Assembly: GCA_963711735.1 (NCBI GenBank)
Contig: CAVQFA010000003.1
Span: 284,367-348,366, forward strand
DNA length: 64,000 nt
Direction of reading: 5' to 3'
From: Candidatus Gottesmanbacteria bacterium
GTDB taxonomy: Bacteria; Patescibacteriota; Microgenomatia; UBA10105; UBA927
In this document: in pieces, positions 1 through 64,000 of the stretch
Layout of the letters: each line of letters begins with the position of its first letter
Position numbering within the stretch: position 1 is the first letter of the stretch
Notes under the pieces: model-generated
Databases searched by the model: none
What the model was told of the DNA's origin: nothing
Seen by the model: the letters and a program-made list of their open reading frames with translations, nothing else
Program-made: the position numbers and the translations under genes

Positions 1-1310
1 ATTTGCCTGAGACTGCAGTTACTATATCCAATCGGATTTTGAGACCTAAGCTGGTTGGAGAGAACGGGAAATACACCTGTTCAAAAATCCGGGTTAAGTG
101 CGGTCCGACATCTTTCAGTCTTTTGAAAGCTGATGCATGAATACCTGTAGGGACTAGCCTCGATGCTTCTGCGTAAATCGTTCCGGGAAAAGGATTTGCT
201 CTGGGGTCTATCCCCCGAGCAGTCAGTTCTTCGGTTACAAGATCATATATGCCTAATAATCCGTGCCCGTTTGCTTTCATAATACCCGCGGCGATTGCAT
301 GTAAAATAAACGTTTCAATCGCCATATTGCCTCCGAGATCTCCGACACCTCCGAGAGTTCCGTGAATTCCTGCTATAAAGGGTTCGTTACATGCGTTTAC
401 TGCATTTGCAACAGCGTTTCCTAGCATATTATGGGTATGGATTTCCCAGATACGATCCGGATACATCCTTACGAATGTGTCTTTAATATGATGCAGTAAA
501 TTGGCTGTCCACGATGGCTGGATGCCGCGGCTGCAGGTATCGCAAATACAAATTCCGTCTGCTCCCGAATCAAGTGCGGATCTGAAAAATATATCCAGAT
601 CCTGAGGAAATGAACCATAGGTATCTTCAAAAGGTACGATAACACCGCCTATGTGCGGGTCGTTTTTCAGTTCCGATACGGAATTTGCCACCCAATCCGA
701 TATAGAACGGGTATTCCATTTTTGTTGTCCCTCCGCAAGCATTCTGATTCTTGAGCTTCCCACAAACGCATAAACCCATAACTTTTGCCCATAATTTTTG
801 TAAGCAAATTCAGCAGTTTCGCGTATTGCAATTACATCATCATCTGCGGTTCTTCCGGCTACGGCAGGAATTATCGGTATGTTGTGTCGGGATAAAAAGG
901 ACACCATGTCCAGAATTTTTTGTTGTTCTTTCGGGCCGGATACCGGCATACCAAGATCAGCGATTGTTACTCCGATTTCCGGAAGCCGTTTCAATATGTC
1001 TTTGGCAATATCAAGGCGGGAGCTTAATCTAAATACACCCGGAACACCGATCTGATCGCCGTCACGAAGACCTTCATATTGAATATATACTGGTTGGTTT
1101 CTTGGTTCTTGTGTATGAGGGGAATCAAATTTGTGATGTGGCCAATCATATATGAGAAGATTTAATATATCATTTTCAGTTATAAGTTTCTGTTCAAGCA
1201 TGTGCTCAAGCTTCAATAAATCACCGGAATTTTTCTCCAGGATTAATTCCCCGGCGACCATTCCGGGATCACCGGAAATCTGAAGATCCTGGTGTTCTTT
1301 GATAAGCATT
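1..1310 (-). CDS. HMGL-like pyruvate carboxyltransferase (2-isopropylmalate / citramalate / homocitrate synthase family); N-terminal part only, the gene runs off the window start
   Basis: Reverse-strand translation from the ATG at 1310-1308 reads MLIKEHQDLQISGDPG... and contains YEGLRDGDQ (the LRDGEQ-type metal/substrate motif) and HTHNMLGNAVANAVNA (the HxHNDxGxAxAN motif). The ORF stays open to position 1. The + strand 93-aa ORF at 751-1032 is antisense noise. Confidence 0.6.
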
Positions 1311-1390
1311 TAATTTATACGAAATTTGTAATTACTATAAGCATAATTTATCATACACTAATTCCGTATTCATAAGTATACAATTTTACT

Positions 1391-2173
1391 ATGCGTGAAT
1401 TGATCGAATGGTTTAAAGAAGATCTGCCGCCTGACAGCAATTTTAATGATTTAAAACAAAGGTTGGAGAAGGAAACTTTTGTTTTTGATTCTTATTTGGG
1501 CTTAGCGAGCAGACCTAACGATGTAAACCGGGCAACGGAGATTTTATCTTCCGGGAAAAGGCGGATCATAGGGGCTCATATCGGAGGGAGTGTAGGAGGT
1601 TTTCTGTTCAATCCCTATCATCCGTCAAGCGTTAACGAAATTGTACGGATAAAGAGTGTCGGAGGAACCAAACGTCAGGAATTATTCAGTATGGTTATAA
1701 ATGCCCAAACAGTGAATGAAATTACGGTACCCGGGAATATCGACCGGATCCGGTGGACGGACGCAGCAGGAGCATGTTTTATACAATTTCCCATTCCAGA
1801 AGAAGCAACCCGTCTTATACCCGAACAGTTTTATCACAGGGATGAGGAAAAAGAATTAATTTTTGCCCAGTGTTTTATTGCCGGAGAAGGAAGTATGTTT
1901 GATACGCTTATAACACAAACTACCGGATCATATAAAGTACCGTTTCTCGGGGGAACCTCAGCAAATTATTCGGGTTGGGGATCAATTGAAACCAGATTGG
2001 GTGCTGCCAGATTTTCCCTCGGTAACGCGATATATTTCCTCGACGATGATGTGCCATCTTCTCATACCCTACGTGGTTCCTATACAATAATTCGTATAGT
2101 CGCAAATATACCGGAATTGGTTCGGAACGGAAATATTGGTTATGATACATTAGTATCGCGACTCATATCATAA
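1391..2173 (+). CDS. hypothetical protein (260 aa)
   Basis: Long ORF lying in the AT-rich gap after the divergently transcribed gene. I recognise no family. Confidence 0.35.
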   Translation: MRELIEWFKEDLPPDSNFNDLKQRLEKETFVFDSYLGLASRPNDVNRATEILSSGKRRIIGAHIGGSVGGFLFNPYHPSSVNEIVRIKSVGGTKRQELFSMVINAQTVNEITVPGNIDRIRWTDAAGACFIQFPIPEEATRLIPEQFYHRDEEKELIFAQCFIAGEGSMFDTLITQTTGSYKVPFLGGTSANYSGWGSIETRLGAARFSLGNAIYFLDDDVPSSHTLRGSYTIIRIVANIPELVRNGNIGYDTLVSRLIS

Positions 2174-2185
2174 ATGTAGGTTAAT

Positions 2186-3520
2186 ATGTATTCAACTGAC
2201 CCAAAACTTCAACAGACGCTCAAATCCCTCTGGAAGCTTGAAAAAATCATACTTGATACCCTTGAATTTAATCAGGTAGTTGAGAAGATCGTGAACAGCA
2301 TGCTCGTAGAACTTGGATATCTGAATCTGGGGTACAGGATTATTGTTTTGATTCTTCACGACCCAAAAGAAAATTCACTGAAACGCGTTTCTTTGTCCCA
2401 GACAGAAGAGGCAACGAAGTTATTATCTACAACGACTATTCCGTTTCCGAAAATGGATATTCCGCTTACAGCGGAAAATAATTTATGCGTAAAAGCATTT
2501 AAGGAGCAGACAATGCTTCATACCATATATTGGCCGGATATTCTGACACCTCCCTTTGACAAGGTAAACGCCGAAAATTACCAAAAACTGGCGGGAATAC
2601 ATACAAGCATGGTTTTTCCGGTTGTTGTAAAAAATACTTCACTTGGGGTTCTGATATTCAGTATGGTCAAACCATTCGATCAGGTTTCATCAGAGGAAAT
2701 GGACTTAATAAAAGGATTTACTGATGTTGTCGGGATCGCTGTCCAAAACGCCAAGCTTTACAGTGAAGTTGAAAAGACAACAGAAGGGCTCAATAAAGCC
2801 AATAAAGAGCTTCATGAACTTGATAAACTGAAAGATGAGTTCGTGTCGCTTGCGTCCCACGAACTGAGGACTCCGATGACGGCAATCAGGGGATCACTCT
2901 CAACGATACTTGAAGGGTATGCCGGAGACGTGTCCGCGAGTGTCCGGGAATTTCTCACTGCCGCCTATAACGAAAACGAACGACTGCTTAGGCTCGTAAA
3001 CAACCTCCTCAACATTTCCCGGATCGAATCCGGTAGGTTTACATTCACCATCGTGAACGTCAATTTGGATAAAGTAATTGAAGAGATCGTCGCAAACCTC
3101 GAAGGTGCCGCAAAGGAAAAAGGTTTGACCCTTACATTTGAACATGAGGGGCTTACCCCTCTGGTAGCAGCTGATGAGGATAAGGTAAAAGAAGTTGTCA
3201 TAAACCTCGTCGGTAACGCTGTAAAATTTACGCATAAAGGGGGAGTAACGGTAAAAACACATACAGAAAACAATATGGTTGTGACATCAATAACTGACAC
3301 CGGATCAGGAATTGCCAAAGAAGATCAGGAGCTCCTGTTTAAGAAATTTTCACAGGTACGCGGAAGCTATGCCAAACAAACCGGAGGTACGGGTCTCGGG
3401 CTCTATATATGTAAAATTATAGTGGAAGGGCTTGGAGGAAAAATCTGGCTTGAATCGACTATCGGTGTCGGGAGCGTATTCTATTTTTCCTTGCCACTTG
3501 CTTCCAAGGATACGATATAA
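2186..3520 (+). CDS. sensor histidine kinase with N-terminal GAF-like domain (cytoplasmic, no TM)
   Basis: H-box SHELRTPMTAIRG and ATP-lid G-box GTGLGLYICK are present, giving a HisKA + HATPase_c architecture after a ~200 aa sensory domain. Confidence 0.85.
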   Translation: MYSTDPKLQQTLKSLWKLEKIILDTLEFNQVVEKIVNSMLVELGYLNLGYRIIVLILHDPKENSLKRVSLSQTEEATKLLSTTTIPFPKMDIPLTAENNLCVKAFKEQTMLHTIYWPDILTPPFDKVNAENYQKLAGIHTSMVFPVVVKNTSLGVLIFSMVKPFDQVSSEEMDLIKGFTDVVGIAVQNAKLYSEVEKTTEGLNKANKELHELDKLKDEFVSLASHELRTPMTAIRGSLSTILEGYAGDVSASVREFLTAAYNENERLLRLVNNLLNISRIESGRFTFTIVNVNLDKVIEEIVANLEGAAKEKGLTLTFEHEGLTPLVAADEDKVKEVVINLVGNAVKFTHKGGVTVKTHTENNMVVTSITDTGSGIAKEDQELLFKKFSQVRGSYAKQTGGTGLGLYICKIIVEGLGGKIWLESTIGVGSVFYFSLPLASKDTI

Positions 3521-3526
3521 TGAAAT

Positions 3527-3914
3527 TATGGCGAAGATTTTATTCATAGAAGATGATCCTTTGATAGTTAAGATTTACTCGACAAGGCTCAAGGCAGACG
3601 GACACGATGTGACATCAGCAGAAAACGGGGAAGAGGGTTTAAAAAAAGTGTATGAAGTGAAACCTGATATCATCGTTTTGGATGTTATGATGCCACGTAT
3701 CGACGGTTTCGGAGTATTGGAAAAGCTCCGTGCAGATCCGCTATTCAGCTCAACACCAATTCTCATGTATTCGAACCTTAATAACGAAGATGAAATTACA
3801 CGGGCAAAAGAGATGAAAGCAACAGAGTTTATTGTAAAAGCGAATCTTTCTCCCACGCAGATGGTTGATAAGATTAAACAATACGTACCGCACGACGCCC
3901 CGTCTCCTTCCTAA
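3527..3914 (+). CDS. single-domain response regulator (CheY-like receiver)
   Basis: MAKILFIEDDPLIVKIY...IIVLDVMMP carries the receiver-domain acidic pocket and phospho-Asp context. The ATG at 3527 lies right after the kinase stop, so the longer 3432 ORF is a frame artefact. Confidence 0.8.
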
Positions 3915-4014
3915 TAGACAAAACGGTTTAATCGCGGAGAAAAGATGCTACTTTCAAAAGAGAGTATGGTATACAATAAAATAAACCGGTTTTTGACGAC
4001 CCGGTACGTTTGAT

Positions 4015-5691
4015 ATGATTCAAGCTGCCCAACTGCGTGAAATTATTTTAAAATCAGGATTTGTATCTCCGGAAGATTTCGATAATGCAAAGAAAAGTTC
4101 AGATGAACTGGGTAAAGATCTTTCCGGAATCCTTATCTCCCGGGGGCTTGTCAGCGAAGATGTGCTTGGACAGATTATCGGTGAATTTTACGGAGTACCT
4201 TTTGTTAAACTTGCTCATAAAGTTGTGCCTCTTGATATCCTCACACTAATTCCTGAGGAAGCATCAACAACCTTTCATGTGATTCCTTTTGCCCGGGAAG
4301 GAAACGAAATCCAACTTGCCATGCAGGATCCCGGAGATTTGGAAGCTCGGGAATTTGTGAAGAGAAAAACCGGAATGAAAGTGAAAATATTTTATGCTAA
4401 CCCTCCGGATCTGGGAGCTGCCATCGGACAATACAAAAAAAATATCAAGGAAGTATTTACAAAGATTATAGAAGAAAACATCCAGAAAAGCTCTTTCCAA
4501 TCGAAAGACATTACCAAGCTTGGGACAGACCTGCCTGTTATAAAAATCCTTGATACGATACTCGAGTATGCATCAGCAGAAAGTGCAAGCGATGTACATC
4601 TGGAGGCTGCAGAATCGGAATTCCTTGTCCGTTTCCGTATTGACGGCGTGCTTCATGACATACTCACGCTGCCAAAAACCATCCACCCCGCAATTGTTGC
4701 ACGCATAAAAATTCTGTCACAGCTTAAAATCGACGAGCACCGGATACCGCAGGATGGCCGGTTTAAATTTAAAATCAATGAAGCGTATATTGCACTCCGT
4801 GTTTCCATACTGCCGGCATTTTACGGTGAGAATATCGTCCTTCGTATATTGTCGGAATCAGCGCGTCCGCTGGCGCTAGAAGAATTGGGTTTGACGGGTC
4901 ATAATCTGGAGCTTGTGAAACGCAATATTAAAAAACCGCACGGGATGATACTCGTAACAGGTCCTACAGGTTCAGGGAAAACCACAACCCTTTACAGCAT
5001 TCTGAACATCCTCATATCAACGGAAGTGAAAATATGTACTGTCGAAGATCCTGTAGAATACGGTATATCCCGCGTGAACCAGACACAGATACAACCGCAG
5101 GCAGGGCTTACGTTTGCCGCAGGACTTCGGTCGCTCCTCCGGCATGATCCGGACATTATCATGGTCGGCGAAATACGCGACAAAGAGACTGTAGAAATGG
5201 CAATTCATTCTGCTCTGACAGGCCATTTGGTTTTATCGACACTCCACACCAATGACGCAGCCGGTACCGTTCCTCGGCTTTTGGATATGGGTGCTGAAGG
5301 ATTTCTTGTTGCATCAACACTCAACCTCGTGGTTGCCCAGAGACTGGTCCGAAAAATCTGTACATCATGCATAGAGCCGTATATAGCTCCTGATGAGACC
5401 ATACAATACCTTTCGAAATTCGGAGAGCTTGGTGATGTCTCCAATAAATTTTATCACGGGAAGGGTTGTCCGGAGTGTAAAGGCAAAGGGTATAAAGGAC
5501 GTATCGGAATTTTTGAAATACTCGAAGCCAATGAGGAAATCCGTCAGATGATTGCCAAGCGCGTTTCTGCTGATGAGCTAGCGAAAGCCGGTATTGCAAG
5601 CGGCATGATCCCATTAATACGGGACGGGATAAATAAGGCAAGCGGAGGAATTACCACAATCGAAGAAGTTCTCCGTGTGGTGAGGGAGTAA
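4015..5691 (+). CDS. pilB: type IV pilus assembly ATPase PilB / GspE family
   Basis: Has an N-terminal GSPII_E_N-like domain, Walker A GPTGSGKTTT, and the C-terminal tetracysteine CTSC...CPECKGKG. Confidence 0.9.
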   Translation: MIQAAQLREIILKSGFVSPEDFDNAKKSSDELGKDLSGILISRGLVSEDVLGQIIGEFYGVPFVKLAHKVVPLDILTLIPEEASTTFHVIPFAREGNEIQLAMQDPGDLEAREFVKRKTGMKVKIFYANPPDLGAAIGQYKKNIKEVFTKIIEENIQKSSFQSKDITKLGTDLPVIKILDTILEYASAESASDVHLEAAESEFLVRFRIDGVLHDILTLPKTIHPAIVARIKILSQLKIDEHRIPQDGRFKFKINEAYIALRVSILPAFYGENIVLRILSESARPLALEELGLTGHNLELVKRNIKKPHGMILVTGPTGSGKTTTLYSILNILISTEVKICTVEDPVEYGISRVNQTQIQPQAGLTFAAGLRSLLRHDPDIIMVGEIRDKETVEMAIHSALTGHLVLSTLHTNDAAGTVPRLLDMGAEGFLVASTLNLVVAQRLVRKICTSCIEPYIAPDETIQYLSKFGELGDVSNKFYHGKGCPECKGKGYKGRIGIFEILEANEEIRQMIAKRVSADELAKAGIASGMIPLIRDGINKASGGITTIEEVLRVVRE

Positions 5692-5695
5692 TAAA

Positions 5696-6925
5696 ATGGC
5701 GAATTTTACGTATAAAGCCATCGACGCAAATAAAAAAGTCATTCAGGGAAAACAAACCGCTAAAACCAGGGAAGAAGTGGCGCAGGCTCTTGCAAAACGG
5801 AATTTAATGCCGCTCGTCATAAAATCAGATGTTGATCAGCTTGTGATACGCGGTTCCATCCCTACTATTGAAAAAATAACATTCTGCAGATACCTATCCA
5901 TCATGCTTACGACCGGACTTTCTCTTTCTGAAGGGATAGAGGTCCTACGGAACGAGACAAAAAATCCTCTCATGGCAAAAATTCTCGGAGATATGAATTA
6001 TTCCATGGAACAGGGCCAGCAATTATCGACTATTTTTGAGAGGTATCCCGGAATTTTTGAACCTTTTTTCCTGACACTTGCACGGGCAGGAGAAGTCAGC
6101 GGAAAACTGTCGGACGTATTTAAGTATCTGGAAACCGAGCTCCGGGCAGAATATAGCCTGAATGCAAAAGTAAAAGGTGCGCTTTTGTATCCTGCGGTCG
6201 TTTTCGTTGCCATGATTGTCATCGGAACGATGATGTTTTTTTTCGTTTTGCCGCAGATAGGGAGGGTATTTCTCAGCCTCCGGTTGCCTCTGCCGTTTCT
6301 CACAAAAACTCTTTTTACCGTCTCCATTGCACTTTCTGCGCAATTTATACCGATTGTGATCTCTATGATGGTGCTAGGCGGACTTTTTGTTCTGTCATTG
6401 AAAAACCGTACGGTACGCGATTTTCTCTTTACCATAGTCCGGCCGATTCCGATAATCCATAAACTGCTTGTCAAAATAGATATAGCCAGATTTTCCCGCA
6501 TATTCTCCACACTCCTTCGCAGTGCCGTACCGATAACTGAAGCATTGGAAATATCGTTTAATACCCTCACGCTTCCTGAATATAGGGATATGGCTGCAAC
6601 CATTCCGGATGAGGTAAAAAAAGGGAAAACACTTTCTTCGATCGTTAAGAGCGATCCGAAATTTCCTTCACTTCTCGTACAGATGGTAGCGGCAGGAGAA
6701 AAAACAGGAACACTGGATGCGACACTTGCTGATCTTGCATCCTTTTATGAAGAAGAAGTAGAGGAGGAAGTAAAGGGATTAACGCAGATTATCGAACCGG
6801 TTCTCATGCTTTGCGTAGGTGTTGCGGTCGGCGCAATGATTCTTTCCATTATTGCGCCAATTTACAGTGTCGTCGGAAATTTCCAGTCTGCAGCCGGTGC
6901 TCCTGGCGGGATGGCGCCGAAATAA
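5696..6925 (+). CDS. pilC: type IV pilus platform protein PilC / GspF family
   Basis: 409-aa polytopic protein with duplicated T2SSF-like halves, located immediately after pilB. Confidence 0.85.
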   Translation: MANFTYKAIDANKKVIQGKQTAKTREEVAQALAKRNLMPLVIKSDVDQLVIRGSIPTIEKITFCRYLSIMLTTGLSLSEGIEVLRNETKNPLMAKILGDMNYSMEQGQQLSTIFERYPGIFEPFFLTLARAGEVSGKLSDVFKYLETELRAEYSLNAKVKGALLYPAVVFVAMIVIGTMMFFFVLPQIGRVFLSLRLPLPFLTKTLFTVSIALSAQFIPIVISMMVLGGLFVLSLKNRTVRDFLFTIVRPIPIIHKLLVKIDIARFSRIFSTLLRSAVPITEALEISFNTLTLPEYRDMAATIPDEVKKGKTLSSIVKSDPKFPSLLVQMVAAGEKTGTLDATLADLASFYEEEVEEEVKGLTQIIEPVLMLCVGVAVGAMILSIIAPIYSVVGNFQSAAGAPGGMAPK

Positions 6926-7052
6926 TCTTGTAGTGCGGAATAATAAACGCGCAACCCGTACGTACTCATATTACTTTTTCTCTAGTACGAATATATAATG
7001 TGGTATACAATATCTTCATGTAACGCCGGTTTATTCCGGTGATTTTCATGTA

Positions 7053-8489
7053 TTGATATATATGACCAGTCTGCCCGACTTACTGCTGCCGAAGATCAAA
7101 CACTTCGGTTTATCCATTGAACGATGGTCACTTCATGCTGTTGAAACGGATAGAAACGGAAATCCTATTCATGCATCAGAAGTAAAAATCCCAACTGATA
7201 CTTTTGCAGAAGGAATTCTCGTAAAAAAAGACATATTTGCAGAAGCAGTTCGCGAACTTATTAAGGCAGGCAAATTTACGACACCATACGTCGCTGTTAC
7301 ATTTCCGGAAGTTTTTGCGTATACGCGCGGATATACGGTCCCGATACTTCCGACGGAAGAGATACATGAGGCTATCAGTTGGCATACGAAAGATCTTTTT
7401 CCATTTTCTCCTGAGGATATTTACTTCGATTGGAAAATTCTTGTGAAAACTGATACGGAATATCAGGTATCGGTCGTTGCGGTTCAACGGAAAGTCCTCG
7501 ATACACTCGTTGACACACTTGTAAAAATCGGACTTAAACCTCTCCGGTTTGAACCTGACGCATCAGCTCTGACGCGTCTCCTTGCCATTGGGCCTCAAAC
7601 ATACGCGGTGCTTATAGAAATCAATGAACCAGGTGCTTATGTGACGATAGTGGAAGGGGAGAAAGCTATATTTACTACAGTAATTACGTATGCTGCGGGA
7701 GATACACCGGAGGTGTATCTTGGCAACATCGATCAGACTCTTACGGAAATAGCAACGTATTACAAAAAAAAGGACATTTTAACTTCGGACAAAACACGCG
7801 TATTTGTCACGGGACAAATGGCATCACCTCAATGGGTAGACCACCTCAAACAACTTTTAGGATATCCGGTAGACGTACTTACCACGTCGATGCAATACAG
7901 TGCATATAACAAATCATTTGCTGCAGCGCGGCAAATTATCCAGCCTCCTACGGATCCCATGTCAATCAACCTCCTTCCGCTACTGACTCAACAGCACTAT
8001 GAAGCGCAAAGAACGGATATATTTTATAAAACCCTATTTGTCCGCCTGTGTATTTTTATGCTCTGTATGCTTACCGTTTCGGGTAGTGCGTATTGGCTCG
8101 TAACAGCAGAACGATATAGGCTGGATTCCCGGGTAAAAACACTGCGTTTGTTCAGTGAGTCACAGGTGGGGAGTATGAAAGACATACTGCTTCTCAATAC
8201 CCAGTCCCGGAATATTGTGGGGCTTGCTCCTTTGCGAAAAACACCAAAATACGCATTAAACGCACTGTCGGAGATTATTCCAAAAGGAATTTTTGTGACG
8301 CAATGGGAATATGATGACCCAAAACTGACATTTAAAGTTACGGGTATCGCTGACACCCGTGAAGACCTTGTGACATTCAAAAAGGCGCTCGATGCATCTG
8401 AATATTTTACAAATGTAACTTTACCGCTTGGATCACTTGAAACTGCACAGCAGGCACCGTTTGTCATGACATTTTTAGTAAAAAAATGA
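7053..8489 (+). CDS. pilM: PilM-PilN fusion (actin-like PilM domain + TM + PilN-like periplasmic domain)
   Basis: The first ~320 aa form a PilM/FtsA-like ATPase fold. They are followed by a single TM helix (IFYKTLFVRLCIFMLCMLTVSGSAYWLV) and a ~130 aa PilN-like tail. Context is between pilC and a pilO-like gene. Confidence 0.6.
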   Translation: MIYMTSLPDLLLPKIKHFGLSIERWSLHAVETDRNGNPIHASEVKIPTDTFAEGILVKKDIFAEAVRELIKAGKFTTPYVAVTFPEVFAYTRGYTVPILPTEEIHEAISWHTKDLFPFSPEDIYFDWKILVKTDTEYQVSVVAVQRKVLDTLVDTLVKIGLKPLRFEPDASALTRLLAIGPQTYAVLIEINEPGAYVTIVEGEKAIFTTVITYAAGDTPEVYLGNIDQTLTEIATYYKKKDILTSDKTRVFVTGQMASPQWVDHLKQLLGYPVDVLTTSMQYSAYNKSFAAARQIIQPPTDPMSINLLPLLTQQHYEAQRTDIFYKTLFVRLCIFMLCMLTVSGSAYWLVTAERYRLDSRVKTLRLFSESQVGSMKDILLLNTQSRNIVGLAPLRKTPKYALNALSEIIPKGIFVTQWEYDDPKLTFKVTGIADTREDLVTFKKALDASEYFTNVTLPLGSLETAQQAPFVMTFLVKK

Positions 8490-8493
8490 TTGT

Positions 8494-9048
8494 ATGGAAA
8501 CAAAAGCACCAACATCACTTAAAAGGGTTAACATGCTTCTGCCTCTCATCATTCTTCTTGGGACGCTGGTTATAGTGGATTTTGTTTTCCTTTTTCTGTT
8601 TCGAAGTCAGATAACGACAGTTAAACTGCTTAAAACGGAAGCACAACAGCTCGATACTGACCGCAGGATCATAACGGCATCCGCAGACATAGAATCAGAA
8701 TATAAAAAAGAAATAAATGCCATATCCGGGGTATTCCCTACAGAAGAGACAATTCCTCTTTTCATCCAGTCGCTGGAGTCGGCAATCCGGACATTTACCG
8801 AGGATTATACGTTTAAGTTTGCTTCACTTCATCCCGTGGCAGAACAGGATAAGCTATTTCTTCTGGTTACGGTATCCATGAGGTGCGAGTTTGTATACCT
8901 CATATCATTTCTGGAAAAATTAGAAGTAATGCCATATATGACACATGTTGTCAATATTCAGGCAAAAACACCGGAAAATATAACCGGAAAAAGCGATATC
9001 AGTGTGGCGCTTAAAGTTTATGTTCAAAACCCATTCACAACAAAATAG
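8494..9048 (+). CDS. PilO-like bitopic pilus alignment protein
   Basis: N-terminal TM (LLPLIILLGTLVIVDFVFLFLF) then a coiled-coil/periplasmic domain. Position in the pilus operon supports the call. Confidence 0.45.
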   Translation: METKAPTSLKRVNMLLPLIILLGTLVIVDFVFLFLFRSQITTVKLLKTEAQQLDTDRRIITASADIESEYKKEINAISGVFPTEETIPLFIQSLESAIRTFTEDYTFKFASLHPVAEQDKLFLLVTVSMRCEFVYLISFLEKLEVMPYMTHVVNIQAKTPENITGKSDISVALKVYVQNPFTTK

Positions 9049-9052
9049 TGCA

Positions 9053-9223
9053 ATGATAACGGCGATAGGTCTTGCTTTATCTATCGTTATTCTCATTGGT
9101 ATTCATTTAGCTATCTTACTTCCTGGTGTAACGGAAATTTATATACGCGGAAAGGAGTCCGTCAGTAAGGATCCTATTGACAGAGTTACGGTTAATGAAG
9201 CGATTAAGCTGCTTGAGGACTGA
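9053..9223 (+). CDS. small single-TM protein (56 aa), possible pilus accessory
   Basis: The ATG at 9053 is 5 nt after the pilO-like stop. A hydrophobic helix ITAIGLALSIVILIGIHLAILL is present. Confidence 0.25.
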   Translation: MITAIGLALSIVILIGIHLAILLPGVTEIYIRGKESVSKDPIDRVTVNEAIKLLED

Positions 9224-9331
9224 CACTGTCAATGTATGAATTGACAACGCTTGGGAGCATTTGTTACGCTGGTAATGTCCGTAATGTTTGGACCTAAGAA
9301 GTAATGATTAAAGTGAAAGGGGGTGAACAGA

Positions 9332-9766
9332 ATGAATATAATTTCAAAACTAAAAAACAGAAAAGGATTTACGCTTATCGAATTGCTGGTAGTTATCGGT
9401 ATTATCGGAATCCTCGCAGCAGTTGTACTCGTTGCAGTTAATCCGGCGAGACAATTTGCCTCTGCACGCGATACGCAGCGGAGAGCTGATCTATACGGCA
9501 TAACGAATGCCATATATCAGTATGCGACGGAAAATAATGGCAATTTGCCCGTTATTATAACCGAAACACCAGGTCATATTGGTACCGGCGGTATCGATTT
9601 GGCGACAATAATAGTCCCGACGTATATTGCGGCAATGCCGAAAGATCCGTCAACCGGGACAGAAGCAGATACGCAGTACACAATCTACCGGGATATTAAC
9701 GGAAGAGTAGTTGCGAGTGCGTCAAGTGAATTAAATCCGGGCGCCAGCATCACCGTTATCAGGTAA
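9332..9766 (+). CDS. type IV pilin (prepilin with class III signal peptide)
   Basis: KNRKGFTLIELLVVIGIIGILAAV carries the canonical G/FTLIE prepilin-peptidase site. The RBS AAAGGGGG sits 8 nt upstream of the ATG at 9332. Confidence 0.85.
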   Translation: MNIISKLKNRKGFTLIELLVVIGIIGILAAVVLVAVNPARQFASARDTQRRADLYGITNAIYQYATENNGNLPVIITETPGHIGTGGIDLATIIVPTYIAAMPKDPSTGTEADTQYTIYRDINGRVVASASSELNPGASITVIR

Positions 9767-9818
9767 ACTTTGTACGCGATTTGATTACGCGTAATTGAAT
9801 ACGTAAGTATTTACACAA

Positions 9819-9850
9819 CCTTCCCTGCCAAGGGAAGGTTTGCGTTTTTT
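9819..9850 (+). terminator. rho-independent terminator closing the pilus operon
   Basis: Stem CCTTCCC/GGGAAGG with loop TGCCA, followed by TTTGCGTTTTTT. Confidence 0.6.
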
Positions 9851-9911
9851 CCGTCAGTCAAACTCCTCTGCCATTGCAAAGAACACCCCGATTCTCTACA
9901 GTAAAAGTAGC

Positions 9912-10664
9912 ATGATGAAACAGCGCGATGATAATAAAATTATTCTTGTCACAGGTGCAGTGTTGGTCATTCTTGTGATTCTTGTTGTAGTTATAGTATC
10001 GCGAATCGGTAACAGATACGGATCGAATATCGCATCTGTTTCCAATCAGCCGCCCCCTGCGCAAAGCTCCCATACGGAGAAAGAAACGATTACGAGACTG
10101 CGCATTCAAAGGCCGGGAGAAAAAGGGTGTATGGAAGTCTCACCGGACGGTTCGGTACGCCAATATGCCGTATGTCAGGAAGAACTTGTGAGCGCCAGGC
10201 GTTTAAATGATGCCAAATACATCATACGTCTTATGAAACTTGTTTCTGAGGCAAAATACGCCGAGTATGACGGGACATCATACTGCAGTACGTATTTAAT
10301 TCACGTTGAAACAGAAAGCGGAACGAGGACATTTTGTGTGGACAGTGTAAACGGTGGGTCCGGCGGAGGAGGTACCGGGCCGGGACCGGGTGCTGATATC
10401 ATCAGAACAATTGAAGACATCATTGAGGAAATACCTCAGAATACTCCGACCCCAGGTCCGGGAGTCAGCACGTATCCAACGCCGACAATTTTTGGACAAC
10501 CGACAGATACTCCTACACCAACCGGTGAGGTATATATTACCCCGACTCCGGTACCAACCGGAACAAACAAAGGATTCACGTGTGATTTTGATGAAAATGG
10601 TGCCAGGAAGCCCTTTGCTGTTTCCGGTGTGGTTTGTAGTACGGATCCGATACCGATACCTTGA
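9912..10664 (+). CDS. membrane-anchored Pro/Thr/Gly-rich secreted protein, hypothetical
   Basis: Start placed at MMKQRD because the longer ORF overlaps the terminator. Has a TM anchor, a Cys-containing domain, GGSGGGGTGPGPG and a PT-rich tail. Confidence 0.4.
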   Translation: MMKQRDDNKIILVTGAVLVILVILVVVIVSRIGNRYGSNIASVSNQPPPAQSSHTEKETITRLRIQRPGEKGCMEVSPDGSVRQYAVCQEELVSARRLNDAKYIIRLMKLVSEAKYAEYDGTSYCSTYLIHVETESGTRTFCVDSVNGGSGGGGTGPGPGADIIRTIEDIIEEIPQNTPTPGPGVSTYPTPTIFGQPTDTPTPTGEVYITPTPVPTGTNKGFTCDFDENGARKPFAVSGVVCSTDPIPIP

Positions 10665-10731
10665 AGATTAATACATTAAGTAAATATATACCCTCACTAT
10701 TCAGAGACAGCATTTCAATGAAGCAGTATTA

Positions 10732-11493
10732 CTACAGAACAAAAATAATATAGAAAAGCGCAACGGCAATTCTGTACCACCCGAACGGTACAAATGAATG
10801 GTGTTTCACAAATGTGAGAAACGTCTGAACCGTGATATAAGCAGTGACAAACGCACCGATAAACCCGACAGCAAGAATTGCGTATTCCCCCGAGCTGAAT
10901 TGAGAAGATGACCGGGCAATGTCAAGAACGGTTGCGGCAAACATTGTCGGGATTGCAAGAATAAACGAAAATTCAACCGCCTCGGACTTGGAAAGTCCGA
11001 CATATAAACCGCCGACAATTGTCGCTGCGGCACGGGATACGCCCGGAATCATGGATATAGTCTGAAACAAGCCAATGACCAGGGCGTCCTTATACGTAAG
11101 TCCGGTCATATTTTTTTCATTATTATGAAATAGTCTGTCGACAAAAAGCAAAAAAATACCGCCCAGAAAAAGAAATACGACGACAACCCACGCATTTCCG
11201 ATGAGATATGTTTTAATGGCGGAGTAGAGTACGAGCCCGATTCCCATTGCGGGGAGAAATGCAACAAAAACTTTTTTCCAGAGGTTTACACCGAAAATAA
11301 CTTTTCGCCAGTATAAAAAAACTACTGAAAGTATGGCTCCGAACTGGATAATAATTTCAAAACTTTTGGCAAACTCCGTCTGCGGAATTTTGAGAATGTT
11401 GGATAGAAGTATCATGTGTCCGGTTGATGATACCGGTAGGAATTCCGTCACACCCTCAACAATTGACAAAATAATTGCATGTATGATTGTCAT
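10732..11493 (-). CDS. uppP: undecaprenyl-diphosphate phosphatase
   Basis: MTIIHAIILSIVEGVTEFLPVSSTGHMIL is the BacA/UppP signature. 253 aa, polytopic. Confidence 0.9.
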   Translation of the reverse strand: MTIIHAIILSIVEGVTEFLPVSSTGHMILLSNILKIPQTEFAKSFEIIIQFGAILSVVFLYWRKVIFGVNLWKKVFVAFLPAMGIGLVLYSAIKTYLIGNAWVVVVFLFLGGIFLLFVDRLFHNNEKNMTGLTYKDALVIGLFQTISMIPGVSRAAATIVGGLYVGLSKSEAVEFSFILAIPTMFAATVLDIARSSSQFSSGEYAILAVGFIGAFVTAYITVQTFLTFVKHHSFVPFGWYRIAVALFYIIFVL

Positions 11494-11496
11494 ATT

Positions 11497-12651
11497 TCAA
11501 CGATAGTACTTTTTCAGATACACGAATACCCCCAATATGAGCAATCCGGAAATGATGAATGGAATATCTTTATTAAGCAGATTAAACATGTAACCGCCGG
11601 CAATAGGACCCAAAATCCGTCCGAGGCTTCCGGCTGATGCAAGAAGTCCTAATGTTTTACCGTACTCTTCTTTAGGAACGTTTTCTGAGGAAAGAGACTG
11701 GATGACGGGATTTACCAGTCCGTTGCCTATGGGAATGAGAGTTTGTGAAATAACGAGTAAGTACGGGTGTATGGTAATAGCCAGGCTGAGAAGTCCGATT
11801 CCGAGAATTCCTGTAGCGTACACGAAAATCTTTTTTTCACCGATCTTTTTCAGAAGCCTCGGTAACAGTTGAAGTTGTACCGCAACCACCATAATACCGA
11901 TGTACGTAAAGACGAGTCCGGTTTGTGTCGGTCCGAAACCAAACGTATGCTCAGCCCACAATGCGAAATTACCCTGCATGAGAGAAAAAGCAAAGTTCAG
12001 CATAAAGAAAACGAACAGAAATAACCTGATGGGTGAACAGCAGAGAACTTCCTTAAACTCTGTCCATGTAAATTTCGTCTTCGGAGATTTTTGTGCAACT
12101 GTTACATTTACGGATTCCCTGAGAAACAGCACTGTCGTTATAATCGTAATGAGTGAGATGGATGCTGCAATGTATGCCGGAACAGCAAATCCCCATCGTG
12201 AGGATATTCCTCCTATTGCAGGACCGAAAATAAATCCGAGTCCGAATGCCGCCCCGATTAAACCCATGGCTCTCGCGCGGTTTTCCTTTGACGTGATATC
12301 GGAAATGTAAGCCTGGGCAATGGAAATATTTCCGCCGGTTGCTCCGTCTATAATTCTCGAGAGAAACAACAGCGGTATGGAATTAGCTACGCCCAATATC
12401 AAAAAACCCAAGAATGTTCCCAGTTGTGATATGATGAGTAATTTTTTCCGTCCGTAACGGTCTGAAAGCCTGCCCAAGATCGGTGCGGAAAGAAGTTGGA
12501 AAAATGAATACACTGCCGTTAATAACCCGATTACAAAAGGGTTGGCTCCGTATTTTTCACCGATAAACGGGAGCAGGGGAAGAATAAGCCCGAATCCTAA
12601 AAGATCGATAAATACTATGAGAAAAATCGTTATGAGATTTCTGTTATTCAT
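11497..12651 (-). CDS. MFS transporter
   Basis: 12-TM profile; GRLSDRYGRKK motif A in loop 2-3. Confidence 0.8.
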   Translation of the reverse strand: MNNRNLITIFLIVFIDLLGFGLILPLLPFIGEKYGANPFVIGLLTAVYSFFQLLSAPILGRLSDRYGRKKLLIISQLGTFLGFLILGVANSIPLLFLSRIIDGATGGNISIAQAYISDITSKENRARAMGLIGAAFGLGFIFGPAIGGISSRWGFAVPAYIAASISLITIITTVLFLRESVNVTVAQKSPKTKFTWTEFKEVLCCSPIRLFLFVFFMLNFAFSLMQGNFALWAEHTFGFGPTQTGLVFTYIGIMVVAVQLQLLPRLLKKIGEKKIFVYATGILGIGLLSLAITIHPYLLVISQTLIPIGNGLVNPVIQSLSSENVPKEEYGKTLGLLASAGSLGRILGPIAGGYMFNLLNKDIPFIISGLLILGVFVYLKKYYR

Positions 12652-12752
12652 ACTTTTCCGTTCATAAGAAAACCGGACAATAAATGTGTAATAACAAGTA
12701 TTTTATATCTCTGTGAATGGGATTTCCATGGTAAAACGAGTCTGCCGGAAGA

Positions 12753-13211
12753 CTATTTATGCAGCGTATCCGTGAGGGTGTGAGCCCACTTTTTAATCGA
12801 TTCGGTGTGTTTCTCCTGATTATAGAAAAATCCATCTATCCGAAGGGACGGAATTATGAGAGTACCGCCGGCGGATTTGATAAATCCCTCCAGAACATCG
12901 ACGCTTCCGCAAAAATGCGTGTACGATGAGTCTCCAAGACCCATGACGGCAAACTTTGTGCCGGTGAAAGATACCCCTTTTGCTTTATGTATAAATTCGA
13001 TAAAAAGCTCATGCGGTTGTCCTTCAAGTCCGTTTAGATCCCATGTTGGTGTGCAGAAAATGACAACGTCATAGGTTTTTATCTCATCGGGTTTCACATC
13101 TCCGGGTGACTTAACCCTAACAGTATGGTGTGAGGTAAGTTCCTGCGAGAGAATCTCACTTGCAGCCTGGGTACTTCCTGAATATGTAGCAAAAAGCTGA
13201 AGAATCCGCAT
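12753..13211 (-). CDS. flavodoxin (short-chain)
   Basis: YSGSTQAASE phosphate-binding loop (T/SxTGxT type) and FMN-binding aromatic positions; 152 aa. Confidence 0.7.
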   Translation of the reverse strand: MRILQLFATYSGSTQAASEILSQELTSHHTVRVKSPGDVKPDEIKTYDVVIFCTPTWDLNGLEGQPHELFIEFIHKAKGVSFTGTKFAVMGLGDSSYTHFCGSVDVLEGFIKSAGGTLIIPSLRIDGFFYNQEKHTESIKKWAHTLTDTLHK

Positions 13212-13220
13212 AGCCTGGAA

Positions 13221-13637
13221 TTATATTTTTATCCGGTACAGTTTCGTTCTGGATGCTCCGGTTTTTAATGTTGCCCGCACGATGAGCTCTGCATCTGCAA
13301 TATTGTAATGAGGTGTGCATACACCTTTACTGCATGTGCCAAAATACAGATCCCGTACTTCACTTGATGATGTCGGTATAAGCGTGCCTGTTGCTCCCTG
13401 AGCAATACCATTTGCATCATACGAGAGTTCATACGAGACGCTTTTTACCGACTGGAGGTTGAGAAACGTAACAATGACGGAATTTGTCGGTCGTGAAAGT
13501 TTTGCGCTTGAATAAGAAACAGCGCTTTTGCCGGATGCAGTTTTTCGGCGTACACGGAGTTTCGCAGCTATAACCGGACTGCCGGCAAGAGTAAGCACAA
13601 TAGCCGCTAAAACAATTACACTTAATCGTTTCATCAT
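13221..13637 (-). CDS. secreted hypothetical protein
   Basis: Signal peptide MMKRLSVIVLAAIVLTLAGSPVIA. Confidence 0.4.
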   Translation of the reverse strand: MMKRLSVIVLAAIVLTLAGSPVIAAKLRVRRKTASGKSAVSYSSAKLSRPTNSVIVTFLNLQSVKSVSYELSYDANGIAQGATGTLIPTSSSEVRDLYFGTCSKGVCTPHYNIADAELIVRATLKTGASRTKLYRIKI

Positions 13638-13715
13638 ATCTTAATGGGAATATTATATACCATTCCTCCCCAATTTTCGTTTTTTCAGTATAACAAACCA
13701 TACACATGATATACT

Positions 13716-14378
13716 ATGAGAGTAATTATTGCGGATGAGCATATGAATAAGAAAGTACTCATAGTTCTCGTGACACTCCTTGTCGTTGTGATTATCTCCG
13801 TACCGCTTGTCTATTTCGGCATACGTTCCCGCACGCAGAAATCCTCTGACGCATCACGCTTAGGGGGAGTGACACCGACACAAACGCCCGATAAGTTGAC
13901 GACGTGGGAAGACCCGGCCGGGTTTACGTTTCAGTACCCCGAAGGTATAGTTGTCAATAAACATGATGAAGATACGGAAAATTATGCACATGTAGAATTG
14001 ACCCAGAAAGATCATCCCGGAAATGTTATCGTGTGGGTGAAAGATACGACGGCACAGGATATTCTGTCCTGGGCACGAACGGACGCGCGTTTTGCCGGTG
14101 CACCTTCGATTGATACGACACTCGGCGGAGAAAACGCAAAAAAATTTCTGCTTACCACTCCCAAACCTATGGCTGTCACCGGTACCATATTTGAAGGTCT
14201 CTTGTTCTCCGTAGAAGCCGATTTGGCAGATAAACCATACTGGGATAAGGTGTTCACGACGGTTACCGGAACATTTACTCTTATACCATTCGAAGAAAAT
14301 TCAACAAGTAATTCTTCGGCATCCGACAACACCGGCGCAGATTCGGGAACAATTGATGAAGAAGAAACTATAGAATAG
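13716..14378 (+). CDS. membrane-anchored hypothetical protein
   Basis: N-terminal TM then a soluble domain with an acidic C-terminal tail. Confidence 0.4.
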   Translation: MRVIIADEHMNKKVLIVLVTLLVVVIISVPLVYFGIRSRTQKSSDASRLGGVTPTQTPDKLTTWEDPAGFTFQYPEGIVVNKHDEDTENYAHVELTQKDHPGNVIVWVKDTTAQDILSWARTDARFAGAPSIDTTLGGENAKKFLLTTPKPMAVTGTIFEGLLFSVEADLADKPYWDKVFTTVTGTFTLIPFEENSTSNSSASDNTGADSGTIDEEETIE

Positions 14379-14544
14379 ACGCGTCCGGTGGGCATAATGT
14401 AGAGAAACCGCTCAGCATGTGATATACTACCCCTGTCCAAGGAAAGAAGCAGAATTGTCCGTGAGAAGAGGGTTTATTCCCAAATATTTTTCTCTTCAGG
14501 CGTGATAGTGTTTCTTCTGGTCCTCTGGAGAGAAAGGAGCCCAT

Positions 14545-14811
14545 ATGGCAGCGAATTTGTTTGTCGGCAATCTGGCTTACACTACAGATGATGCCAAACT
14601 TGCTGAAGCATTTGCTCAGGCAGGAACAGTCGCGTCAGCCAAAGTCATCAAAGATAAATATTCAGGCCGTTCACGCGGTTTTGGATTTGTCGAGATGTCT
14701 TCTGACGAGGAAGCCAAAAAAGCGATAGAGCTTTTTAACGGTAAAGACCTCGATGGCAGACCACTGGTTGTTAACGAGGCACGTCCTCCGCAACAGACAG
14801 CACGCACGTAA
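14545..14811 (+). CDS. RRM-type RNA-binding protein
   Basis: RNP-2 LFVGNL and RNP-1 RGFGFVEM are present. RBS GAAAGGAG sits upstream. Confidence 0.85.
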   Translation: MAANLFVGNLAYTTDDAKLAEAFAQAGTVASAKVIKDKYSGRSRGFGFVEMSSDEEAKKAIELFNGKDLDGRPLVVNEARPPQQTART

Positions 14812-14835
14812 AATAAAAAAATATTTTTATACAAG

Positions 14836-14866
14836 TCAAAGCCCTAAGGTTTCTTAGGGCTTTGCT
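14836..14866 (+). terminator. hairpin terminator after the RRM gene
   Basis: CAAAGCCCTAAG-GTTT-CTTAGGGCTTTG forms a perfect 12-bp stem. Confidence 0.5.
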
Positions 14867-15362
14867 GTATAATATGGCACATATGTCCGATGGGTTTCAC
14901 AGTCCAACATGGGGAGATATCACGTTGCCTTCTGTGCGGACGCATATTCTCGGGTTTATAAAAGAAGATATCCAGCGTGTTTACCGGTTAGTCATTGGTA
15001 CGGATTCACAAACGAAAAACGGAGACGGGGTGGATTTCGTAACGGCAATTGTTATCCATAGGGTAGGTGCGGGAGGTATCTATTTCTGGAAACGGACGTG
15101 TCTCGTGAAGCGTTTGGTTCTCCGGGAACGGATGTATGAAGAGGCTGCAAGATCCCTAGAGACAGCTGATAATGTTCTTGCACTTCTCAAAAGCGATGGT
15201 TTCACCCGGTATGACGTCGAAATTCATGTGGATATAGGTTCATTTGGGCCAACTCGGGACATGATTTCAGAAATTGTCGGTATGATACGCGGCGTAGGGT
15301 ATGCGGTGAAGATCAAACCTGAGAGCTTCGCAGCAAGCAAAGTGGCGGATAAATATACATAA
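14862..15362 (+). CDS. DUF458 / YkuK-like RNase H-fold protein
   Basis: Conserved core VIGTDSQ...; the true start is possibly the ATG at 14874 or 14883. Confidence 0.45.
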   Translation: MLYNMAHMSDGFHSPTWGDITLPSVRTHILGFIKEDIQRVYRLVIGTDSQTKNGDGVDFVTAIVIHRVGAGGIYFWKRTCLVKRLVLRERMYEEAARSLETADNVLALLKSDGFTRYDVEIHVDIGSFGPTRDMISEIVGMIRGVGYAVKIKPESFAASKVADKYT

Positions 15363-15400
15363 TGGTACAATAGCGCGTAAGAGAAAGGAGAAACGCATTT

Positions 15401-15922
15401 ATGGCAAATAAAGCAATTATCGCGTTTGCAGTTATTATTCTCGGTGTCTTTGCCGGGTGGTATCTTTTCGGAGGAAAAGGGGGAATTCCGACATTTCCGG
15501 ATAGTAAAAGATTAACCCTGACTCCCAAGGCAACGCCGACAGCAGAACCGACAGGCACATACCAGTTTACAGAGGAAAATGCTAAAGCGACACCGGAACC
15601 TAATGTTACAAGTGTGACAAAAGGCGGGATCGAAGAAACGAAGTCTGCCGTATCACGCATAACCTTTACGGATACCGGTTTTACACCGAGCGTCCTGACG
15701 GTCAAAGTCGGAACCGCAGTGACATTTGTAAACCAGTCAAAGGTATCCATGTATGTGATATCTGCCATACACCCCACACACCAGGTTTTGTCCGGACTCA
15801 ATGAAGGGAAAAGTGTGGTAAACGGCGGCACATATACCTACACATTCAGCAAGGTAGGCACATGGAAGTATCACAATGAAAATAAGCCGGATCAAACCGG
15901 TGCTGTAATTGTGACGCAATAA
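15401..15922 (+). CDS. membrane-anchored cupredoxin-like domain protein (no obvious Cu ligands)
   Basis: TM anchor, PT-rich linker and a beta-sandwich-like domain TGFTPSVLTVKVGTAVTFVNQS. The domain lacks Cys. Confidence 0.35.
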   Translation: MANKAIIAFAVIILGVFAGWYLFGGKGGIPTFPDSKRLTLTPKATPTAEPTGTYQFTEENAKATPEPNVTSVTKGGIEETKSAVSRITFTDTGFTPSVLTVKVGTAVTFVNQSKVSMYVISAIHPTHQVLSGLNEGKSVVNGGTYTYTFSKVGTWKYHNENKPDQTGAVIVTQ

Positions 15923-15936
15923 TATACAATGTTTTC

Positions 15937-17448
15937 ATGAGGTATCGAATCGGTTGGATATCAATTATCTGTGCCATCCTATCCGTCTTACTCATCGGCA
16001 TTATCCAATTTTCCCAACCCGTTATTATCGGAGCTGACGGATATCTCCACGGGAGAATGGCACTCATGCTCAGTGAGCAGGGATTTCTCAAAAGACTCCC
16101 GCAGGCCCAGTATTCCTGGTTTAATACCGACCGTTTCAGCGACAAAGATTTTCTGTATCACGTTTACCTCTATCCGTTTGTCCGTACATTCGGGTATATG
16201 ACCGGAACGAAAACCGGAGCATTTGCGGCAACCGCGATTCTTTACATTTCCGTTATCTATATCCTTTCCGTGTATACGGGCACCAAAATTCTTCCGTTTA
16301 TGACTGCAGGACTTTTTTTATCCGCTCAGTTTATACGGGATACGGCAGAAGCACGTCCGCTTGTTTTTGCACTAACTCTGACTGTGTGGGGTATACACTC
16401 AATTCTCAAAAAAAAGCCATGGGCCGTATTATTTGTGAGTTTGCTTTACGGTATGGTTCATCTCTCCGCATTTGTGTTACCTGTTTTTGCGTTCCTTTGG
16501 CTTTTAGTTTCGTGGGTGCAGGGTAAAGGAGGTACCCGGAAAATCTTTGTTGCATCCGTGTCGGGATATATCATAAGCTTTCTTCTCCACCCGAATTTTC
16601 CGAACAATATTTTTTTTGCCTACCTAAACGGGCTCCTCGTTCCCATCATGATACTTCGCGGATCAATCCTTGAGCTCGGTGCGGAATTTTTCCCGCTTAC
16701 GACCCGTGATACGTTTATCCGTTTCCCTTTTCTGGTTGCGGGTTTCGGGATTATGATTCTTTCATTTCTCGTGAGTCGGTCAAAAATTCGGTATGAATCC
16801 CGTATATGGGTTGTTGCTGTTTTATTTTTCGGTGTCATGGGACTTTTTTCCGTGCGGAACATAACGCACATGTATCCGATTGCACTTATTGCTTTCGGAT
16901 CACTCCTTCATGATACGGAGGGTATGCTTAAAGAAGTAAGCGATACACTCCGGAGGAGAGTTTATATCCTGTCGGCGTTGTTATTCGGAGGTATTGCCGT
17001 GTTTGCCCTTACCATGACGATACCGACCCTCCGAAACATGATGCGCTCCGACTTGATATACGACGCGCATTTCATACGTATTGCCAAAGTTATAGAAGCA
17101 CAGGTTCCCAAAGGTTCTGTTGTTTTTCATACCAACTGGTCTGACAGCCAGTACCTCATCGGACTTGCGCCGGAATACAGATACATAGAGACACTGGATC
17201 CTATTTATATGTATACGTACAATACAAAACTCTACACCCTCTACAGGAGTGTAAGTTTCGGTAATGTTGATAATGTGTATGGCGCACTGACAAAGGGATT
17301 TCATTCGTATTACGGGTACGCCGGAAAAAATTACTTCCGCGGGTTTATCGACAAAATCCGCAAAGACAGCAGATTTTCCATAATAGCGGAGGATGAATTG
17401 GGACTTCTGTATGGGATTTCCCAGAAATCTTCAGAAAATAAGAAGTAG
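15937..17448 (+). CDS. polytopic integral membrane protein (503 aa), possible GT-C-like glycosyltransferase
   Basis: More than 10 predicted TM helices with a large C-terminal soluble domain. I recognise no family. Confidence 0.45.
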   Translation: MRYRIGWISIICAILSVLLIGIIQFSQPVIIGADGYLHGRMALMLSEQGFLKRLPQAQYSWFNTDRFSDKDFLYHVYLYPFVRTFGYMTGTKTGAFAATAILYISVIYILSVYTGTKILPFMTAGLFLSAQFIRDTAEARPLVFALTLTVWGIHSILKKKPWAVLFVSLLYGMVHLSAFVLPVFAFLWLLVSWVQGKGGTRKIFVASVSGYIISFLLHPNFPNNIFFAYLNGLLVPIMILRGSILELGAEFFPLTTRDTFIRFPFLVAGFGIMILSFLVSRSKIRYESRIWVVAVLFFGVMGLFSVRNITHMYPIALIAFGSLLHDTEGMLKEVSDTLRRRVYILSALLFGGIAVFALTMTIPTLRNMMRSDLIYDAHFIRIAKVIEAQVPKGSVVFHTNWSDSQYLIGLAPEYRYIETLDPIYMYTYNTKLYTLYRSVSFGNVDNVYGALTKGFHSYYGYAGKNYFRGFIDKIRKDSRFSIIAEDELGLLYGISQKSSENKK

Positions 17449-17515
17449 AACATTTATTCAGAAATGTTAATGATTCCCGAGGTGCAAACCTGCCTGCCGG
17501 CAAGGCAGGGCTAAA

Positions 17516-18247
17516 TCACTCCAGGAGTGGAGAATACATAAATTTGAATGTGGAGAGGATTTGGTCTGTGCGTTCTTTATTTACTAGTGTTGGTTCTGAA
17601 GTAAATAATGATATTTTTGTATTTCCTTTAAGGATATACGTAACATATCGGTTTCTTTCTCCCTTTATCTGTCCTTTAATTGCTTTATACCCATCTATGG
17701 TAGTATCTTCAATAGAATTAACAAGTAAGTCGCTTTTTAATTGCTGAAACTCAGACTCAGTTATTATAGACGTCTTTTGCCAAATAATATAAAGCTGATA
17801 AGCATTTTTCGATGGAACAGAATTATTGAACGAATAATTCTGAATATAGGCAGTAAAATCGTTGCCTGGATTTGACACTTCAGAGTGGACGGATAATTCA
17901 GGAGGAACTTTAAAATTTAACTGTAAAGGTGAAAATGTATATGATTGCCAATCTGCTGTGAGGTTTGGAACAGAAGCAGGGCATGGTGCAAATTCACAAT
18001 TAGGACCGGTTCTCCCAACAGAAGACCCGTCAGGACAGAGCTTTGCTTCCATAGTACAAGCCGTTGGGGCAGGGAATGATAATGGTTTGGTAGCCAAATA
18101 ATATCCACCTATACCACCAATACCGAAAAGTAATACCCCTAAGAGCACAATAACTAAAGGATGTATGGATTTTTTTGTTTGCATTGGAATTACAGGGGGA
18201 GAAGGTTCCTGAGGAATGGGTTGAACCGGTTGTGGATTATCAGTCAT
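17516..18247 (-). CDS. membrane-anchored extracellular hypothetical protein
   Basis: N-terminal Pro-rich region, one TM, then a Cys-rich segment (C...C...C..C). Confidence 0.4.
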   Translation of the reverse strand: MTDNPQPVQPIPQEPSPPVIPMQTKKSIHPLVIVLLGVLLFGIGGIGGYYLATKPLSFPAPTACTMEAKLCPDGSSVGRTGPNCEFAPCPASVPNLTADWQSYTFSPLQLNFKVPPELSVHSEVSNPGNDFTAYIQNYSFNNSVPSKNAYQLYIIWQKTSIITESEFQQLKSDLLVNSIEDTTIDGYKAIKGQIKGERNRYVTYILKGNTKISLFTSEPTLVNKERTDQILSTFKFMYSPLLE

Positions 18248-18350
18248 ATATTCAATATACCATAGACATAGAATCGATTGATGATAATATGTTCAAACAT
18301 CGTATACCCGACAGAGTAAATAGGTTGAAGCTTCGATCATTAAAAGTTGA

Positions 18351-20927
18351 TTATGGTGTTAGTGTCGGTGACAGGGCGGGGGTGGGGATGGGGGCACAGC
18401 GTCCACCGAGAGGTTCGGTGCCTTTAACAAAGTATTCTACCCTTCCATAATAACAGGGGAGTGAAATTACATTTTCCGGTTTTGGTGCGACTTCATCAGG
18501 TTTGTTCTTCAGAAGTGCAGTCATAATATCGTGCCATATGGGAGATGCTCCCGTGATGCCGGAGGTAAGAACCGGATCCATCGGAGAGTTATTATTATTT
18601 CCGACCCATACCGTTGTCACATACGACGGAGTGTACCCGATAGTCCAGTTGTCGCGTTTTTCGTTTGTCGTTCCGGTTTTAACGGAAACTGTTTTGCCGG
18701 GTATGACTAAGCTAGAATTGGGTCCGAAAGCAGAGGAGCGCGCCTGGTTGTCAGCAAGGATGTTTCCCATGATCCATGCAACTTCCGGAGTTGTGGCTGG
18801 TATCCCGGTATCGGGCGCATTTTTTTCTACAATATGTCCTGCATAGTCAGTGATCTCAAGAATAGGAAGGAGATCTACATGCCTGCCGGTGTTAGCGAGT
18901 GTTCCGTACGCCTCAGCCATTTCAAGCATCGTGACATCACCACCGCCGAGTGTGAGTGAGAGCCCGTACCGTGATGTGTCCTGCCACGAGTCGATACCCA
19001 TGAGCTGTGCCTTCTGCATCATCGTGGGGAGTCCGATTTTCGCAAGTACCTTCACTGCCGGTACATTGTAGGAGTTAGCAAGTGCCATCCGAAGAGGAGT
19101 AAGTCCATGGAACTTGCCGTCGTAATTAACTGGTGCGTATGAGGGGCTCCCGTATACACGATAGATAACGGGTGAATCATCGATAATCGATGCTGCGGTA
19201 TACCCGTTTTCGAGAGCCGCAGTATAGGTTATAATTTTTATGGATGATCCGGGTTGCCTGAGGGAAGTAGTGACATTGACATTCCCATCGCTTGCCGTAT
19301 CAAAATAATTTTTGCTTCCGACCATTGCGAGTATTTCACCGGTTTTCGGATTTGTGACAAGCGCCGCACCGTTGCCGACCCGAAGAGGGGCAAGTGCAGT
19401 AATCTGGTTTTCCACTATATTTTGTGCCGTTTCCTGTACGGATATATCCAGAGATGTTATAACACGAAGCCCTCCGCGCTCTACGAGACGTGTTCCGTAC
19501 CGTTTCTCCAGTATATTTTTTATGTACATGACAAAGTGCGGTGCGCGCATCTGAACTGCGGGGGATGCATACACGAGCGGTTCGTTTGCAGCTTCATCTG
19601 CCTGTTGTTTGGTTATGTATCCGTCCTCTGACATCCGGCGTAATACTTCGCGCTGTCGCATAACGGCTTTTTCGGGATGAGCACCAAAGGGGGAATATTC
19701 TGTGGGTGCCGCAGGGAGACCGGTGAGAAGCGCTGCCTCTGCAAGAGTCAAATCCTTCACGGATTTATTGAAGTATGTCCGGCTTGCTGATTCGATACCC
19801 CACGCGGTTCCTCCGTACGGAACCTGATTGAGATACATTTCCAATATTTGATTTTTCGTATACATCTGTTCAGCCCAGAATGAAAGAAGAATTTCCTTAA
19901 ATTTCCGTACAATTGTTACCTCCGGAGTCAGAAGAACGGATTTGATAAGCTGCTGGGAAATTGTCGATCCGCCCTGCAGACGATGATTCACGAACGTTTC
20001 TATGAAAGCACGCGTTATCGCACGTATTGAAAATCCCTGATGCTGGTAAAATTCACGGTCCTCAATGGCGATGGTTGCCTCGCGGACCATGGGAGGAATC
20101 TGGGCAAGAGTGAGCGGCGTCCTGTTTTGGTCAGCGTATATTTCGTACAAAAGTATTCCGTTCCGGTCAAATATTTTTGTCGTTACCTCGAGATCCCTGT
20201 GTGTAAGGAGATTTGGATTGGGAAGGGATACAAGCCACTGATAGCTTACAAACGGAATAACTATAAAAACCAGGGTGACGAAAATGCCACTCAGAAACCA
20301 CCTGATGCTGTTGATAATAAGTGATGGTTCGTATTTTCTCTGCCTGGGGGTTTTGGGTGTTATAGTTTTCGTGCGTTTCAGATTTTTTATAAATGACAGG
20401 AAGGGAATATGTAATTTTTTCGGCGGATATATTTCACCCTTCAGGGATATGTTTTTTTTCTTACTTACGTACGTTGTCTGCGTCTTCAAAAAAGATGAGG
20501 AAGGTTCTTTATGTTCGGGAAATCCGATGGAAGCAGCTTTATTTGCAAGTGACGAGAACCACGCCGTGAAGCTCCGGACAATGGTATTTTGAGCAGAATA
20601 GGCTGTACTTTTTGTTGCTGCCCGCAACCGGTCTGATGACCGTTTGGATATGTAATAAAATGCACCTGTCCGTTCACGGATTCTGATTCCGGCAAGCGCG
20701 TAATAGTACTTTAAAAATGCGACAAGCAAAAGAAACTGTTTCCGAACATAGGTGTAGAGGAAAGTATCGACTGAATTTATTATATTATAGGTTATTTTAA
20801 ATGCGAAAAGTAGGAATTTAAAAAATGATCGGACCAGATCTCCGATTTTTTTTAATAATAAGAAAATACCCGTGATTAATTGAAGAACGATATCCATATG
20901 CGCAATACAAAAAAACAGGAAGTCCAC
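18351..20927 (-). CDS. class A penicillin-binding protein (transglycosylase + transpeptidase) with ~200 aa N-terminal extension
   Basis: GT51 motifs IEDREFYQHQG and RQPGSSIK (SxxK) are present; the remainder of the transpeptidase (TP) domain follows. Confidence 0.85.
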   Translation of the reverse strand: MDFLFFCIAHMDIVLQLITGIFLLLKKIGDLVRSFFKFLLFAFKITYNIINSVDTFLYTYVRKQFLLLVAFLKYYYALAGIRIRERTGAFYYISKRSSDRLRAATKSTAYSAQNTIVRSFTAWFSSLANKAASIGFPEHKEPSSSFLKTQTTYVSKKKNISLKGEIYPPKKLHIPFLSFIKNLKRTKTITPKTPRQRKYEPSLIINSIRWFLSGIFVTLVFIVIPFVSYQWLVSLPNPNLLTHRDLEVTTKIFDRNGILLYEIYADQNRTPLTLAQIPPMVREATIAIEDREFYQHQGFSIRAITRAFIETFVNHRLQGGSTISQQLIKSVLLTPEVTIVRKFKEILLSFWAEQMYTKNQILEMYLNQVPYGGTAWGIESASRTYFNKSVKDLTLAEAALLTGLPAAPTEYSPFGAHPEKAVMRQREVLRRMSEDGYITKQQADEAANEPLVYASPAVQMRAPHFVMYIKNILEKRYGTRLVERGGLRVITSLDISVQETAQNIVENQITALAPLRVGNGAALVTNPKTGEILAMVGSKNYFDTASDGNVNVTTSLRQPGSSIKIITYTAALENGYTAASIIDDSPVIYRVYGSPSYAPVNYDGKFHGLTPLRMALANSYNVPAVKVLAKIGLPTMMQKAQLMGIDSWQDTSRYGLSLTLGGGDVTMLEMAEAYGTLANTGRHVDLLPILEITDYAGHIVEKNAPDTGIPATTPEVAWIMGNILADNQARSSAFGPNSSLVIPGKTVSVKTGTTNEKRDNWTIGYTPSYVTTVWVGNNNNSPMDPVLTSGITGASPIWHDIMTALLKNKPDEVAPKPENVISLPCYYGRVEYFVKGTEPLGGRCAPIPTPALSPTLTP

Positions 20928-20995
20928 TGAACAGCCTGTGAACTAGTGTTATATCATATTCTATGGGACTATTCAAGAAGAATAATTTCGGAAAA

Positions 20996-23260
20996 TTACC
21001 GTATGATTACGGGTTTTTTGGCATCATGATTACAATCTAAACACCACATGGATAACTCATCGCGAAGTACATCATGATCCTGAATTTCAACATTTTCAGG
21101 AGCTGTTGTCTGTGTGGCAAGATCACCGGTTGTTTTATCTATAGGGACACTCATACGTAACTGTTCACGGGCTGTGGGAACTGTGCCTTTTATGAAGTAC
21201 TCATACCGTGTTGAACATCCCTTATCTCCTTCGCTATTAGGAGGAAGCAAACCGGTCGTGGTGCACACTTCGGCACCGACAATACCTTCGGGTTGTTTTG
21301 GCCAGATATCAGGTTGATTTTCAAGTACCCGCTTCATGAGCTTATTCCATATCGGAGCTGCTCCCGTTACTCCGGAAACAAGCGCCTGGTTCATGCGGGT
21401 GTTATTGTTGTTGCCTACCCAAACTGCGATGAGAAATTGCGGTGTATACCCGATCGTCCAATTATCCCGGTGTTCATCCGTTGTTCCGGTTTTAACCGAT
21501 ACCGCGTGTCCCGGGATAACAAGCGCTGAGTTTGTCCCGAACATGGCAGCGCGGGCGTTGTTATCCAGAAGTATGTGTGAAATGAGATACGCGGTTTCCG
21601 CGGAAAGAACCCTCGGTCCGGAGATAAGAATCTGTGAAGGTACGGACTTTTTCAGATTAGGATCTTTCTGTTCAAAGAGTATCTTTCCCTGGTTGTCCGT
21701 TACCTTTGTGATAGCTATCAGGTCTTTCCGTACTCCTGAATTGGCAAATACGGAAAATGCTGTTGCCATATCCGTCATCCTTACCTCTCCGCCGCCGAGA
21801 GTCAGAGAGAGTCCGTAGTTTTTGGGATCTTTGATAGTAGAAAGTCCGAACGCACTTGCCGATGCGACAAACCCTTCGACAGAATTTATCTTTAACATTT
21901 TTACCGCCGGAATGTTAAAAGAATTACCGAGTGCAAACCGAAGCTGCTGGGGTCCGTGAAATTGGAAATCATAGTTGTTCGGACAGTAGAGGGGTTGGTT
22001 GATGGATGCAAAACATGTCGGTACGTCCAGAAACATTGTTGCGGGTGTAACCCTTTTTTGCTCAATACCGATGCCGTAATTTATGGGTTTTATGGAAGAA
22101 CCGGGTTGCCTGAGAGCTGTGGTGACATTGAAACTGCCGGAGGGTGTGGCGAAATAATCCACACTTCCGACCATGGCGAGTATTTCACCAGTTGCCGGTT
22201 TGGTTATAAGTGCAGCGCCGTTTGATACGTCATAATGCTCTAAATCTTTAATTTCCGCCGCCACTGTTGCCTGTGCATAATCCTGGAGTGTAATATCCAG
22301 AGTTGTTGTGACATTGAGTCCGCCGCGTGCCACGAGTGTCTCGCCGAACTCTTCAACAAGTTTTTCTTTTACGTACATGATAAAATGCGGTGCCCTTATG
22401 TTTGTCTGTTTGGCATATACGAGTGCTTCCTTTTTTGCCTTTTCAGCTTCAGCTTGTGTTATATATCCGTCCTCGACCATACGACGTAAAACTTCCACTT
22501 GACGGTTTTTTGCCAATTCCGGATGGGCACCGAACGGGGAGTAATAAGTAGGAGCCTGAGGAAGACCGGCAAGAAGAGATGCTTCAGCAAGTGTCAGATC
22601 TTTAGCACGCTTGGCGAAATACTTTTCCGCTGCTGTTTCTATACCCCACGCAGTGCCGCCGTACGGAACCTGGTTGAGGTATAACTCAAGTATTTTATCC
22701 TTGGGATAGAGAAGTTCCACCCAAAAAGAAAGGACAATTTCACGGATTTTACGGACGACACTCCTTTGCGGTGTAAGGAGTGCGGTTTTTACTAACTGCT
22801 GTGTGATAGTTGACCCTCCCTGCAGACGTTTTCCCGTGATGGTTGCAACAACCGCCCGGAGCATTCCTCCGATAGGACTTACACCACCGTGCTTATAAAA
22901 ATTTTTATCTTCTATGGATATGGTAGCTTCGCGGACATAAAGCGGAATTTCTGAAAGCGTAACGGCTGTTCTGTTTTCCTCTACAAATATATCGTGGAGA
23001 AGTATACCGTTTCTGTCATATATTTTTGTAGCAAGAGGAACAGAATATGTTTCAAGTCCTTTTGGTGAAGGAAGGTCTTTGAAAATGAGAAGATATGACC
23101 CTATGATAAGTGACAGAGGCAGAAGCCAAAATGCCCATTTGATACGTTGACCGTGTACCCGGGGAATTGGTAACGCAAAACGGGAAACGAAGGATTTGAC
23201 ACCCTTCAGGGAGATTTTATGAAATCCTTTTTCAATCCTTTGTCGAAATGTAGACGTCAT
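20996..23260 (-). CDS. class A penicillin-binding protein (paralog)
   Basis: IEDKNFYKHGG, RQPGSSIKP and KTGTT are present, and the protein is collinear with the upstream PBP. Confidence 0.9.
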   Translation of the reverse strand: MTSTFRQRIEKGFHKISLKGVKSFVSRFALPIPRVHGQRIKWAFWLLPLSLIIGSYLLIFKDLPSPKGLETYSVPLATKIYDRNGILLHDIFVEENRTAVTLSEIPLYVREATISIEDKNFYKHGGVSPIGGMLRAVVATITGKRLQGGSTITQQLVKTALLTPQRSVVRKIREIVLSFWVELLYPKDKILELYLNQVPYGGTAWGIETAAEKYFAKRAKDLTLAEASLLAGLPQAPTYYSPFGAHPELAKNRQVEVLRRMVEDGYITQAEAEKAKKEALVYAKQTNIRAPHFIMYVKEKLVEEFGETLVARGGLNVTTTLDITLQDYAQATVAAEIKDLEHYDVSNGAALITKPATGEILAMVGSVDYFATPSGSFNVTTALRQPGSSIKPINYGIGIEQKRVTPATMFLDVPTCFASINQPLYCPNNYDFQFHGPQQLRFALGNSFNIPAVKMLKINSVEGFVASASAFGLSTIKDPKNYGLSLTLGGGEVRMTDMATAFSVFANSGVRKDLIAITKVTDNQGKILFEQKDPNLKKSVPSQILISGPRVLSAETAYLISHILLDNNARAAMFGTNSALVIPGHAVSVKTGTTDEHRDNWTIGYTPQFLIAVWVGNNNNTRMNQALVSGVTGAAPIWNKLMKRVLENQPDIWPKQPEGIVGAEVCTTTGLLPPNSEGDKGCSTRYEYFIKGTVPTAREQLRMSVPIDKTTGDLATQTTAPENVEIQDHDVLRDELSMWCLDCNHDAKKPVIIR

Positions 23261-23390
23261 GGGTACATTATATATACTGAAAAATCTATAGTTTGTAAAT
23301 GTTTTTCCAAAATATACTATTCTGCTAACCTTTTTCAGCTGTCCGCAATCGGAAGCAAATTTCTACCCGGAGTAAGAATGGTATAATAGT

Positions 23391-24179
23391 TTGACGTATT
23401 TTAACAGTATTTCGGATGTTTCGCACATATCACTTTCTGGGTTTACAGGTACCGGTATGAAACAACTCGATCCTATTTTCCTTCGGTCAAGAACTCTTAT
23501 TCCCCACCTGTCCGAGGTGCATGCTCAAACAATGGGAAATGCGAAACGGCAGGAAGATACGATAGGAAATTACCTGGATGAGTTTTATGTTCTTGCAGAC
23601 GGAGCGGGAGAAACGCCTCATGGGGATATGTCCAGCAAACTTGCGGTAGAAACCGCAATATGGGGGTATAAACTGATAAGACAAAGACGGTATTATTGGA
23701 CGGAAAAAGACAGGTTAGTGTACAGAATTTTCCGGTCGGTAAACATATGTCTTTGGCAAAAAAGGAGAGAAGATACCTTTACGGAAGGACTGGCAACGAC
23801 GTTGGCATGTGCGATTCTCGGAAATAATAAAATTTGGATAGGGTCATCCGGTGACAGCAGAATATTTCTTATCCGTAACGGAGAAATTCTCGTTAAAACT
23901 GAAATTGACAGAGACCAAAACGGACGCTGCAACCACATGCTCGGAGTTGACCGTTACGGTATCATGCCGCATATATATGTTATTCCGTATCACCGCGGAG
24001 ATACGGTTGTATTCACATCAGATGGAGTGACGGATTATATTTCCGACAGTGAAATACAAGTGCATGTAACGGAACATATCAATGACCTGAAGATTTGTGC
24101 AGACTATTTCATCAAAGAAGCGGGAAAAAGAGGTTCAAAACAGAATGCAACCGCACTCATTGTTCACAGAATGACATAA
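23391..24179 (+). CDS. PP2C-family Ser/Thr protein phosphatase
   Basis: Metal-binding motifs RQEDT, LADGAGE, GDSR and TSDGV are present. Confidence 0.7.
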   Translation: MTYFNSISDVSHISLSGFTGTGMKQLDPIFLRSRTLIPHLSEVHAQTMGNAKRQEDTIGNYLDEFYVLADGAGETPHGDMSSKLAVETAIWGYKLIRQRRYYWTEKDRLVYRIFRSVNICLWQKRREDTFTEGLATTLACAILGNNKIWIGSSGDSRIFLIRNGEILVKTEIDRDQNGRCNHMLGVDRYGIMPHIYVIPYHRGDTVVFTSDGVTDYISDSEIQVHVTEHINDLKICADYFIKEAGKRGSKQNATALIVHRMT

Positions 24180-24225
24180 ATCTACATCTTGTTAAAACTG
24201 TGAAGTATGTACATAATATAAGCAT

Positions 24226-25710
24226 ATGACTGCCCAGTTATTTGAATCAATTTATAACAACGATACACCTCCTACGTATAAGTATTTCAACGGATCCGCA
24301 TGGGTAGACAGTACAAGCGGACAAACCAGAGACGTTCAATCACCCGTTGACAACACGATCATCGGAAAGTTGTCTGTTGTATCCAAAGAAGAAATCGACA
24401 AAGCACTCGAGAAGGCAAGGGATGCACAGGGCAAATGGGAAAATGTACCTTTAAATCAGCGGATAAAAATAAATCATTTAGCTGCAGATTACATCCGTCT
24501 TCACCAGGAATATCTGACGTCACTTCTCGTTTCGGAAGTCGGTAAATCGGTTGATGAAGCAAAAAGCGAAATCGCACGGACTGCTGACCTTATAGATTAT
24601 TACGCTGATGAAGCACAATCCATCAGAGGTGAAACGCTTGACAGTGACAATTTTCCCGGATTTGATAAGGGAAGAATTGCAGTTATAGAACGTGTTGCAC
24701 ACGGAACGGTTCTTGCTATAGCACCGTTTAATTATCCGGTAAATCTTTCTGCATCAAAAATTGCACCGGCACTTCTTATGGGCAACGCGGTTGTCTTTAA
24801 ACCACCGACACAGGGCGGAATAAGTGCTTTACATCTGGCGCAGATGTATATCGCAGCCGGAGTACCTGAAGGAATCTTAACAGTGCTAACCGGAAGCGGA
24901 GCAGATATAGGAGATTATCTTGTTAGCCATCCGCTTGTTTCCATGGTGGCTTTCACAGGATCAAGCATTACCGGTGAGGCTATAGCAGGAAAAGCGGCAA
25001 TGAAACCACTCCTTTTTGAATGCGGCGGCAATAACCCCGCAGTCATATTACCGGATGCGGATATGAAGCTGACGGCGAAAGAAATTGTCAAAGGTGCATT
25101 TGCGTTTGCAGGACAGCGATGTACGACTATAAAATATGTTTTAGCTACACCCGGAGTCCTTGAAACATTTAAACCGATTCTTCTGTCTACTATGACGGAG
25201 CTTATCCATATGGGGGATCCCAGAAGTCCGCACACCAAATTGGTCGGACCTGTCATCACTGAAGAAGTCGCAGGGAAAATCCAGGAGGTTATCGATGAGG
25301 CGGTACGGGAAGGCGCAAAAATACTCACGGGAGGAAAAAGAAACGGTGCATATGTGGATCCGACAGTTTTGGAAAATGCAACACCGTCTATGCGCATCGT
25401 ACGTCAGGAGATATTCGGACCTGTGTTGTCACTCATTGCGGTATCAGGCATGGAGGAAGTGACCAAGATAATCAATAATTCACACTATGGATTGCAGGCG
25501 TGTGTATTTACCTCCGACGAAGGATCAGGACTTATTGCAGCAGGGCCTCTTCATGTCGGCACTGTTCAGATTAATGGTTCTCCGCAGCGCGGACCTGATC
25601 ATTTCCCGTTTTTGGGTATAAAAGGATCGGGAGTCGGGGTTCAGGGGGTCAGATATTCACTGGAAGCAATGAGCCGTTTGAAACCTGTCGTCATTAACAA
25701 ACCCCAGTAA
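24226..25710 (+). CDS. NAD(P)-dependent aldehyde dehydrogenase (GapN-like non-phosphorylating type)
   Basis: Catalytic Glu motif LFECGGNNP and catalytic Cys in FAGQRCTT are present. Confidence 0.85.
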   Translation: MTAQLFESIYNNDTPPTYKYFNGSAWVDSTSGQTRDVQSPVDNTIIGKLSVVSKEEIDKALEKARDAQGKWENVPLNQRIKINHLAADYIRLHQEYLTSLLVSEVGKSVDEAKSEIARTADLIDYYADEAQSIRGETLDSDNFPGFDKGRIAVIERVAHGTVLAIAPFNYPVNLSASKIAPALLMGNAVVFKPPTQGGISALHLAQMYIAAGVPEGILTVLTGSGADIGDYLVSHPLVSMVAFTGSSITGEAIAGKAAMKPLLFECGGNNPAVILPDADMKLTAKEIVKGAFAFAGQRCTTIKYVLATPGVLETFKPILLSTMTELIHMGDPRSPHTKLVGPVITEEVAGKIQEVIDEAVREGAKILTGGKRNGAYVDPTVLENATPSMRIVRQEIFGPVLSLIAVSGMEEVTKIINNSHYGLQACVFTSDEGSGLIAAGPLHVGTVQINGSPQRGPDHFPFLGIKGSGVGVQGVRYSLEAMSRLKPVVINKPQ

Positions 25711-25762
25711 AATAAATATCTATTTGCTCCTGTTTTACGGGATGTGATATGATCCATTCAGC

Positions 25763-26686
25763 ATGAGACGAAAGCTTGTTTTTCTGGTAATAATCGTAAT
25801 TTTTATCGTTGCCGGATTTTTTCTTTATCGGCTTATCCGCGGAACACCAGCCCGACTCGGAGTTCTCAAAGTTACCACTTCGCCCTCAACCACGATTTTT
25901 TTGGATAACCGTCATTTAGGACGGGTACCGTATGAAGACAAAGTACCGGAAGGAGAGTACACGGTTAAGTTGGTTCCTGAAACCGCAACAGAACCGGTTA
26001 TTTCCTGGCAGGGTAAGATAAAAATAGTCAGGAATCTGCTTACCTATATTAATGCGGACCTGGCTGATTCAGAATTTTCGTCATCAGTCGATATCCTGTG
26101 GCTTGAAAAAATCCCGTCCAAATCATCGGAGTTATCAGTAATAACAAATCCGGACGGGGCGACGGTATCCCTTGACGGGGATGTAAAAGGAGCAAGTCCT
26201 ATTGTTGTTGCGGACGTTGTACCCGGCGATCATACAGTGACAATCGTATCTCCCGGATTTCTTCCGAGAACCCTGAAAATCAAAACGACAAGCGGGTATA
26301 AATTACTGGCAAATATTAAACTCGCTCTTGCACCGGGCGGTACACAGATATCACCGACGCAAAGTGTAGCTTCACAATCAGCAACACCAACGGTTAAACC
26401 CGGTGCCCGCGTGAGTCCCCAGACGAGCCCCTCACCGACAGCTTCTGTTTCATCAACACCCAAGACTACAGCGGATCCTCCCAAACCGTTTGCACTCATA
26501 AAAGACACACCCACAGGATTTTTACGCGTACGGATGGAGCCAACTACTGCTGCCACGGAAGCCGCGAAGGTATATCCCGGTGATAAATTTACCATATTTG
26601 ATACAAAAAGCGGGTGGTATCAAATTGAATATGACGGTACGAATAAAGGGTGGATTTCCTCACAGTACGCTACGAAGGTTGAATAA
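25763..26686 (+). CDS. PEGA-domain protein with C-terminal SH3b domain
   Basis: TM anchor, two PEGA-like repeats (…PEGEYTVKL…, …PGDHTVTI…) and a C-terminal SH3b-like segment GDKFTIFDTKSGWYQIEYDG. Confidence 0.55.
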   Translation: MRRKLVFLVIIVIFIVAGFFLYRLIRGTPARLGVLKVTTSPSTTIFLDNRHLGRVPYEDKVPEGEYTVKLVPETATEPVISWQGKIKIVRNLLTYINADLADSEFSSSVDILWLEKIPSKSSELSVITNPDGATVSLDGDVKGASPIVVADVVPGDHTVTIVSPGFLPRTLKIKTTSGYKLLANIKLALAPGGTQISPTQSVASQSATPTVKPGARVSPQTSPSPTASVSSTPKTTADPPKPFALIKDTPTGFLRVRMEPTTAATEAAKVYPGDKFTIFDTKSGWYQIEYDGTNKGWISSQYATKVE

Positions 26687-26690
26687 TTCT

Positions 26691-27629
26691 TCATCCGCCT
26701 ATTCCTAAAATTACCAGAAGGACACTTGCTCCCCATAACATGACGGTGAGTATAAGAGGTGAATCGCTAGTCAGTACTTTTTCAGGAGATTCACCCTTTC
26801 CTTCATAAATAAGCTGCATATACCGCATAATTCCATACAGGACAAACGGTATAGTGATCATCATCCATTTTCTGTTGGTAAAATCATCAACAAATCCCGT
26901 GTATCCGCGAAACAGCATTCCTTCGCGGACAGGATGTTCCAGAAAGGTATAAAACGCATACGCGATAAATGTGGAATTTGCAAACATCGCCGTATAGGTA
27001 TCGAGAAGCTTTTCCGAGTAATGAGACAGAGTTTCGCGTGTCTGGCTCGGAAGGATACCTTTATATCCCTGAATAAGTGTAAGCTCTGACCGGCGTTTTC
27101 CGATTGCCAGAAACAATGAGAGAGAAAGTGCGGCAAGTGCGAGCCATACGGAAATATGTAAACCGGTTATAGCTTCTCCCGCGTATACTCTGATGATATA
27201 TCCGCCGGTGATTGCAAGAATATCAATAACACTGGTTTTTTTCAGAAGGAGTGAATACGTGTATTGGAGAACAACAAAACAGATTGACAGGAAAAAAAAT
27301 GATACGGATAACGTGTAACTTAATACCAGGCCTGCGACCATAAAAAGGAGTGATGCAAAGAGTGCAATCGGTATAGGAAGGGATCCGCTTGCGACAGGCC
27401 TAAAACGTTTAAAAGGATGTTTTCTGTCAGACGGAGCATCAAGAACATCATTGATAAGATAATTAGATGAAGCGAGGAAACAAAATACGATAAATCCGAC
27501 AGCGGTCGGCAAAAAATGTTCGGGTGAAAAGATCGTTCCTGTAAACAGGAGTGTAGAAAAAATCGCTACATTTTTCAGCCATTGTCTTGGTCTCGCGGTT
27601 TTGAAAATTGCGTAAAGAATTTTACCCAT
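26691..27629 (-). CDS. UbiA-family prenyltransferase, decaprenyl-phosphate phosphoribosyltransferase (DPPR synthase)-like
   Basis: ARPRQWLKN opening and NDVLDAPSDRKHPFKRFRPVASG (NDxxDxxxD...KRxRPxAxG). Confidence 0.7.
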   Translation of the reverse strand: MGKILYAIFKTARPRQWLKNVAIFSTLLFTGTIFSPEHFLPTAVGFIVFCFLASSNYLINDVLDAPSDRKHPFKRFRPVASGSLPIPIALFASLLFMVAGLVLSYTLSVSFFFLSICFVVLQYTYSLLLKKTSVIDILAITGGYIIRVYAGEAITGLHISVWLALAALSLSLFLAIGKRRSELTLIQGYKGILPSQTRETLSHYSEKLLDTYTAMFANSTFIAYAFYTFLEHPVREGMLFRGYTGFVDDFTNRKWMMITIPFVLYGIMRYMQLIYEGKGESPEKVLTSDSPLILTVMLWGASVLLVILGIGG

Positions 27630-28657
27630 ACAACAAATCCTCCAAATGCCACTGCTACCAATAATAATGCAAACACTTTCTGTTGGCTAGTGACCGTTAG
27701 GGCAATAATACCGAGAACGAGTGTAATGAACCAGTAAAAAACAGCAATTCTCCGTTTTCCCCACCCGATATCCAGAAGCATATGATGCAGGTGTCCGCGG
27801 TCAGCCTGTACCGGTGACTTGCCTTTTTGTACGCGTCTAAGAAGCGTATATACGGCATCGATCATCGGTATGCCTAAAACCAGCAGTGCCGTACCGACTT
27901 TAGCTGAGGATAAAATCCCGAGAACCGCAAGCATCAGACCGGCGAGTGTTTTTCCGCCGTATCCGGGCATAATTTTCTGCGGGAAAAAATTCCAGACAAG
28001 AAATCCCGCAAATGCGCCGGATACGATAAACGCGAGAACCGCGGTGTTTGCTACACTTGGATCCGTCGGGACAAACCGAAGTGATAAAAGTCCAAGCACA
28101 GCAGCAGCAATGGCTACAAAACCGGGCATCTGTCCGTCGACACCTGCTGACCAACCTATGATATTGATGGTCCATAATATCCAAATGAATGCAGCAATGT
28201 TTGAAAATACAATCAGTGAGTATGGGAGTATTTCTGCAAACGGAAGATGATACATATCAAGTCTGAGTACTCCGCCTGTGAGGGGATTTGTAATATACGG
28301 AATATTGACACCGGCATAAATGATACAACCGGCAGCAATAGCGTTTGTTGCCAGACGGATATACGGGCTCACGTCCCGTTTATCATCAAAAAGACCGACA
28401 ATGACAAGGAGGAGTCCGGCGCCGAGAATAATACATAATTTAGCAGAAATTCCGAGGAACGTATACGAAATAATACCTATTCCGATAATAAGAGCGAGTC
28501 CTCCAGCGCGGGCGATAATCCCGGTATGCGTGTGTGCAGGGTGATATCTTTTATGAGGATCATCAACGAGGCCGTATATAAAAGCTATTTTAATAACCAG
28601 AGGCGTAACAACACAGGTAAGAATAAATGATGATACGAATGCTAAAGCAATTATCAT
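27575..28657 (-). CDS. glycosyltransferase family 4 polyprenyl-phosphate sugar-1-phosphate transferase (WecA/MraY-like)
   Basis: LVDDPHKRYHPAHTHTG plus the DD/D motifs and a 10-11 TM topology. Overlaps the downstream UbiA-like gene by 55 nt. Confidence 0.8.
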   Translation of the reverse strand: MIIALAFVSSFILTCVVTPLVIKIAFIYGLVDDPHKRYHPAHTHTGIIARAGGLALIIGIGIISYTFLGISAKLCIILGAGLLLVIVGLFDDKRDVSPYIRLATNAIAAGCIIYAGVNIPYITNPLTGGVLRLDMYHLPFAEILPYSLIVFSNIAAFIWILWTINIIGWSAGVDGQMPGFVAIAAAVLGLLSLRFVPTDPSVANTAVLAFIVSGAFAGFLVWNFFPQKIMPGYGGKTLAGLMLAVLGILSSAKVGTALLVLGIPMIDAVYTLLRRVQKGKSPVQADRGHLHHMLLDIGWGKRRIAVFYWFITLVLGIIALTVTSQQKVFALLLVAVAFGGFVVWVKFFTQFSKPRDQDNG

Positions 28658-28660
28658 ACA

Positions 28661-29050
28661 TTATGTTATAAGCGTTATGATTTTCGCGACAATAATGAGC
28701 GAGAGTGTAGAGGTAAAAGCGGAAACGAGAAATGCTGTTTGCATAAAAACGCGGTAACGGGGCTCCCATTTCATACCAATTGCCGTATAGAATATATGCC
28801 AGATAATATTTACCGCAGGTAACAGAAAAAGATATCCGGGTGATGCGAGCCGTTCCGTTCCCCATGGTTTGATATACCAGAAGGGTACAGCCGGAGGAAG
28901 ATTCCGCCAATACAACGCAATAAGAAGAAGAGAAGCGAGCGTCGTGATTGCCACACACGATGTGGCTACGGAAAATATCCAATTATGTGAAAGGGTCTGA
29001 ATGTTAAAACGGAGTATCCTCCAAACATTCGGAACGTCGTTGGTGAGCAT
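28661..29050 (-). CDS. small 3-4 TM membrane protein
   Basis: Hydrophobic profile; packed tightly between the GT4 and GT-C genes. Confidence 0.35.
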   Translation of the reverse strand: MLTNDVPNVWRILRFNIQTLSHNWIFSVATSCVAITTLASLLLIALYWRNLPPAVPFWYIKPWGTERLASPGYLFLLPAVNIIWHIFYTAIGMKWEPRYRVFMQTAFLVSAFTSTLSLIIVAKIITLIT

Positions 29051-29051
29051 A

Positions 29052-30422
29052 TTAGTTTTTTTTCACGGACACGTTTACGGTACTCCCGGTATTGAGGTAT
29101 GTTTTATACCGGATAGTAATTTGTCCTTTTGAGTCTACAATTATTGCACGGGATGGGTATGTCGGTATGTCATACGCAAAATATTTAGCGGAAAAAACCG
29201 CATCTCCTATGTACCATGGGAATTGAGCGCCTGTCGGATTATAGAGGTATACACCGTTTTTATTCTTGGCATAATAGAGTGTTTCAAAAAAATGCAGGGA
29301 ATTGGAAGCATAGATAACGTCGTGACTCTGCCTCATACCGTTTGCTTCCTGGATAACGTCTCTCCACGGGAATTTTGCATGCTTAGGAGGATACCAGATA
29401 TTGAAAGCGATGCATGATAGGATGAAAATAGCTGCAACAGAGAGTTGTATACGGGTATTGCGAATTGTTGATAATGCATACGCAATCAGAAATACTTCCG
29501 ATATCGTAACAAAAATAAGATATCTGTTTACAAACATGGGTTTAAATAATGAAATTCCGATAATGATACTTAACGGAATGAAAACATTAAGAAGGAAATA
29601 TCCCACTATATGCCTGTTTGATTTACGTATCCATGCAACAGCAAATACTATAAGTAAAAATAATGACAGATATGCGGTATACATCCAGCCATACCAGGGA
29701 GTACCTTCGTAACTGATAAACATATTGCCAAGGACTGATTTAACCAGATGTATATCAACGGGAAAGTACCATGAGTCTTTTAATTTCCCGGACAAAACAA
29801 TAATCCGCATAAGCCACGGAAGCATTCCTACAAACGTAAGTGTCATCGCCCGGACAAATGTATTTGCAGTAAGACGGGATAATTGAGAAAAAGATACTTT
29901 ACGATGTTTTAATACACCCAGGATGAACCAATGGATACTTTGTACAAACGGAATGAAAATAAAAAACGCGTGCGTATAGAATCCGCAAATATTAGCAAAA
30001 ATTAATAAACGGTATCGCCGTGATATATAGCTGTATATGGAGAGGAGTGCAAAAAAGATATACCAACCGTACGTCCGAACCTCAAAGGCATAGTACAGTA
30101 TCATGGGATTGAAGATGTACAGGATAGGAAGAATAACAGATATTGCTGATCGTTTAAACAGTGTTTCTGACCATTTTATAAGAAGAATAGCGGAGAGGAC
30201 TACACCTGTAAGAGACAGGGATCGCGCGGCAATTTCACCGGTACCGAACAATCTGATCCATAAATGGAGAAATATATAGTACAACGGCGGTTCAAATGAC
30301 AACTTCGTGAAGTATTCGATAATCGGACGCTGGGCTACCATGATGGAAAAAACTTCATCACGCCATAAACTTTGGACAAGATACAGAAGTGGTGTGTTGG
30401 ATAAAAGCCAATTGATTAGCAT
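29052..30422 (-). CDS. GT-C fold membrane glycosyltransferase (ArnT/PMT, GT39/GT83-like)
   Basis: N-terminal DE-containing first loop (LWRDEVFS) and a 12-TM profile. Confidence 0.55.
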   Translation of the reverse strand: MLINWLLSNTPLLYLVQSLWRDEVFSIMVAQRPIIEYFTKLSFEPPLYYIFLHLWIRLFGTGEIAARSLSLTGVVLSAILLIKWSETLFKRSAISVILPILYIFNPMILYYAFEVRTYGWYIFFALLSIYSYISRRYRLLIFANICGFYTHAFFIFIPFVQSIHWFILGVLKHRKVSFSQLSRLTANTFVRAMTLTFVGMLPWLMRIIVLSGKLKDSWYFPVDIHLVKSVLGNMFISYEGTPWYGWMYTAYLSLFLLIVFAVAWIRKSNRHIVGYFLLNVFIPLSIIIGISLFKPMFVNRYLIFVTISEVFLIAYALSTIRNTRIQLSVAAIFILSCIAFNIWYPPKHAKFPWRDVIQEANGMRQSHDVIYASNSLHFFETLYYAKNKNGVYLYNPTGAQFPWYIGDAVFSAKYFAYDIPTYPSRAIIVDSKGQITIRYKTYLNTGSTVNVSVKKN

Positions 30423-30509
30423 ACGTATGAACCAAATACCGTTAAGAAACGATAATCACCGGACGCACGGTATTGTATCATCTATAAGACTATGAACCGT
30501 ATATGTGTA

Positions 30510-32015
30510 TTATACCTTTTCGGTAACCCGGTATTCCAGCCTTTTTCCCAACATCAATCGTGTGTGAGCATCAAGACCCGGAAGTGCGGAGAGGAAAAAA
30601 GATACGATCGGAATCGTCAGCCATTGTAAATAAAGGAAGGGGAGTCTCCATGCTGCAAATTCTTTCGGGCGGGGAGGTTTTGTCTTTATATCGATGATAA
30701 CTACAACAAGTATGAAAATGAACGACAATGTCATAATACCGCTTGAAAGTTGAGCGAGATTATGACCAAGTGCAGTTCTCGCAAAAACCGGATTGACAAG
30801 AGGCGGGATTATGCTTCCGACGGTCAGGATAAACCAGTTTGCAGGCCAAAAAATATGATGTTCAAGAAGTTGAACAAGTCTCCGTATGCGGTCAAAAATT
30901 GGGATTTCCGGATGAAGAATCATTCCCCGGATGACATACGGTATATCGGAAACACCCCATGCCCAGCGTTTGGATTGTTCATATTGGTTCACAACAGTCC
31001 GGAAAAATCCATGTGATTCCGCTGCGTCAACGAGTACGGGCAGAAATATACCTCGGGTTTGTACGTTTCCTCCTTTAGAAAAATATACTTTGAAAAACAA
31101 ATGATAATCTTCCGGTATGACATCCGGATCCCAGAATCCCGCAGAGGATACCGTGCTGAATGATAACGAGTACGTGGAAAAGTTGATAAATTTGCTGCCC
31201 TGTGTCAAAAGGGACAAATTCCAAATGCTTCCCATCGTATTAAGTACCCGGCTCGGGAGAGGAACACGCCAGATATTGGAATAAAAGAGAATTGCACCCT
31301 GGTAGAAGTGATACTGTCTGTCCGGGTCAGTCAGAAATTCATACGTAAGTGCGGATATATATTTAGGATGAAGGAGAGCATCGGCATCGCATGATGTAAT
31401 AGTAGTCCACTCGGGATTTATGCCCCACCCGGCAAGGTTGGAGGAGACTTCTTTCGCGGCGCATGCCATGTTGGATGATTTACCTGCTACTTCACCTGCA
31501 ACAAGTGTATGTTTTGTTACGAGAAAGTGACCGAACTTTTTCTGAAATTGTTTTGTGAGAAGCAAGGCTTTTGCGTCTGCATCGGGATCTTTAGCCTCCT
31601 GGGCAAGAACAATAATAATGCGGTTTTTGGGATACTCCTGATATGTCAGGTTTACAAGCGTTTTTTGTAGGATGTGCAAAGGTTCCCTGTATTCTGGAAT
31701 GACAATAATATGATATGTATCCTTAAAATGAGGAAGTGACTTCGCTTTTGACAGCCAATCAACTTTTGTATGCGCATTCATGGTTATAAACGATTTCACC
31801 GCATGGAACGCAAGTGTGAAGGACTTATAAAACCAGTAGATGTCAAAGGTAATAATAATGTAGGCAACAATAGCAGGATGCCAGAACGAAAGCCATAAAG
31901 GCATCGTGATGAGAAGCCATGATGTTGCAGGTATTGCTATTTCAAACAACCGCTTTGTGGCATTAGGGTAGAGAAGGATAAGTTTTTTCATGCTTTGGAT
32001 GTTATCAGATACCAA
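30510..32015 (-). CDS. membrane-bound GT2 glycosyltransferase, processive (cellulose-synthase-like) type
   Basis: DxD (TSCDADALL) and QxxRW-like motif QSKRWAWG, flanked by TM helices. Confidence 0.55.
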   Translation of the reverse strand: MVSDNIQSMKKLILLYPNATKRLFEIAIPATSWLLITMPLWLSFWHPAIVAYIIITFDIYWFYKSFTLAFHAVKSFITMNAHTKVDWLSKAKSLPHFKDTYHIIVIPEYREPLHILQKTLVNLTYQEYPKNRIIIVLAQEAKDPDADAKALLLTKQFQKKFGHFLVTKHTLVAGEVAGKSSNMACAAKEVSSNLAGWGINPEWTTITSCDADALLHPKYISALTYEFLTDPDRQYHFYQGAILFYSNIWRVPLPSRVLNTMGSIWNLSLLTQGSKFINFSTYSLSFSTVSSAGFWDPDVIPEDYHLFFKVYFSKGGNVQTRGIFLPVLVDAAESHGFFRTVVNQYEQSKRWAWGVSDIPYVIRGMILHPEIPIFDRIRRLVQLLEHHIFWPANWFILTVGSIIPPLVNPVFARTALGHNLAQLSSGIMTLSFIFILVVVIIDIKTKPPRPKEFAAWRLPFLYLQWLTIPIVSFFLSALPGLDAHTRLMLGKRLEYRVTEKV

Positions 32016-32076
32016 AAGTAAGTCATGTACTACGGGAGATTCTAAACAACGCTATTAATTATATCATTCAGACGCC

Positions 32077-32778
32077 TTATTCGCGAATATCAGGGAAGCC
32101 GACAACGTTCGCCTTCCTCCAGATGAAGTAGTTGAAAAATACTTTTGGGATGCGAAGGAGAAGCCCTATACCTTCATTACCGCGGCGACCAGATGCCCGG
32201 ACATATTCGGATTGTGTAAAAACAATTTTCCCTACAGTCATGAGTCTTCGTGCTATCTCTATGTCTTCCGCAATTTTGAAATGCTCCGGAAATCCTCCGA
32301 CTGCAATTGCTTTTTCTCTCCAAAACGCCATATTTTGACCCGTCGCCATAGGCATCCGGAATAAAAAAAACAACAAACTGTTAAAGAACGGTTGGAAGAT
32401 ATTTACATAGATTTTATACCACCATGGTCCGTCAGGAACGCGGAATCCGCCGAAATACCCGACAACGCCGGGTTTCGTCAAATAGCGCTCAATTCGTTCA
32501 AGCCAATCGGGTGGCGGGGTAGCGTCCGCGTCAGTAAACGCGATAATATCGCCTGCTGCTTTCTGAAGGCCTTTCTGTCTGCTGTACCCGATAGTCAGTT
32601 TCGGAGCGTTTAATACACTCGCTCCTTCTTTTTCTGCAATTTCTTTCGTTTTGTCTGTTGATGATGCGTTGACGACAATAATTTCGTCGGGCTTACGGGT
32701 TTGAATATTCAGAGCCTGAAGTGTGAGGAGAATGAGTTTTTCTTCGTTGTACGCGGGAATAACAACAGATATTTTCAT
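32077..32778 (-). CDS. GT2 glycosyltransferase (dolichyl/polyprenyl-phosphate sugar synthase-like)
   Basis: VVIPAYNEE and FTDADATPPPDW (DxD) are present. Confidence 0.8.
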   Translation of the reverse strand: MKISVVIPAYNEEKLILLTLQALNIQTRKPDEIIVVNASSTDKTKEIAEKEGASVLNAPKLTIGYSRQKGLQKAAGDIIAFTDADATPPPDWLERIERYLTKPGVVGYFGGFRVPDGPWWYKIYVNIFQPFFNSLLFFLFRMPMATGQNMAFWREKAIAVGGFPEHFKIAEDIEIARRLMTVGKIVFTQSEYVRASGRRGNEGIGLLLRIPKVFFNYFIWRKANVVGFPDIRE

Positions 32779-32792
32779 ATATATTCATCATA

Positions 32793-33593
32793 CTATGACC
32801 CGATTGTGAAATGGAAGAGGCGTTCAGCATTTTTTGTTGTCTGGTTCCGGATTTCCTCATTGGACAGATTCATATAGTGTGCAATTGTATCCGCGATGAT
32901 CGGCAGATATTGTGGTTCGTTCCTTTTTCCCCGGTGCGGAGAAGGCGTGAGAAGCGGAGAATCGGTTTCCAAAAGAAGGTGTGTAATCGGAACGGAGGAA
33001 ACGATCTCCCGGATATGTTTGGCATACGTGATATTTCCGTCTATACCGAAAAAAAGTTTCCTTTTTACGGCATCACGGATATCCGCCTTTCCTCCCGAAA
33101 AACAATGTATAACACCGCGCGGCAAGGATTCAAGGGTGTCCAAAACGGAAAACATGTCATCAAATGCTTCCCTGCAGTGAATGATGACGGGAAGATCATG
33201 CAAAAGAGCAAGGCGGAGATGTTCTTCAAAAAGTCTTTTCTGTCTGTCTTTTTTTCCGGTTGCACGTTCACCTTTGAATGGGTAATAATCCAAGCCGCAT
33301 TCCCCGATTGCCGTTATTGATGACCTGTTTTTTTTAAGAATTGATACGACCGAATCAAACGATGGGTTGTGATCGGTTTCATGAGGATGAATTCCTACAG
33401 CCGCATAAATGCCCGGTGTGTTTCGGGCAAGCGTAATTGCCGAACCGCTTGTTTTTTCATCAACTCCCGGAACAAGCATATATGTAACGCCCGACTTTTT
33501 TGCTTTTCGGATAACATCTTTACGGTCTGCATCAAATGCGGAGAAATTTAAATGGCAATGTGTATCAATTAGCATGGGTATATATGCGTACAA
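32793..33593 (-). CDS. tatD: TatD-family metal-dependent hydrolase
   Basis: LIDTHCHLNF and later His/Asp/Glu motifs. Confidence 0.85.
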   Translation of the reverse strand: MYAYIPMLIDTHCHLNFSAFDADRKDVIRKAKKSGVTYMLVPGVDEKTSGSAITLARNTPGIYAAVGIHPHETDHNPSFDSVVSILKKNRSSITAIGECGLDYYPFKGERATGKKDRQKRLFEEHLRLALLHDLPVIIHCREAFDDMFSVLDTLESLPRGVIHCFSGGKADIRDAVKRKLFFGIDGNITYAKHIREIVSSVPITHLLLETDSPLLTPSPHRGKRNEPQYLPIIADTIAHYMNLSNEEIRNQTTKNAERLFHFTIGS

Positions 33594-33594
33594 T

Positions 33595-35046
33595 TTACTT
33601 CAAGCGCGGAAAGAGCGGCTTTTGGCTAACGATTTTCTGTTTGGAATATTGAGCGAGAATTACGCTTCCTGCGGAGGGAAGGAACGGAAGTAAAAGCGTT
33701 GCGATTTCCTGTATGGATGGTATGAGAGCATTTATAGTCTGAGTTTTTTCTTTTCCCGTTTGCTTCCACGGTTCACGACTGTCAATGAATTTATCCTCCG
33801 TTTTTATAAGAGACCATACGTACGCAAGCGCTTCATCAAAGCGGAATGATTCAAAAGCCAAACGGTAGATATTATGTTTTTCGGTTGTTGTCAAATCAGG
33901 AAAAGAAAGAGGTTTCGGGATTACAACATTATCTGTCTGGCATGCAAGTTTCGCAACCCTGCTTATTAGGTTTCCGAGGCCGTTTGCGAGGTCTGCATTA
34001 TAGAGTTCCTTAAATCGGGATTCGGAAAAGTCGCCGTCTGCAAAAGGGGGAATTTCCCTCAGGAAATAGTACCGCAATGGGTCTGCGCCGTATTTTATGA
34101 TAAGGTTAACAGGATCGATGACATTTCCCAGAGTTTTGCTCATCTTCTGTCCGTTGACTGTGAAGTATCCGTGTATAAAGATAGACTTCGGTAACTTAAG
34201 ATTCGCGGACAGGAGAAATGCAATCCAGTAAACTGCATGAAAACGTGATATTCCTTTGCCGATGACATGGACATCAGCCGGCCACCATTTTTCATACAAT
34301 TTTTGATCCCATCCGAATCCTATACCGGATTGATAGATATTGAGCGCGTCAAACCAAACATATATTTTTTGTGTCGGATCATCCGGCACGGGCACTCCCC
34401 AATTTCTCGCGCGCTCATTAGACCGGGATATTGAAATATCCTGAAGCGATTGTTTGAGGAATGATAAAACCTCGTTTTTACGGAATGTCGGCACAATACG
34501 TACGGTATCCGAAGTTATAAGATTGATAAGAGTTTTCTGGTATTTCGATAAACGGAAGAAATAATTCGTTTCTGAAACAACATCAAGCTTTTTGCCGGGA
34601 TGCTCGTAACATTCTCCGTTTTCATTCAGTTCCGTTTTACTGTAAAATGTTTCGCACCCGACACAATACAGACCTTCATATTCTTTCTTATAAATATCTC
34701 CCCGCGCTTCGCATAATCTCCAGAGTTTTTGGCTTGATTTGAAGTGTTTGTTCTCATCACTTCCGCGCTGAAAAAAGTCAAATTGTACATTGAGCTTGAC
34801 TGCCAGTTTTTCAAACAGCGCCGTATTTTCATTGATAAATTCACGGATATCTTTACCTGCCTGTTGGGCAGCCTGTACGTTTTTCAGCGCATTTTCATCG
34901 CCTCCCGAAAGGAGCGCGCAATTATCTCCGACTAAACGATGATACCGAGCAATAGCATCCGCCTGTACAAATTCGAGCGCGTGCCCTATATGTGGTTTAG
35001 CGTTAACGTACGGAATGGCTGTGGTTATATAAAATTTTCGTGTCAT
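33595..35046 (-). CDS. metG: methionyl-tRNA synthetase (short form)
   Basis: HIGH (PHIGHA), KMSKT, and the CVGC...CYEHPG zinc knuckle. The ATG at 35046 is preferred over the upstream TTG that the ORF track used. Confidence 0.9.
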   Translation of the reverse strand: MTRKFYITTAIPYVNAKPHIGHALEFVQADAIARYHRLVGDNCALLSGGDENALKNVQAAQQAGKDIREFINENTALFEKLAVKLNVQFDFFQRGSDENKHFKSSQKLWRLCEARGDIYKKEYEGLYCVGCETFYSKTELNENGECYEHPGKKLDVVSETNYFFRLSKYQKTLINLITSDTVRIVPTFRKNEVLSFLKQSLQDISISRSNERARNWGVPVPDDPTQKIYVWFDALNIYQSGIGFGWDQKLYEKWWPADVHVIGKGISRFHAVYWIAFLLSANLKLPKSIFIHGYFTVNGQKMSKTLGNVIDPVNLIIKYGADPLRYYFLREIPPFADGDFSESRFKELYNADLANGLGNLISRVAKLACQTDNVVIPKPLSFPDLTTTEKHNIYRLAFESFRFDEALAYVWSLIKTEDKFIDSREPWKQTGKEKTQTINALIPSIQEIATLLLPFLPSAGSVILAQYSKQKIVSQKPLFPRLK

Positions 35047-35078
35047 GCGGATAATTGTACCGTAAGCGTGTAGCAAGC

Positions 35079-35405
35079 TCAATCTATAGAGCGTTTGGAT
35101 AAATATGCATCAGATGTTACAACGAGGATGAGTAGTAAAATACTGTAGAGTGCTTCCCGCAGATAGAGAAACCGTAAGACAAGATAAATGATTCCTCCGC
35201 ATGTCATAAGAACCGCCCTTAGTACGTTGTTTGTGAGGTACATGACGGAGGAAAAGATGGCACATCCGATGAGAGTAATACAAATACCAATGTATAAATA
35301 TAGTTGCGGCGGATACGTATTGACAAACCAGCTGATAATACAAGCGAAAATAATTGCAGTAAACAACCATATTATATTATGTCGGGAAGTATTGAATCTC
35401 GTCAT
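35079..35405 (-). CDS. small membrane protein, hypothetical
   Basis: 3 TM. An internal Met start is chosen to avoid overlap with rmuC. Confidence 0.3.
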   Translation of the reverse strand: MTRFNTSRHNIIWLFTAIIFACIISWFVNTYPPQLYLYIGICITLIGCAIFSSVMYLTNNVLRAVLMTCGGIIYLVLRFLYLREALYSILLLILVVTSDAYLSKRSID

Positions 35406-35442
35406 ACGTTTTTCATTGTAGTCGTACGAAGCGGATGCTACA

Positions 35443-36483
35443 ATGATGCCTATTATGACTGTGGAATCTGTAAGTCTTCTTTTGGCAATTGCTCTGGGGT
35501 TTGGCATACTCTATTTCTTCATCAGAAATGAACTGAATAAGGTTACAAAAGAGCCGGAAAATAAAGCTCTTTTGGAATGGTTGAGAAGTATGCAGACGTC
35601 GATAGATAAAACCAATAAAGACCTCAATGAGGCAATGCGGGGAACGACAAGCGATGTCGCGCGTGCCATACAGTCAAATACGAAACAACTCAACGACAGG
35701 CTTGATAAGGCGGCAGAAGTAATCGGAGGGCTTCAGAAAAATCTGGGAGAGATGAGTGAGGTTGGCAGGGGAATTAAATCTCTGCAGGAATTTCTCCAAT
35801 CGCCGAAACTTCGGGGAAATATCGGTGAGCAGGTGCTTTCGGATATGATCGGTCAGACCTTTCCCAAAAATTCTTTTTATCTACAATACGCTTTTCATAG
35901 CGGAGCAAAGGTTGATGCGGTTCTCAAAACTGATGCCGGACTACTCTGTATTGATTCGAAATTTCCGATGGAGAACTTTACTGCCATGCACAAAGGGGAG
36001 ACGGAAAGTTTGAGAAATGCAGCAAAAAAAGACCTGATGAACGATGTAAAAAAACATATAGGAGATATAAGCAAAAAATATATCTTACCCGAGGAGGGAA
36101 CGATGGATTTCGCCCTCATGTATGTACCGTCTGAAGCAGTCTATTACGAAGTGGTGAACAATACCGATCTTATGGATTTTGCCCGGAAATCGAGAGTTTA
36201 TCCTGTATCTCCCAACACGCTCTATGCGCACCTTCAGGTATTATTATTATCTTTTCAGGGTAAAGAGCTCGAAAACCGTTCGCGGGAAGTGTTCCGGCTT
36301 CTTCGGGCTATCCAAAAAGATTACGGGAAGACGGAAGAGTCATTATCGGTTCTCGGCAAACATATCAATAACGCATATAACTCTATGAGTACCGTGACCG
36401 GCGCATTTACCCTTCTTGGGCAGAAATTATCAAGAACCCAGACGTTAAAAGATACCGGGGATAGTAAGGAAATCGAGAGTTAA
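35443..36483 (+). CDS. rmuC: DNA recombination protein RmuC
   Basis: N-terminal TM, coiled coil, and C-terminal nuclease-like domain with [18 protein letters not shown] (the RmuC D...D/E-x-K core). Confidence 0.7.
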
Positions 36484-36485
36484 AT

Positions 36486-38310
36486 ATGACATCTTCAATT
36501 GTCCGAAAAAAATATATAGATTTTTTTAAAGCCAGAGGGCATGCGGAGATTCCGTCAGCTCCTTTAGTGCCTGAAAATGACCCATCAACACTTTTTAACT
36601 CAAGCGGCATGCAACCTTTAATTCCATATCTTCTCGGAGAACCGCATCCGTCAGGGAAAAGACTTGTCAATTCGCAGAAATCATTCAGGGCGCAGGATAT
36701 CGATGAAGTCGGTGATAACAGGCACACGACGTTTTTTGAAATGCTCGGAAATTGGTCTTTGGGGGATTACTTTAAAAAAGAACAACTTACCGTGGTTATT
36801 TGAATTCTTAACAAAAGAACTTAGTCTTGATCCTAAACGGTTATACGTAACCGTATTTGAAGGGAATGATTCCGTGCCGAAAGATGATTCCTCAATTTCC
36901 ATATGGAAAGATATTTATTCAAATGTAAACATTGATGCTGAAGTTGGAGAACGTATATTCCTTTATCCGGCGAAAAACAACTGGTGGAGCAGGTCCGGGG
37001 AACCGGAAAAAATGCCCGCCGGTGAACCTGGCGGACCGGACAGTGAAGTGTTTTACGATTTCGGAGCGGAGTTAAAAATTCACGAAAAATCTAAGTATAA
37101 AAATGAGAGATGCCATCCTAACTGTGAATGCGGTCGGTTTATGGAAATTGCTAACTCGGTATTTATGCAGTATCAGAAACAATCCGACGGTAGTCTCAAA
37201 GAACTCTCACAGAAAAACGTTGATTTTGGCGGGGGCCTGGAGCGTCTGACAGCAGCAACCGATAATACTCCTGATGTATTTCAAACTGATTTGTATACGT
37301 CGTTGACAGGCATACTCGAGAATGTTTCGAAGCAGAAATTCGGAGAAAAACAGGAAGAAACGAAGGCGATGAGGATTATTGCTGACCACATAAAAGGATC
37401 AGTCATGATGATGAGTGACGGAGTTACACCATCCAATAAACAGCAGGGATATATATTGCGGAGGCTCATACGACGCGCTCTTCTATATGGGAGAAACATA
37501 GGACTTACATCGGATTGGAAATATATAGGGGATTTGGTTGAACCGGTTGCGGTTATTTATAAAGACGCGTACCCCGGCGTATCGGCGAAAGTATCCGCGA
37601 TCAAACACACTATAGAAGAGGAAGCGCTCCGTTTCGGGAAAACGCTCGAGAAAGGGTTGAAAGAAATCGATAAGATCGATACATTGGACGGATCCAATGC
37701 GTTTAAGCTGTACGAAACGTACGGTTTCCCGTGGGAAATGACAGAAGAGTTGGCACGGAAGAGAGGTCAATTGCCGGACAGGAAGCAGTTTGAATCGGAG
37801 TTTCGTAAACACCGGGAGCTTTCAAGGACCGCGGCAGCCGGAATGTTTAAAGGCGGACTGCAGGATCATAGCTTTGATGTGACAAAACTACATACCGCAA
37901 CACATCTTCTCCATCAGGCGCTTCGTATGACGCTTGGGGATCATGTTTCACAGAAAGGTAGCAATATTACGGCAGAAAGACTCCGGTTTGATTTTTCCCA
38001 TTCGTTGAAAATGACGGATGAACAAATCCGAAAGGTAGAAGATATTGTTAACGACCAGATCAAGAAAGATTTACAGGTAACATATACAACAACAACGTAT
38101 AAGGAAGCCATAAAGGATGGAGCATTGGCTTTTTTCGGAGAGCGGTATCCGGAAAAAGTAAAGGTATATTCAGTAGGTACATTCTCCAAAGAAATATGCG
38201 GAGGACCGCATGTAGAGCGTACCGGGAAAATCGGTCAATTTAATATTATAAAAGAAGAGTCTGCTGGTGCCGGAATCCGAAGAATCTACGCATCTGTACA
38301 CACGAAATGA
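36486..38310 (+). CDS. alaS: alanyl-tRNA synthetase (catalytic + editing domains, no C-Ala domain), interrupted by apparent +1 frameshift at ~36783-36790
   Basis: Frame 0 (36486-36803) encodes the AlaRS N-terminus ...[17 protein letters not shown]. Frame +1 (from ~36787) continues [12 protein letters not shown]...; the editing-site HxxxH/CGGPHV motif is near the end. The two frames join if one nucleotide of the AACAAC repeat is removed. Confidence 0.75.
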
Positions 38311-38385
38311 TTTGCTTCCTTATTTATAAACTTGCTTATCAGGCTCGTACCTTGTTAGTATAAAGTACGGGGTGTTTTTTCACGT

Positions 38386-40842
38386 ATGAAGCTGCCATCG
38401 ATTGTTACAGAATTATTTCAGAAAAAGAAGAAAGAACAGAAATTGTACCTCAGTCTTGTTCTTGAATCCGATCATGTGGTCGGGGCTGTTTTCCAAATTC
38501 TTGATGACGGAACACCTGAGATAGAGCACGCTGTCGCAAAGCGCATAGCATCCGATTCATGGGAGGACAGAATAATCGGTGCTGATGCTGTCATCTCTGC
38601 TTTGGAGAAGAAATTAGAAACGACTGATTTTCATGAGGTCATTTTTGGGCTCCCTGCATCATATTTGTCACCAAACGGCTCAATAACCACGTCTGTGAGG
38701 CCTCACCTGAAAGATGTAGCGACAAAACTCACACTCAATCCAATTGGTTTTGTCCCTATACATCAGGCACTATTGTATAAATTGAAAACAGAAGAAGGCA
38801 TACCTCCTTCAATAATTTTATTGGAAGTAACCACGAGGACTGTTACGCTCTCATTATTTAAAGTCGGAATGCTTACAGGCCAATCGATCATACCCAATAA
38901 CAATTCGGTAGTTCAGGAAATAGAAAATGCTCTTCGAAGTTTTCCGAACGCCGAAGTACTCCCGTCCAGGATTTTATTATCCGGCATAGATGACGGAAAA
39001 TTAGAGAATTTGAAGAAACGCATCACGGAACATCCGTGGACGATACGCGCAAATTTTCTGCATTTTCCCCGTATAGAAACACTACCCCTTGATGTTTCTG
39101 TAGAGAGTGTCTCTTTAGCAGGCGCGAGTGAAATCGGCGGTACTGAAGGTTTTCACTCCGACAATCCGGAACAGGAAATATCGGATGGTACGGGTGATTC
39201 TCCGGAATCCCAACACCCATCTGTCGATACGTACTCTCCTGAAAATTTTACAGACGATGGAAGTGTTGAAGGGAGACCGGATGATCTGAAAGAATACTCT
39301 ACAGGTATAAAACAACCCTCCGAACCACAAGAGAACGATGAGGTAATAGGCGAAACTTCAAAAGAAATAAAGCCAAAAGATACAAGTAATATTGGTAAAT
39401 ATGCTGATGATACAACCCTAACCAATCAGGAAGACATAACAGAGAAGTCGAACGTCACATTCGTGAACCCTGAGGATATCGGTTTCACCAAAGACACGGA
39501 CGTTTTATCAGAAAAATCTGAACTCACACGTGCACAAGCTCTGAAAACTCGTAAACCTGAAAGTACCGATATGTCAGTCGAAGTCAAAGGTAAGCACAGC
39601 ACGCCACCTGTATATTCTCTGGTACTCGTGAAAGGAAAAGAAATTTTCTTGAAAACAAGAAGCATTATTGCAGGGATAGTTCACAAAATACCAATCAGCA
39701 GGAAATTGTTGTTGATCGGAGGTATTGTTGTAACGGTTGCAATCATTCTTTTCGGACTTTTCTATTGGATTATGCGTGAATTTCCAAAGGCAGAGGTTAC
39801 GCTTACGGTTGTCCCGGAAATACTTCAGGCTAAAGAGACTTTAGAATTCAGTACAGGCATAACGACACCTGACAAAGAAAAAAAGATATTTCCTGCTGAG
39901 AAAATTGAGACACAAATTTCTCTGGATAAAAATATCTCAGTTACAGGAAAGAAAAAAGTCGGTGATCCTGCAACCGGCAGCGTGGTTATATATAACAAAG
40001 CAACTTCATCGAGAAAATTATCAAAAGGCACCATCCTGACGAGTGACAAATTATTATTTACATTAGATGCCGATATACAGGTTGCATCTGCATCGGAAAG
40101 TATCGGATCCATAACATTTGGTAAAACAAACGCCCAGGTTACTGCCTCTGCAATCGGAACATCCAGTAACCTGCCTGCAAATACGGAATTTGTTTTTAAG
40201 GATATTTCTTCAAGTATACTTATTGCCCGCAACGATAGCGCATTTACCGGTGGAACAAGCAGGGATGTTACCGTTGTGACAAGAGCTGACTATGATTCCT
40301 TAGTGAAACTTGCTCTTGAAGATGTTAGAAAAAATGCGCAACAGGAGTTATCAGGGAGTATGAGCGGAACGATGAAGTTAATCAGTAATACGGTAGCGAC
40401 GACCGTTAAAGATAAGTCTTTTTCTAACGAATTGGACGAAGAGGCAAAACAGCTATCTGGAACGGTGAATATAGGTATTACCGGTTTAGCATACAACGAA
40501 GATGCATTAAAACGTTTTATTGAAACATTGGAAATGCAGAATGTCCCGTCCGGATACCGGATAATGACTGATAAATCCACCGCGACCATAGACTCTGTCA
40601 AAATCGGGAAAGACGGCACCGTCACAGCAAGTATTTCGTACAAAGGGACCGCAATCCCTTCGTTTACGGAAACGGATTTGTCAAAATTGATAGCCGGAAA
40701 GAGAATATCCGATGCACGGACAGATCTCACAAAGATACGCGGAATAAAAGACGTTTCATTTAAAGTAACACAAACTTTACGGCCGGATTATCTCCCTTTG
40801 AAAAGCGATCGTGTTGTGATAACGGTTCTTTTAAATGAATAA
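38386..40842 (+). CDS. 818-aa bitopic protein with N-terminal actin-like (FtsA/PilM-like, degenerate) domain, acidic linker, TM, large extracellular domain
   Basis: YLSLVLESDHVVGAVF and ILLEVTTRTVTLSLFKVG resemble actin-fold phosphate-1/2 strands. TM segment is LLLIGGIVVTVAIILFGLFYWIM. Confidence 0.4.
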   Translation: MKLPSIVTELFQKKKKEQKLYLSLVLESDHVVGAVFQILDDGTPEIEHAVAKRIASDSWEDRIIGADAVISALEKKLETTDFHEVIFGLPASYLSPNGSITTSVRPHLKDVATKLTLNPIGFVPIHQALLYKLKTEEGIPPSIILLEVTTRTVTLSLFKVGMLTGQSIIPNNNSVVQEIENALRSFPNAEVLPSRILLSGIDDGKLENLKKRITEHPWTIRANFLHFPRIETLPLDVSVESVSLAGASEIGGTEGFHSDNPEQEISDGTGDSPESQHPSVDTYSPENFTDDGSVEGRPDDLKEYSTGIKQPSEPQENDEVIGETSKEIKPKDTSNIGKYADDTTLTNQEDITEKSNVTFVNPEDIGFTKDTDVLSEKSELTRAQALKTRKPESTDMSVEVKGKHSTPPVYSLVLVKGKEIFLKTRSIIAGIVHKIPISRKLLLIGGIVVTVAIILFGLFYWIMREFPKAEVTLTVVPEILQAKETLEFSTGITTPDKEKKIFPAEKIETQISLDKNISVTGKKKVGDPATGSVVIYNKATSSRKLSKGTILTSDKLLFTLDADIQVASASESIGSITFGKTNAQVTASAIGTSSNLPANTEFVFKDISSSILIARNDSAFTGGTSRDVTVVTRADYDSLVKLALEDVRKNAQQELSGSMSGTMKLISNTVATTVKDKSFSNELDEEAKQLSGTVNIGITGLAYNEDALKRFIETLEMQNVPSGYRIMTDKSTATIDSVKIGKDGTVTASISYKGTAIPSFTETDLSKLIAGKRISDARTDLTKIRGIKDVSFKVTQTLRPDYLPLKSDRVVITVLLNE

Positions 40843-40847
40843 CAAAT

Positions 40848-41585
40848 ATGCCCATATACCGTTACGTTAAAAAATACCCGCGTAAAAAGTTTCAGCCTCC
40901 GCGGTTTGCTTCATATCTGCTTATATGTATGGGGATCGTGATGCTTTTATGGGTTGCATGGCCGATAGTAAGTTTTAAGTTTATTTCTGTTATCGGTTTC
41001 TCGCGGACGATAACCCCCTTAGGTTCGCAAAACGGTCAAATTTCTCCGATCGGAGACGGAATTGTCCATGCTGCAAGTCAGGATCAGACGAACTATGCTG
41101 ATCCGAACACCTGGTTTCCCGGCAAACCGCAAAAAAAGATCGTTACTCCAATAAATACATACTCGTTATCTATTCCGAAGCTGCACATTGAAAACGCAAC
41201 CGTTGTTATTGCCGGCGATTCACTCGATAAAAGTCTCATCCACTACGGGGGAACTGCAATACCAGGGGAATACGGTAACACCGTCATTTTTGGGCATTCT
41301 ACGCTACCGGCTCTCTATGATCCAAAAAGCTATAAAACAATATTTTCCTTATTACCAACACTCGATGCGGCGAGCGCAACCCGTCCGGGAGATGACATAT
41401 TTATCACATATGACGAAATTACGTACAGATACGAGGTTATCGATATTGTTGTTACTAAACCGCAGGATTTATCTCCGTTAGAGCAAACATTTGATGATTC
41501 GTACGTGACTCTTGTTACGTGTGTACCTCCTGGTACCTACTGGGAGAGGATGTATGTAAAAGCCAGAATTATTCCATTACAATGA
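40848..41585 (+). CDS. sortase family transpeptidase
   Basis: N-terminal TM, His motif VIFGHS, catalytic TLVTC, and a downstream Arg. Confidence 0.75.
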   Translation: MPIYRYVKKYPRKKFQPPRFASYLLICMGIVMLLWVAWPIVSFKFISVIGFSRTITPLGSQNGQISPIGDGIVHAASQDQTNYADPNTWFPGKPQKKIVTPINTYSLSIPKLHIENATVVIAGDSLDKSLIHYGGTAIPGEYGNTVIFGHSTLPALYDPKSYKTIFSLLPTLDAASATRPGDDIFITYDEITYRYEVIDIVVTKPQDLSPLEQTFDDSYVTLVTCVPPGTYWERMYVKARIIPLQ

Positions 41586-42865
41586 AAGTATCTACTTCTG
41601 TTTCATCAGACATATCGAATAAAGAGCTGGCAATTACTGCAATAAAAAAGAAGCTCATTGGGAAAAAATTATCATACAATGAAATTTTTGCCGTCATGGA
41701 TCAGATCGCAAACGAACGTTTAGGACCGGTTCTCACAACGTATTTTGCTGCAGCAGGATTTAAAGAAGGTTTTAGTCCGGACGAATTGTATTATTTAACC
41801 AAAGCAATGGTAGACACCGGTCCGAAACTGCACTTCCCGGGGATAATTGCCGGAAAACATTCTATAGGTGGAGTTGCCGGAACAAGAACAACAATGATTA
41901 TTGTTCCTATTATTGCAGCAGCCGGATTTCTTATCCCAAAAAATTCATCCCGCGCAATAACATCTCCCGCCGGAACAGCGGATACTATGGAGGTTTTGGC
42001 TCCGGTTTCGTTTACACCGACACAGATAAAAAAAATCGTGGAAAAAATTGGCGGATGCATTGTATGGGGAGGCAATCTCGGTTTAGCTCCCGCGGATGAC
42101 GTTATTATTCAGATAGAACAGCCGTTGGCATTTGAATCATATGATAAGTTCATTATTGCCATAATGGCAAAGCAAATTGCATCGGGCGTAACACATTTAG
42201 TGCTTGATATTCCCGTTGGTCCAACGATGAAAGTGAATCATTTTAAAGACGCAGATATCATAGCAAAAAAATTTCAATATCTTGCGAAAAGATTCGGCAT
42301 TACCTTAGTTACGGATATCAATGAAACACGTCAGAATGCCGGACGGGGTGTGGGACCTTTACTTGAAGCAAAAGATGCGCTATCCGTTCTAGAACAGCAT
42401 CCGGAGAGACCTTTGGAACTTGAAAGCAAAGCACTTCGTTTGGCGGGTAAACTTCTTACGATTTGTTTTCGGAAAAAACCGTCAAAATTCATTTCAGACC
42501 CTGAGGAATACGCACGTGAATTACTCACAAGCGGTGTTGCGGCAAAGAAGATGAGTGAAATTATTAAAGCCCAGGGAGGAAACCCTCATATAACCGCATA
42601 TGATTTAAAACCCGGTAATAAGCAATATCACGTGCTCGCGCCGCGCCACGGGAGAATTATTGCTATAAACAATCAGCATATTTCCGTCATCTGCAGAATT
42701 CTCGGATGTCCCGTCGATAAACGATCCGGTATGTATCTCAACAGAAAACTTGAAGACCAGGTAGACAAAGGTGATATACTATGTACGCTTTATGCTGATG
42801 ATGCCTGGAGAATAAAAGAAGCGTGTGATACGCTCAAGAACATTCCTATATATACAGTACGATGA
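41582..42865 (+). CDS. thymidine / pyrimidine-nucleoside (AMP) phosphorylase family, glycosyltransferase family 3
   Basis: KHSIGGVAGTRTTMIIVPIIAAAG...ITSPAGTADTMEVLA matches the TP phosphate/ribose-binding core. The ATG overlaps the sortase stop (ATGA). Confidence 0.8.
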   Translation: MKVSTSVSSDISNKELAITAIKKKLIGKKLSYNEIFAVMDQIANERLGPVLTTYFAAAGFKEGFSPDELYYLTKAMVDTGPKLHFPGIIAGKHSIGGVAGTRTTMIIVPIIAAAGFLIPKNSSRAITSPAGTADTMEVLAPVSFTPTQIKKIVEKIGGCIVWGGNLGLAPADDVIIQIEQPLAFESYDKFIIAIMAKQIASGVTHLVLDIPVGPTMKVNHFKDADIIAKKFQYLAKRFGITLVTDINETRQNAGRGVGPLLEAKDALSVLEQHPERPLELESKALRLAGKLLTICFRKKPSKFISDPEEYARELLTSGVAAKKMSEIIKAQGGNPHITAYDLKPGNKQYHVLAPRHGRIIAINNQHISVICRILGCPVDKRSGMYLNRKLEDQVDKGDILCTLYADDAWRIKEACDTLKNIPIYTVR

Positions 42866-42866
42866 T

Positions 42867-43061
42867 ATGCTGAAAAATATTATTGCACCGGTACAGGCAT
42901 GGCTCCTCTATCAGGGAAAATGCGTAGGTTGCGGAAAAACACTTCCCCGGAGGGATGACGCCACCGGATATAAGCAGGTGACATGTTCATGCGGAAGGAT
43001 ATATATGTATGATGCAACTGCAAAAAAATTCAGGAGGGCAACTTTTGAAGAAATTAAATAA
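42867..43061 (+). CDS. small zinc-ribbon-like protein (CxxC...CxC)
   Basis: GKCVGCGK ... CSCGRIY; 64 aa. Confidence 0.3.
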   Translation: MLKNIIAPVQAWLLYQGKCVGCGKTLPRRDDATGYKQVTCSCGRIYMYDATAKKFRRATFEEIK

Positions 43062-44025
43062 TTTGGGTTTTGTGCGCATAGGAATATTAATAATCGTATT
43101 ATTTACGGTTGTATTAGGATTTCTGGTGTGGTGGAAAGACGCTGCAGGACCCGTAGATAACAAAGACATGCAACCGATTCTTTTCAAAATTCAAAAAGGA
43201 GAAGGTGTAAAAAGTATCATATACCGGCTTTCAAAAGAACGGCTTATACGAAGTCCGTCTGCATTTTTTTTGTATATTAAACTGTCCCACCTGGAAAAAG
43301 ATTTACAGGCCGGTGATTTCCGTTTAAACAGAGGAATGGATTCCAACACCATTGCCCAGGAGTTAACCCACGGTACTTTGGATGTATGGGTTACGTTACT
43401 TGAAGGGTGGCGTAAAGAAGAAGTTGCCGCCCGTCTGTCAAAAGATTTAGATATTCCGGAATCGGAATTTATTCTTCATTCTAAGGAAGGATATCTTTTT
43501 CCTGATACATATTTAATTCCTAAAGATGCCACAGCCGGGGCAGTATTGGAAGTTCTTACAAATAATTTCAACAGCAAAGTAACAGAAGAAATCCTCCGGG
43601 GTTTTGCTGCAGAGCATTTGTCCACATCCGATGCAGTGATTCTTGCATCTATTGTTGAAAGGGAAGGCAGAACTGAGGAAGACCGTCCTATGATAGCCGG
43701 AATTTTAATGAATCGTTTGCAAAAAGATTGGCCTTTACAGGCTGATGCAACACTACAATATATATTAGGATATCAGGCGAATGAAAAGACATGGTGGAAG
43801 AAAGAATTAACGGACTACGACAAAAAAATTGATTCTCCGTACAATACCTATCTATATAAAGGTTTGCCGAAAGGACCCATATCAAATCCCGGACTTTCGT
43901 CAATTCGGGCAGTTGCTTTCCCAAAAAAATCCGAATATATGTTTTATCTACATGATAAAAGTGGTTTTGTCCATTACGCTAAAACGGCAGAAGAACATGC
44001 AATGAACGTGTCGAAATATTTATAA
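43009..44025 (+). CDS. mltG: endolytic murein transglycosylase MltG (YceG family)
   Basis: TM anchor plus the YceG signature SPYNTYLYKGLPKGPISNPG. Confidence 0.8.
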   Translation: MMQLQKNSGGQLLKKLNNLGFVRIGILIIVLFTVVLGFLVWWKDAAGPVDNKDMQPILFKIQKGEGVKSIIYRLSKERLIRSPSAFFLYIKLSHLEKDLQAGDFRLNRGMDSNTIAQELTHGTLDVWVTLLEGWRKEEVAARLSKDLDIPESEFILHSKEGYLFPDTYLIPKDATAGAVLEVLTNNFNSKVTEEILRGFAAEHLSTSDAVILASIVEREGRTEEDRPMIAGILMNRLQKDWPLQADATLQYILGYQANEKTWWKKELTDYDKKIDSPYNTYLYKGLPKGPISNPGLSSIRAVAFPKKSEYMFYLHDKSGFVHYAKTAEEHAMNVSKYL

Positions 44026-44070
44026 TCTTAATATTTCTTTCGGGATTTAAATAATTGTTAAAACTCCACC

Positions 44071-44098
44071 TTGACAATTCCGGAATACATCATATAAT
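44071..44098 (+). promoter_or_regulatory. sigma70-like promoter for rpoBC (TTGACA-16nt-TATAAT)
   Basis: Consensus hexamers at 44071-44076 and 44093-44098. Confidence 0.45.
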
Positions 44099-44122
44099 AA
44101 TTACTAATTTGATAGCCTTTAT

Positions 44123-44153
44123 GAGGCGAACGTTCATTGTTCGCTTCTTTTTT
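44123..44153 (+). promoter_or_regulatory. terminator-like hairpin + T6 in the rpoB leader (putative attenuator)
   Basis: GAGGCGAAC / GTTCGCTTC 9-bp stem (one G-U), 7-nt loop, then TTTTTT, lying 35 nt before the rpoB ATG. Confidence 0.35.
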
Positions 44154-44187
44154 CGTTTATATCGTCCATTCTGCAGAATTTATTTTA

Positions 44188-47100
44188 ATGGCAAAAGCTG
44201 ATCCACAACCAACCAGAGATTATTGGGGAGCGAATTATTCAAATATTCCTCAATTGGATTTAACTCTTGTACAACGAGAGTCTTATCAATGGTTTTTGGA
44301 AGAAGGGATAAGAGAACTTCTTTCCGAAGTTACCCCCATAACTGATTTTACGGGTAAGAATTGGGAATTGGTATTCGGAGATTATTTTTTTGGAAAGCCA
44401 AGACTCACACCAATAATTGCCCGTGAAAAAGGTTTGACGTATGACATGCCACTTCGCGTTACGGCAACACTGACAAATAAGCAAAACGGCCATCATGTAA
44501 CACAGGAAGTATTCTTGGGAGATATTCCTGCGATGACAGAACATGGTACGTTTATTATTAACGGCATTGAACGTTGTGTGGTTAATCAGCTCGTGCGTTC
44601 TCCGGGGATTTATTTTACGGGTACCGTAGATTCCACAACCGGAAGGACATTGTACAGCGCTGAAATCCGTCCGATGCACGGAAGTTGGCTTGAATTTATT
44701 ACGACAAGAAACGACGTCATAATGGTAAGAATTGACAGACGCAGAAAATTTGTTGCATCCACATTTCTTCGGGCTATTGGTCTCGGAACAAATGAAGAAA
44801 TTCAAAAAGCATTTCAGGACATTGAAGTAAATGGTGACCATAATTTTATCGAATCAACATTGTCAAAAGATACGACAACAAATCAGACAGAGGCTATTTT
44901 GGAGCTGTACCGGAAACTTCGGCCCGGCGAACCAATAGTGCTGGAAAATGCTCAGGAACTCATGCGAAGCATGTTTTTTGATTACCGGAGATATTCTCTT
45001 GAACGGGTAGGCAGATATAAAATGAATAAGAAATTGGAAATTGCTGTATCGAATCAAAAGAATAATTGGGTTTTGACAAAAGAAGATATTTTAGGAAGTG
45101 TAAGATATTTAATCAATTTAGCTAATGGTAAAGGTGACGTTGATGATATTGATCATCTCGGAAACCGCAGGGTTCGCAGGGTAGGTGAACTGGTTGCTAC
45201 AAACGCATTCAGGGTTGGTTTATTGCGTCTCGAGCGGTCGGTCAGAGAAAAAATGAGTTTAGCTGGTCCTGCAGCCATAGATTTAACTCCAACGCAGCTT
45301 ATCAACGCGCGTCCGATTATTGCTGCAATAAATGATTTCTTCCGTACAAGCCAATTATCTACAATACTCGATCAAACCAATCCATTATCAGAAGTTGATA
45401 ATCTCAGACGTCTCACTGTTATGGGCGTCGGTGGAATTTCCCGGGAGCGGGCCTCGTTTTCCATCCGTGATATCAATGCATCTCAATATTCACGGATTTG
45501 TCCGGTCAGAAGTCCTGAAGGACCGAATATCGGGCTTGTAACATACATGTCCCTCTTTACCAGGGTAAATGAATTCGGTTTTCTGGAAGCTCCTTACCGA
45601 AAAGTAGAAAAAGTGAAATCAGGCGAAACCGTAAGGATGAGAATTACCGATGAAGTGGTATATATGGATGCCAGTGATGAGCAATATCACCATATAACAC
45701 ACGCATCAATATCTATAGATCCTAAAGGATATATTCTGGATGAACGGGTTCCTACCAGGTATAAGGGAGAATTTTTGGAAACAGACGTGACAAATATAGA
45801 ATTTATAGATTCTGTTCCAAAGCAGGTAGTGGGGGGTCCGGCATCGTTAATTCCGTTTATTGCGCATGACGAAGCAAACCGTGCGCTTATGGGAACACAC
45901 ATGCAATGTCAGTCCGTGCCATTATTAATTCCTCAATCGCCGGTTATCGGGACCGGGATGGAAAGTCCGATTGCATCTGCAATGGACAGAGTTATCCGGG
46001 CGAAAGACGATGCAACAGTAACGTTTGCTGACGGTTCTATGGTTGTTGTGGAGACGAAGGATAAACAGAAAGAGACGTATCTGATAGAAAAATTTAAAAG
46101 ATCAGCACAATCCACAAGCTACAATCAAAAGGTGCTTGTGAAAACAGGAGAAAAGGTAAGTGCAAATACAGTACTCGTGGACGGACCGGCATGTGACGGG
46201 GGCGAACTGGCGCTCGGATCAAATTTGGTTATTGCATATATGAGTTTTGACGGACTTGGATACGAGGACGCAATTGTTATATCAGACCGGTTAGTGAGAG
46301 AGGATGTCCTGACAAGCATTAATATAGAAGAACACGAAGCAAGCGTAGTGGATACAAAACTCGGACCTGAAGAAACTACCAGAGATATTCCGAATGTGGG
46401 TGAGGAAGCATTAAGAAATCTGGACGCGGACGGTATAGTCGTTGTTGGTGCTGAAGTCGGTCCCAACGATATTCTTGTTGGTAAGATTGCACCAAAAGGC
46501 GAAACTGAACTTACAGCAGAAGAAAGATTGCTACGGGCAATTTTCGGAGAAAAAGCCCGTGAAGTGCGGGACACAAGCCTTCGCATGCCGCATGGAGAAA
46601 GAGGAACAGTCATTGAAGTGAAAATACTGGATAAAGAAAAGGGTGATGAATTGGAGCCAGGTACCAACAGAAAAATAATCGTACGCGTTGCACAAATCAG
46701 AAAAGTAGTAGTCGGGGATAAACTTGCTGGACGACACGGAAATAAAGGTGTTATTTCAAAGATCGTGCCACAGGCAGATATGCCGTATATGTCTGACGGC
46801 ACAGTTGTAGATATAATAATTTCTCCTCTTTCCGTATTGTCCCGTATGAATTTAGGTCAACTACTTGAGGCACACCTGGGTTTTGCGGCATCAAAGCTGA
46901 ATAAAAAAATCGCATTACCGGTTTTTGAACATATTTCGGAGGAGAAAATTACAGACATGCTTAAAAAGGCAAGCCTTTCTCTTGACGGTAAAAGTGAGTT
47001 GTATGACGGACGAACCGGAGAGTTGTTTAAAGAGCGGGTTGTGGTAGGAATTGAATATGTCATGAAACTGATTCACATGGTAGAAGATAAAACGCATGCG

Positions 47101-47616
47101 CGTTCAACTGGACCATATTCACTTGTTACCCAGCAACCTCTCGGAGGAAAAGCGCAAATGGGCGGACAGAGATTGGGAGAAATGGAAGTTTGGGCGTTAG
47201 AATCTCATAGAGCTTCACATGTCCTTCAGGAAATGCTCACAATTAAATCAGATGACGTTGTAGGAAGAGCTAAGGCTTTTGAGGCTATTGTAAAAGGGAC
47301 GGAAATTCCGGCATCAACAGTTCCGGAATCATTTAAAGTTTTAGTTAAAGAATTACAGGCTTTAGGATTAAATGTTATTCCAACCGGCGTAGTTACTGCC
47401 AAACCGGTAAGTTCAACGCAATCTGATCAACCGGTTGTTCCACAACCATCATCTCAGACATCAAACCCGGTTCCTCCACAAACTTCAGTACCCAACGATG
47501 TGAAAGATGACACTAAAGAGGAAGTTGCGATCGTTCCTGAGATTATCAGTGAACCGGAAGTTCTTAAGGAAGATGTCAAAGCAATTGAAAATCCTCATTC
47601 AGAGGGGGAGGCATAG
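44188..47616 (+). CDS. rpoB: DNA-directed RNA polymerase subunit beta, with ~100-aa low-complexity C-terminal tail
   Basis: Full RpoB domains present. The ATG at 44188 (MAKADPQPTRDYWG...) is preferred over the 44137 frame extension. Confidence 0.95.
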   Translation: MAKADPQPTRDYWGANYSNIPQLDLTLVQRESYQWFLEEGIRELLSEVTPITDFTGKNWELVFGDYFFGKPRLTPIIAREKGLTYDMPLRVTATLTNKQNGHHVTQEVFLGDIPAMTEHGTFIINGIERCVVNQLVRSPGIYFTGTVDSTTGRTLYSAEIRPMHGSWLEFITTRNDVIMVRIDRRRKFVASTFLRAIGLGTNEEIQKAFQDIEVNGDHNFIESTLSKDTTTNQTEAILELYRKLRPGEPIVLENAQELMRSMFFDYRRYSLERVGRYKMNKKLEIAVSNQKNNWVLTKEDILGSVRYLINLANGKGDVDDIDHLGNRRVRRVGELVATNAFRVGLLRLERSVREKMSLAGPAAIDLTPTQLINARPIIAAINDFFRTSQLSTILDQTNPLSEVDNLRRLTVMGVGGISRERASFSIRDINASQYSRICPVRSPEGPNIGLVTYMSLFTRVNEFGFLEAPYRKVEKVKSGETVRMRITDEVVYMDASDEQYHHITHASISIDPKGYILDERVPTRYKGEFLETDVTNIEFIDSVPKQVVGGPASLIPFIAHDEANRALMGTHMQCQSVPLLIPQSPVIGTGMESPIASAMDRVIRAKDDATVTFADGSMVVVETKDKQKETYLIEKFKRSAQSTSYNQKVLVKTGEKVSANTVLVDGPACDGGELALGSNLVIAYMSFDGLGYEDAIVISDRLVREDVLTSINIEEHEASVVDTKLGPEETTRDIPNVGEEALRNLDADGIVVVGAEVGPNDILVGKIAPKGETELTAEERLLRAIFGEKAREVRDTSLRMPHGERGTVIEVKILDKEKGDELEPGTNRKIIVRVAQIRKVVVGDKLAGRHGNKGVISKIVPQADMPYMSDGTVVDIIISPLSVLSRMNLGQLLEAHLGFAASKLNKKIALPVFEHISEEKITDMLKKASLSLDGKSELYDGRTGELFKERVVVGIEYVMKLIHMVEDKTHARSTGPYSLVTQQPLGGKAQMGGQRLGEMEVWALESHRASHVLQEMLTIKSDDVVGRAKAFEAIVKGTEIPASTVPESFKVLVKELQALGLNVIPTGVVTAKPVSSTQSDQPVVPQPSSQTSNPVPPQTSVPNDVKDDTKEEVAIVPEIISEPEVLKEDVKAIENPHSEGEA

Positions 47617-47624
47617 GAACATTT

Positions 47625-50600
47625 ATGGATAAAAAAGCCACATTTGCAAATATAGTTGATTTTACAGGGTTAAAAATTAAACTAGCTTCGCCGGAAGAGA
47701 TAAAGGCGTGGTCATACGGAGAAGTAACTAAACCGGAAACGATAAATTATCGTACACTAAAACCGGAAAAAGACGGTTTATTCGACGAACGTATTTTTGG
47801 ACCGACAAAAGACTGGGAATGTTATTGCGGAAAATATAAACGGATTCGGTACAGAGGTATTATCTGTGATAAGTGCGGTGTTGAAGTGACTCAAAGTAAA
47901 GTACGTCGTGAAAGAATGGGACACATATCGCTGGCGGCTCCTGTTGTACATGTCTGGTTCTTTAAAGGTGCACCTTCCAAATTATCTCTTCTTCTTGATA
48001 TTAGTCCACGGGCATTGGAAGGAGTAATTTATTTTGCACAGTATCTAGTAGTGAAAGTAGATGAGGAAAAGAAAAAAGAAATTCTCGAAAAAATTATTGA
48101 ATCAGGAAACATCCGTATAAAAGAAGTTGAAAACCGATATAAAGAAAATATTGACCAAAAAAAGGATCAGTTTGCCAAAGAAAAATCAAATATTAAGGAT
48201 AAAGTAAAAGGTTCAGAAGCGAGAGACTTGGCAGCATCAGAGCTTACGTTAAAAGAAAAGCAGGAAATAAATGCATCGGATGCACAGCTTGAACAGGAAA
48301 AACAGAAAGTGAAAGAAGTTGTTGATTCCCTTATTTCTATTGTGAAGGGAATACACCAGTTTGCAACAATTACAGAGGATGAATACCTTCGCCTTTTTGA
48401 ATATGATGCAACATCATGCTTTACCGTAGCCATGGGTGCTGAAGCAGTATCAGAAGTAATTAAAAAACTTGATTTAGATAAAATAGCTGCGGACTTACGG
48501 GAAGAGATTCGGACAAGTTCAGGACAACGACATATTAAGGCAACGAAGAGGCTGCGTGTTGTTGACGGAATCCGAAAAGCTGCGGTGAATCCGTCATGGA
48601 TGATTATTAACACCTTGCCGGTTATTCCTCCTGATTTACGGCCGATGGTACAGTTAACCGGCGGACGTTTTGCCACAAGTGATTTAAATGATTTATACCG
48701 CCGTGTTATCAATAGAAATAACCGTCTTCGCCACCTGATGGATTTAGGTGCTCCTGAGATAATTCTCAGAAATGAAAAACGCATGCTTCAGGAAGCGGTC
48801 GACAGTCTTATTGATGCTACACAACGTCCGTCATCACGTGCGGTTATTCAGCCCTTGCGTTCTCTTTCTGATATGCTTCGGGGCAAACAGGGACGTTTCA
48901 GACAGAATTTACTCGGTAAAAGAGTAGATTATTCAGGCAGGTCAGTTATTGTCGTCGGTCCTGATTTAGCATTGACGCAATGCGGTATTCCGAAAGAAAT
49001 GGCTCTTGAGATGTTTAAACCGTTTGTATTAAGAGAACTTATCGTACGCGGAATAGCTCCGAATGTTAAAAACGCTAAAAATGTTCTTGAAAAAAGAACA
49101 CCTGAAGTTTTTGATATTTTGGAAGAAATAACGAAAAATCATCCGGTGCTTCTCAACCGCGCGCCCACACTTCATAAACTTGGAATTCAGGCATTTTACC
49201 CAATTCTTATAGAAGGTTCTGCTATACGCATTCATCCGTGTGTGTGCGCAGGATATAATGCGGATTTTGACGGAGATCAGATGGCTGTCCACATCCCGTT
49301 ATCAAAAGAATCGCAGGAAGAGGCCCGGACTCTCATGCTTCCGACTCATAATTTATTAAAACCGGCAGACGGATCTCCGATTACAGTTCCAAATAAAGAA
49401 ATGGTTTTAGGTTGTTATTATATTACGACAATCAATTCTTCATATAATATCAAGGATGTTGATGCGCTTCCAAAATATGGGAGCGTTCAGGACGCAATAT
49501 ACGATTGGCAAAGCGGAGGCATCGACATCCGGCAACCTATACGTGTTAACAGAGAAAATGAATATTTAACTACATCTTTAGGACGTATCCTTTTTAATGA
49601 ACGTTTGCCTCAGGCACTTCAGTTTATCAATGAACCTGTAAAAGCATCAATGATTAAAACAATAATCACAAAAGCTCTTTCTCTTTTTTCAAAGGAAGAA
49701 GTGGTGAAACTTATCGATGCAATAAAAAATATCGGTTTTTGGGGAGCAACAATATCCGGAGGTTTATCTGTTTCGGTATTTGATAATCATATAATTAAAG
49801 AAAAATCAAACATCATTAAAGAAACCGAAGAGAGAGTAAAAGTTGTAGAAAATAACTATTTTCAGGGGCTTATAACTCTCGAAGAAAAGAAACGGTTATC
49901 AAATGAAATATGGATTGAGATCACTGAAAAAATTGCCAATATGACCTGGGAGAATTTGAAAGAAACGAACCCGGTGAAAATGATTATTGAATCAGGAGGA
50001 GCACGCGCATCAAAAGATCAATTGAAACAGTTATGTGCAGTCAAGGGACTTGTAGTTGATCCATTGGGCAAAATTGTGGAACTTCCGACTAAATCGAATT
50101 ATCGTGAAGGACTGTCGATTTTTGAATACGTTACCAGTACCCGTGGTTCACGCAAAGGTTTGACGGATTCAGCATTAAAAACTGCAGATGCTGGATATTT
50201 AACCAGAAGACTTGTTGATGTGGCACATGACATGATTATCCGAATGGAAGATTGTGGCACTGAAGAAGGGTTTGAAATTCATCGTCAGGAAGACCGTCAA
50301 ACACCTTTTATAAACCGAATTATCGGACGGATTGCGGCTACCAATATTGTTGTTCCCGGAGGAAAGAAAGTTATTGTCCAGAAGGGTGAATACATAACTG
50401 AGGAACACGCAAAACTGATTGATGAACATGAAGTGAAATCCGTAAGCGTACGCTCACCGATTACATGCGGAGCAATGGTTGGTATGTGTGCACAATGTTA
50501 CGGACGTGATTTTTCTACAACACAACCTGTAGAGATTGGCGTTCCTGTTGGCGTTGTAGCAGCCCAGTCTATCGGTGAACCGGGAACTCAACTCACCATG

Positions 50601-51353
50601 CGCGTACGTCATGCCGGAGGTATAGTCGGATTGGACGTCACCCAAGGTCTTCCCCGTGTGGAAGAACTTTTTGAAATTCGGACACCCCGGAATATGTCAC
50701 CCATATCGGAAATAGCCGGTAAGGCGGACGTCGAAGAAACCGAGCACGGATACAAAGTCACAATCCGGAACACTTCGATAAAACCTGCAGAAGAGCGGGA
50801 ATACATGATACCACTCACATCAGAGCTGAAAGTAAAAAACGGCGATCTTATTTCTACCGGGGATCAATTAGCAAACGGTAATTTGGATATTAAAGAAGTT
50901 TTACAGGTTCGGGGACTTCGAGGTGCACAAAAATATTTGATCACTGAAATCCAAAGAGTATATGAACTACAGGGTATCATGATTGCGGATAAACATTTTG
51001 AGGTTATAGTTCGCAAGATGAGTGATAAAGTGCGTATCGATAACTCAGGAGACACGACTTTACTTCCCGGCGAGCTGATTGACAGATCCAAATTCCAGGA
51101 AGAAAATGCACGGGTTCTGTCCCAGGGGGGTGAACCGGCAACAGCACAAATTATTATCCTTGGTATTACACGTGCATCGTTATATACGGAGTCGTGGTTG
51201 TCTGCAGCATCATTCCAGGAAACGACGAACGTTCTGACGGATGCCGCTCTTGCCGGCAAGGAAGATAAGTTGCTGGGTCTTAAAGAAAACGTTATAATCG
51301 GACGACTCATTCCCGTATCACCTGAGCGTGCAATTATTGGTATTAAACCATAG
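47625..51353 (+). CDS. rpoC: DNA-directed RNA polymerase subunit beta'
   Basis: Zn finger [20 protein letters not shown] and the catalytic loop NADFDGDQM. Confidence 0.95.
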   Translation: [1242 protein letters not shown]

Positions 51354-51374
51354 AGTTTATTATTTTTACAGAGT

Positions 51375-51812
51375 ATGCCGACAATAAATCAATTAGTCAG
51401 AAAAGGAAGAAAATTTAAATCAAAAAAGATAAAGGCAACAGCGCTTCGAAAGTTTTTTAATGCAAAAGACCGTTTAATGAAGCAAATGCCCTCACCGTTT
51501 AAACGCGGAGTTGTGACTGTCGTCAAAACTATGACGCCAAAAAAACCTAATTCCGCACTCAGAAAAATTGCACGTGTCCGTTTATCAAATAAACAGGAAG
51601 TTACTGCATATATTCCGGGAATCGGTCATGAATTGACAGAACACGCAATAGTATTAGTTCGGGGAGGCAGAGTCCCTGATCTTCCCGGAGTAAAGTATCA
51701 TATCGTCCGGGGTAAGTATGATTCAACCGGAGTGGCAAACAGGAAAAAAGGCAGGAGCCGTTACGGAACAAAGAGAGGAAGTACAGGACCCGTTACCGCT
51801 GCCGCCAGTTAA
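51375..51812 (+). CDS. rpsL: 30S ribosomal protein S12 (extended, 145 aa)
   Basis: [23 protein letters not shown] and [13 protein letters not shown] are present. Confidence 0.95.
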
Positions 51813-51817
51813 TTTAT

Positions 51818-52297
51818 ATGCCGAGAGCAGGAAAAATCATCAAAAAAATTTCAGAACCCGATCCGGTTTACGGTAACCGTCTAGTTACGCGGTTGGTCAA
51901 CCGTATTATGGAACGCGGGAAAAAGACAGTCGCACAAGGGCTGGTATACCGAGCATTTGAAGTAATCAAAGAGAAAGGCATGGAAGATCCTATCAAAGTA
52001 CTGGATAATGCCGTAAATACAGTAGGTCCTAAAATAGAAGTTCGGCCCAGGAGAGTCGGGGGGGCTTCATACCAGGTTCCGATGGAAGTCAGGGGTGATA
52101 GGCGGGTAGCTCTTGCTTTACGGTGGATCGTAAGTTTCGCAAAAAAAAGATCAAATAAGGAGTATAAAACATATGCTGATAAGTTAGCTGCTGAGCTTAT
52201 TGATGCTGCAAACGGCGTCGGCGATGCAATAAAAAAACGGGATACGGTACACCGTATGGCCGAAGCAAACAAAGCATTTGCTCATTTCCGGTGGTAA
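51818..52297 (+). CDS. rpsG: 30S ribosomal protein S7
   Basis: MPRAGKIIKK... 159 aa with S7 core conservation. Confidence 0.95.
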   Translation: MPRAGKIIKKISEPDPVYGNRLVTRLVNRIMERGKKTVAQGLVYRAFEVIKEKGMEDPIKVLDNAVNTVGPKIEVRPRRVGGASYQVPMEVRGDRRVALALRWIVSFAKKRSNKEYKTYADKLAAELIDAANGVGDAIKKRDTVHRMAEANKAFAHFRW

Positions 52298-52424
52298 GAT
52301 TCTGCCATAATTACTGTAAACGTGTGTCAAAACAATTAGAGCTTCCCATTCAGTCAATAAAAAGAACAGCAGTTGTTGTTCTGGATCTGTTCTTATTGGT
52401 CTTGTCAAAATTAGCCAAAATGTA

Positions 52425-53738
52425 TTAACGATACAATTTCCAATCTCCGAAGACTTCATTTTTATAGACAGTTATACCATCGATACGAATCATTTTTCCC
52501 GGAGGTACATTTCGGATGAGACGTACAACAATTTGATTCTCGAGTAACGCTCGGGAAACACCTTTCATGTCCGGGTATAGGGATAGTCCAATGTACGATC
52601 TGTCCGGAATGCCGGATATAAAAGTACGGTATTTTAGTTGTCCGAGACGTATGAGCCGTTGGGATCTTTTCTTTGCGTTATATACTGATAAGGGCGCATA
52701 CTGTTTTTCCATAGACGAAGCTCTTGTATTTTTCCGGTTGCTGTAACGGAAGATATGAAACTTAGAGATAGGGTGAGTTTGCAGAAATGTGAAGGTTTCC
52801 TCAAAATTTTCTTCGGATTCACCCGGAAAACCCACAATAATATCAGTTCCTATAAGCGCATCGGGATTTACGGATGCAATCTGATTTATCCGCTCAGAAA
52901 TATATTTTTTTGTATATCCGCGGTTCATACGCAGTAAAATTTCGTCTGATGCAGATTGGATGGGAATGTGGAAAAAATGAACAAAACGATTATCATCAGA
53001 GTGATTTTTATACCACACAATAAATTCATCCGTGATACTCCACGGATGTAAAGAACCAAGACTCAGCCTGGAAACAGAGGTATTTTCCAATACGGCATCA
53101 AGAAGAATAGGCAATGATTCACCATGACCCCTCCCGATATATTCGGTATTTATTCCGGTAATGATAACTTCCTTTATTTTTGATTTATATGCACGTATGC
53201 ATTCAATAACTTCTTTTGATGATTTTGTTGTGGGTTTTCCACGAAGGTAAGGAACTATACAGTAAGAACAAAATCGTTCACATCCGTCCTGAACTTTCAG
53301 TATGAGTCTGCCGGAATCTATAAATTTATCACCTGCATTTTTTTGTTGTGTCGGTTTTATTTTTCCTGTATCTGAATGCTGTTCTGATGCTGTCGGCGGA
53401 ATGAGAAACGAGCGCAGGAGATACGGTATTTGCTGTTTGTCCGAATTGGAAACTAGAAGATCTGTCTCTCTCATACGGTAACGCTCAGTTTTCCATAATG
53501 TTGCCAGACATCCGGTAACGAGAAGTATGGTGTCAGGAAATTTTCTTCGGATACGACGTATGAACTGACGCGCCTCCCGTTCAGCTTTTCCCGTCACTGC
53601 ACACGTATTTATAATATACACGTCCGGTTTGTCATCCGAATAAATAAACCCAAATGCACGAAGCTTCCTGTCGATTGCTATTTTTTCAGCCTCGTTGACT
53701 CTGCACCCAAACGTAAAACTGGCAAATGAACGTTTCAC
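52425..53738 (-). CDS. radical-SAM methylthiotransferase, MiaB/RimO/MtaB family (possibly RimO, the S12 Asp-methylthiotransferase)
   Basis: MTTase N-domain cysteines (FGCRVN, NTCAV, TGC), radical-SAM CERFCSYCIVP, and a TRAM-like C-terminus. Confidence 0.8.
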   Translation of the reverse strand: MKRSFASFTFGCRVNEAEKIAIDRKLRAFGFIYSDDKPDVYIINTCAVTGKAEREARQFIRRIRRKFPDTILLVTGCLATLWKTERYRMRETDLLVSNSDKQQIPYLLRSFLIPPTASEQHSDTGKIKPTQQKNAGDKFIDSGRLILKVQDGCERFCSYCIVPYLRGKPTTKSSKEVIECIRAYKSKIKEVIITGINTEYIGRGHGESLPILLDAVLENTSVSRLSLGSLHPWSITDEFIVWYKNHSDDNRFVHFFHIPIQSASDEILLRMNRGYTKKYISERINQIASVNPDALIGTDIIVGFPGESEENFEETFTFLQTHPISKFHIFRYSNRKNTRASSMEKQYAPLSVYNAKKRSQRLIRLGQLKYRTFISGIPDRSYIGLSLYPDMKGVSRALLENQIVVRLIRNVPPGKMIRIDGITVYKNEVFGDWKLYR

Positions 53739-53780
53739 AACACGTATTATACGAAAAATGAACTCTCAGCATGTAATGAA

Positions 53781-53804
53781 AACTATGATGAAAGTTTCAT
53801 AGTT
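53781..53804. promoter_or_regulatory. perfect 8-bp inverted repeat AACTATGA-N8-TCATAGTT in the divergent promoter region
   Basis: Lies between the divergently transcribed methylthiotransferase and Cas4-like genes. Confidence 0.3.
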
Positions 53805-53917
53805 ATTTAGGTTCGTTCTCAGTGTGGTATGATTACGGGTATAACGGAGTATATATTTTCATTTTTATAAAGAAATGTTTTCTAAATAATTAATAATTTT
53901 CTTAGTAAATTACATCT

Positions 53918-54739
53918 ATGAAAGATAAATATTCTGCCGTGTGGGTATCTCACTCATCTATTTCCGATTATCTCAAATGTCCGAGAGCATATTACCTCGC
54001 GAATATGTACAGGGATCCGAAAACAAATCATAAAATTACCCTGATGCAACCGCCGCTGGCACTCGGGCAGGCGGTGCACGGCACAATAGAGATCATTTCC
54101 ACATTACCTCTTGAAAATCGGTTTACCGTACCTCTTGAAGAACACTTTAATCAGCTATGGGATACCGTTTCGGGCAAAAGAGGAGGATTTCGTGAAAAAG
54201 ATGAGGAAAAGAAGTTAAAAGCACGGGGACTTGCTATGATAAAAAGATTATCCGAACACCCGGGACCGTTACAGCAAAAAGCAATAAAAATTCGTCAGGA
54301 GCTCCCGTATTATTGGCTGTCAGAAGAAGACAATATCATTTTATGCGGAAAAATCGATTGGCTGGAATATCGGCAGGATTCGGATTCGGTACGTATCATT
54401 GATTTTAAAACCGGAAAATTTGATGAAGATCCGGATTCACTTCAGTTACCTATCTATTATCTCGTTACAAAACACGCTCAGACAAAAAAAATTTCCGGTC
54501 TCGCGTACTGGTATTTGGACAGGGATGATGAACCGATTGATATGGTTCTTCCTGATGAAAATGAGTCAGCAAGATTAATTACGGAAATCGCGAAAAAAAT
54601 TGCCCTTGCACGGAAACTCGGACGGTTTGTATGCCGCGAGGGCGGGTGCAGAACATGCAAACCTTTCGAAGCGATTCTTGCAGGAAAAGGAGAGTATGTA
54701 GGGGTGAATGATTTTAATGCTGATGTATATATTTTATAG
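53918..54739 (+). CDS. Cas4-like / RecB-family PD-(D/E)XK nuclease with 4-Cys Fe-S cluster signature (standalone, no CRISPR)
   Basis: N-terminal Cys (YLKCPRAYY), motif II-III (IDWLEY, IIDFKTGK), QxxxY (QLPIYYLV) and C-terminal CREGGCRTC. Confidence 0.65.
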   Translation: MKDKYSAVWVSHSSISDYLKCPRAYYLANMYRDPKTNHKITLMQPPLALGQAVHGTIEIISTLPLENRFTVPLEEHFNQLWDTVSGKRGGFREKDEEKKLKARGLAMIKRLSEHPGPLQQKAIKIRQELPYYWLSEEDNIILCGKIDWLEYRQDSDSVRIIDFKTGKFDEDPDSLQLPIYYLVTKHAQTKKISGLAYWYLDRDDEPIDMVLPDENESARLITEIAKKIALARKLGRFVCREGGCRTCKPFEAILAGKGEYVGVNDFNADVYIL

Positions 54740-54756
54740 ATACAATAGGGATTTTT

Positions 54757-55917
54757 ATGAATACAATTACGTGCAACAAATGCGGTAATATTATTGAAGT
54801 TACGGATGCTCTGGAAGAACAGGCTCGGATTTCCATAGAAAAAAAATTACGTGAAGAATCAAAAAAAGAAATAGAGCATATCCAAAAGGATGCTGAGGAA
54901 AACGCAGGGAAAAGGTTAAAGGAGCATTTTGAATTTGAAACGAAACAGCGGCAAAGTGAAATGGAAGAGATGCGTAAGTATTCGAAAAATCTTCAGGAAC
55001 AACTCCTAACGCTTACCAAAAAACTTCAGGAAGAAAAAAGCAAATCACAGGATTTGGAAATAAAGATGCGCAAAGAGCTTTTAGAAGCTCAGGATAAAAT
55101 ATTTACCCAGGCAAAAACCAAAGCAGACGAAGAGCATAAACTGACTATTTCTGAGCTCACCAAACAGATTCAGGATTTTAAAAAAGCGAATGAGGAACTG
55201 AATAAAAAATTGGATCAGCGCTCTCAACAGCTTCAGGGGGAAGTACAGGAACTTGATTTGGAATCAACGCTTCGGTCTTCGTTTCCGTTTGACGGAATCG
55301 AACCGATTGGTAAAGGCGTAAAAGGTGCAGATGTACGCCAGATAGTGCGGACACAGATAGGAAATGTTTGCGGAGTAATACTGTGGGAATCCAAACAGAC
55401 GAAAACCTGGTCAAACGAATGGTTGGGGAAACTCAAAAATGACCTGCGGGCTGAGAAAGCCAATATTCCCATTATTATATCGACGCAACTTCCGGAGGAA
55501 GCACAATCAGGTTTTGGGATGAAAGATGGTGTAGTAATAGTAGGCCCTGCATTTATTATTCCGATTGCAGAAATGATCCGGCAGCGTCTTATAGATATTG
55601 CCAGGGAGCGTTATGTACTCGCAAACAGAGGCGGAAAAGCAGAGGATCTGTATACCTATATAACCAGTCACGAATTTCGACAGCAAATAGAAGTACTCAA
55701 AGAAACGTTTGATGATATGCAGCATCAGATTATACGTGAAAGAGTTGCATATGAGAAAAGTTGGAAAACCAGAGAAGCGCAAATCACAAAATTATTTTCA
55801 AGTACTGCGCGAATGCTCGGTAGCATGCGGGGAATAATCGGACAATCATTACCGAGCGTTAAAGGATTTGAACTTGAGGGAGAACACAATGAAAACGGAA
55901 CTATGGAAGATGTTTAA
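54757..55917 (+). CDS. DUF2130-like protein: N-terminal zinc-ribbon, ~150-aa coiled coil, C-terminal PD-(D/E)XK-like domain
   Basis: ITCNKCGNI at the N-terminus. A heptad-rich, E/K/Q-rich segment follows (aa 25-170). C-terminal GADVRQIV...VILWESKQT supplies a D...ExK. Confidence 0.5.
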   Translation: MNTITCNKCGNIIEVTDALEEQARISIEKKLREESKKEIEHIQKDAEENAGKRLKEHFEFETKQRQSEMEEMRKYSKNLQEQLLTLTKKLQEEKSKSQDLEIKMRKELLEAQDKIFTQAKTKADEEHKLTISELTKQIQDFKKANEELNKKLDQRSQQLQGEVQELDLESTLRSSFPFDGIEPIGKGVKGADVRQIVRTQIGNVCGVILWESKQTKTWSNEWLGKLKNDLRAEKANIPIIISTQLPEEAQSGFGMKDGVVIVGPAFIIPIAEMIRQRLIDIARERYVLANRGGKAEDLYTYITSHEFRQQIEVLKETFDDMQHQIIRERVAYEKSWKTREAQITKLFSSTARMLGSMRGIIGQSLPSVKGFELEGEHNENGTMEDV

Positions 55918-55989
55918 CGGGATCAATCATAATTACATATTCAGTTGAAGAAATTGTTCGGATTTTAATACACTTCTTTTTTGTAATGT

Positions 55990-57126
55990 ATGCACGATCG
56001 GTATGCAAAGTACTTGCTATACAGTAGTATATGTGCCTTCGGAGTATTGAGTATTATTCTCGGAGTGTTTTTAGTAAAAAAACAAGATAAAACTCCTTTA
56101 TTTCCGTATTCATACCAGAGTATTCTTCCGCATATCCGTTTTGGATTTTTAAAAATGAAAAATGATCAGTACGTACCGGAAAAACTGTCGCTTATCAGAA
56201 TTTTTCGTGAAGACCACAGATGGATCGCCACACTTTCTGCAGACCGTATTCGTACTGTCATTGTCACAGGTGATGTTATACCGGCCCGATCCGTTAATTT
56301 TCTGTCTGTCAGTCGGAATGATTTTTTATGGCCATTTGCAAAAACGTATACCACACTTGGGAATGCAGATATTACATTTATAAATTTGGAAACACCTCTT
56401 TTTCAAAAGTGTCCGCTGACAAATGAAGGAATGATTTTTTGCGGCAGTGACAAACACGTTCAGGGCCTAATTGCTGCAGGTGTAGACGTTGCAAGTCTTG
56501 CAAATAACCATATCGGTAATTACGGAACAGATGGAATCAATGAAACGGTAAAGACTCTCATGGGAGGAAATATTACCAGTGTCGGACTTGGAAATCTCTA
56601 TGTGCGTGATATTCGGGGAGTACGATTCGGTTTTTTGGGTTTTAATGATATCGGTGTCCCTGCTTTACCGATTGCCGTGGCGGACCCTGTCACTATAGTT
56701 CGTCAGATTCGTGATGCAAAAAACCAATCAGATATTATTATCGTTGCGTTTCACTGGGGAGAAGAATATACGCGCATGCCTACCGTTCGGCAACGAGAGC
56801 TTGCACACGCTGCTATTAATGCGGGAGCAGACGTTGTTATTGGTAATCATCCGCACTGGATTCAACCACCTGAGCTATATCAGGATAAGTTCATTATGTA
56901 TGCGCACGGTAATTTTATTTTTGATCAGATGTGGTCGTATGAAACGAGAGTGGGATTGATCGGGACATATTCATTTTTTGATACATCACTCATTGACGTG
57001 TCATTTGATCCCGTATTGATTGAAAATTACGGCCAGCCCGGAATATTGAAAGGTATGGAAAGACAGAAAATTTTACGTATAATAGAAGACGCGAGTGTTG
57101 ATAATGGCATAAGTAAGGTACAATGA
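55990..57126 (+). CDS. CapA/PgsA-family metallophosphoesterase (poly-gamma-glutamate capsule synthesis-like), membrane anchored
   Basis: NLETPL, ANNH, FHWGEEY and GNHPHW motifs. Confidence 0.7.
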   Translation: MHDRYAKYLLYSSICAFGVLSIILGVFLVKKQDKTPLFPYSYQSILPHIRFGFLKMKNDQYVPEKLSLIRIFREDHRWIATLSADRIRTVIVTGDVIPARSVNFLSVSRNDFLWPFAKTYTTLGNADITFINLETPLFQKCPLTNEGMIFCGSDKHVQGLIAAGVDVASLANNHIGNYGTDGINETVKTLMGGNITSVGLGNLYVRDIRGVRFGFLGFNDIGVPALPIAVADPVTIVRQIRDAKNQSDIIIVAFHWGEEYTRMPTVRQRELAHAAINAGADVVIGNHPHWIQPPELYQDKFIMYAHGNFIFDQMWSYETRVGLIGTYSFFDTSLIDVSFDPVLIENYGQPGILKGMERQKILRIIEDASVDNGISKVQ

Positions 57127-57755
57127 TAGAAAGACATATGAATTCTGATCAGACATTGGCAAAAGCCCAGATTGGATATTATCAGGAACTTATTTTCCTA
57201 TCTCCGAAGGCGGAAGCGGCAACCGGACAAATTACTAAATCAGCTGTAACTGATACAGCACCGGTTCCGGTACTTGCTCCGTATATGATGTATCTTCCGT
57301 TTGTTGTATTTTTCCTTCTCTTTATCGGTGTGTTTGCCATGCAGATTGTGAATAAAGTGAAAAGCGCAAGACAAATTATGATGGCATTTCTCTTTGCACT
57401 TGTTACAGCCGGAACTCCGTTTATTGTAACAATGCTGAATATGGGTATTGTGTTTCAGGCCAAAGCCGGTCCTGACGAGATACCGCGGAATATTCGTATC
57501 ATCTCCCAGTCGCCCGAATCGTTGCGCGTCATCTGGAGTACGGATGCTAAAAAAATCGGATCAGTGAAAGTGAAGGATATGTCGCATACACCATATACTG
57601 AACGTATTATTATCGGAAACTTCGGCGAACAAGTACAGGATCATCTGGTTAATATAGACGGTGTTCCGCGTGGAGCATCGTATGAAATGGAAATTTTTTC
57701 CGGAACCACGTGGTATGATAACCAGGGCAAACCTATCCAAATACAGTTAAAGTAG
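57123..57755 (+). CDS. membrane protein with C-terminal FN3/Ig-like domain, hypothetical
   Basis: Two TM segments followed by LRVIWSTDAKKIG...YEMEIFSG. The ATG overlaps the capA stop. Confidence 0.35.
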   Translation: MIERHMNSDQTLAKAQIGYYQELIFLSPKAEAATGQITKSAVTDTAPVPVLAPYMMYLPFVVFFLLFIGVFAMQIVNKVKSARQIMMAFLFALVTAGTPFIVTMLNMGIVFQAKAGPDEIPRNIRIISQSPESLRVIWSTDAKKIGSVKVKDMSHTPYTERIIIGNFGEQVQDHLVNIDGVPRGASYEMEIFSGTTWYDNQGKPIQIQLK

Positions 57756-57784
57756 TGAAGCATTTCTTCCGTCACAAACAAGTC

Positions 57785-58096
57785 ATGAATGTACAGGACC
57801 GTATATACCGTGTTGTGAAACAGATTCCAAAGGGTTATGTGCTCAGATATAAAGACGTAGCAACCTTATCCGGTTGCCCAAGCCCACGAACTGTTGGCAG
57901 TATTCTTCATCGAAATCCTTCTCCGGGTACCATTCCATGTCATAGGGTGGTGCATGCAAGCGGAGAGTGTGCCGTAGGGTACGCGTTTGGCGGAAAAAGC
58001 GGACAGGAGGCGAAATTACGAACAGAGGGAGTTTCTTTCCGTCACGGAAAAGTGATTATGGGTGAATCCTTATGGAAGAGTGTTGTGTATGAATAA
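57785..58096 (+). CDS. MGMT-like alkyltransferase domain protein (O6-alkylguanine-DNA alkyltransferase C-terminal domain only)
   Basis: YKDVATLSG...HRNPSPGTIPCHRVV contains the active-site PCHRV. It may instead start at the GTG at 57755. Confidence 0.65.
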   Translation: MNVQDRIYRVVKQIPKGYVLRYKDVATLSGCPSPRTVGSILHRNPSPGTIPCHRVVHASGECAVGYAFGGKSGQEAKLRTEGVSFRHGKVIMGESLWKSVVYE

Positions 58097-58165
58097 TTCG
58101 TACGTTTTATTACTGGACACCCGCAGGTAAATTTTATACAATTGGATAAAGAGTTATGAAGCATT

Positions 58166-58194
58166 AGCTGCTTCGGAAACGGAGCAGTTTTTTG
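58166..58194 (+). terminator. rho-independent terminator ending the inserted operon
   Basis: CTGCTTC-GGAAAC-GGAGCAG stem-loop followed by TTTTTT. Confidence 0.55.
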
Positions 58195-58265
58195 TTGTTG
58201 CATAAAATTGTGCATGATTGATCGGGATTACTTTGAAATCATTTCGCAATGTATGCAAAGAAACT

Positions 58266-60371
58266 ATGGCATCACAACAAACACAAATTACGCTGAACCG
58301 CGATGTTCCTCTTGAAAAAGTCAGAAACATCGGTATTATCGCGCATATCGATGCCGGGAAAACCACAACAACGGAACGGATTCTCTATTATACCGGTCGT
58401 TCATACAAGATCGGAGATATTGATGAAGGAACAACGGTCATGGACTGGATGGATCAGGAGAGGGAACGGGGCATCACGATAGTGTCCGCAGCGACTACAA
58501 CATTCTGGAAAGGATTTCGTTTCAATATCATAGATACTCCCGGACATGTAGATTTTACTGCAGAAGTGGAGCGGTCTTTGCGGGTCCTTGACGGCGGCAT
58601 TACGGTACTGGATGCTGAGGAGGGTGTGCAATCCCAATCAGAAACAGTCTGGCACCAGGCGGATAAATATAAAGTTCCGCGAATATGTTTCATCAATAAA
58701 ATGGATAAAATCGGAGCGGATTTCCGGGCTACTATCCATTCCATAGAAGAACGGCTTGGGGCACGGACTGCCGTCATGGTTGTTCCGATAGGGGCGGAAC
58801 ATGAATTTAAAGGAGTTATTGATCTTCTGTCCAAAAAAGCATATATCTGGGGGAGTGATGAACTGGGTGCCAAATTTGACGTTACGGACGATATTCCGGA
58901 AAAACTAAAAGCTGAAGTAGAAAAATCACGACATGATCTCATAGAAAGGATATCCGAAACGGATGATGTTCTGATAGAAAAGTACCTCAACGGGCAGGAG
59001 CCCACAGTTGATGAGCTTAAAAAAGCACTTCGCGCAGCCGTTATTGCATATAAATTAGTTCCGATATATGCAGGATCAAGCCTTCGGAATAAAGGGGTTC
59101 AGCCGGTACTCGATGCGGTTATTGATTATCTTCCGTCTCCTTTGGATTTACCTCCTGTTGAAGGTATTCATCCCAAAACAAAGGAAAAGTTACAGAGAAA
59201 ACGTATTGTTACGGATGCGTTTTCAGGCCTGGCTTTCAAAATTCAAATTGATCCGCATGTCGGGAAACTTACATATGTCCGCATATATTCAGGTAAACTG
59301 GAATCCGGTTCGTATGTGTACAATTCTACTAAGGATAAACAGGAACGCATCGGAAGACTTCTTCTCATGCATGCCAATCAGCGTGAAGAAATCAAAGAAG
59401 CGTATGCAGGAGAAATTGTTGCAGTTGTTGGTTTCAAAGATACAACTACGGGCGATACCATCTGTGATAATGATCATCCGATTGTTCTTGAGCAAATATC
59501 ATTTCCTGATCCTGTTATTTCCCTTGCTATTGAACCGAAAACGAAAAATGATCAGGAGAAAATGGGATTTGCCCTTCAGCGTCTGGCGGAAGAAGATCCG
59601 ACGTTCAAAATTCGCTCAAATCAGGAGACAAATCAAACAATCATTTGGGGAATGGGAGAGCTTCATTTGGACATTATTGTTGACCGGATGCAACGTGAGT
59701 TTAAAGTAGAAGCCAACGTCGGTGCTCCCCAGGTTGCGTACAAAGAAACAATAAAAACTCCCGCTGAAGGTGAAGGTAAATATATACGTCAGACCGGTGG
59801 CCGTGGGCAATACGGTCATTGTTTGATAAAAATTGAACCTAAAGGCAGAGGTGAAGGATTTGAATTTATTGATGCGATCAAAGGCGGCGCAATTCCGAAC
59901 GAATATAAAGCTCCCATCGAAAAAGGCATAAAAGAAGCTATGGAAAACGGTGTTCTTGCCGGATACCCGATCGTAGATATGGAAGTGACTCTTTACGACG
60001 GTACGTATCATGAGGTGGATAGCTCAGAGATTGCATTTAAAATCGCCGGAAGCATGGCACTGCAGGATGCAGTAAAAAAAGCGTCACCGATACTTCTGGA
60101 ACCGATTATGAAAGTAGAGGTTACGACACCTGATGAATATATGGGTGATGTGATCGGAGATCTCGGCGCGAAACGTTCTCAGATCATGGGAACACAAAAA
60201 CGCGGGACTGTTACCATCATTTTAGCGATGGTTCCGCTCGCTGAACTGTCCGGATATGCCACAACGCTGCGGAGCATGTCCAAAGGAAGAGCAACATACT
60301 ATATGGAACCGTCACATTATGAAGAAGTACCGAAAAATATTGCAGAAAAGATCATTGCACAAAAAGTATAA
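58266..60371 (+). CDS. fusA: elongation factor G
   Basis: [15 protein letters not shown] and DTPGHVDF are present. The ATG at 58266 ([11 protein letters not shown]...) is preferred. Confidence 0.95.
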
Positions 60372-60512
60372 GCTATGTTAGAATGCTGTCACAGCAGCTG
60401 AGAAATTCAGTTGTGTTTTTCAGTTGGCAGTAAGGTATAAGTCAGATGGATTTTGTTTTCCGATTTTCGTAAAAGTTGATAAAATCGTGAAGACACTTCC
60501 AGAAAGGAATAT

Positions 60513-61700
60513 ATGGCGGAACAGCAAAAGTTTAAAAGAACTAAAACCCATTTAAACATTGGGACAATTGGTCATGTGGATCACGGAAAAACGACATTAA
60601 CTTCAGCAATAACTCACGTTCTTGCAAAAGCAGGATTGGCAAAAGCTTTGAAATACGAAGAAATTGACAATGCTCCTGAGGAAAAAGCCCGCGGTGTGAC
60701 GATAAACATTCATCACTCTGAATACGAAACAGCGAAACGTCATTATGCGCACATCGATGCACCAGGACACGCTGATTATATCAAAAACATGATTACAGGA
60801 GCTGCCCAGATGGACGGCGCCATTTTGGTGGTATCAGCACCGGACGGTCCGATGCCGCAAACAAGAGAGCACATTCTTCTTGCGAAACAAGTGAACGTAC
60901 CGGCAATAGTCGTATTTATGAATAAATGCGATATGGTGCAGGACAAAGAGCTTCTTGATCTTGTTGAAATGGAAGTTCGTGAACTGTTAACCAAATATAA
61001 ATTTCCGGGCGATAAAGTTCCCGTTATCAGGGGGAGCGCACTGAAAGCACTTCAGGGTGATCCGGAAGCAGAAAAAATGATACAGAAACTGATGGATACG
61101 ATCGACACATACGTACCGGATCCGGTGCGTGAACTCGAGAAACCGTTCCTCATGCCTGTAGAAGACGTGTTTTCTATCAAAGGCCGGGGAACAGTTGTAA
61201 CCGGTAGGGTTGAGAGGGGAAAAGTGAAAGTAAATGAGACAGTTGAACTTGTTGGTATACGGGCGACGCAATCAACGGTGGTTACGGGTGTCGAAATGTT
61301 CCGGAAGCTTCTAGACGAAGGTATGGCTGGTGATAATATAGGCCTCTTGCTCCGTGGGATTGAAAAAAATCAGGTAGAGCGGGGACAGGTTGTAGCAGCA
61401 CCGGGGTCAGTGAAGCCTCATACGGAATTTGAAGCAGAGATATACATTTTAGCAAAGGAGGAAGGTGGACGACATACGCCGTTTTTCAGTGGGTATCGTC
61501 CGCAATTCTATATCCGAACAACTGATGTAACCGGAGAAGTAACACTTCCGGCTGGTGTAGAAATGGTTATGCCGGGAGACAGTACAAAAATGACTGCTAA
61601 GTTGATTGTGCCGGTTGCCCTTGAAGAAGGAGTACGGTTTGCTATCCGTGAGGGTGGTCATACAGTCGGAGCAGGAGTAATTACAAAAATTATTGCGTAA
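60513..61700 (+). CDS. tuf: elongation factor Tu
   Basis: [18 protein letters not shown] and NKCD are present. 395 aa. Confidence 0.97.
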
Positions 61701-61755
61701 TAAGATTGCCTACCAAACCAATCGTAAACATATCTATTACGGTTGATCAAACATA

Positions 61756-62064
61756 ATGCCGAAAGGAAGAATTCGTGTTCGTTTAAAAGCGTACGACAGC
61801 AGAATTTTAGATGATTGCTGTCAGAAAATATTGGATGTTGCCGTTAGAACCGGTGCGAAGGTTGTGGGACCGGTACCTTTGCCCACAGACAGAGAGCATT
61901 ATAACGTAGCCAGAAGTACGTTCATTGACCGCAACAGCAGAGAAGATTTTATCATTAAGACTCACAAACGTCTTATAGATATTATCGAACCGACCGATAA
62001 GACGATCGATCAACTCATGCATCTGGATTTACCGGCAGGTGTTGATGTTGAATTAAAAATGTAA
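61756..62064 (+). CDS. rpsJ: 30S ribosomal protein S10
   Basis: MPKGRIRVRLKAYDSRILD... 102 aa. Confidence 0.95.
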   Translation: MPKGRIRVRLKAYDSRILDDCCQKILDVAVRTGAKVVGPVPLPTDREHYNVARSTFIDRNSREDFIIKTHKRLIDIIEPTDKTIDQLMHLDLPAGVDVELKM

Positions 62065-62192
62065 CTATACGATAAGGGGATCTATACTTGTCGTTTAAGA
62101 GATACTTTGGTATACTACACGGTTACAAAGGTATGGAGAAAAAGACTTCATATTTGTAAAACGGTATACCAAAAGTCTCGATTGAGATTCTC

Positions 62193-62219
62193 ACGACCTC
62201 AAATCGAGGTCGTTTTTTT
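62193..62219 (+). terminator. strong intrinsic terminator hairpin + T7 between rpsJ and rplC (with alternative antiterminator pairing)
   Basis: ACGACCTC-AAATC-GAGGTCGT 8-bp stem followed by TTTTTTT. CTCGAT at 62178-62183 can alternatively pair with ATCGAG at 62203-62208. Confidence 0.55.
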
Positions 62220-62224
62220 GTTCT

Positions 62225-62848
62225 ATGCTTACTACCATACTTGGAAATAAAAACAGTCAGGAACAGGCATACACTCCGGAAGGAAAACGGATTGTTGTAA
62301 CGCGCCTTACGGTTGGACCGTGTTATATTACGTCCGTATCGGATGCTCCCAATGGGCGTCAGGTTCAATTGGGTTTCGGAAAACTTCATCATCCGAATAA
62401 AGCTATCCTCGGACACCTGAAAAAGGCCGGACTGGAAGATAAAAAACTGCACCACTTTCATTCTACGACGATTGACGCATCAGATGAGACCATCAAATTA
62501 GGTCAGGAAATCCGGGTGGAAAATCTTTTTCAGGTAAAGGATACGGTGACCATAGTTGGTACGAGTAAAGGAAAAGGATTTGCCGGAGTTGTTAAACGTC
62601 ATAATTTCAAAGGCGGCCCGCGGACCCATGGTCAATCAGACAGAGAGCGTTCACCCGGATCTATCGGACAGACGACTACCCCGGGTCGCGTCTACCGGGG
62701 GAAAAGAATGGCAGGACGTATGGGTGGTGAGAGAGTGACTGTGCATGGTTTACAGGTTGTAGACATTGATCCTAAAACAAACAGTATGACCGTACGTGGT
62801 TTGGTACCGGGAGGTACCAACGGACTATTAGTTATAACGAAGGAATAA
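62225..62848 (+). CDS. rplC: 50S ribosomal protein L3
   Basis: ILGNKNSQEQAY...VTRLTVGPCYITSV corresponds to ILGKKvGMTQ...VTVIEaGPcvVtQv. 207 aa. Confidence 0.9.
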   Translation: MLTTILGNKNSQEQAYTPEGKRIVVTRLTVGPCYITSVSDAPNGRQVQLGFGKLHHPNKAILGHLKKAGLEDKKLHHFHSTTIDASDETIKLGQEIRVENLFQVKDTVTIVGTSKGKGFAGVVKRHNFKGGPRTHGQSDRERSPGSIGQTTTPGRVYRGKRMAGRMGGERVTVHGLQVVDIDPKTNSMTVRGLVPGGTNGLLVITKE

Positions 62849-62852
62849 CACT

Positions 62853-63596
62853 ATGCCAACAAAAAGAATTCCAAAAAAGGAAGTAAAAAATAAACGTACC
62901 ATCAGTTCTGTACGCCGCAAGGCGGTTTCAGAGAACGCCGCACCCGTTAAAAAGCCCGCAGTGACAAAAAAACGTACACAAACTACCGCGGTCATTCCGA
63001 AAAAGAAAACTGAATCTTCCGATTTGCCAAAGTCTCTGTTTCAGGTTGAAGTAAAAAATGCAGTACTTACCCAGGCAGTACGCATGTATCTTGCCAACCA
63101 ACGTTTTGGCCAGGCATCTACGAAAACCCGCGGGCAAGTAGAAGGATCAACGAGAAAAGTTTATAAGCAAAAGGGAACCGGACGTGCTCGTCACGGTTCA
63201 ATCCGGGCACCGATATATGTCGGGGGCGGTATCGTATTTGGTCCAAAAACGCGTGATTACAGTATGAAAATGCCGCAATCCATGCGGCACGCCGCCATTC
63301 GTATGGCACTGAGCGTTAAATATTCTGAAGGAAATATTATAGTTACGGATAAGTTTGAAAAAATGGAGCCAAAAACAAAAGTAATGGCTTCATATCTTAA
63401 ACAACTTGCGGGTGACGGAAAGATGCTTATTGTCTGCGGAGACATGAAGCAAGAATATATCCGCGGACTTCGGAATATCAACCGGGTAACTCTCCTTCAG
63501 GCATCTTCTCTTAATACATACGAAATATTATCACACAAAAAAATTATCATAGAAAAAAAGGCACTACCGGTATTAGAAACAGTATTTGCAAAATAA
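62853..63596 (+). CDS. rplD: 50S ribosomal protein L4 with ~50-aa Lys-rich N-terminal extension
   Basis: KQKGTGRARHGSIRAPIYVGGG is the L4 signature. Confidence 0.9.
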   Translation: MPTKRIPKKEVKNKRTISSVRRKAVSENAAPVKKPAVTKKRTQTTAVIPKKKTESSDLPKSLFQVEVKNAVLTQAVRMYLANQRFGQASTKTRGQVEGSTRKVYKQKGTGRARHGSIRAPIYVGGGIVFGPKTRDYSMKMPQSMRHAAIRMALSVKYSEGNIIVTDKFEKMEPKTKVMASYLKQLAGDGKMLIVCGDMKQEYIRGLRNINRVTLLQASSLNTYEILSHKKIIIEKKALPVLETVFAK

Positions 63597-63597
63597 T

Positions 63598-63909
63598 ATG
63601 AATAACACGCTTATCAAGCCTATTGTGACAGAAAAAAGTATGAATTTAGCCGTGCTCGGTATGTTTACCTTCAGGGCAAACGTATCAGCAGATAAAACAC
63701 ATATCGCTCAGGAGATCCATACGCTGTACGGGGTTACCGTAAAGGAAGTCCGCACGATGAAAATGCACGGTAAGGTCCGCCGTTCAGGCAGACGCGCTCT
63801 TCCGCACACGCTCCCGGATTGGAAAAAAGTTATTGTGCGCTTATCAAAGGGTCAGACAATCGATGCATTTACGTTAAAAACTGAAAAGAACGAAGAAAAA
63901 GGTAAATAA
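63598..63909 (+). CDS. rplW: 50S ribosomal protein L23
   Basis: MNNTLIKPIVTEKSM... The ATG is 2 nt after the rplD stop. Confidence 0.9.
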   Translation: MNNTLIKPIVTEKSMNLAVLGMFTFRANVSADKTHIAQEIHTLYGVTVKEVRTMKMHGKVRRSGRRALPHTLPDWKKVIVRLSKGQTIDAFTLKTEKNEEKGK

Positions 63910-63917
63910 AAACACAT

Positions 63918-64000
63918 ATGAATACTGACAGACTCAAACGGCTCAAAAGTATACTCCCGAAAAACTCAGGGAGAGACGAAAAAGGACATGTATCCGTTCG
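63918..64000 (+). CDS. rplB: 50S ribosomal protein L2, N-terminal fragment (runs off window)
   Basis: LPKNSGRDEKGHVSVR corresponds to LxKxxxxxGRNNxGRITxRH, and the position after rplW fits. Confidence 0.6.
   Translation, partial: MNTDRLKRLKSILPKNSGRDEKGHVSV

Follow-up and report, generated by a model that had tools for sequence, protein, structure and literature searches.

Gene content and order of the cluster

Positions 26691-32778 of the window, the whole 64-kb stretch of Gottesmanbacteria DNA analyzed here, hold six co-oriented ORFs, all called on the minus strand (Table 1). Five of these had been described by the first-pass annotation and are real and correctly placed; the sixth, encoding a 129-aa membrane protein, had been overlooked. 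The GT-C, small-protein and GT4 ORFs are spaced by 1-3 nt, the GT4 and UbiA genes overlap by 55 nt, and as judged from the sequence the six ORFs probably form a single operon. The ORF of the large GT2 reaches back to a TTG at 32015, yet its start is most likely the ATG at 31991, giving the same length as in homologues.

Table 1. Coordinates of the cluster genes and their immediate neighbours in the window.
Feature	Position	Strand	Basis
Membrane-anchored PEGA + SH3 surface protein	25763..26686	+	Pfam PEGA, SH3_3
UbiA-family PPPRS/DPPRS-like polyprenyl-phosphate 5-phosphoribosyltransferase, 312 aa	26691..27629	-	Pfam UbiA PF01040, NCBIfam NF008978
PNPT-like GT4, WecA/MraY superfamily, 360 aa	27575..28657	-	Pfam Glycos_transf_4, 71.9 bits
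Small membrane protein, 129 aa, three hydrophobic segments	28661..29050	-	Conserved motif, synteny
GT-C fold glycosyltransferase, 456 aa, polytopic	29052..30422	-	AF2 model + Foldseek
Membrane-integrated synthase-like GT2, 493 aa	30510..31991	-	Pfam Glyco_trans_2_3, motifs
Accessory soluble GT2, 233 aa	32077..32778	-	Pfam Glycos_transf_2, 100.9 bits
TatD-family hydrolase	32793..33593	-	Pfam TatD_DNase, 253.8 bits
MetRS	33595-35082

The core order (GT2 synthase, GT-C where present, small protein, GT4, UbiA) is kept across Microgenomates, being shared by Gottesman-, Levy-, Beckwith-, Collier-, Davies- and Blackburnbacteria, and homologues of the UbiA enzyme across this group are 45-76% identical to it. 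A relative of the UbiA gene occurs in more than 582 species representatives. The GT4/UbiA overlap is kept in 77 of 81 loci, and the UbiA and large GT2 proteins are conserved to the same level as MetRS. However, synteny in related genomes extends over everything between RmuC and the PEGA protein, and conserved order alone is weak evidence of shared function. The estimated gap between the TatD and large GT2 genes is 30 nt or less in 38 of 69 loci. MetRS and TatD genes are frequently adjacent in other bacteria, and the hydrolase probably pairs with MetRS rather than belonging to the glycan pathway. In almost every locus the PEGA-SH3 gene converges on UbiA. Its product has an S/T/P-rich linker, and 41 of 80 homologues carry one with at least 50% S/T/P over 40 aa, making this surface protein a candidate glycosylation target.

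Elsewhere in the window, two class A PBPs were confirmed (18351-20927 and 20996-23260), together with BacA/UppP, type IV pilus genes and a 503-aa polytopic ORF (15937-17448), which is real but unrelated to both GT-C profiles. The PBPs and the 503-aa protein, previously associated with the cluster, are all present, but a functional link of the cluster to the PBPs, or to the 503-aa protein about 10 kb away, is unsupported.

Properties of the encoded enzymes

The UbiA homologue scores 216.1 bits against the NCBIfam model of decaprenyl-phosphate phosphoribosyltransferase (NF008978, cut-off 207) and 152-216 bits on three DPPRS models, as opposed to 49 bits or less on any other UbiA clade (quinone, haem, chlorophyll, GGGP). 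Its closest solved homologue is the DPPRS of M. tuberculosis, Rv3806c (PDB 8j8j), matched over its full length (E 1.5e-32). The NDxxDxxxD...KRFRP motif reported earlier aligns in the same register as N73-D81 and K87-P91 of Rv3806c, to which it is identical. Thirteen residues of Rv3806c with mutagenesis- or structure-backed contacts to Mg2+, ribose, 5'-phosphate, pyrophosphate or decaprenyl-P were scored, and 12 of them are retained both here and across 85 homologues (R22, K28, Y70, N73, D77, K87, R90, Q135, Y138, K143, Y157 and K191), the sole difference being K208. The retained set includes phosphoribose (PRPP)-specific residues that are absent from ordinary UbiA enzymes. Clade scores and PRPP-specific residues together bear out the original placement of the protein in the DPPRS/PPPRS clade rather than among quinone, haem or chlorophyll prenyltransferases; it has the sequence features expected of a genuine PRPP:polyprenyl-phosphate phosphoribosyltransferase.

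The overlapping GT4 gene had been assigned to a WecA/MraY-like initiating transferase. Membership in the Glycos_transf_4 family holds, and the protein retains DD, N165, D174, D267, D286 and the HLHH motif and matches the MraY structure 4j72 (E 6e-4). It scores 93 bits on the WecA model TIGR02380, far under the cut-off of 326. The position equivalent to D265 of AaMraY, the Mg2+-proximal catalytic Asp, is Y in 76 and F in 5 of 81 homologues. Because this residue is replaced, an initiating role was asserted too confidently, and the predicted enzyme may differ from initiating transferases of the conventional kind. Directly upstream of the GT4 gene, and abutting it in 77 of 84 related loci, lies the gene for the small membrane protein, among the most conserved parts of the cluster. 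It has no match in Pfam or NCBIfam, but the motif LPPxxPxFxxxPWGxxRL is common to 76 distinct homologues. Its family comprises 329 cluster representatives, nearly all of them stand-alone proteins of 100-145 aa; in one relative (P0467 / L085) it is fused N-terminally to GT4. These features suggest that the small protein is probably an accessory subunit of GT4.

The GT-C protein has no Pfam match by its own sequence, although some of its homologues match Pfam PMT_2 and PMT. Its AF2 model (pLDDT 88, pTM 0.87) matched only GT-C-fold membrane proteins in Foldseek, namely lipid-linked-donor transferases and three GPI-transamidase subunits; matches include ALG12, ArnT (TMq 0.58), OST/PglB, PMT and AftA, and the fold is nearer to PMT, ALG12 and ArnT than to Aft/Emb enzymes. 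The ArnT/PMT-like character claimed for this protein is thus recovered at the level of structure prediction and fold search. The residues W20-R21-D22-E23 of the first loop are invariant. Other Microgenomates carry a distant GT-C relative (PMT_2, YGDEG motif) in this slot, and one or the other subfamily holds it in 66 related loci, which argues for selection on function at that position. Also, about 12 loci have no GT-C in the operon but still possess the large GT2, the small protein, GT4 and UbiA, indicating that the tightest partner of UbiA is GT4 and not GT-C.

In the large GT2, motifs DAD202-204, ED294-295 and QSKRW339-343 are kept in 72 homologues and the D motif is also present, in agreement with the CESA-like, QxxRW-type synthase proposed at first. 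The AF2 model is of moderate confidence (pLDDT 69.5), its top Foldseek matches are PcManGT, hyaluronan synthases and BcsA, and JGI labels its homologues 'cellulose synthase/PNAG synthase-like'. The 233-aa GT2, in contrast, does not live up to its description as DPM-like: it has no hydrophobic segment, its PDB matches are generic GT2 enzymes, and dolichol-P-mannose synthase (29.7 bits) falls below the others. Just 7 related loci carry it in the space that separates TatD from the large GT2, and it is a sporadic accessory outside the conserved core.

Candidate pathway and alternative readings

The family and fold assignments, the conserved active sites and the operon architecture with its conservation are shown here, and they are best accounted for by a variant form of the three-component pentofuranose systems (PPPRS, flippase and GT-C) already characterized (Kelly et al., PNAS 2024, PMC11127046), combined with a primed, synthase-made backbone. 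We give about an even chance to the cluster being such an envelope glycoconjugate operon, made up of a lipid-linked ribofuranose module and a backbone module. In the former, the UbiA enzyme would move 5-phosphoribosyl from PRPP onto polyprenyl phosphate at the cytoplasmic face, the carrier probably being undecaprenyl phosphate given the BacA/UppP gene in the window. The product, polyprenyl-P-ribofuranose(-5-P), would be flipped, and GT-C would then glycosylate an acceptor outside the membrane, either a wall polymer or a surface protein. In the latter, GT4, by conventional catalysis or otherwise, would cooperate with the small three-segment protein in priming an acceptor linked to polyprenyl-(P)P, and the synthase-like GT2 would polymerise and export the backbone glycan, as in WecA-primed synthase-dependent O-antigen pathways; the 233-aa GT2 may be an optional adaptor or decorating enzyme. 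These donor-acceptor relationships are inferred, as are the acceptor itself and the identity of the pentose. Neither a 5'-phosphatase (HAD/PRP or PAP2) nor a flippase (MATE, GtrA, SMR) could be recognised in the operon or elsewhere in the window, so two expected components are missing or unrecognised.

A polyprenyl-phosphate-pentose pathway, as first suggested, is consistent with a DPPRS-type UbiA accompanied by GT-C, GT4 and GT2; its Corynebacterineae-like arabinose is not supported. On that account, DprE1/DprE2-like enzymes encoded elsewhere would epimerise the lipid-linked ribose to polyprenyl-P-arabinofuranose, and GT-C would act as the arabinofuranosyltransferase in making a wall polymer similar to arabinogalactan. 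The mycobacterial DPPRS as closest solved relative and the echo of WecA, GlfT and Aft in GT4, GT2 and GT-C speak for it, but the FAD oxidase/SDR pair was not found in the window, nor did a crude motif screen of the flanking +/-10 kb find it recurring among 84 related loci (L001-L084), while all characterised or predicted Araf systems keep DprE1/E2 in the locus (PMC11127046). Since the published rule for three-component systems reads absence of the epimerase as ribofuranose (PMC11127046), the sugar is more likely lipid-linked ribofuranose than arabinose, and with a GT-C fold nearer to PMT, ALG12 and ArnT, the joint arabinan proposal appears improbable. The genes could also be mere neighbours in a generally syntenic region, with GT4 priming an unrelated glycan, GT2 making an exopolysaccharide on its own and the lipid-linked pentose from UbiA used elsewhere. 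RmuC, MetRS, TatD and PEGA-SH3 are just as syntenic, and GT-C is relocated or missing in some loci. This is nevertheless improbable considering the widespread GT4/UbiA overlap, the 1-15 nt spacing of GT-C, small protein and GT4, the two GT-C subfamilies in one slot, and the five core products, all membrane glycan-assembly proteins.

Somewhat less unlikely is that GT-C uses the lipid-linked pentose to O-glycosylate Ser/Thr-rich linkers, such as that of the PEGA-SH3 protein, or pilins. TfpW-dependent pilin arabinosylation in Pseudomonas aeruginosa offers a precedent, a PPPRS orthologue has been proposed to act in pilin glycosylation (PMC11127046), and the window contains type IV pilus genes. A Pmt-like Asp-Glu pair occurs in loop 1 of both GT-C subfamilies, PMT-type Pfam models match some homologues, and the convergent PEGA-SH3 gene is syntenic. 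However, fold likeness does not define the acceptor, and ArnT and ALG12 score nearly as well; S/T/P linkers are common on surface proteins, with a strong one absent in about half of the PEGA-SH3 homologues; and the conserved synthase-like GT2 and PNPT-like GT4 are left unexplained.

Relation to known systems

Polysaccharide assembly by WbbE/WbbF of Salmonella O:54 is synthase-dependent and WecA-primed. The Gottesmanbacteria cluster likewise joins a PNPT-family gene and a membrane-integrated GT2 in one probable operon, but in its PNPT the Mg2+-proximal Asp is missing, and a small protein is dedicated to this enzyme as a probable partner. With BcsA, hyaluronan synthase and PcManGT the GT2 shares D, DxD, ED, QxxRW and a synthase-like fold, without a PilZ/c-di-GMP domain or a BcsB-like partner. 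Hexose systems such as GtrA/GtrB/Gtr(type) and CsbB/GtcA/YfhO also follow this logic, co-encoding a GT-C with a small membrane protein and the synthase of a lipid-phosphate-sugar. Here, however, a UbiA-type PRTase takes the place of the GtrB-like GT2 as donor synthase, and the small protein has three rather than four hydrophobic segments, no GtrA Pfam match, and a linkage (once a fusion) to the PNPT and not to the donor synthase.

The mycobacterial decaprenyl-phospho-arabinose pathway employs Rv3806c, Rv3807c, DprE1/DprE2, Rv3789 and Aft/Emb GT-C enzymes, with galactan made by WecA/GlfT. Its logic of PNPT primer, GT2 polymerase and GT-C with lipid-linked pentose is the same, and the UbiA enzyme is a full-length Rv3806c homologue with nearly all functional residues kept. 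DprE1/E2, the PAP2 phosphatase and the GtrA-like Rv3789 are not visible in the window, the GT2 is of membrane synthase rather than GlfT type, GT-C has none of the large periplasmic domains seen in Emb/Aft and the lipid is probably C55, not C50.

In the Citrobacter youngae O1/O2 system, formed by ORF15 (PPPRS), ORF14 (MATE flippase) and ORF12 (GT-C/GT136) (Kelly et al., PNAS 2024, PMC11127046), a UbiA-family PRPP-dependent polyprenyl-phosphate phosphoribosyltransferase gene likewise lies beside a GT-C gene, without a DprE-type epimerase and with ribofuranose predicted; the N-D-x-x-D-x-x-x-D catalytic loop and the R/E loop are shared. The Gottesmanbacteria cluster differs in that a HAD phosphoribose-phosphatase domain and a flippase of the MATE, SMR or GtrA type are both missing, in a PMT/ArnT-like GT-C that is not GT136 and lacks a carbohydrate-binding module, in the overlap of its PPPRS gene with a PNPT-like GT4 gene, and in its host, a Gram-positive-type CPR bacterium presumably without LPS. 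These comparisons suggest that the cluster encodes a modified version of the pathway previously described in tuberculosis bacteria and in Citrobacter.

Organization and conservation of the gene cluster

The genes between positions 26691 and 32778 are all encoded on the minus strand, in agreement with the co-orientation proposed in the first-pass annotation, but they number six rather than the five counted there, the gene for a small membrane protein having been overlooked (see Table). The true start of the large GT2 is probably the ATG at 31991, since its homologues are 493 aa long. Only 1–3 nt separate the genes for the polytopic protein, the small membrane protein and the PNPT-like GT4, and the GT4 and UbiA genes overlap by 55 nt. 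Promoter and terminator scans gave the same counts as shuffled sequence and do not define a transcription unit, and neither Rfam nor tRNA scanning of the window recovered anything relevant.

Table. Features of the putative glycan cluster, its flanks and other genes of the window
Feature	Coordinates	Strand	Size and remarks
Small GT2	32778..32077	minus	233 aa
Large GT2	32015..30510	minus	501 aa as longest ORF
Polytopic protein (GT-C)	30422..29052	minus	456 aa
Small membrane protein	29050..28661	minus	129 aa
GT4	28657..27575	minus	360 aa
UbiA-family protein	27629..26691	minus	312 aa
TatD-family hydrolase	33593..32793	minus	upstream of cluster
MetRS	35082..33595	minus	upstream of TatD
PEGA and SH3 membrane-anchored protein	25763..26686	plus	downstream, convergent with UbiA gene
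Polytopic membrane protein	15937-17448	plus	503 aa
Alanyl-tRNA synthetase ORF	36664-38310	plus	548 aa; catalytic core and tRNA_SAD
Weakly Baseplate_J-like protein, with the sortase that follows	38386-41585	plus	818 aa; E 2.6e-5
Nucleoside/AMP-phosphorylase-like protein	41519-42865	plus	Glycos_trans_3N, Glycos_transf_3, PYNP_C
PGA_cap (CapA-like) protein	55990-57126	plus	

The names that databases give to the nearest homologues assign the organism to Candidatus Gottesmanbacteria (Microgenomates, Patescibacteria/CPR). The remainder of the window agrees with that assignment, with genes for type IV pili, a sortase, two class A PBPs and BacA as well as an rpoBC/EF-G/EF-Tu block. The 818-aa protein is immediately followed by a sortase, and the two may form a sortase-anchored surface structure. 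The alanyl-tRNA synthetase ORF is shorter than the usual bacterial enzyme.

Relatives of the UbiA gene were sought in one genome per GTDB species, yielding at least 582, and the best 80 of these were examined as loci. All 80 belong to Microgenomates (Gottesman-, Levy-, Beckwith-, Collier-, Davies- and Blackburnbacteria). In these and in four metagenomic loci the gene order is (RmuC)-MetRS-TatD-large GT2-[GT-C]-small protein-GT4-UbiA; the PEGA-SH3 gene is oriented convergently to this series. The overlap between the GT4 and UbiA genes recurs in 77/81 loci, measuring 55 nt in 38 and 20 nt in 29. Within Gottesmanbacteria, identities of UbiA (63-70%) and of the large GT2 (61-71%) equal or exceed those of MetRS (59-66%). 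Many of the operon-bearing MAG records of species representatives (L005-L008, L010, L012-L015 and others) go under the title 'uncultured Pseudomonadales bacterium' or 'uncultured Gammaproteobacteria bacterium'; these titles look wrong, gene content and synteny being clearly those of Gottesmanbacteria or Levybacteria.

In 38/69 loci the estimated gap between the end of the TatD gene and the large GT2 is at most 30 nt, and in some the two slightly overlap; TatD is the only hydrolase that the unit encodes. MetRS and TatD form a common housekeeping pair, and TatD may simply belong with MetRS. In view of this pairing its candidacy as the missing 5'-phosphatase was set aside as having a low probability, despite the tight spacing.

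The UbiA homologue and the predicted pentose

Several lines of evidence assign the UbiA homologue to the DPPRS/PPPRS enzymes, that is, the PRPP:polyprenyl-phosphate 5-phosphoribosyltransferases (EC 2.4.2.45). Besides the general family model (66.7 bits on Pfam PF01040, whose cut-off is 34.2), it passes the NCBIfam equivalog for decaprenyl-phosphate phosphoribosyltransferase, NF008978, with 216.1 bits (cut-off 207), while staying below the cut-offs of the sister models NF008977 (212.5 vs 234) and NF008976 (152.5 vs 474). On every UbiA clade other than the phosphoribosyltransferases (haem O synthase, GGGP synthase, ubiquinone, chlorophyll and others) it scores 49 bits or less, which places it apart from the quinone and haem prenyltransferases, menaquinone and protoheme enzymes included.

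Its best solved relative is the M. tuberculosis DPPRS, Rv3806c (8j8j), a trimer-forming enzyme with which it aligns from end to end at an E value of 1.5e-32. In Rv3806c, N73 and D77 are Mg2+ ligands, N73 and Q135 bind the ribose, K28, Y70 and Y157 the 5'-phosphate, R22, K87, R90, Y138, K143 and K208 the pyrophosphate, and K28, Y157 and K191 decaprenyl phosphate (PMC10994848). Twelve of these 13 ligand residues are identical in the UbiA homologue (R13, K19, Y57, N60, D64, K74, R77, Q122, Y125, K130, Y144 and K178) and are at least 80% conserved among 85 UbiA homologues, the sole mismatch being K208, which aligns to E199. Since the phosphoribose-binding residues are absent from ordinary UbiA enzymes (PMC10994848), their conservation is a real functional signature. 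The DPPRS-like assignment made in the first-pass annotation is therefore borne out, and on these sequence grounds phosphoribosyltransferase activity is a prediction that we hold with high confidence. The annotation itself is not new, as PGAP and JGI already name homologues decaprenyl-phosphate phosphoribosyltransferase.

The identity of the pentose is a separate matter. The nearest framework described so far is the three-component pentofuranose glycosylation system, in which polyprenyl-P-ribofuranose is synthesized from PRPP by a PPPRS and exported by a flippase, and the pentose is then added outside the membrane by a GT-C enzyme; whether ribofuranose, xylofuranose or arabinofuranose is used is set by the epimerases in the locus (PMC11127046). 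Among window ORFs of at least 150 aa there is no DprE1/DprE2 (FAD oxidase/SDR pair) or other epimerase, no HAD or PAP2 phosphatase and no MATE/GtrA/SMR transporter, and none of the operon proteins matches MATE, SMR or GtrA. The UbiA homologue itself, at 312 aa, carries no extra domain such as a fused HAD PRP. A regular-expression screen for SDR, PAP2, HAD and FAD-oxidase proteins within 10 kb on either side of loci L001-L084 gave scattered hits, none of them recurrent, the method being crude and the negative a soft one. Because no epimerase was seen in the window and none recurred near these loci, ribofuranose is predicted in place of the arabinose that had been read into the cluster at first. 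The nucleoside/AMP-phosphorylase-like protein of the window is possibly relevant to pentose-phosphate supply.

Glycosyltransferases and the putative small partner protein

The 456-aa polytopic protein matches neither Pfam nor NCBIfam nor any PDB sequence, and PDB sequence and profile searches with both this protein and the large GT2 gave no significant match, leaving fold comparison as the informative approach. Its AlphaFold2 model, built from an alignment of 34 homologues, is confident (pLDDT 88, pTM 0.87), and Foldseek retrieved with it only GT-C-fold membrane proteins, namely ALG12, ArnT (TMq 0.58), OST/PglB, PMT and AftA; the W20-R21-D22-E23 stretch of its first loop is invariant among homologues. 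Model and fold matches together confirm the GT-C identity suggested earlier. Across loci this slot is occupied by the Gottesmanbacteria type (type 1) in 24 and by a distantly related type 2 (hhalign probability 88.6%) in 42, the latter with Pfam PMT_2 and a YGDEG motif; in about 12 loci the GT-C gene is missing from the operon or has moved nearby. In one locus, L026, an Acyl_transf_3 membrane acyltransferase (394 aa, 6311-7495) takes the GT-C slot, which hints at O-acylation of the polymer instead of, or besides, pentosylation. The 503-aa polytopic membrane protein was considered as a second GT-C enzyme and rejected: it lies about 10 kb away, has no Pfam or GT-C HMM match and is dissimilar to both GT-C profiles.

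The large GT2 (Pfam PF13632, Glyco_trans_2_3) has the full motif set of a processive-type enzyme, D, DxD, ED and QxxRW, upholding the initial reading of its QSKRW motif. DAD202-204, ED294-295 and QSKRW339-343 are kept in 72 homologues, with Q..RW at 95% or more. The AF2 model is moderately confident (pLDDT 69.5), with predicted N- and C-terminal helices and a C-terminal part below pLDDT 50, and its best Foldseek matches are the membrane GT2 enzymes PcManGT, hyaluronan synthases and BcsA (TMq 0.48-0.51 to PcManGT/hyaluronan synthase). The small GT2, in turn, is a generic soluble GT2 found in only 7 loci, and its designation as a DPM-like (dolichol/polyprenol-P-mannose) synthase receives no support.

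The GT4 matches Pfam PF00953 (Glycos_transf_4, 71.9 bits) and is nearer to WecA than to MraY, yet its score on the WecA model TIGR02380 (93.1 bits) falls far under the cut-off of 326. It retains the DD pair, N165, D174 and the WecA-like P..D..RR..SP..D..HLHH region; D91 and D92 occur in 81/81 homologues, as do H289, H291 and H292. According to sequence alignment only, Y233 occupies the position of AaMraY D265 and is Y in 76/81 homologues, F in 5/81 and never D, and the first Asp of the N..N..DGxDG motif (BsMraY D174) is replaced by K, A or S. AaMraY D265, equivalent to BsMraY D231, is the Mg2+-proximal catalytic Asp (PMC5039524). The earlier description as a WecA/MraY-like initiating transferase fits the family and the motif but is too confident given the score under the WecA cut-off and the replaced Mg2+-proximal Asp.

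Directly upstream of the GT4 in 77/84 loci lies the small membrane protein, which has three hydrophobic segments and a conserved LPPxxPxFxxxPWGxxRL motif and belongs to no known family. Of the 329 cluster representatives retrieved by a library-wide phmmer search, almost every one is a stand-alone protein of 100-145 aa. In the fusion protein P0467 (475 aa, encoded at locus L085) it is joined to a GT4 sharing 36% identity with that of the window; the gene follows a 494-aa gene, and a 312-aa UbiA gene lies 1.3 kb downstream. Between the fusion gene and the UbiA gene (2998-4173), a toxin-antitoxin-like cassette of HEPN plus nucleotidyltransferase and an ORF of 140 aa, inserted on the opposite strand, disrupt the otherwise near-universal GT4/UbiA overlap. 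This Rosetta-stone fusion and the invariant adjacency point to a putative partner of the PNPT-like GT4 rather than a lipid-sugar flippase. A role as a GtrA/SMR-type flippase is unlikely, considering the presence of three and not four hydrophobic segments, the lack of a Pfam match and the single GT4 fusion.

Proposed pathway, alternatives and comparison with known systems

In the model that we favor, the UbiA homologue would make lipid-linked ribose(-5-P) from PRPP, the GT-C enzyme would use this lipid-linked sugar, predicted to be ribofuranose, and a primed, processively made backbone would come from the PNPT-like GT4 and its putative partner together with the synthase-like GT2. WecA-primed synthase-dependent polymers resemble the proposed backbone route. 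We regard this composite model as having roughly even prospects. The PEGA-SH3 protein, whose gene runs convergently to that of UbiA in nearly all related loci, has a Ser/Thr/Pro-rich linker (62% S/T/P over 40 aa) and might be a target of glycosylation or a partner that binds the wall. Protein O-glycosylation of such S/T/P-rich surface proteins, for instance PEGA-SH3 itself, is an alternative that fits the PMT-like nature of the GT-C enzyme and the composition of the linker; it is rather unlikely as a separate explanation, and it overlaps the composite model, since it changes the acceptor only. An arabinan-type pathway would call for DprE genes unlinked to the cluster and appears quite improbable, as does the notion that these genes are mere neighbors without shared function.

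The composite model is least at ease with the absence of a phosphatase and a flippase, with the replaced Asp of the GT4 and with a GT4-UbiA pair that is tighter than that of UbiA and GT-C, and these features leave room for less conventional chemistry. The tightest operon unit consists of the GT4, its dedicated small protein and the PPPRS (overlap in 77/81, fusion in one lineage). Conceivably, these three could form a complex in which the GT4 might place a sugar-1-phosphate on the free 5-phosphate of polyprenyl-P-ribose-5-P and not on polyprenyl phosphate, generating an undescribed lipid-linked primer on which the synthase-like GT2 would then polymerize. Transfer onto the ribose 5-phosphate would account for the lack of both a 5'-phosphatase and a separate flippase. 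That such a complex gives rise to a wall polymer anchored through ribose phosphate, present throughout Microgenomates and probably essential, is nevertheless a long shot.

To our knowledge, experiments have so far established nothing about the glycopolymers at the cell surface in the Candidate Phyla Radiation (CPR), whose bacteria live attached to host cells and cannot as yet be grown alone. The operon offers a concrete, testable handle on core CPR envelope structure, with PRPP-derived ribofuranose on a polyprenyl carrier as the predicted signature. Every fold in it is known, and the novelty resides in their combination and architecture and not in a new principle. What is new, as read from the genes, is a class-wide operon in which the predicted PPPRS gene overlaps that of a PNPT subfamily whose catalytic Asp is substituted and whose dedicated putative small partner is fused to it in one case, the further members being the synthase-like GT2 and GT-C enzymes that are interchangeable; this PNPT subfamily and its partner are flagged as an enzyme of interest. 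The operon is a good lead into the CPR cell envelope rather than a categorical surprise. The literature library that was searched yielded no relevant paper connecting DPPRS, decaprenyl or UbiA, or the pathway, with CPR/Patescibacteria, and these phyla are unmentioned in the description of the three-component system by Kelly et al. (PMC11127046). Compared with that system, a dedicated flippase gene was not found in the operon, whereas the GT-C enzyme is encoded together with the PPPRS here too; the operon carries the three-component pentofuranose logic over to a very different lineage, in which the genes are arranged in another way.

What the first reader, a model, noticed from the sequence alone, without database searches (positions are those of the whole stretch)
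36486..38310. Alanyl-tRNA synthetase split by a +1 frameshift in an AACAAC repeat
The AlaRS N-terminus (...GDYFKKE) is read in one frame and stops at 36803. The rest of the enzyme ([12 protein letters not shown]...) continues in the +1 frame from ~36787. Deleting one base in GAACAACTTACC restores a continuous EQLPW junction.

AlaRS is essential, so this is either an assembly or sequencing indel in a homopolymer or short repeat, a very recent pseudogenisation, or, less likely, programmed +1 frameshifting. The enzyme also ends right after the editing domain (CGGPHV...), lacking the C-Ala/DHHA1 domain.
Basis: seen in the sequence. Interest (0 to 1): 0.5.

Follow-up and report, generated by a model that had tools for sequence, protein, structure and literature searches.

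The report
One-base frameshift in ordinary alaS gene
The gene for the essential enzyme alanyl-tRNA synthetase in this candidate-phyla-radiation bacterium is interrupted by one extra base, but is otherwise normal, so this is most likely an assembly error or a very recent mutation, not a new biological mechanism.

Summary
Frame 0 (36486-36803) encodes AlaRS residues 1-101 plus four junk codons. The +1 frame encodes the rest, up to the stop at 38308-38310.

Homologues read GDYFKKEQL(P/T)W, which places the extra base within CTTACCG (36786-36792). That is just 3' of the AACAAC repeat and not in the A6 run.

The repaired 607-aa protein:
- matches the curated short AlaRS family NF002436 end to end;
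- keeps every family-invariant residue;
- is as conserved as intact orthologues in both parts;
- sits at the syntenic alaS position.

Lack of C-Ala is the lineage norm: all 120 best homologues are 563-643 aa with the same two domains.

Nothing supports programmed +1 frameshifting:
- the 0-frame A-site codon ACC is common;
- CTT-ACC occurs in frame 11 times in other genes;
- there is no upstream Shine-Dalgarno-like element and no downstream structure;
- the shifted junction is absent from 80 related genomes and from JGI metagenomes.

No other gene in the 64 kb is broken, and none of 168 homopolymer runs of 6 nt or more causes a shift.

Best reading: an isolated 1-nt indel artefact (about 60%) or a very recent or minority real mutation (about 30%). 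Reads are needed to decide between them. Interest is low.

The parts
36486..36788 (+). alaS, 5' part in frame 0. It encodes AlaRS residues 1-101 (M...GDYFKKEQL), which cover class II motifs 1-2 of the catalytic core.
   Evidence: PF01411 positions 2-103. tblastn with P0001 residues 1-101 gives 87% identity.
36786..36792 (+). CTTACCG, the 7-nt interval that contains the one surplus base. Deleting any single base here restores EQL(P/T)W.
   Evidence: Codon-level comparison with 43 related loci, all in frame. Homologue junction motif. Invariant E99, Q100, L101 and W103.
36789..36803 (+). Out-of-frame tail of ORF1 (T V V I, then TGA at 36801-36803). This is junk created by the shift.
36790..38310 (+). 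alaS, 3' part in frame +1. It encodes residues 102-607: the rest of the catalytic domain, the tRNA-recognition domain and a compact AlaX-like editing domain (HxxxH, CGGPH). The stop is at 38308-38310.
   Evidence: PF01411 105-451, PF07973. (matches A. aeolicus AlaRS 1riq and archaeal editing cores). (NF002436 1-592/595).
36693..36705 (+). AGGA-N5-ATG in the +1 frame, the start a gene caller would probably pick for the 3' piece. It lies inside the codons for the conserved QDIDE, so it is incidental. It would put 28 out-of-frame residues in front of residue 101.
   Evidence: Read directly from the sequence and the frame +1 translation. That it is incidental is my inference.

Best explanation
This is the ordinary, single, orthologous alaS gene of a Gottesmanbacteria-like (Microgenomates/Patescibacteria) genome. 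It belongs to the short AlaRS class of about 600 aa that lacks C-Ala. Its reading frame in this sequence record is broken by one surplus nucleotide within CTTACCG (36786-36792).

The most likely cause is an isolated single-base insertion introduced during sequencing, assembly or consensus calling. In the cell, the gene would then be translated conventionally as one 607-aa polypeptide reading ...GDYFKKEQL(P/T)WLFEFLT....

Shown: the shift, its position, the intactness and conservation of both halves, the orthology and synteny, and the absence of recoding signals or recurrence.

Inferred: that the extra base is an artefact rather than a real allele.
For: 1. The pieces abut exactly in the Pfam profile, and the fusion scores as one domain.
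2. The repaired protein matches NF002436 alanine--tRNA ligase at 1-604 against profile 1-592/595, with 721.8 bits against a cutoff of 529. That is almost the same as the intact orthologue P0001.
3. It keeps every column that is invariant in a 22-sequence family alignment, on both sides of the shift.
4. Its mean identity to the family is 0.705 (N-terminal part 0.836, the rest 0.679). This falls within the range of intact orthologues (0.66-0.72), so there is no sign of relaxed constraint.
5. There is only one lesion in 1.8 kb.
6. The gene order alaS, ~800-aa protein, sortase, PYNP-like gene matches the intact orthologues. This makes it the resident essential copy, not a decaying paralogue. No second alaS is present in the window.
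7. All 120 best homologues and all 80 genome loci are single intact ORFs.
8. An essential single-copy gene carrying a disabling lesion as the dominant allele is biologically implausible (established knowledge: AlaRS is essential).
Against: The surplus base is not in a long homopolymer, which is where sequencing indels concentrate. The adjacent A6 run and 168 other runs of 6 nt or more in the window are all in frame. No other gene in the 64 kb is broken. The assembly therefore looks clean, and an isolated error has to be invoked. No reads and no independent assembly of the same strain could be found to confirm the error.
Confidence: 0.6

Rival explanations
1. The insertion is a genuine, very recent mutation. 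It could be a pseudogenising allele carried by the sequenced clone or single cell, or a minority or strain variant that the assembler happened to place in the consensus. The carriers would be non-viable or declining, or would depend on another alaS copy elsewhere in the genome.
For: The assembly is otherwise clean and the site is not a long homopolymer. That slightly lowers the prior for a technical error. The absence of any further lesion or rate acceleration fits an event that is evolutionarily instantaneous.
Against: AlaRS is essential and normally single-copy (established knowledge). This copy sits at the conserved syntenic position of the sole alaS of relatives. No second alaS is in the window. 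A disabling allele should not dominate a natural population. Nothing observed here distinguishes this reading from an artefact.
Confidence: 0.3
2. Programmed +1 ribosomal frameshifting. The peptidyl-tRNA-Leu on CUU re-pairs on UUA, as at the Ty1 site CUU-AGG-C or the prfB site CUU-UGA-C. Translation then continues with CCG-UGG and yields EQLPW.
For: The only point in favour is that the shift site happens to contain CUU-A. CUU is the P-site codon used in the two classic +1 sites (my own knowledge of prfB and Ty1). The product would exactly match the family consensus EQLPW.
Against: - There is no 'hungry' A-site codon. ACC runs at 15.2 per 1000 codons and makes up 22% of Thr codons. It is not a stop.
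- CTT-ACC occurs in frame 11 times, and CTT-Axx 112 times, in ordinary genes of the window.
- No Shine-Dalgarno-like element lies 3-10 nt upstream; the sequence there is AAAAAAGAACAA.
- The downstream RNA is no more structured than shuffled sequence (z = 0.27).
- The 0-frame stop lies four codons further on, not at the site.
- The shifted junction is absent from 80 related genome loci, while the in-frame version of the pattern matches 36 of the 80. It is also absent from the JGI metagenome collection.
- The A-site codon encodes Thr, not Ala, so there is no autoregulatory logic for AlaRS.
Confidence: 0.04
3. A functional split enzyme. ORF1 (residues 1-105) and a separately initiated ORF2 (ATG 36703 with AGGA five bases upstream) would assemble non-covalently, as the alpha and beta subunits of Nanoarchaeum equitans AlaRS do.
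For: A start codon with an SD-like AGGA exists in the +1 frame upstream of the junction. Natural split AlaRS is documented in Nanoarchaeota, where both subunits are needed for full activity (PMC11392972).
Against: The break lies inside the class II catalytic core, between motifs 2 and 3 (alignment to A. aeolicus AlaRS). The N. equitans alpha subunit aminoacylates minihelices on its own, without G3:U70 specificity (PMC11392972, title and introduction), so its break presumably lies outside the catalytic core. The papers read here do not give the exact split position. ORF2 would carry 28 out-of-frame residues and ORF1 four junk residues. The AGGA-ATG is simply the codons for the conserved QDIDE. 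No relative has the split.
Confidence: 0.01

Closest known systems
Short bacterial alanine--tRNA ligase (NCBIfam NF002436 / PRK01584), as found in Candidatus Gottesmanbacteria and other Patescibacteria
   Same: The repaired protein matches end to end (721.8 bits against a cutoff of 529). It has the same two Pfam domains and the same length as the 120 best homologues, at up to 76% identity. It shares the same downstream synteny.
   Different: Only the single surplus base that breaks the frame at 36786-36792 differs.
Canonical bacterial AlaRS (TIGR00344; E. coli 875 aa; A. aeolicus catalytic fragment, PDB 1riq)
   Same: [quoted passage not shown] TIGR00344 scores 562 bits, above its cutoff of 457.
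   Different: There is no helical linker or C-Ala/DHHA1 domain. The editing domain is compact (about 140 aa) and resembles AlaXM and the archaeal AlaRS editing core. This is lineage-wide and not specific to this gene.
prfB (RF2) and Ty1 programmed +1 frameshift sites (CUU-UGA-C and CUU-AGG-C)
   Same: A CUU codon lies at the point where the frame changes. A +1 re-pairing of tRNA-Leu would give the consensus protein.
   Different: There is no stop or rare codon in the A site, no upstream SD-like stimulator and no conservation in relatives.
Split AlaRS of Nanoarchaeota (AlaRS-alpha and AlaRS-beta; PMC11392972)
   Same: AlaRS is encoded as two ORFs.
   Different: In Nanoarchaeota the two genes are separate and distant, the split is conserved among relatives, and the alpha subunit is catalytically active on its own. 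Here the ORFs overlap and are out of frame, the break lies inside the catalytic core, and the split is unique to this sequence.

Membership tests
Alanine--tRNA ligase, short form (NF002436/PRK01584) | Whole-protein score above the curated equivalog cutoff, with full-length profile coverage | tested here: met
   the repaired 607-aa protein scores 721.8 bits (cutoff 529), with residues 1-604 against profile 1-592/595.
Alanine--tRNA ligase, short form (NF002436/PRK01584) | A single uninterrupted ORF encoding the whole enzyme | tested here: not met
   the frame changes at 36786-36792 and ORF1 stops at 36803. All 120 homologues and all 80 loci are uninterrupted.
Alanine--tRNA ligase, short form (NF002436/PRK01584) | Conserved catalytic and editing residues retained (class II core, HxxxH and CxxxH zinc motifs of the editing site) | tested here: met
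   every column invariant across 22 family members is kept. These include H469, H473 and C571-G-G-P-H575.
Programmed +1 ribosomal frameshift (prfB/Ty1 type) | P-site codon that allows +1 re-pairing | tested here: met
   CUU followed by A. Whether re-pairing onto UUA is possible depends on the tRNA-Leu anticodon, and no tRNA gene is in the window.
Programmed +1 ribosomal frameshift (prfB/Ty1 type) | Slowly decoded 0-frame A-site codon (a stop or a rare codon) | tested here: not met
   ACC runs at 15.2 per 1000 codons and 22% of Thr codons. CTT-ACC is in frame 11 times in other genes.
Programmed +1 ribosomal frameshift (prfB/Ty1 type) | Stimulatory element (an SD-like sequence about 3 nt upstream, or downstream structure) | tested here: not met
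   The upstream sequence is AAAAAAGAACAA. The nearest G-run, GGGGG, lies 19 nt upstream. The downstream fold has z = 0.27.
Programmed +1 ribosomal frameshift (prfB/Ty1 type) | Conservation of the shift in orthologues | tested here: not met
   The shifted junction pattern gives 0 of 80 genome loci and 0 in JGI metagenome contigs. The in-frame pattern gives 36 of 80.
Programmed +1 ribosomal frameshift (prfB/Ty1 type) | Full-length trans-frame protein actually produced | not testable with these tools
   This needs proteomics or a reporter assay.
Naturally split AlaRS (Nanoarchaeota alpha/beta) | Two independently translated genes with clean termini, a split outside the catalytic core, and conservation among relatives | tested here: not met
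   The break is at residue 101, inside the catalytic core. Both pieces carry junk residues. No relative is split. The comparison draws on PMC11392972.

The most novel reading that the evidence does not exclude
The extra base is real and fixed, and the cell still makes full-length AlaRS. It would do so by +1 slippage of peptidyl-tRNA-Leu from CUU onto UUA at CAA-CUU-ACC-G. This would be a lineage-specific recoding event in an essential aminoacyl-tRNA synthetase of a CPR bacterium, working without the usual stimulators, perhaps because of a reduced tRNA set.
Probability: 0.04. Interest if true: 0.7.

Novelty: already known. Interest (0 to 1): 0.08.

Why it matters
It matters mainly for annotation quality. 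A gene caller will report this essential marker as two fragments or as a pseudogene. (alaS/TIGR00344 is one of the standard bacterial single-copy markers, from my own knowledge.) That can depress completeness estimates or suggest a false loss of function in a CPR genome. The frame should be checked against reads and corrected or flagged. The C-Ala-less architecture is a curated, lineage-wide form and is not evidence of decay. If the base proved real and the enzyme were still made, it would be a rare bacterial +1 recoding case. Nothing found here points that way.

Tried and rejected
1. Exact-sequence look-ups of ORF1, RmuC, the 818-aa neighbour and RpoC, to find the source genome or an independent assembly. 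All were negative.
2. A metagenome scan for this strain's junction with either 3 or 4 bases between CAA and CCG. No match. No read-level or independent check was therefore possible.
3. A scan of GTDB genomes with the family alignment. It returned 80 intact relatives at 65% identity or less.
4. The idea that the shift lies in the A6 run or the AACAAC repeat. Rejected, because that would replace the invariant E99 and Q100.
5. Other frameshifted genes in the window as a sign of an error-prone assembly. Five suspicious adjacent or overlapping ORF pairs all proved to be separate complete genes. The gene map is contiguous.
6. Long-standing pseudogene. Rejected because of normal conservation and invariant residues.
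7. A second alaS in the window. None found.
8. Rfam and tRNA scans of the window. Nothing found.
9. A literature search for C-Ala-less AlaRS in Patescibacteria. No specific paper was found in the library. One malformed literature query failed.

Full report
**Observation.** The region was read and translated in all three forward frames.
- Frame 0 opens at ATG 36486 and reads MTSS...[23 protein letters not shown], stopping at TGA 36801-36803 (105 aa).
- The +1 frame is open from 36664 to 38310. From 36787 it reads [12 protein letters not shown]...[37 protein letters not shown].
- In Pfam, ORF1 matches tRNA-synt_2c (PF01411) profile positions 2-103. The +1 piece matches positions 105-451 plus tRNA_SAD (PF07973). 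A fusion with one base removed scores as one uninterrupted stretch at E 7.5e-121.

The split of an AlaRS gene by a shift into the +1 frame is therefore confirmed.

**Where exactly the lesion is.** The 120 best homologues almost all read [17 protein letters not shown] at this point.
- In a 22-sequence alignment, E99, Q100, L101 and W103 are invariant and position 102 is variable. It is mostly P, but also T, L, S, H, Q and A.
- In the window, E-Q-L are encoded in frame 0 (GAA CAA CTT) and W in frame +1 (TGG).
- The surplus base must therefore be one of the seven in CTTACCG, 36786-36792. Deleting C, T, T or A gives EQLPW. Deleting C, C or G gives EQLTW.
- A deletion in the neighbouring A6 run or inside AACAAC would give KKNN or DN and destroy the invariant residues.
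- Codon-level comparison with 43 related loci shows every one in frame, with assorted Leu codons followed mostly by CCG.
- CTT is the commonest Leu codon here (33%). The simplest ancestor is CTT CCG with an inserted A, but this cannot be proved.

**What the gene is.**
- The best hits are Candidatus Gottesmanbacteria and other Patescibacteria, at up to 76% identity. All are single ORFs of 563-643 aa with PF01411 and PF07973 and no DHHA1.
- The repaired protein matches NCBIfam NF002436 (PRK01584, alanine--tRNA ligase, 595 positions) end to end at 721.8 bits against a cutoff of 529. This is essentially the same as the intact orthologue P0001. It also passes TIGR00344 over the catalytic half.
- Against solved structures, residues 5-447 align with the A. 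aeolicus catalytic and tRNA-recognition fragment. Residues 466-601 align with the editing core of archaeal AlaRS and with AlaX.
- The absence of C-Ala is therefore the known, curated short form of the enzyme and the norm for the lineage. It is not a sign of truncation.

**Is the gene decaying?** No.
- The repaired protein keeps every column that is invariant across the family, on both sides of the shift. This includes the editing-site H469/H473 and C571-GGP-H575.
- Its mean identity to 21 orthologues is 0.705 (0.836 for residues 1-101, 0.679 for the rest). That is inside the range of the intact proteins among themselves, 0.66-0.72.
- There is one lesion in 1.8 kb.
- Downstream gene order is alaS, an ~800-aa protein with a weak Baseplate_J hit, sortase, then a pyrimidine-nucleoside-phosphorylase-like gene. 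This matches the contigs that carry the intact orthologues P0001 and P0006. This is the resident orthologous copy, and no second alaS lies in the window.

**Is it programmed?** I tested the features that define known +1 sites.
- The site does contain CUU-A, the P-site codon of the prfB and Ty1 sites (from my own knowledge). A slip to UUA would give the consensus EQLPW.
- The 0-frame A-site codon ACC is neither a stop nor rare. It runs at 15.2 per 1000 codons and 22% of Thr codons.
- CTT-ACC occurs in frame 11 times, and CTT-Axx 112 times, in other genes of the window.
- The ten bases upstream are AAAAAAGAACAA, with no Shine-Dalgarno-like element.
- The 82 nt downstream fold no better than shuffles (z = 0.27).
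- The A-site codon is Thr rather than Ala, so the shift could not sense AlaRS activity.
- I wrote a degenerate pattern for N-W-x-x-G-D-Y-F-K-x-E-Q-L followed by one extra base before x-W. It hits the window once. It hits 0 of 80 related genome loci, while the in-frame version hits 36 of 80. It hits nothing in the JGI metagenome collection.

The shift is therefore unique to this sequence and not a conserved recoding event.

A functional split enzyme is also unlikely.
- The break lies inside the class II catalytic core.
- Both pieces would carry junk residues.
- The only plausible ORF2 start (AGGA-N5-ATG at 36693-36705) is simply the codons for the conserved QDIDE.
- In Nanoarchaeota the natural split gives two distant genes, and the alpha subunit is active on its own (PMC11392972).

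**Error or real mutation?** The tools cannot decide this.
- The source genome, or any near-identical strain, is absent from the protein and contig collections. Four exact look-ups were negative, as was the junction scan for this strain. The closest AlaRS is only 76% identical.
- Within the window the assembly looks clean. About 57 tightly packed genes show no other break. There are 168 homopolymer runs of 6 nt or more and no Ns.
- That cleanliness argues against a generally indel-prone technology and slightly raises the chance of a real allele.
- Against that, a disabling lesion in an essential, single-copy, otherwise perfectly conserved gene should not be the dominant allele of a living population.
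- My estimates are: isolated artefact about 0.6; real but very recent or minority mutation about 0.3; recoding or a split enzyme about 0.05 together.

**Verdict.** This is an ordinary short-form alaS with a single-base frame error. It is useful as an annotation flag and is not a discovery. Read pile-ups at 36770-36810 would settle the question.

Noticed in passing
window 36486-38310 and 120 homologues (P0001-P0120): The whole Gottesmanbacteria/Patescibacteria group uses a ~600-aa AlaRS without the helical linker or C-Ala. Its compact editing domain (~140 aa) resembles AlaXM and the archaeal AlaRS editing core more than the bacterial one. NCBIfam curates this form as NF002436. I found no paper in the library on how these enzymes bind tRNA without C-Ala.
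   Followed up: partly
window 38386-40842 (+), then 40848-41585 and 41519-42865: An 818-aa protein with only a weak Baseplate_J-like hit (residues 523-624) lies directly downstream of alaS, followed by a sortase and a pyrimidine-nucleoside-phosphorylase-like gene. The same four-gene order is kept in relatives at about 75% AlaRS identity (L081, L082 and the P0006 contig). It may be a sortase-anchored surface protein.
   Followed up: partly
window 33595-35082 (-): The methionyl-tRNA synthetase is only 495 aa. It has the catalytic tRNA-synt_1g domain, and no Pfam hit to a C-terminal tRNA-binding domain was found. This is another shortened synthetase, consistent with a reduced CPR genome.
   Followed up: no
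window 35079-35507 (-) and 35443-36483 (+): A 142-aa ORF with no Pfam hit overlaps, by 65 nt and divergently, the longest reading of the RmuC gene. The true RmuC start is probably further downstream. RmuC ends at 36483, three bases before the alaS ATG.
   Followed up: no
window 1-64000: There are no tRNA genes and no Rfam family above the gathering score in 64 kb of densely packed genes (GC 42.7%). The window includes rpoB-rpoC-rpsL-rpsG at 44137-52297, a histidine kinase and response regulator pair at 2186-3914, and a pilin-like N-methylation-motif protein at 9323-9766.
   Followed up: partly
genome loci L001, L002, L004, L006-L008 and others: Many GTDB records that carry this Patescibacteria-type short AlaRS are titled 'uncultured Gammaproteobacteria', 'Bdellovibrionota' or 'Pseudomonadales'. 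These look like mislabelled MAG taxonomy in the public record titles rather than horizontal transfer.
   Followed up: no

Follow-up and report, generated by a model that had tools for sequence, protein, structure and literature searches.

A strongly conserved promoter and terminator-like hairpin in the rpoBC leader of Candidatus Gottesmanbacteria: a candidate attenuator of RNA polymerase synthesis

In Candidatus Gottesmanbacteria (Patescibacteria/CPR), an uncultured, groundwater-type bacterium, the genes rpoB, rpoC, rpsL, and rpsG constitute a separate operon with a dedicated promoter, and in the leader preceding rpoB a U tract comes directly after a stable hairpin (Table 1). The arrangement lies in a 64-kb stretch of DNA that we analyzed as a whole and refer to as the window. 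Promoter, hairpin, and U tract are all real, conserved, set at fixed distances from one another, and linked exclusively to rpoB. The hairpin differs hardly at all among more than 100 related genomes; it therefore probably serves as an inbuilt brake on the production of polymerase, and on balance we favor the interpretation that the leader is a promoter-proximal, intrinsic-terminator attenuator of the rpoBC-rpsLG operon. Actual termination, its partial nature, and feedback regulation are what we infer from this anatomy.

Promoter and gene order of the rpoBC operon

The rpoB start codon is the ATG at 44188-44190, which matches both the start position in relatives and position 7 of the rpoB profile. 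The listed open reading frame opens further upstream, at a TTG at 44137, which would give the protein an N-terminal extension; we rejected this start since the ATG at 44188 aligns with relatives, and upstream in-frame TTGs are only sporadic among them. The gene following rpsG is mtaB, which is convergent, and the gene upstream of the rpoB promoter is mltG, with its stop at 44025. No other terminator was found between the mltG stop and the promoter when the window sequence was read, and the 64-kb window contains no rRNA genes.

The first-pass annotation had assigned to rpoBC its own consensus promoter, TTGACA-16-TATAAT at 44071-44098. That assignment is exact, and a promoter matching the consensus at 10 or more of 12 positions precedes rpoB at all 77 loci examined (12/12 in 60, 11/12 in 16, and 10/12 in one). 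These loci comprise the window and the 76 that could be scored out of 80 Gottesmanbacteria genome loci, and their rpoB N-termini are 62-84% identical. Within the 64 kb, the rpoBC promoter is the sole exact instance of TTGACA-N16-18-TATAAT, with 0.05 expected, and it is likewise the only 12/12 site between 38 and 53 kb. Leaderless genes in the window have their start codon 6-7 nt past a TATAAT-like box, and it is on this basis that we place the probable transcription start of rpoBC. The rpoB leader would then be ~83 nt long, with the hairpin beginning ~18-20 nt into it.

Table 1. Positions of the genes and leader elements of the rpoBC operon in the window
Feature	Position	Strand	Remarks
-35 hexamer TTGACA	44071-44076	+	TTGAC(A) in 77/77 rpoB loci examined
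-10 hexamer TATAAT	44093-44098	+	16-nt spacer; perfect sigma-70-type consensus
Transcription start (putative)	44105-44106	+	7-8 nt past the -10
5' leader motif GAUAGCC	44111-44117	+	Consensus of relatives (S)AAUAGCC; ~+6 to +13 of the transcript
Upstream ORF, MRRTFIVRFFFRLYRPFCRIYFNGKS*	44121-44201	+	26 codons; in the sequence, non-conserved, judged fortuitous
Leader hairpin	44123-44147	+	10-bp stem including G.U pairs; supported by folding, conservation, covariation, and covariance model
Hairpin core, GGCGAACGTTCATTGTTCGCT	44125-44145	+	Unique in the window; 97-100% conserved in 109 unique sequences
U tract and U-rich tail, UUUUUUCGUUUA	44148-44159	+	T6 at 44148-44153; consensus of relatives UUUUUGUCGUUC
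rpoB	44188-47616	+	NCBIfam rpoB, 1397 bits
rpoC	47625-51353	+	One transcription unit with rpoB, by proximity
rpsL	51375-51812	+	Operon with rpoB-rpoC
rpsG	51818-52297	+	Probably the last gene of the operon

Structure and conservation of the leader hairpin

The arms of the stem are GAGGCGAAC (44123-44131) and GTTCGCTTC (44139-44147), which pair with one G.U pair; RNAfold lengthened the stem to 10 bp, of which five are G-C pairs, and left a loop of UUCAU. A terminator-like hairpin with a T6 run had been noted in this leader, and folding places it beyond chance, with a free energy of -14.3 kcal/mol, a z-score of -3.7, and none of 200 shuffled sequences folding as well. It is the top terminator-like match between 38 and 53 kb and among the three strongest hairpin-plus-U sites of the entire window. 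It also has two hallmarks of an intrinsic terminator, in that the transcribed strand forms a stable stem-loop containing G+C and the stem is directly followed, on its 3' side, by a U-rich tract. The plus strand is favored by the covariance-model score for the window (64.5 bits, vs. 17.8 on the minus strand) and by the folding energy (-14.3 vs. -9.5 kcal/mol). Moreover, G.U pairs are conserved at two positions, as GU in 66-68 sequences, which places the structure in the plus-strand RNA.

In relatives, the promoter and hairpin are strongly conserved, at a fixed spacing and independently of the upstream gene. A hairpin was found in 80 of 81 measurable leaders (the 77 rpoB loci and four from more distant Microgenomates), with a median free energy of -14 kcal/mol and a position mostly 20-26 nt past the -10 hexamer, and all but one of these 80 have at least six U within 10 nt downstream of the last G-C pair. 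Among 112 unique leaders, GTCGTT is present in 81 and ATAGC/TAGCC in 66, while AATAG, present in 72, is always 12-14 nt past the -10. A hairpin block of 37 nt retains 90-100% identity, whereas synonymous sites of rpoB are saturated; the hairpin itself, loop included, is 97-100% identical, compared to 93% at rpoB second-codon positions.

The element keeps to rpoB. Its exact 20-nt hairpin sequence occurs in 65 metagenome contigs, and in each of the 61 that could be tested its position is 50-130 nt before rpoB, in the same orientation. The genes upstream of rpoB, by comparison, belong to at least 25 families in relatives, and some are on the opposite strand. A dispersed repeat or regulon motif was considered and rejected, as the hairpin is unique in the window, always stands before rpoB in metagenomes, and gives the covariance model a single, plus-strand match per fragment. 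A scan with Rfam 15 returned no match in the window at gathering thresholds; the best match in 44050-44260 was RsaH, at 17.6 bits (threshold 50, E = 1.2), a resemblance confined to the terminator. The distance between the hairpin and the ATG ranges from 31 to 133 nt and the intervening sequence is not conserved, but the hairpin stays at a set distance from the -10; the variable gap on one side and the fixed gap on the other argue for a transcriptional rather than a translational role. Nor does the leader match an operator for translational control by a ribosomal protein or RNA polymerase: the hairpin, at 31-133 nt from the ATG, neither overlaps nor adjoins the rpoB ribosome-binding site.

Within the main clade, the hairpin sequence is frozen and uninformative for covariation, so the compensatory signal comes from distant relatives. 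In a 12-bp helix, double changes affect four pairs (21 cells), and the fraction of paired cells is 91.8%, vs. 42-61% when the helix is slid. One compensatory change converts GAAC/GUUC to GUAC/GUAC, an A-U to U-A exchange seen in eight or nine sequences. Structure is kept while sequence changes: one leader has an unrelated stem, and five Microgenomates at 54-60% identity have a promoter of the type TTGACA-17/18-TATAAA followed by unrelated hairpins and U7-8.

These comparisons also bear on two readings in which the repeat would act otherwise than as a leader RNA. The core is a perfect inverted repeat, GCGAAC-N7-GTTCGC, which could be a DNA operator where a dimeric repressor forms a roadblock; or, there being no other terminator after mltG, the hairpin could simply terminate that gene. 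However, the half-sites lie 7 to 10 nt apart depending on the clade, the loop in distant clades spans the same range, and the stem extensions need G.U pairs, which would be A.C mismatches on the other strand. The mltG reading fares no better, in that most relatives have another gene upstream, or a divergent one, and yet the same interval between promoter and hairpin. On account of variable neighbors, variable loop length, and G.U pairs, we rejected both readings and regard them as highly improbable.

No second conserved helix or antiterminator emerged from RNAalifold on 75 leaders, which returned the hairpin alone. A pseudoknot between the loop and the 5' leader (GUUCA with UGAAU) was discarded on inspection of two alignments, in which the leader alternates between UGAAU and UCAAU while the loop is unchanged. 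The two conserved flanks could form an outer helix, GAAUAGC/GUCGUUC, with 70.9% paired cells over 72 sequences, and they do pair in the fold of one leader. The hairpin, perhaps together with the outer helix, might serve as a 5'-UTR element, either shielding the long rpoBC mRNA against 5'-end-dependent decay or flagging where an RNase acts, with the U tract as a mere pairing partner of the purine-rich 5' flank. That flank (AAGGAGG or AAAGAGG) pairs with CUUCUUU, for up to 13-14 bp in all, and two more distant contigs have a GGCGUAC hairpin directly past the -10 whose U tract is weak or absent, so that it resembles a 5'-terminal stem-loop. Covariation of the outer helix, however, is not above that of shuffled sequences (26/500 for paired cells and 443/500 for double-change pairs), and the U tracts of the window and of four of the five Microgenomates mentioned above outrun any possible pairing. 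Furthermore, the hairpin starts ~18 nt from the probable 5' end and is therefore not terminal. We consider a role in stabilization or processing distinctly unlikely.

Attenuation and its alternatives

According to the attenuator model that we favor, the perfect consensus promoter would drive transcription of rpoB-rpoC-rpsL-rpsG, and the transcript would fold into a stable hairpin which, with its U tract, has the anatomy of an intrinsic (Rho-independent) terminator. Most polymerases leaving this very strong promoter would stop at ~+45 to +50 (~44150-44156), and the fraction reading through would set the synthesis of beta and beta' (and of S12 and S7). Neither a leader peptide nor an alternative RNA fold would take part. 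Read-through would instead be governed by the transcription machinery itself, that is, by the properties and concentration of RNA polymerase, NTPs, and NusA/NusG, and the outcome would be a homeostatic feedback similar to that reported from E. coli and P. aeruginosa, where partial terminators (tL7 and P26, respectively) precede rpoB. This feedback logic is taken over from Proteobacteria by analogy. Counting against the model, canonical hairpin-plus-U terminators are missing from the plus strand at the three convergent gene ends that were examined. The two distant contigs with the GGCGUAC hairpin also speak against it.

The first-pass annotation had also described a 26-codon ORF that opens at the ATG at 44121, runs through the hairpin, and ends at a TGA by the rpoB start. 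Such an ORF is present, and its stop codon (44199-44201) lies 9-11 nt inside rpoB, so that the ORF overlaps the rpoB start by 14 nt, out of frame. A stop-free frame of 26 codons in AT-rich DNA is unremarkable and not beyond chance. It had nevertheless raised the idea of ribosome-mediated attenuation, in which translation of the ORF through the hairpin would control termination, and in the window the ATG is indeed only 2 nt before the stem, with a frame that continues past the rpoB ATG. Yet an ATG at this position and in this frame relative to the hairpin occurs in just four of the 77 leaders, the window's own included, and two others have one 5' of the hairpin in another frame; the peptides encoded from these ATGs range from 14 to 29 codons and have differing end points. 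None of the ATGs is preceded by a Shine-Dalgarno sequence in the 77 leaders surveyed, and the reading lacks both regulatory codons and an alternative helix. As the ORF is not conserved and there is no antiterminator, we rejected ribosome-mediated attenuation, to which we attach next to no credence. What stands of the annotation's broader proposal, that expression of the RNA polymerase core subunits is attenuated, is its fit to a conserved promoter and hairpin at fixed spacing. Its protein-mediated form is possible, to the extent that invariance at the level of sequence hints at mediation by a protein or other factor.

A plain terminator does not account for a stem, loop, and flanks that are frozen at 90-100% while synonymous sites are saturated, and the frozen hairpin sequence suggests a bound factor. 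The hairpin, (S)AAUAGCC, and the 3' tail CUUCUUUUUGUCGUUC might accordingly form a specific site for a trans-acting protein, by which termination or antitermination would be set; one form of this would be a nut-like loading site that renders RNA polymerase processive over the 8-kb operon. The protein might be NusA, binding through its KH domains, or a different Nus factor, RNA polymerase, or a ribosomal protein. In favor of this reading, the sequence, loop included, is far better conserved than rpoB second-codon positions, and AAUAG, for which the window itself has GAUAG, is fixed in position. In addition, the hairpin in the fusA leader of this lineage varies freely, which implies that the rpoB hairpin is under extra constraint, and nusA is the divergent neighbor of rpoB at three loci. 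The KH domains of M. tuberculosis NusA bind extended, AUA-containing rrn boxC RNA (PMC2724277), and the AUA-containing motif of the rpoB leader resembles that target, as a lead only. More generally, the rpoB leader shares with the rrn and lambda nut sites (boxA, boxB, boxC) a promoter-proximal hairpin flanked by short conserved single-stranded motifs. It differs from them in the order of its elements, in having a U tract after the hairpin, and in lacking a boxA consensus (rrn UGCUCUUUA, lambda CGCUCUUA; PMC2724277). The nearest sequence in the leader, CGCUUCUUU, resembles GCUCUUUA only loosely, has an extra U, and is part of the stem. Finally, the loop and 5' motif are lost in more distant clades, where the hairpin and U tract are kept. 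Overall, we judge a factor-binding site as such to be unlikely. A combined version, in which the ~55-nt frozen leader (AAUAGCC, the hairpin with its loop GUUCAUU, and the tail CUUCUUUUUGUCGUUC) would be a lineage-specific cis-regulatory RNA that is read by the transcription machinery and switches the promoter-proximal terminator on or off, is speculative but worth entertaining; its suggested readers, the KH domains of NusA, RNA polymerase, or a CPR-specific factor, are just as tentative.

A perfect promoter with a terminator within 50 nt could also be a small RNA gene, yielding an abundant RNA of ~45-50 nt with a trans- or cis-acting function, with rpoB expressed by read-through only and the conserved single-stranded 5' segment serving as a seed. 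The E. coli greA leader provides a parallel, in that promoter(s) and a leader intrinsic terminator give rise to short transcripts and autoregulation, for which a cis-acting sequence beyond the terminator structure is required, and the terminator generates the small RNA GraL (PMC6829880). Both leaders precede a transcription-factor gene, but the genes and organism groups are different, there is no sequence similarity, and GraL has a documented target in trans. For the rpoB leader no target is known, and every testable copy of the element stands before rpoB. We regard this interpretation, which at the level of sequence is not separable from the attenuator model, as very unlikely.

Comparison with known systems and significance

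The closest functional analogs of the favored attenuator are tL7 and P26. As these partial terminators are portrayed in PMC4324240 and PMC6181997 (citing Newman et al. 1982), read-through rises as RNA polymerase activity falls, which buffers polymerase levels. Like them, the element described here is a Rho-independent terminator-like hairpin with a U tract immediately upstream of rpoB and has no leader peptide. Whereas tL7 and P26 sit in the rplL-rpoB spacer of a ribosomal-protein operon (the rplKAJL-rpoBC cluster in the case of tL7) and are reached by transcripts started far upstream, rpoB of Gottesmanbacteria is detached from rplJL, with mltG upstream in the window and the varied families noted above in relatives, and it has its own consensus promoter, with the hairpin at ~+18 to +45. 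There is no sequence homology between them, and the likeness would be one of function. The extreme sequence conservation belongs to the Gottesmanbacteria element; for tL7 and P26 nothing of this sort is known. The leader also falls into the same class as the premature terminators of Naville and Gautheret (2010; PMC2965389), conserved 5'-UTR terminators with no recognized sensor; rpoB does not occur in the main text of that survey, which did not extend to CPR genomes.

Across an entire CPR lineage, the genes for core polymerase are preceded by a non-coding element that is well defined, present in a single copy, very strongly conserved, and absent from Rfam. To our knowledge, the homeostasis of RNA polymerase levels is understood in a few Proteobacteria only, and almost nothing is known about gene regulation in uncultured Patescibacteria/CPR. 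A consensus promoter with a promoter-proximal partial terminator makes a simple and testable model, which could be studied in vitro or in metatranscriptomes without cultivation, and the invariance of the leader at the sequence level points to an interacting factor. If the cis-regulatory version of the model were true, Patescibacteria would have in this leader an autoregulatory sensor dedicated to the synthesis of RNA polymerase. The leader could then be an instance of a broader scheme whereby the transcription and translation operons of these organisms with leaderless mRNAs (rpoBC, fusA-tuf, and S10) are gated by promoter-proximal terminators.

The rpoB promoter and leader in the window

The site lies in the order alaS, an unknown gene, a sortase gene, AMP/thymidine phosphorylase, mltG, rpoB, rpoC, rpsL, rpsG and a convergent mtaB, with fusA-tuf-rpsJ-rplC-rplD 6 kb beyond the rpoBC-rpsLG region. 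This arrangement (43009-63596) is unusual: mltG precedes rpoBC in place of rplKAJL, which is absent upstream of rpoB in the window, and the str cluster is split, such that rpsL-rpsG follow rpoC and are separated from fusA-tuf-rpsJ-rplC-rplD by mtaB and six unrelated genes, including a cas4-like nuclease and ogt. Elsewhere, a stretch first taken for a 483-nt intergenic gap encodes a small RRM-type RNA-binding protein (14545-14811, + strand; 88 aa; RNP-1 motif RGFGFVEM).

The first-pass annotation had given rpoBC its own promoter, a leader hairpin with a T6 tract and a 26-codon upstream ORF (uORF), and every coordinate was borne out when we read 43500-44500. An exact TTGACA-N16-18-TATAAT occurs once in the 64-kb window (0.05 expected), and the hairpin is the highest-ranked terminator-like site within 38-53 kb. 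In isolation, it folds at -14.3 kcal/mol (z = -3.7), which none of 200 shuffles equalled; the opposite strand folds more weakly (-9.5 kcal/mol). Such a hairpin may instead be a 5′ stabiliser of the rpoBC mRNA.

Features of the rpoB and fusA leaders and of genes in the window
Feature	Coordinates	Strand	Detail
rpoB -35	44071-44076	+	TTGACA; read from 43500-44500
rpoB -10	44093-44098	+	TATAAT after 16-nt spacer; read from sequence
Stem	44123-44131 x 44139-44147	+	GAGGCGAAC x GTTCGCTTC; one G.U pair
U tract	44148-44153	+	T6; read from sequence
uORF	ATG 44121 to TGA 44199-44201	+	MRRTFIVRFFFRLYRPFCRIYFNGKS
mltG	43009-44025		directly upstream of rpoB
fusA promoter-like	58114-58142		TGGACA-17-TACAAT
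fusA-leader hairpin	58166-58189		starts 23 nt after -10, then UUUUUGUUGUUGC
Box-before-start examples	1391, 15937, 17516-18247(-), 20996-23260(-), 24226, 32077-32778(-), 52425-53738(-)		

Since rpoB starts at ATG 44188 (NCBIfam match, residue 14 to profile position 7; same ATG in relatives), the uORF stops 9-11 nt within rpoB, out of frame. In the window, start codons are often preceded at 6-7 nt by a TATAAT-like box and seldom by a Shine-Dalgarno (SD) sequence, which suggests that leaderless mRNAs are widespread in this Gottesmanbacteria genome. The same box-to-start-codon distance places the likely rpoB transcription start at ~44105-44106, and the resulting 83-nt leader is notable because leaderless mRNAs seem common. 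In most relatives, the rpoB ATG is preceded at 8-10 nt by an SD-like AAGGA, GAGGA or GGGGA and then WTTATT (columns about 117-160 of our leader alignment), which makes rpoB one of the few genes with an SD in these genomes; the window's SD-like stretch at 44165-44187, GCAGAATTTATT, is degenerate.

Conservation of the leader and its linkage to rpoB

A scan for the rpoB N-terminus, with one genome per species, gave 80 loci (62-84% identity), nearly all labelled Candidatus Gottesmanbacteria, Microgenomates or Patescibacteria. Promoters were scored in 77 leaders (the window and 76 genome loci) and hairpin geometry in 81, comprising these 77 and four more distant Microgenomates (L146, L147, L148, L152). 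The leader was found to be kept in relatives: the promoter stands at the same place in 77/77 leaders (12/12 in 60, 11/12 in 16 and 10/12 in one), and the hairpin was detected in 80/81 (median ΔG -14 kcal/mol), followed within 10 nt by at least six U in 79/80. In the 81 measured leaders, the hairpin mostly starts 20-26 nt past the -10. Across the aligned leaders, the spacing from -10 to hairpin is held at 24-29 nt, and that from hairpin to ATG ranges between 31 and 133 nt. The window's hairpin sequence is essentially retained in 62/76 genome loci. An exact search of a metagenome collection with GGCGAACGTTCATTGTTCGC returned 65 contigs; the 61 that extend far enough past the match all have rpoB on the same strand, starting 50-130 nt downstream. 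With a covariance model built on the leader, each fragment gave exactly one strong + strand match; in the window it scored 64.5 bits on the + strand versus 17.8 on the -, with no further match with E below 1.

Identity across 109 unique sequences is 90-100% in the block that begins 3 nt upstream of the core and extends to 33 nt past the core start, and only 30-50% in its flanks. In the same genomes, the majority fraction in rpoB is 54-58% at third-codon and 93% at second positions; the hairpin block is therefore constrained more strongly than the protein. Upstream neighbours of rpoB belong to at least 25 different families, some on the other strand, so promoter, hairpin and rpoB travel as a unit. 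As this unit stays constant while the neighbour differs, a role of the hairpin as the mltG terminator is effectively excluded. In L073, L074 and L079, which are among the more divergent Gottesmanbacteria, the gene lying divergently next to the rpoB promoter and leader is NusA-like (S1-KH-KH).

The uORF is not kept in relatives. Among the 77 leaders, only the window, L032, L039 and L047 have an ATG 2 nt upstream of the stem and in the frame seen in the window; in L004 and L051 the ATG is in a different frame. The leader peptides span 14-29 codons with differing end points, and no SD precedes their ATGs. When 75 leaders were folded together with RNAalifold, from the inferred start as far as ATG+20, the hairpin alone was returned, and thus no second conserved helix or antiterminator. 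Ribosome- or protein-mediated attenuation of RNAP core-subunit expression had been proposed; an attenuator remains plausible, given the demonstrated terminator anatomy, conservation and rpoB linkage, but the ribosome-mediated form does not stand, and a leader-peptide attenuator is effectively excluded.

RNA structure and more distant Microgenomates

The stem is extended by G.U pairs that are conserved (at two positions, 66-68 sequences have GU) and that would be A.C mismatches on the opposite strand. In distant clades, GAAC/GUUC becomes GUAC/GUAC (A-U to U-A in 8-9 sequences), and loops are 7-10 nt and unrelated in sequence; L075 has an entirely different stem. The 12-bp helix is paired in 91.8% of cells, versus 42-61% with partners slid, and has double changes at four pairs; its covariation score was reached by none of 500 shuffles. 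The G.U pairs and the variable loop length disfavour a dimeric DNA operator, which is effectively excluded. A possible outer helix, GAAUAGC x GUCGUUC, seen between the conserved flanks in the L005 fold, is paired in 70.9% of cells, with covariation not above shuffles. The element has no Rfam match.

Eight farther Microgenomates contigs, including a Levybacteria genome, were retrieved via a protein index (54-60% identity). Four (L146, L147, L148, L152) have TTGACA-17/18-TATAAA, 25-37 nt, an unrelated hairpin, then U7-8 and G. In L149, a TTGACA-16-TATTAT promoter is followed by two hairpins that have U-rich tails. In L153, a hairpin and U tract lie about 35 nt before the ATG, and the best promoter match is weaker and much further upstream (TTGCAA-17-TATAAT, 10/12). 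In L150 and L151, a GGCGUAC hairpin directly follows the -10, and its U tract is weak or missing. The order promoter, hairpin, U tract survives over this distance and has the hallmarks of an intrinsic terminator. In several long metagenome contigs of these Microgenomates (L146, L149, L150, L151 and L152), the rpoB call is broken into a series of short ORFs, probably reflecting frameshift errors of long-read assemblies and not real split genes.

A putative attenuator of rpoBC

A generic terminator needs no frozen stem, loop and tail, as the fusA leader illustrates: in the same lineage, it has the geometry of the rpoB leader, yet the window and L127 have different hairpins there (L127: CCCGCuuguGCGGG, with the U tract abutting the ATG). 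The EF-G start is ATG 58266, not TTG 58218 of the listed ORF. The window's best hairpin and U motifs (rpoB, fusA, fusA-tuf, rplC) are all located in spacers or leaders belonging to genes of transcription and translation, and no canonical + strand terminator was seen at the three convergent gene ends examined. The fusA-tuf spacer has a hairpin and GUUUUUC at 60394-60414. The rpsJ-rplC spacer (62065-62224) is unusually long (160 nt), folds strongly (-50.7 kcal/mol), contains a promoter-like TTGTCG-17-TATACT and ends in a hairpin (62193-62213) with a U7 that reaches into the start codon of rplC. This spacer may serve the L3-L4 genes as a regulatory leader.

The frozen rpoB stem, loop and tail, together with the 5′ motif (S)AAUAGCC, which keeps a constant position in 72/112 leaders, suggest a specific candidate binding partner. 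In M. tuberculosis, the KH domains of NusA bind an extended RNA of the rrn leader that contains AUA (PMC2724277). The rpoB leader may be a nut-like loading site; however, it has no boxA consensus, and for this reason, among others, NusA is only a lead as the partner of the AAUAG motif.

Precedents are E. coli tL7 and P. aeruginosa P26, Rho-independent terminators that lie upstream of rpoB and act only partially. Read-through of both rises when rifampicin or rpoB mutations lower RNAP activity, a response that buffers RNAP abundance (PMC4324240; PMC6181997, citing Newman et al. 1982). The likeness lies in the terminator-type hairpin in front of rpoB; here, we infer termination, its partial nature and feedback. 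A second parallel is the greA leader, whose terminator gives rise to the GraL RNA (PMC6829880). Alternatively, the rpoB leader may be a short trans-acting RNA.

The best-supported reading is that of a plausible promoter-proximal intrinsic-terminator attenuator of rpoBC. Since there is no leader peptide and no alternative fold, control would need to come from the transcription machinery itself. A partial terminator before rpoB is of a known kind; new here are a consensus promoter dedicated to rpoBC, the placement of the hairpin close to that promoter and its extreme conservation within a CPR lineage. A very strong promoter is followed by a putative terminator, and the fraction of read-through would set the expression of rpoBC (and rpsL-rpsG).

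Follow-up and report, generated by a model that had tools for sequence, protein, structure and literature searches.

Gene content of the rpsG–fusA interval

The window analysed here, a 64,000-nucleotide stretch of a Candidatus Gottesmanbacteria genome (Patescibacteria), carries the four str genes in the order and orientation of the canonical rpsL-rpsG-fusA-tufA operon of E. coli, B. subtilis and most bacteria, embedded as usual in the rpoBC-str-S10-spc supercluster. In contrast to the canonical operon, rpsL (S12; 51375-51812, plus strand) is joined to the rpoBC unit, lying merely 21 nt past rpoC (47625-51353), and rpsG (S7; 51818-52297, plus strand) is the final gene of an rpoB-rpoC-rpsL-rpsG unit. 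On the other side, fusA (EF-G; 58266-60371, plus strand, ATG at 58266) and tuf (EF-Tu; 60513-61700, plus strand) precede rpsJ and the S10 cluster. As the first-pass annotation had described, the end of rpsG at 52297 and the start of fusA at 58266 leave a gap of about 6 kb with six genes, and its gene assignments were upheld by profile matches for the methylthiotransferase, nuclease, DUF2130, CapA and MGMT proteins.

The first gene of the gap (52425-53738, minus strand), convergent with rpsG, encodes a MiaB/MtaB-family radical-SAM methylthiotransferase that passed the subfamily model TIGR00089 and scored 316 bits against the MtaB model TIGR01579, which is under the cut-off of that model. A hairpin at 52363-52382 between the two convergent genes, recognised from fold and sequence, is absent from the list of plus-strand terminators; because its T-run lies on the minus strand, it reads as a terminator of the MtaB-like gene and is at best a weak terminator for rpsG. 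The other five genes form a tightly packed plus-strand block with spacers of 17 and 72 nt and two overlaps. The block opens with a PD-(D/E)XK (RecB/Cas4-like) nuclease (53918-54739; PF12705, E=1e-23) with one N-terminal Cys, a C-terminal C-x4-C-x2-C cluster and GKID, IDFK and QLPIYY motifs, which Cas4 models match only weakly. It continues with a DUF2130 protein (54757-55917; E=3e-56) that has a Cys-x2-Cys motif at its N-terminus and a Lys/Glu-rich stretch in its middle, and a PGA_cap/CapA-family protein with a hydrophobic N-terminal segment (55990-57126; E=1e-55). A 210-aa protein (57123-57755) follows that contains two hydrophobic segments and resembles FN3 in its C-terminal part; a Pfam search with this protein itself gave no match, and its homologue in lineage L111 has a weak fn3 match. 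The last gene (57755-58096) encodes a single-domain O6-alkylguanine-DNA alkyltransferase (MGMT) of 113 aa, consisting of the MGMT C-terminal domain only, whose catalytic Cys is present in a PCHRV motif that aligns to human AGT.

The divergent spacer between the methylthiotransferase gene and the block (53739-53917) is, at 25.7% GC, the most AT-rich long spacer of the window, and an inverted repeat whose arms are 8 bp long (AACTATGA/TCATAGTT) lies in it at 53781-53804. The base composition and the repeat agree with the divergent promoter region proposed earlier; however, no consensus promoter was found in 53739-53917, and neither the repeat nor the spacer was conserved in comparison with L111. 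Transcription of the five-gene block and of the MtaB-like gene is presumed to start in this spacer.

The split in other Gottesmanbacteria

We compared the locus across Gottesmanbacteria lineages and control loci from other phyla. In 71 control loci with both genes present, the rpsG-fusA gap was 26 bp at the median, never exceeded 706 bp and was below 300 bp in all but two (69/71), in line with the earlier statement that these genes are contiguous in most bacteria. In contrast, rpsG and fusA were separated in all 12 Gottesmanbacteria lineages examined, with gaps of 2.6 kb (L112), 5.3 kb (L083), 6.1 kb (L111), 6.2 kb (L084/85), 7.2-7.4 kb (the L113-L122 group), 7.6 kb (L086), 8.6 kb (JGI 3300075153), >10 kb (each of L081, L082 and L110) and >10.9 kb (L088). 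The split in the window is far outside chance or typical variation. Matches to the EF-G of the window at 82-88% identity bear the names Gottesmanbacteria or Patescibacteria. The relatives share 82-88% EF-G identity (where measured) and 81-89% S12 identity with the window, but are fairly distant from it, with RpoC 76-79% and S7 62-72% identical; the sole same-genus comparison genome is an identical re-assembly.

As the window derives from a metagenome-assembled genome, and a related assembly (GCA_040960095.1) with two different str regions indicates that such genomes can be mixed, the possibility that assembly or binning had made a chimera of separate rpsG and fusA contigs was considered. This explanation is effectively refuted by the independent Logan assembly ERR12037368, in which identical S7 and DUF2130 proteins lie on one contig whose gene order and gene lengths match the window from rpoC to the 210-aa gene, and by the recurrence of the split architecture in many independent assemblies from NCBI, ENA, JGI and Logan.

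Each of the six window genes has a positional counterpart in at least one other Gottesmanbacteria gap. Orthologues of the PD-(D/E)XK nuclease (59-64% identity) occur in the gaps of L081, L082 and L111 and, relocated, upstream of rpoB in L114, for a count of four gaps with DNA (plus JGI 3300075153) and the one relocated copy. DUF2130 positional orthologues were found in L081, L082, L083, L088, L111 and JGI 3300075153, the count being six loci with DNA plus the JGI locus. PGA_cap orthologues (49-52% identity; count four) occur in L081, L082 and L111, homologues of the 210-aa FN3/TM protein (33-38% identity; count four) in L082, L110 and L111, and an MGMT orthologue (57% identity; count two) in the L084/L085 gap; the MtaB-like gene has its counterpart in a minus-strand UPF0004 and Radical_SAM gene in the gap of JGI 3300075153. 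The L088 gap holds HhH-GPD, DUF2130, DsbD and Trx genes, that is, both types of cargo, and thereby links the two. Accessory-looking genes are also present in L110 (APH, LysE and isochorismatase), L086 (MerR and HTH) and JGI 3300075153 (Fur-ZnuABC). Because the content differs among genomes, the gap appears to be a long-lived variable region.

Predicted promoters and leaders of fusA and tuf

A sigma-70-type promoter for fusA, TGGACA-N17-TACAAT, is predicted at 58114-58142 (plus strand). Its -10 element, TA(C/A)AAT, is kept in 10/10 lineages and the full motif, TnGACA-N17-TAMAAT, in nine of them, the -35 of L110 being weaker (TTGCGG). Near the transcription start lies a conserved box (58153-58163, plus strand; GTTATGAAGCA in the window, GTTGAARCA in relatives), followed by a terminator-like hairpin and T-run at 58166-58199 (stem 58166-58189, plus strand; 10 pairs, about -14.5 kcal/mol). 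A hairpin and T-run recur at the matching position in 10/10 lineages, the sequence of the stem varying from one to another; clade-wide conservation covers the -10, box, hairpin and T-run but not the surrounding spacer. Because the hairpin lies 24 nt 3' of the -10, all fusA transcripts from this promoter must traverse it. The first-pass annotation had read it as a clean intrinsic terminator closing the upstream block and had placed a new fusA-tuf promoter in 58195-58265. The hairpin and T-run are real, as is the expectation that fusA has a promoter of its own, but this promoter lies upstream of the hairpin, which is located inside the fusA leader and therefore does not simply close the block.

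The T-run is only 5-25 nt from the fusA ATG in L081, L083, L084, L086, L110, L112 and L114, so that a promoter cannot fit after it in these lineages. In the window this distance is 66 nt, and the window and L082 have 70-75 nt extra there, which could conceivably hold a second, minor promoter; no promoter-like site scoring at least 9/12 was found in 58195-58265. L082 retains the hairpin although the gene upstream of its fusA is on the opposite strand. With the promoter upstream of the hairpin and no room for one after the T-run, we infer that the hairpin is a conserved part of the fusA leader and is laid out like an attenuator; it can also halt transcription that runs on from the upstream block.

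The GAAGCA of the box (58158-58163) is complementary to the TGCTTC of the hairpin 5' arm. Pairing of the box with the 5' half of the hairpin beat most shuffles in 7/9 leaders tested (individual fractions 0.02-0.08, combined p ~6e-5, for related and hence not independent sequences); in L083 and L084 the partner is the arm and loop rather than the 5' arm alone, and in L110, L112 and L114 the pairing is absent or weak. Covariation in MAFFT/RNAalifold alignments, in which some sequences were in the wrong register, was modest (3/9 pairs), and the leader, very short at about 50-60 nt, matched none of the Rfam 15 families in sequence or structure. A further point against an attenuator is the cost that a strong terminator in this position imposes on essential, highly expressed genes.

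The same order of promoter, hairpin and gene is found at rpoB and tuf. The rpoB promoter at 44071-44098, a perfect TTGACA-N16-TATAAT (12/12 positions) conserved in L114, is of the canonical sigma-70 kind used by this organism. The putative tuf promoter (TGCACA-N17-TAGAAT with an extended -10 TG; 60356-60384, plus strand) overlaps the fusA stop, after which a TRTGNTAMAAT motif occurs in 9/9 loci; a hairpin and T-run at 60394-60414 (plus strand) repeat the layout at fusA. Likewise, rplC is abutted by a terminator-like hairpin. A separate, more elaborate conserved RNA-like motif also precedes rplC.

Origin of the split and role of the leader hairpin

The gap had been interpreted as acquired accessory or defence DNA, that is, an island of about 6 kb that entered a previously unbroken str operon by horizontal transfer, either in this genome or very recently in its ancestry. 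Like genomic and defence islands, the block breaks a conserved core context, its content varies by genome and at times looks accessory, and it includes a Cas4-like nuclease; the tetranucleotide distance of the region is also a little above average, ranking fifth of 59 windows. However, the split in 12/12 lineages is not the patchy presence of an island, positional homologues of all six genes occur in other gaps, and the promoter and leader of fusA are kept clade-wide. The region stays within the host range in GC, GC3, codon fit and tetranucleotide usage. No integrase, transposase, tRNA, border or att-like repeat or CRISPR array was found at the region, and PADLOC recognised no defence system there, giving weak superfamily-level Cas4 matches only. 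We therefore consider an island very improbable. The first-pass annotation had itself held that such an arrangement in relatives, with typical composition, would speak against an insertion, and this is essentially what the synteny comparison revealed.

Accepting an ancestral split, the hairpin could be solely the intrinsic terminator of the upstream genes, with fusA transcribed from a downstream promoter or by read-through and TnGACA-N17-TACAAT not a working promoter. The gene upstream of fusA is co-directional in 10/11 arrangements, the stretch from the MGMT stop to the hairpin contains no further terminator, and the window offers 66 nt before the ATG; nevertheless, we regard this as unlikely, given the lack of promoter room in seven lineages and of a promoter-like site in 58195-58265, the invariance of the -35/-10 motif between variable flanks, the retention of the hairpin in L082 and the repetition of the layout at rpoB and tuf. 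Somewhat less improbable, though still doubtful, is a hairpin that serves mainly as a 5' mRNA stabiliser and a U-rich, Shine-Dalgarno-poor context for translation initiation rather than as an attenuator. When the whole leader of the window, L081 or L082 is folded, nucleotides immediately 5' of the hairpin, among them the AGCA of the box, bind the tract that follows it and lengthen the stem, and fusA of most relatives and rplC of the window lack a Shine-Dalgarno sequence and start directly after a U-rich tract. Yet all canonical features of an intrinsic terminator are present (a GC-rich 8-10 bp stem and 5-8 U), tuf combines its hairpin and T-run with a strong AAGGAGG Shine-Dalgarno further downstream, and the fusA stem starts about 9-17 nt from the inferred 5' end, beyond classical 5'-terminal protective stems.

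The explanation that we favour, with a probability of about 0.8, is that the break between rpsG and fusA is ancient and vertically inherited in Gottesmanbacteria together with its transcription and leader scheme, and is not an insertion in the window genome. What is directly established is that all relatives carry the split, that they draw on a common gene pool, that the composition is typical and that promoter, box, hairpin, T-run and fusA follow one another in a conserved order. The gap would be filled with ordinary chromosomal genes from a clade-wide pool, including all six window genes, with functions in DNA repair, tRNA modification, envelope and redox, that were probably lost, shuffled and supplemented differently by lineage. 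The rpoB-rpoC-rpsL-rpsG unit would be transcribed from 44071-44098, the MtaB-like gene convergently, the nuclease-to-MGMT block from the AT-rich spacer, fusA from the clade-conserved promoter at 58114-58142 and tuf from an additional promoter with an extended -10 at 60356-60384. The hairpin may act as a leaky or regulated promoter-proximal terminator (attenuator) that also blocks read-through out of the cargo genes, and an antiterminator may form when the 5' arm of the stem pairs instead with the GAAGCA box, which lies at the transcript's 5' end.

In E. coli, transcription of the S10 operon is controlled by L4- and NusA-mediated attenuation in its leader. The fusA leader resembles this system in having a promoter-proximal terminator hairpin and U-run just ahead of a long unit of translation genes, but there is no detectable similarity between the two and the unit opens with fusA rather than rpsJ. 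Naville & Gautheret (2010, PMC2965389) predicted attenuators ahead of rpsL in many taxa and ahead of fusA in streptococci, and they mention rpsL/fusA motifs in Pelagibacter (Meyer et al. 2009, via PMC2965389). The window shares with the predicted leaders a terminator hairpin and T-stretch directly upstream of fusA and a possible antiterminator pairing, but its leader follows a promoter of its own instead of lying in an rpsG-fusA intercistronic spacer. Multigene insertions into the supercluster are known from Gammaproteobacteria, with tusDCB between rpoBC and str and bfd-bfr between str and S10 (Brandis et al., PMC6735719, PMC8046335). There too, a few ordinary non-mobile genes were lodged long ago and then vertically inherited; however, those insertions lie between operons, whereas the Gottesmanbacteria break is inside the str operon and its cargo is much more variable among lineages.

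As an "island" the region would be ordinary, but the split is a modestly interesting lineage trait, and its leader elements are unrecorded. Relative to the canonical operon, the gap measures between 2.6 and >10.9 kb in Gottesmanbacteria as against a median of 26 bp elsewhere, and fusA and tuf each have their own predicted promoter in the window. The translational coupling of S7 to EF-G in E. coli, as cited in PMC2965389 (Saito et al. 1994), is physically impossible in this arrangement, and with a separate fusA-tuf promoter both co-transcription and translational coupling with rpsG would have been lost.

Interruption of the str operon in Gottesmanbacteria

In the window, rpsL (51375-51812, plus strand) lies 21 nt 3' of rpoC (47625-51353, plus strand) with no promoter in between, and is followed by rpsG (51818-52297, plus strand). 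The next gene of a canonical str operon, fusA (plus strand, ATG at 58266, then tuf, rpsJ and the S10 cluster), begins only 5968 bp further on, convergent gene included. The usual contiguous order of rpsL, rpsG, fusA and tuf behind one promoter upstream of rpsL is not found here, and our ORF map agrees with the split and the gene order described in the first-pass annotation. The gap opens with a convergent gene for a MiaB/MtaB-family radical-SAM methylthiotransferase (52425-53738, minus strand; Pfam and NCBIfam). Five plus-strand genes follow: a PD-(D/E)XK nuclease (53918-54739; Pfam and NCBIfam, with Cas4 models weak and below their cut-offs), a DUF2130 protein (54757-55917; Pfam), a PGA_cap/CapA protein (55990-57126; Pfam), a 210-aa protein with two hydrophobic segments and no Pfam match (57123-57755), whose homologue in the relative L111 has a weak fn3 match, and a single-domain MGMT of 113 aa (57755-58096; Pfam/NCBIfam). 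The MGMT retains only DNA_binding_1 and lacks the N-terminal domain; the cysteine of its IPCHRVV motif (core PCHRV) aligns with the active site of human AGT, by which it would belong to the active MGMTs rather than to the alkyltransferase-like (ATL) proteins. Searches of PDB sequences returned no solved relative of the DUF2130 protein or of the nuclease. An independent Logan assembly contains identical S7 and DUF2130 proteins, on a contig that matches in gene order and gene lengths, so the split is not an assembly artefact. A 16-nt near-repeat, TTT(T/C)G(T/C)AATGTATGCA, has one copy at the start of PGA_cap (55979-55994) and the other 9 nt before the ATG of fusA (58242-58257); this may be chance.

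By its EF-G the sequence derives from Candidatus Gottesmanbacteria (Patescibacteria, Microgenomates), the closest EF-G sequences besides its own being 82-88% identical, and the named matches of an S12 protein search were all Gottesmanbacteria. In a set that contains neither a same-genus relative nor an outgroup, rpsG and fusA are apart in 12 of 12 Gottesmanbacteria lineages, and these relatives are well diverged from the window (RpoC 76-79% and S7 62-72% identical). The gap measures 2.6 kb in L112, 5.3 kb in L083, 6.1 kb in L111 (assembly RBG_16_52_11), 6.2 kb in L084/L085, 7.2-7.4 kb in the L113-L122 group, 7.6 kb in L086 and 8.6 kb in JGI 3300075153; it exceeds 10 kb in L081, L082 and L110 and 10.9 kb in L088. 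For control we took the 71 loci of other phyla that carry both genes among the S7-scan matches listed (50-58% identity), and among these the median rpsG-fusA gap was 26 bp and the maximum 706 bp. Two Deltaproteobacteria/Desulfobacteraceae MAGs (L044, 4188-5981; L066, 10001-11709) have tuf directly 3' of rpsG, with fusA missing from the operon, which is another kind of str-operon deviation. Assembly GCA_040960095.1 yields both L083 and L112, on two contigs (1.07 Mb and 348 kb) that differ in EF-G and in cargo, and probably combines two organisms in one mixed bin.

The first-pass annotation had taken the gap for an acquired accessory or defence insertion, and this is not borne out. The site is occupied in all of the lineages compared, which is in substance the ancestral, lineage-specific arrangement that the annotation had itself set against an insertion, and GC and codon usage, compared with the flanks, proved typical of the host. 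GC content is 0.402 in the gap and 0.427 in the window as a whole; in GC, GC3 and synonymous-codon fit the genes of the gap fall inside the spread of the 46 other genes, with the exception of the 113-codon MGMT, whose fit is noisy; and the tetranucleotide distance of the gap ranks fifth among 59 sliding windows, so that no compositional departure of the kind expected of a genomic island is seen. Pfam and NCBIfam searches detected no integrase, transposase or recombinase, the window holds no tRNAs and no tandem or CRISPR repeat arrays, and no direct repeats pair the two gap borders. In PADLOC the nuclease gave only weak Cas4-superfamily matches (best E=5.5e-9, 34 bits), its NCBIfam cas4 score of 34 bits lies under the cut-off of 65, and the other five gap proteins had no meaningful PADLOC match. 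PADLOC and PHROGs searches of the gap proteins found no defence system: the set is not a complete system, and the nuclease does not stand beside cas1/cas2 or an array as a Cas4 of CRISPR adaptation would.

Clustering of the gap proteins of ten loci with those of the window (JGI 3300075153 was added through its Pfam listing) recovered each of the six window genes in other Gottesmanbacteria gaps. DUF2130 recurs in L081, L082, L083, L088, L111 and JGI 3300075153, the nuclease in L081, L082, L111 and JGI 3300075153, PGA_cap in L081, L082 and L111, the FN3/TM protein in L082, L110 and L111, MGMT in L084/L085, and a minus-strand UPF0004 plus Radical_SAM gene in JGI 3300075153. A scan of metagenome contigs for DUF2130 reached the str region in L088 only, the other DUF2130 loci having no S7 or EF-G in the stretch fetched. 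Other genomes share a second recurrent set, comprising an HhH-GPD glycosylase, GSDH, CvpA/CAP and DsbD/thioredoxin, and the combination of both sets in L088 and L083 links them to one ancestral pool. To this pool are added lineage-specific extras, namely YfhO, QueH, GH18 and QueA in L081; GNATs, HAD and a DEAD helicase in L082; Fur-ZnuABC in JGI 3300075153; APH, LysE and isochorismatase in L110; and MerR and HTH in L086. Such contents mark the junction as a variable region of long standing, and, judged by these homologies, the six window genes are the clade's own. The HhH-GPD glycosylase is the first gap gene in several relatives and overlaps or abuts the rpsG stop (L112, 7423-8040; L113-L122, about 10915); the overlap implies that part of the cargo is probably co-transcribed with rpoBC-rpsLG. 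In L113-L122 (the GW2011 / RIFCSPLOWO2_01_FULL_48_11 group) an orthologue of the nuclease (59% identity) is the immediate upstream neighbour of rpoB (about 1990-2826) and thus still adjoins the rpoB-rpsG unit, on the opposite side from that in the window.

Predicted promoter and leader hairpin of fusA

When the 200 bp 5' of fusA were aligned and the comparison was widened to ten lineages, a conserved block appeared within an otherwise unconserved spacer. Its conservation points to a fusA promoter, TnGACA-N17-TA(C/A)AAT, at window 58114-58142 (the -35 is weaker, TTGCGG, in L110), with a box, GTTGAARCA, near the expected transcription start. The box (58153-58163 in the window) is followed by a hairpin at 58166-58189 of 10 pairs and -14.5 kcal/mol and then by TTTTTTGTTGTT, so that 58166-58199 has the GC-rich stem-loop and immediate U-run of an intrinsic terminator. 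Equivalent GC-rich hairpins of 8-10 pairs and -10 to -15 kcal/mol are present in the 10 lineages, with stem sequences that vary by subclade (5' arms CUGCUUC, CUGUCUCGC, CUGUUCC, GCUACGC, GCUGCGC and GCUUCCCU). The order of promoter, box, hairpin, T-run and ATG is the same in 10 of 10 lineages, which places the hairpin where an attenuator would lie, given the promoter predicted from conservation. Between T-run and ATG, 70-75 additional nt are present in the window (58198-58258) and in L082 (about 9915-9990), a stretch that in the window folds as a second stem-loop and in both contains ATTTCG(C/T)AA.

These features bear on how the gap ends. The first-pass annotation had proposed a clean terminator closing the co-directional block and, behind it, a fusA promoter in 58195-58265. 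The terminator shape is real, but in L082 the gene 5' of fusA is on the opposite strand while promoter and hairpin are intact, so the hairpin is not merely the terminator of a co-directional gene. The proposed promoter position is contradicted both by the conserved motif upstream of the hairpin and by the relatives L081, L083, L084, L086, L110, L112 and L114, in which the fusA ATG comes just 5-25 nt after the T-run and a promoter therefore cannot be downstream of the hairpin. At the other end of the block, the divergent spacer 53739-53917 is AT-rich and contains an inverted repeat with 8-bp arms, as had been noted, and no other long spacer of the window is richer in AT (25.7% GC); however, we found no conserved promoter upstream of the PD-(D/E)XK gene and no conservation of the repeat, which is probably unimportant.

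All fusA transcripts would have to cross this canonical terminator, which must therefore leak or be regulated. A possible means of regulation is pairing of the box with the 5' half of the hairpin, which is predicted for 7 of the 9 leaders, with energies of -5.4 to -8.7 kcal/mol, and is weak or absent in L110, L112 and L114. The partners are GAAGCA-UGCUUC in the window clade and CAC(A/G)-UGUG in L083 and L084, and the pairing beats most shuffles of the upstream segment (combined p ~6e-5, for related sequences whose statistics are not independent). Such pairing would follow the logic of a terminator/antiterminator switch, for which the leader is a candidate. Formal covariation was modest (MAFFT/RNAalifold, the automatic alignment having put L083, L084 and L086 in the wrong register), and our conclusions on the hairpin rest on single-sequence folds rather than on covariation counts. 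The hairpin might possibly serve instead to stabilise the 5' end of the mRNA, to offer a U-rich setting in which translation begins with no Shine-Dalgarno sequence, or purely to insulate fusA from upstream transcription. Rfam 15, at gathering and at permissive thresholds, offered no credible family for any leader. A mini-ORF, ATG-AAG-CAT-TAG, at window 58156-58167 overlaps the GAAGCA box just 5' of the hairpin. Frames and stops at the box are not conserved in relatives, and the mini-ORF is probably not a leader peptide.

Similar leaders at rpoB, tuf and rplC

The use of sigma-70-type promoters is clear from rpoB, which has a 12/12 match, TTGACA-N16-TATAAT, conserved in L114. This promoter (44071-44098) is followed by a hairpin at 44123-44147 with a T-run and by the true start, ATG 44188, in place of TTG 44137 of the automatic ORF call. 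The leader stretch GAGGCGAACGTTCATTGTTCGCTTCTTTTT is identical in the window and L114 and, like the other leaders, gave no Rfam match; it is a candidate conserved attenuator or leader. In this leader (window 44071-44188; L114 2835-2965) the promoter is followed by ATAGCCT-N4-GAGGCGAACGTTCATTGTTCGCTTC and a T-run, identical in both at a divergence at which RpoC of comparable relatives is only 76-79% identical. The tuf gene has its own promoter, separate from that of fusA and likewise conserved: an extended -10 element, TRTGNTAMAAT, directly follows the stop codon of fusA at 9 of 9 loci (window 60356-60414). At most of these loci a hairpin with T-run comes next, and then a strong AAGGAGG Shine-Dalgarno sequence.

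The rpsJ-rplC spacer is unusually long, at 76-440 nt (window 62080-62224; L081-L086 and L110-L112), and carries a strongly conserved, RNA-like motif that consists of GAGAUACUUUGGUAUACU, a variable hairpin, CCAAAAGUCUCGGAUGAG, ACGACCUCAACCGAGGUCG and then about 7 U. It includes a long-range helix of GAGAU..UUUGGU with ACCAAA.GUCUC and a conserved GGAUGAG, shows compensatory changes at three pairs, and ends in a terminator-like hairpin, CGACCUC-N-GAGGUCG, whose U-run abuts the rplC ATG. The motif is absent from Rfam 15 and is a candidate for a new ribosomal-protein leader before L3. With like hairpins at rpoB, tuf and rplC, promoter-proximal terminator hairpins look general for core expression units in this lineage, which argues further against reading the hairpin at 58166 as the end of an island.

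Implications for elongation-factor expression

Viewed as an island the gap is ordinary; its modest interest lies in an operon split that runs through the lineage and in leader elements that are unrecorded. To our knowledge, experiments have so far revealed almost nothing of how transcription is controlled in the Candidate Phyla Radiation. The first-pass annotation's view that EF-G and EF-Tu are under rewired regulation gains support from a conserved promoter standing ahead of a leader hairpin, but not in the form that it had proposed. On the broadest reading, to which we give a probability of roughly one in five, Gottesmanbacteria would have permanently uncoupled EF-G and EF-Tu from rpsL-rpsG and placed rpoB, fusA, tuf and rplC under lineage-specific promoter-proximal terminator RNAs, all absent from Rfam, as a coordinated attenuation regulon, sensing for example a ribosomal protein, an elongation factor or NTP supply. 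The gap would then be a tolerated cargo bay, persisting because the leader terminator insulates fusA from the genes upstream.

There is a precedent in the attenuators predicted ahead of rpsL in numerous taxa and, in streptococci, ahead of fusA (PMC2965389). Old multigene insertions, tusDCB and bfd-bfr, are also known within the rpoBC-str-S10-spc supercluster of Gammaproteobacteria (PMC6735719, PMC8046335) and resemble the present case in being old, multigene and inside the supercluster. However, they fall between operons, whereas the break in Gottesmanbacteria is inside the str operon, and the Gottesmanbacteria cargo is far more variable. Our literature search found no paper on a within-str split in Gottesmanbacteria or other CPR lineages, a slight hint that the split is new to the literature.

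For genome scans these results counsel caution: where a "universal" operon is broken, the break can be a long-standing trait of the lineage and need not point to recent acquisition. The promoter-plus-hairpin leaders of fusA, rpoB and tuf, together with the rplC hairpin motif, provide concrete candidates for regulatory elements in the CPR. Should the split prove to date from the base of Gottesmanbacteria, it would be a synteny marker of the group and a natural experiment in which the synthesis of EF-G and EF-Tu is uncoupled from that of S12 and S7.
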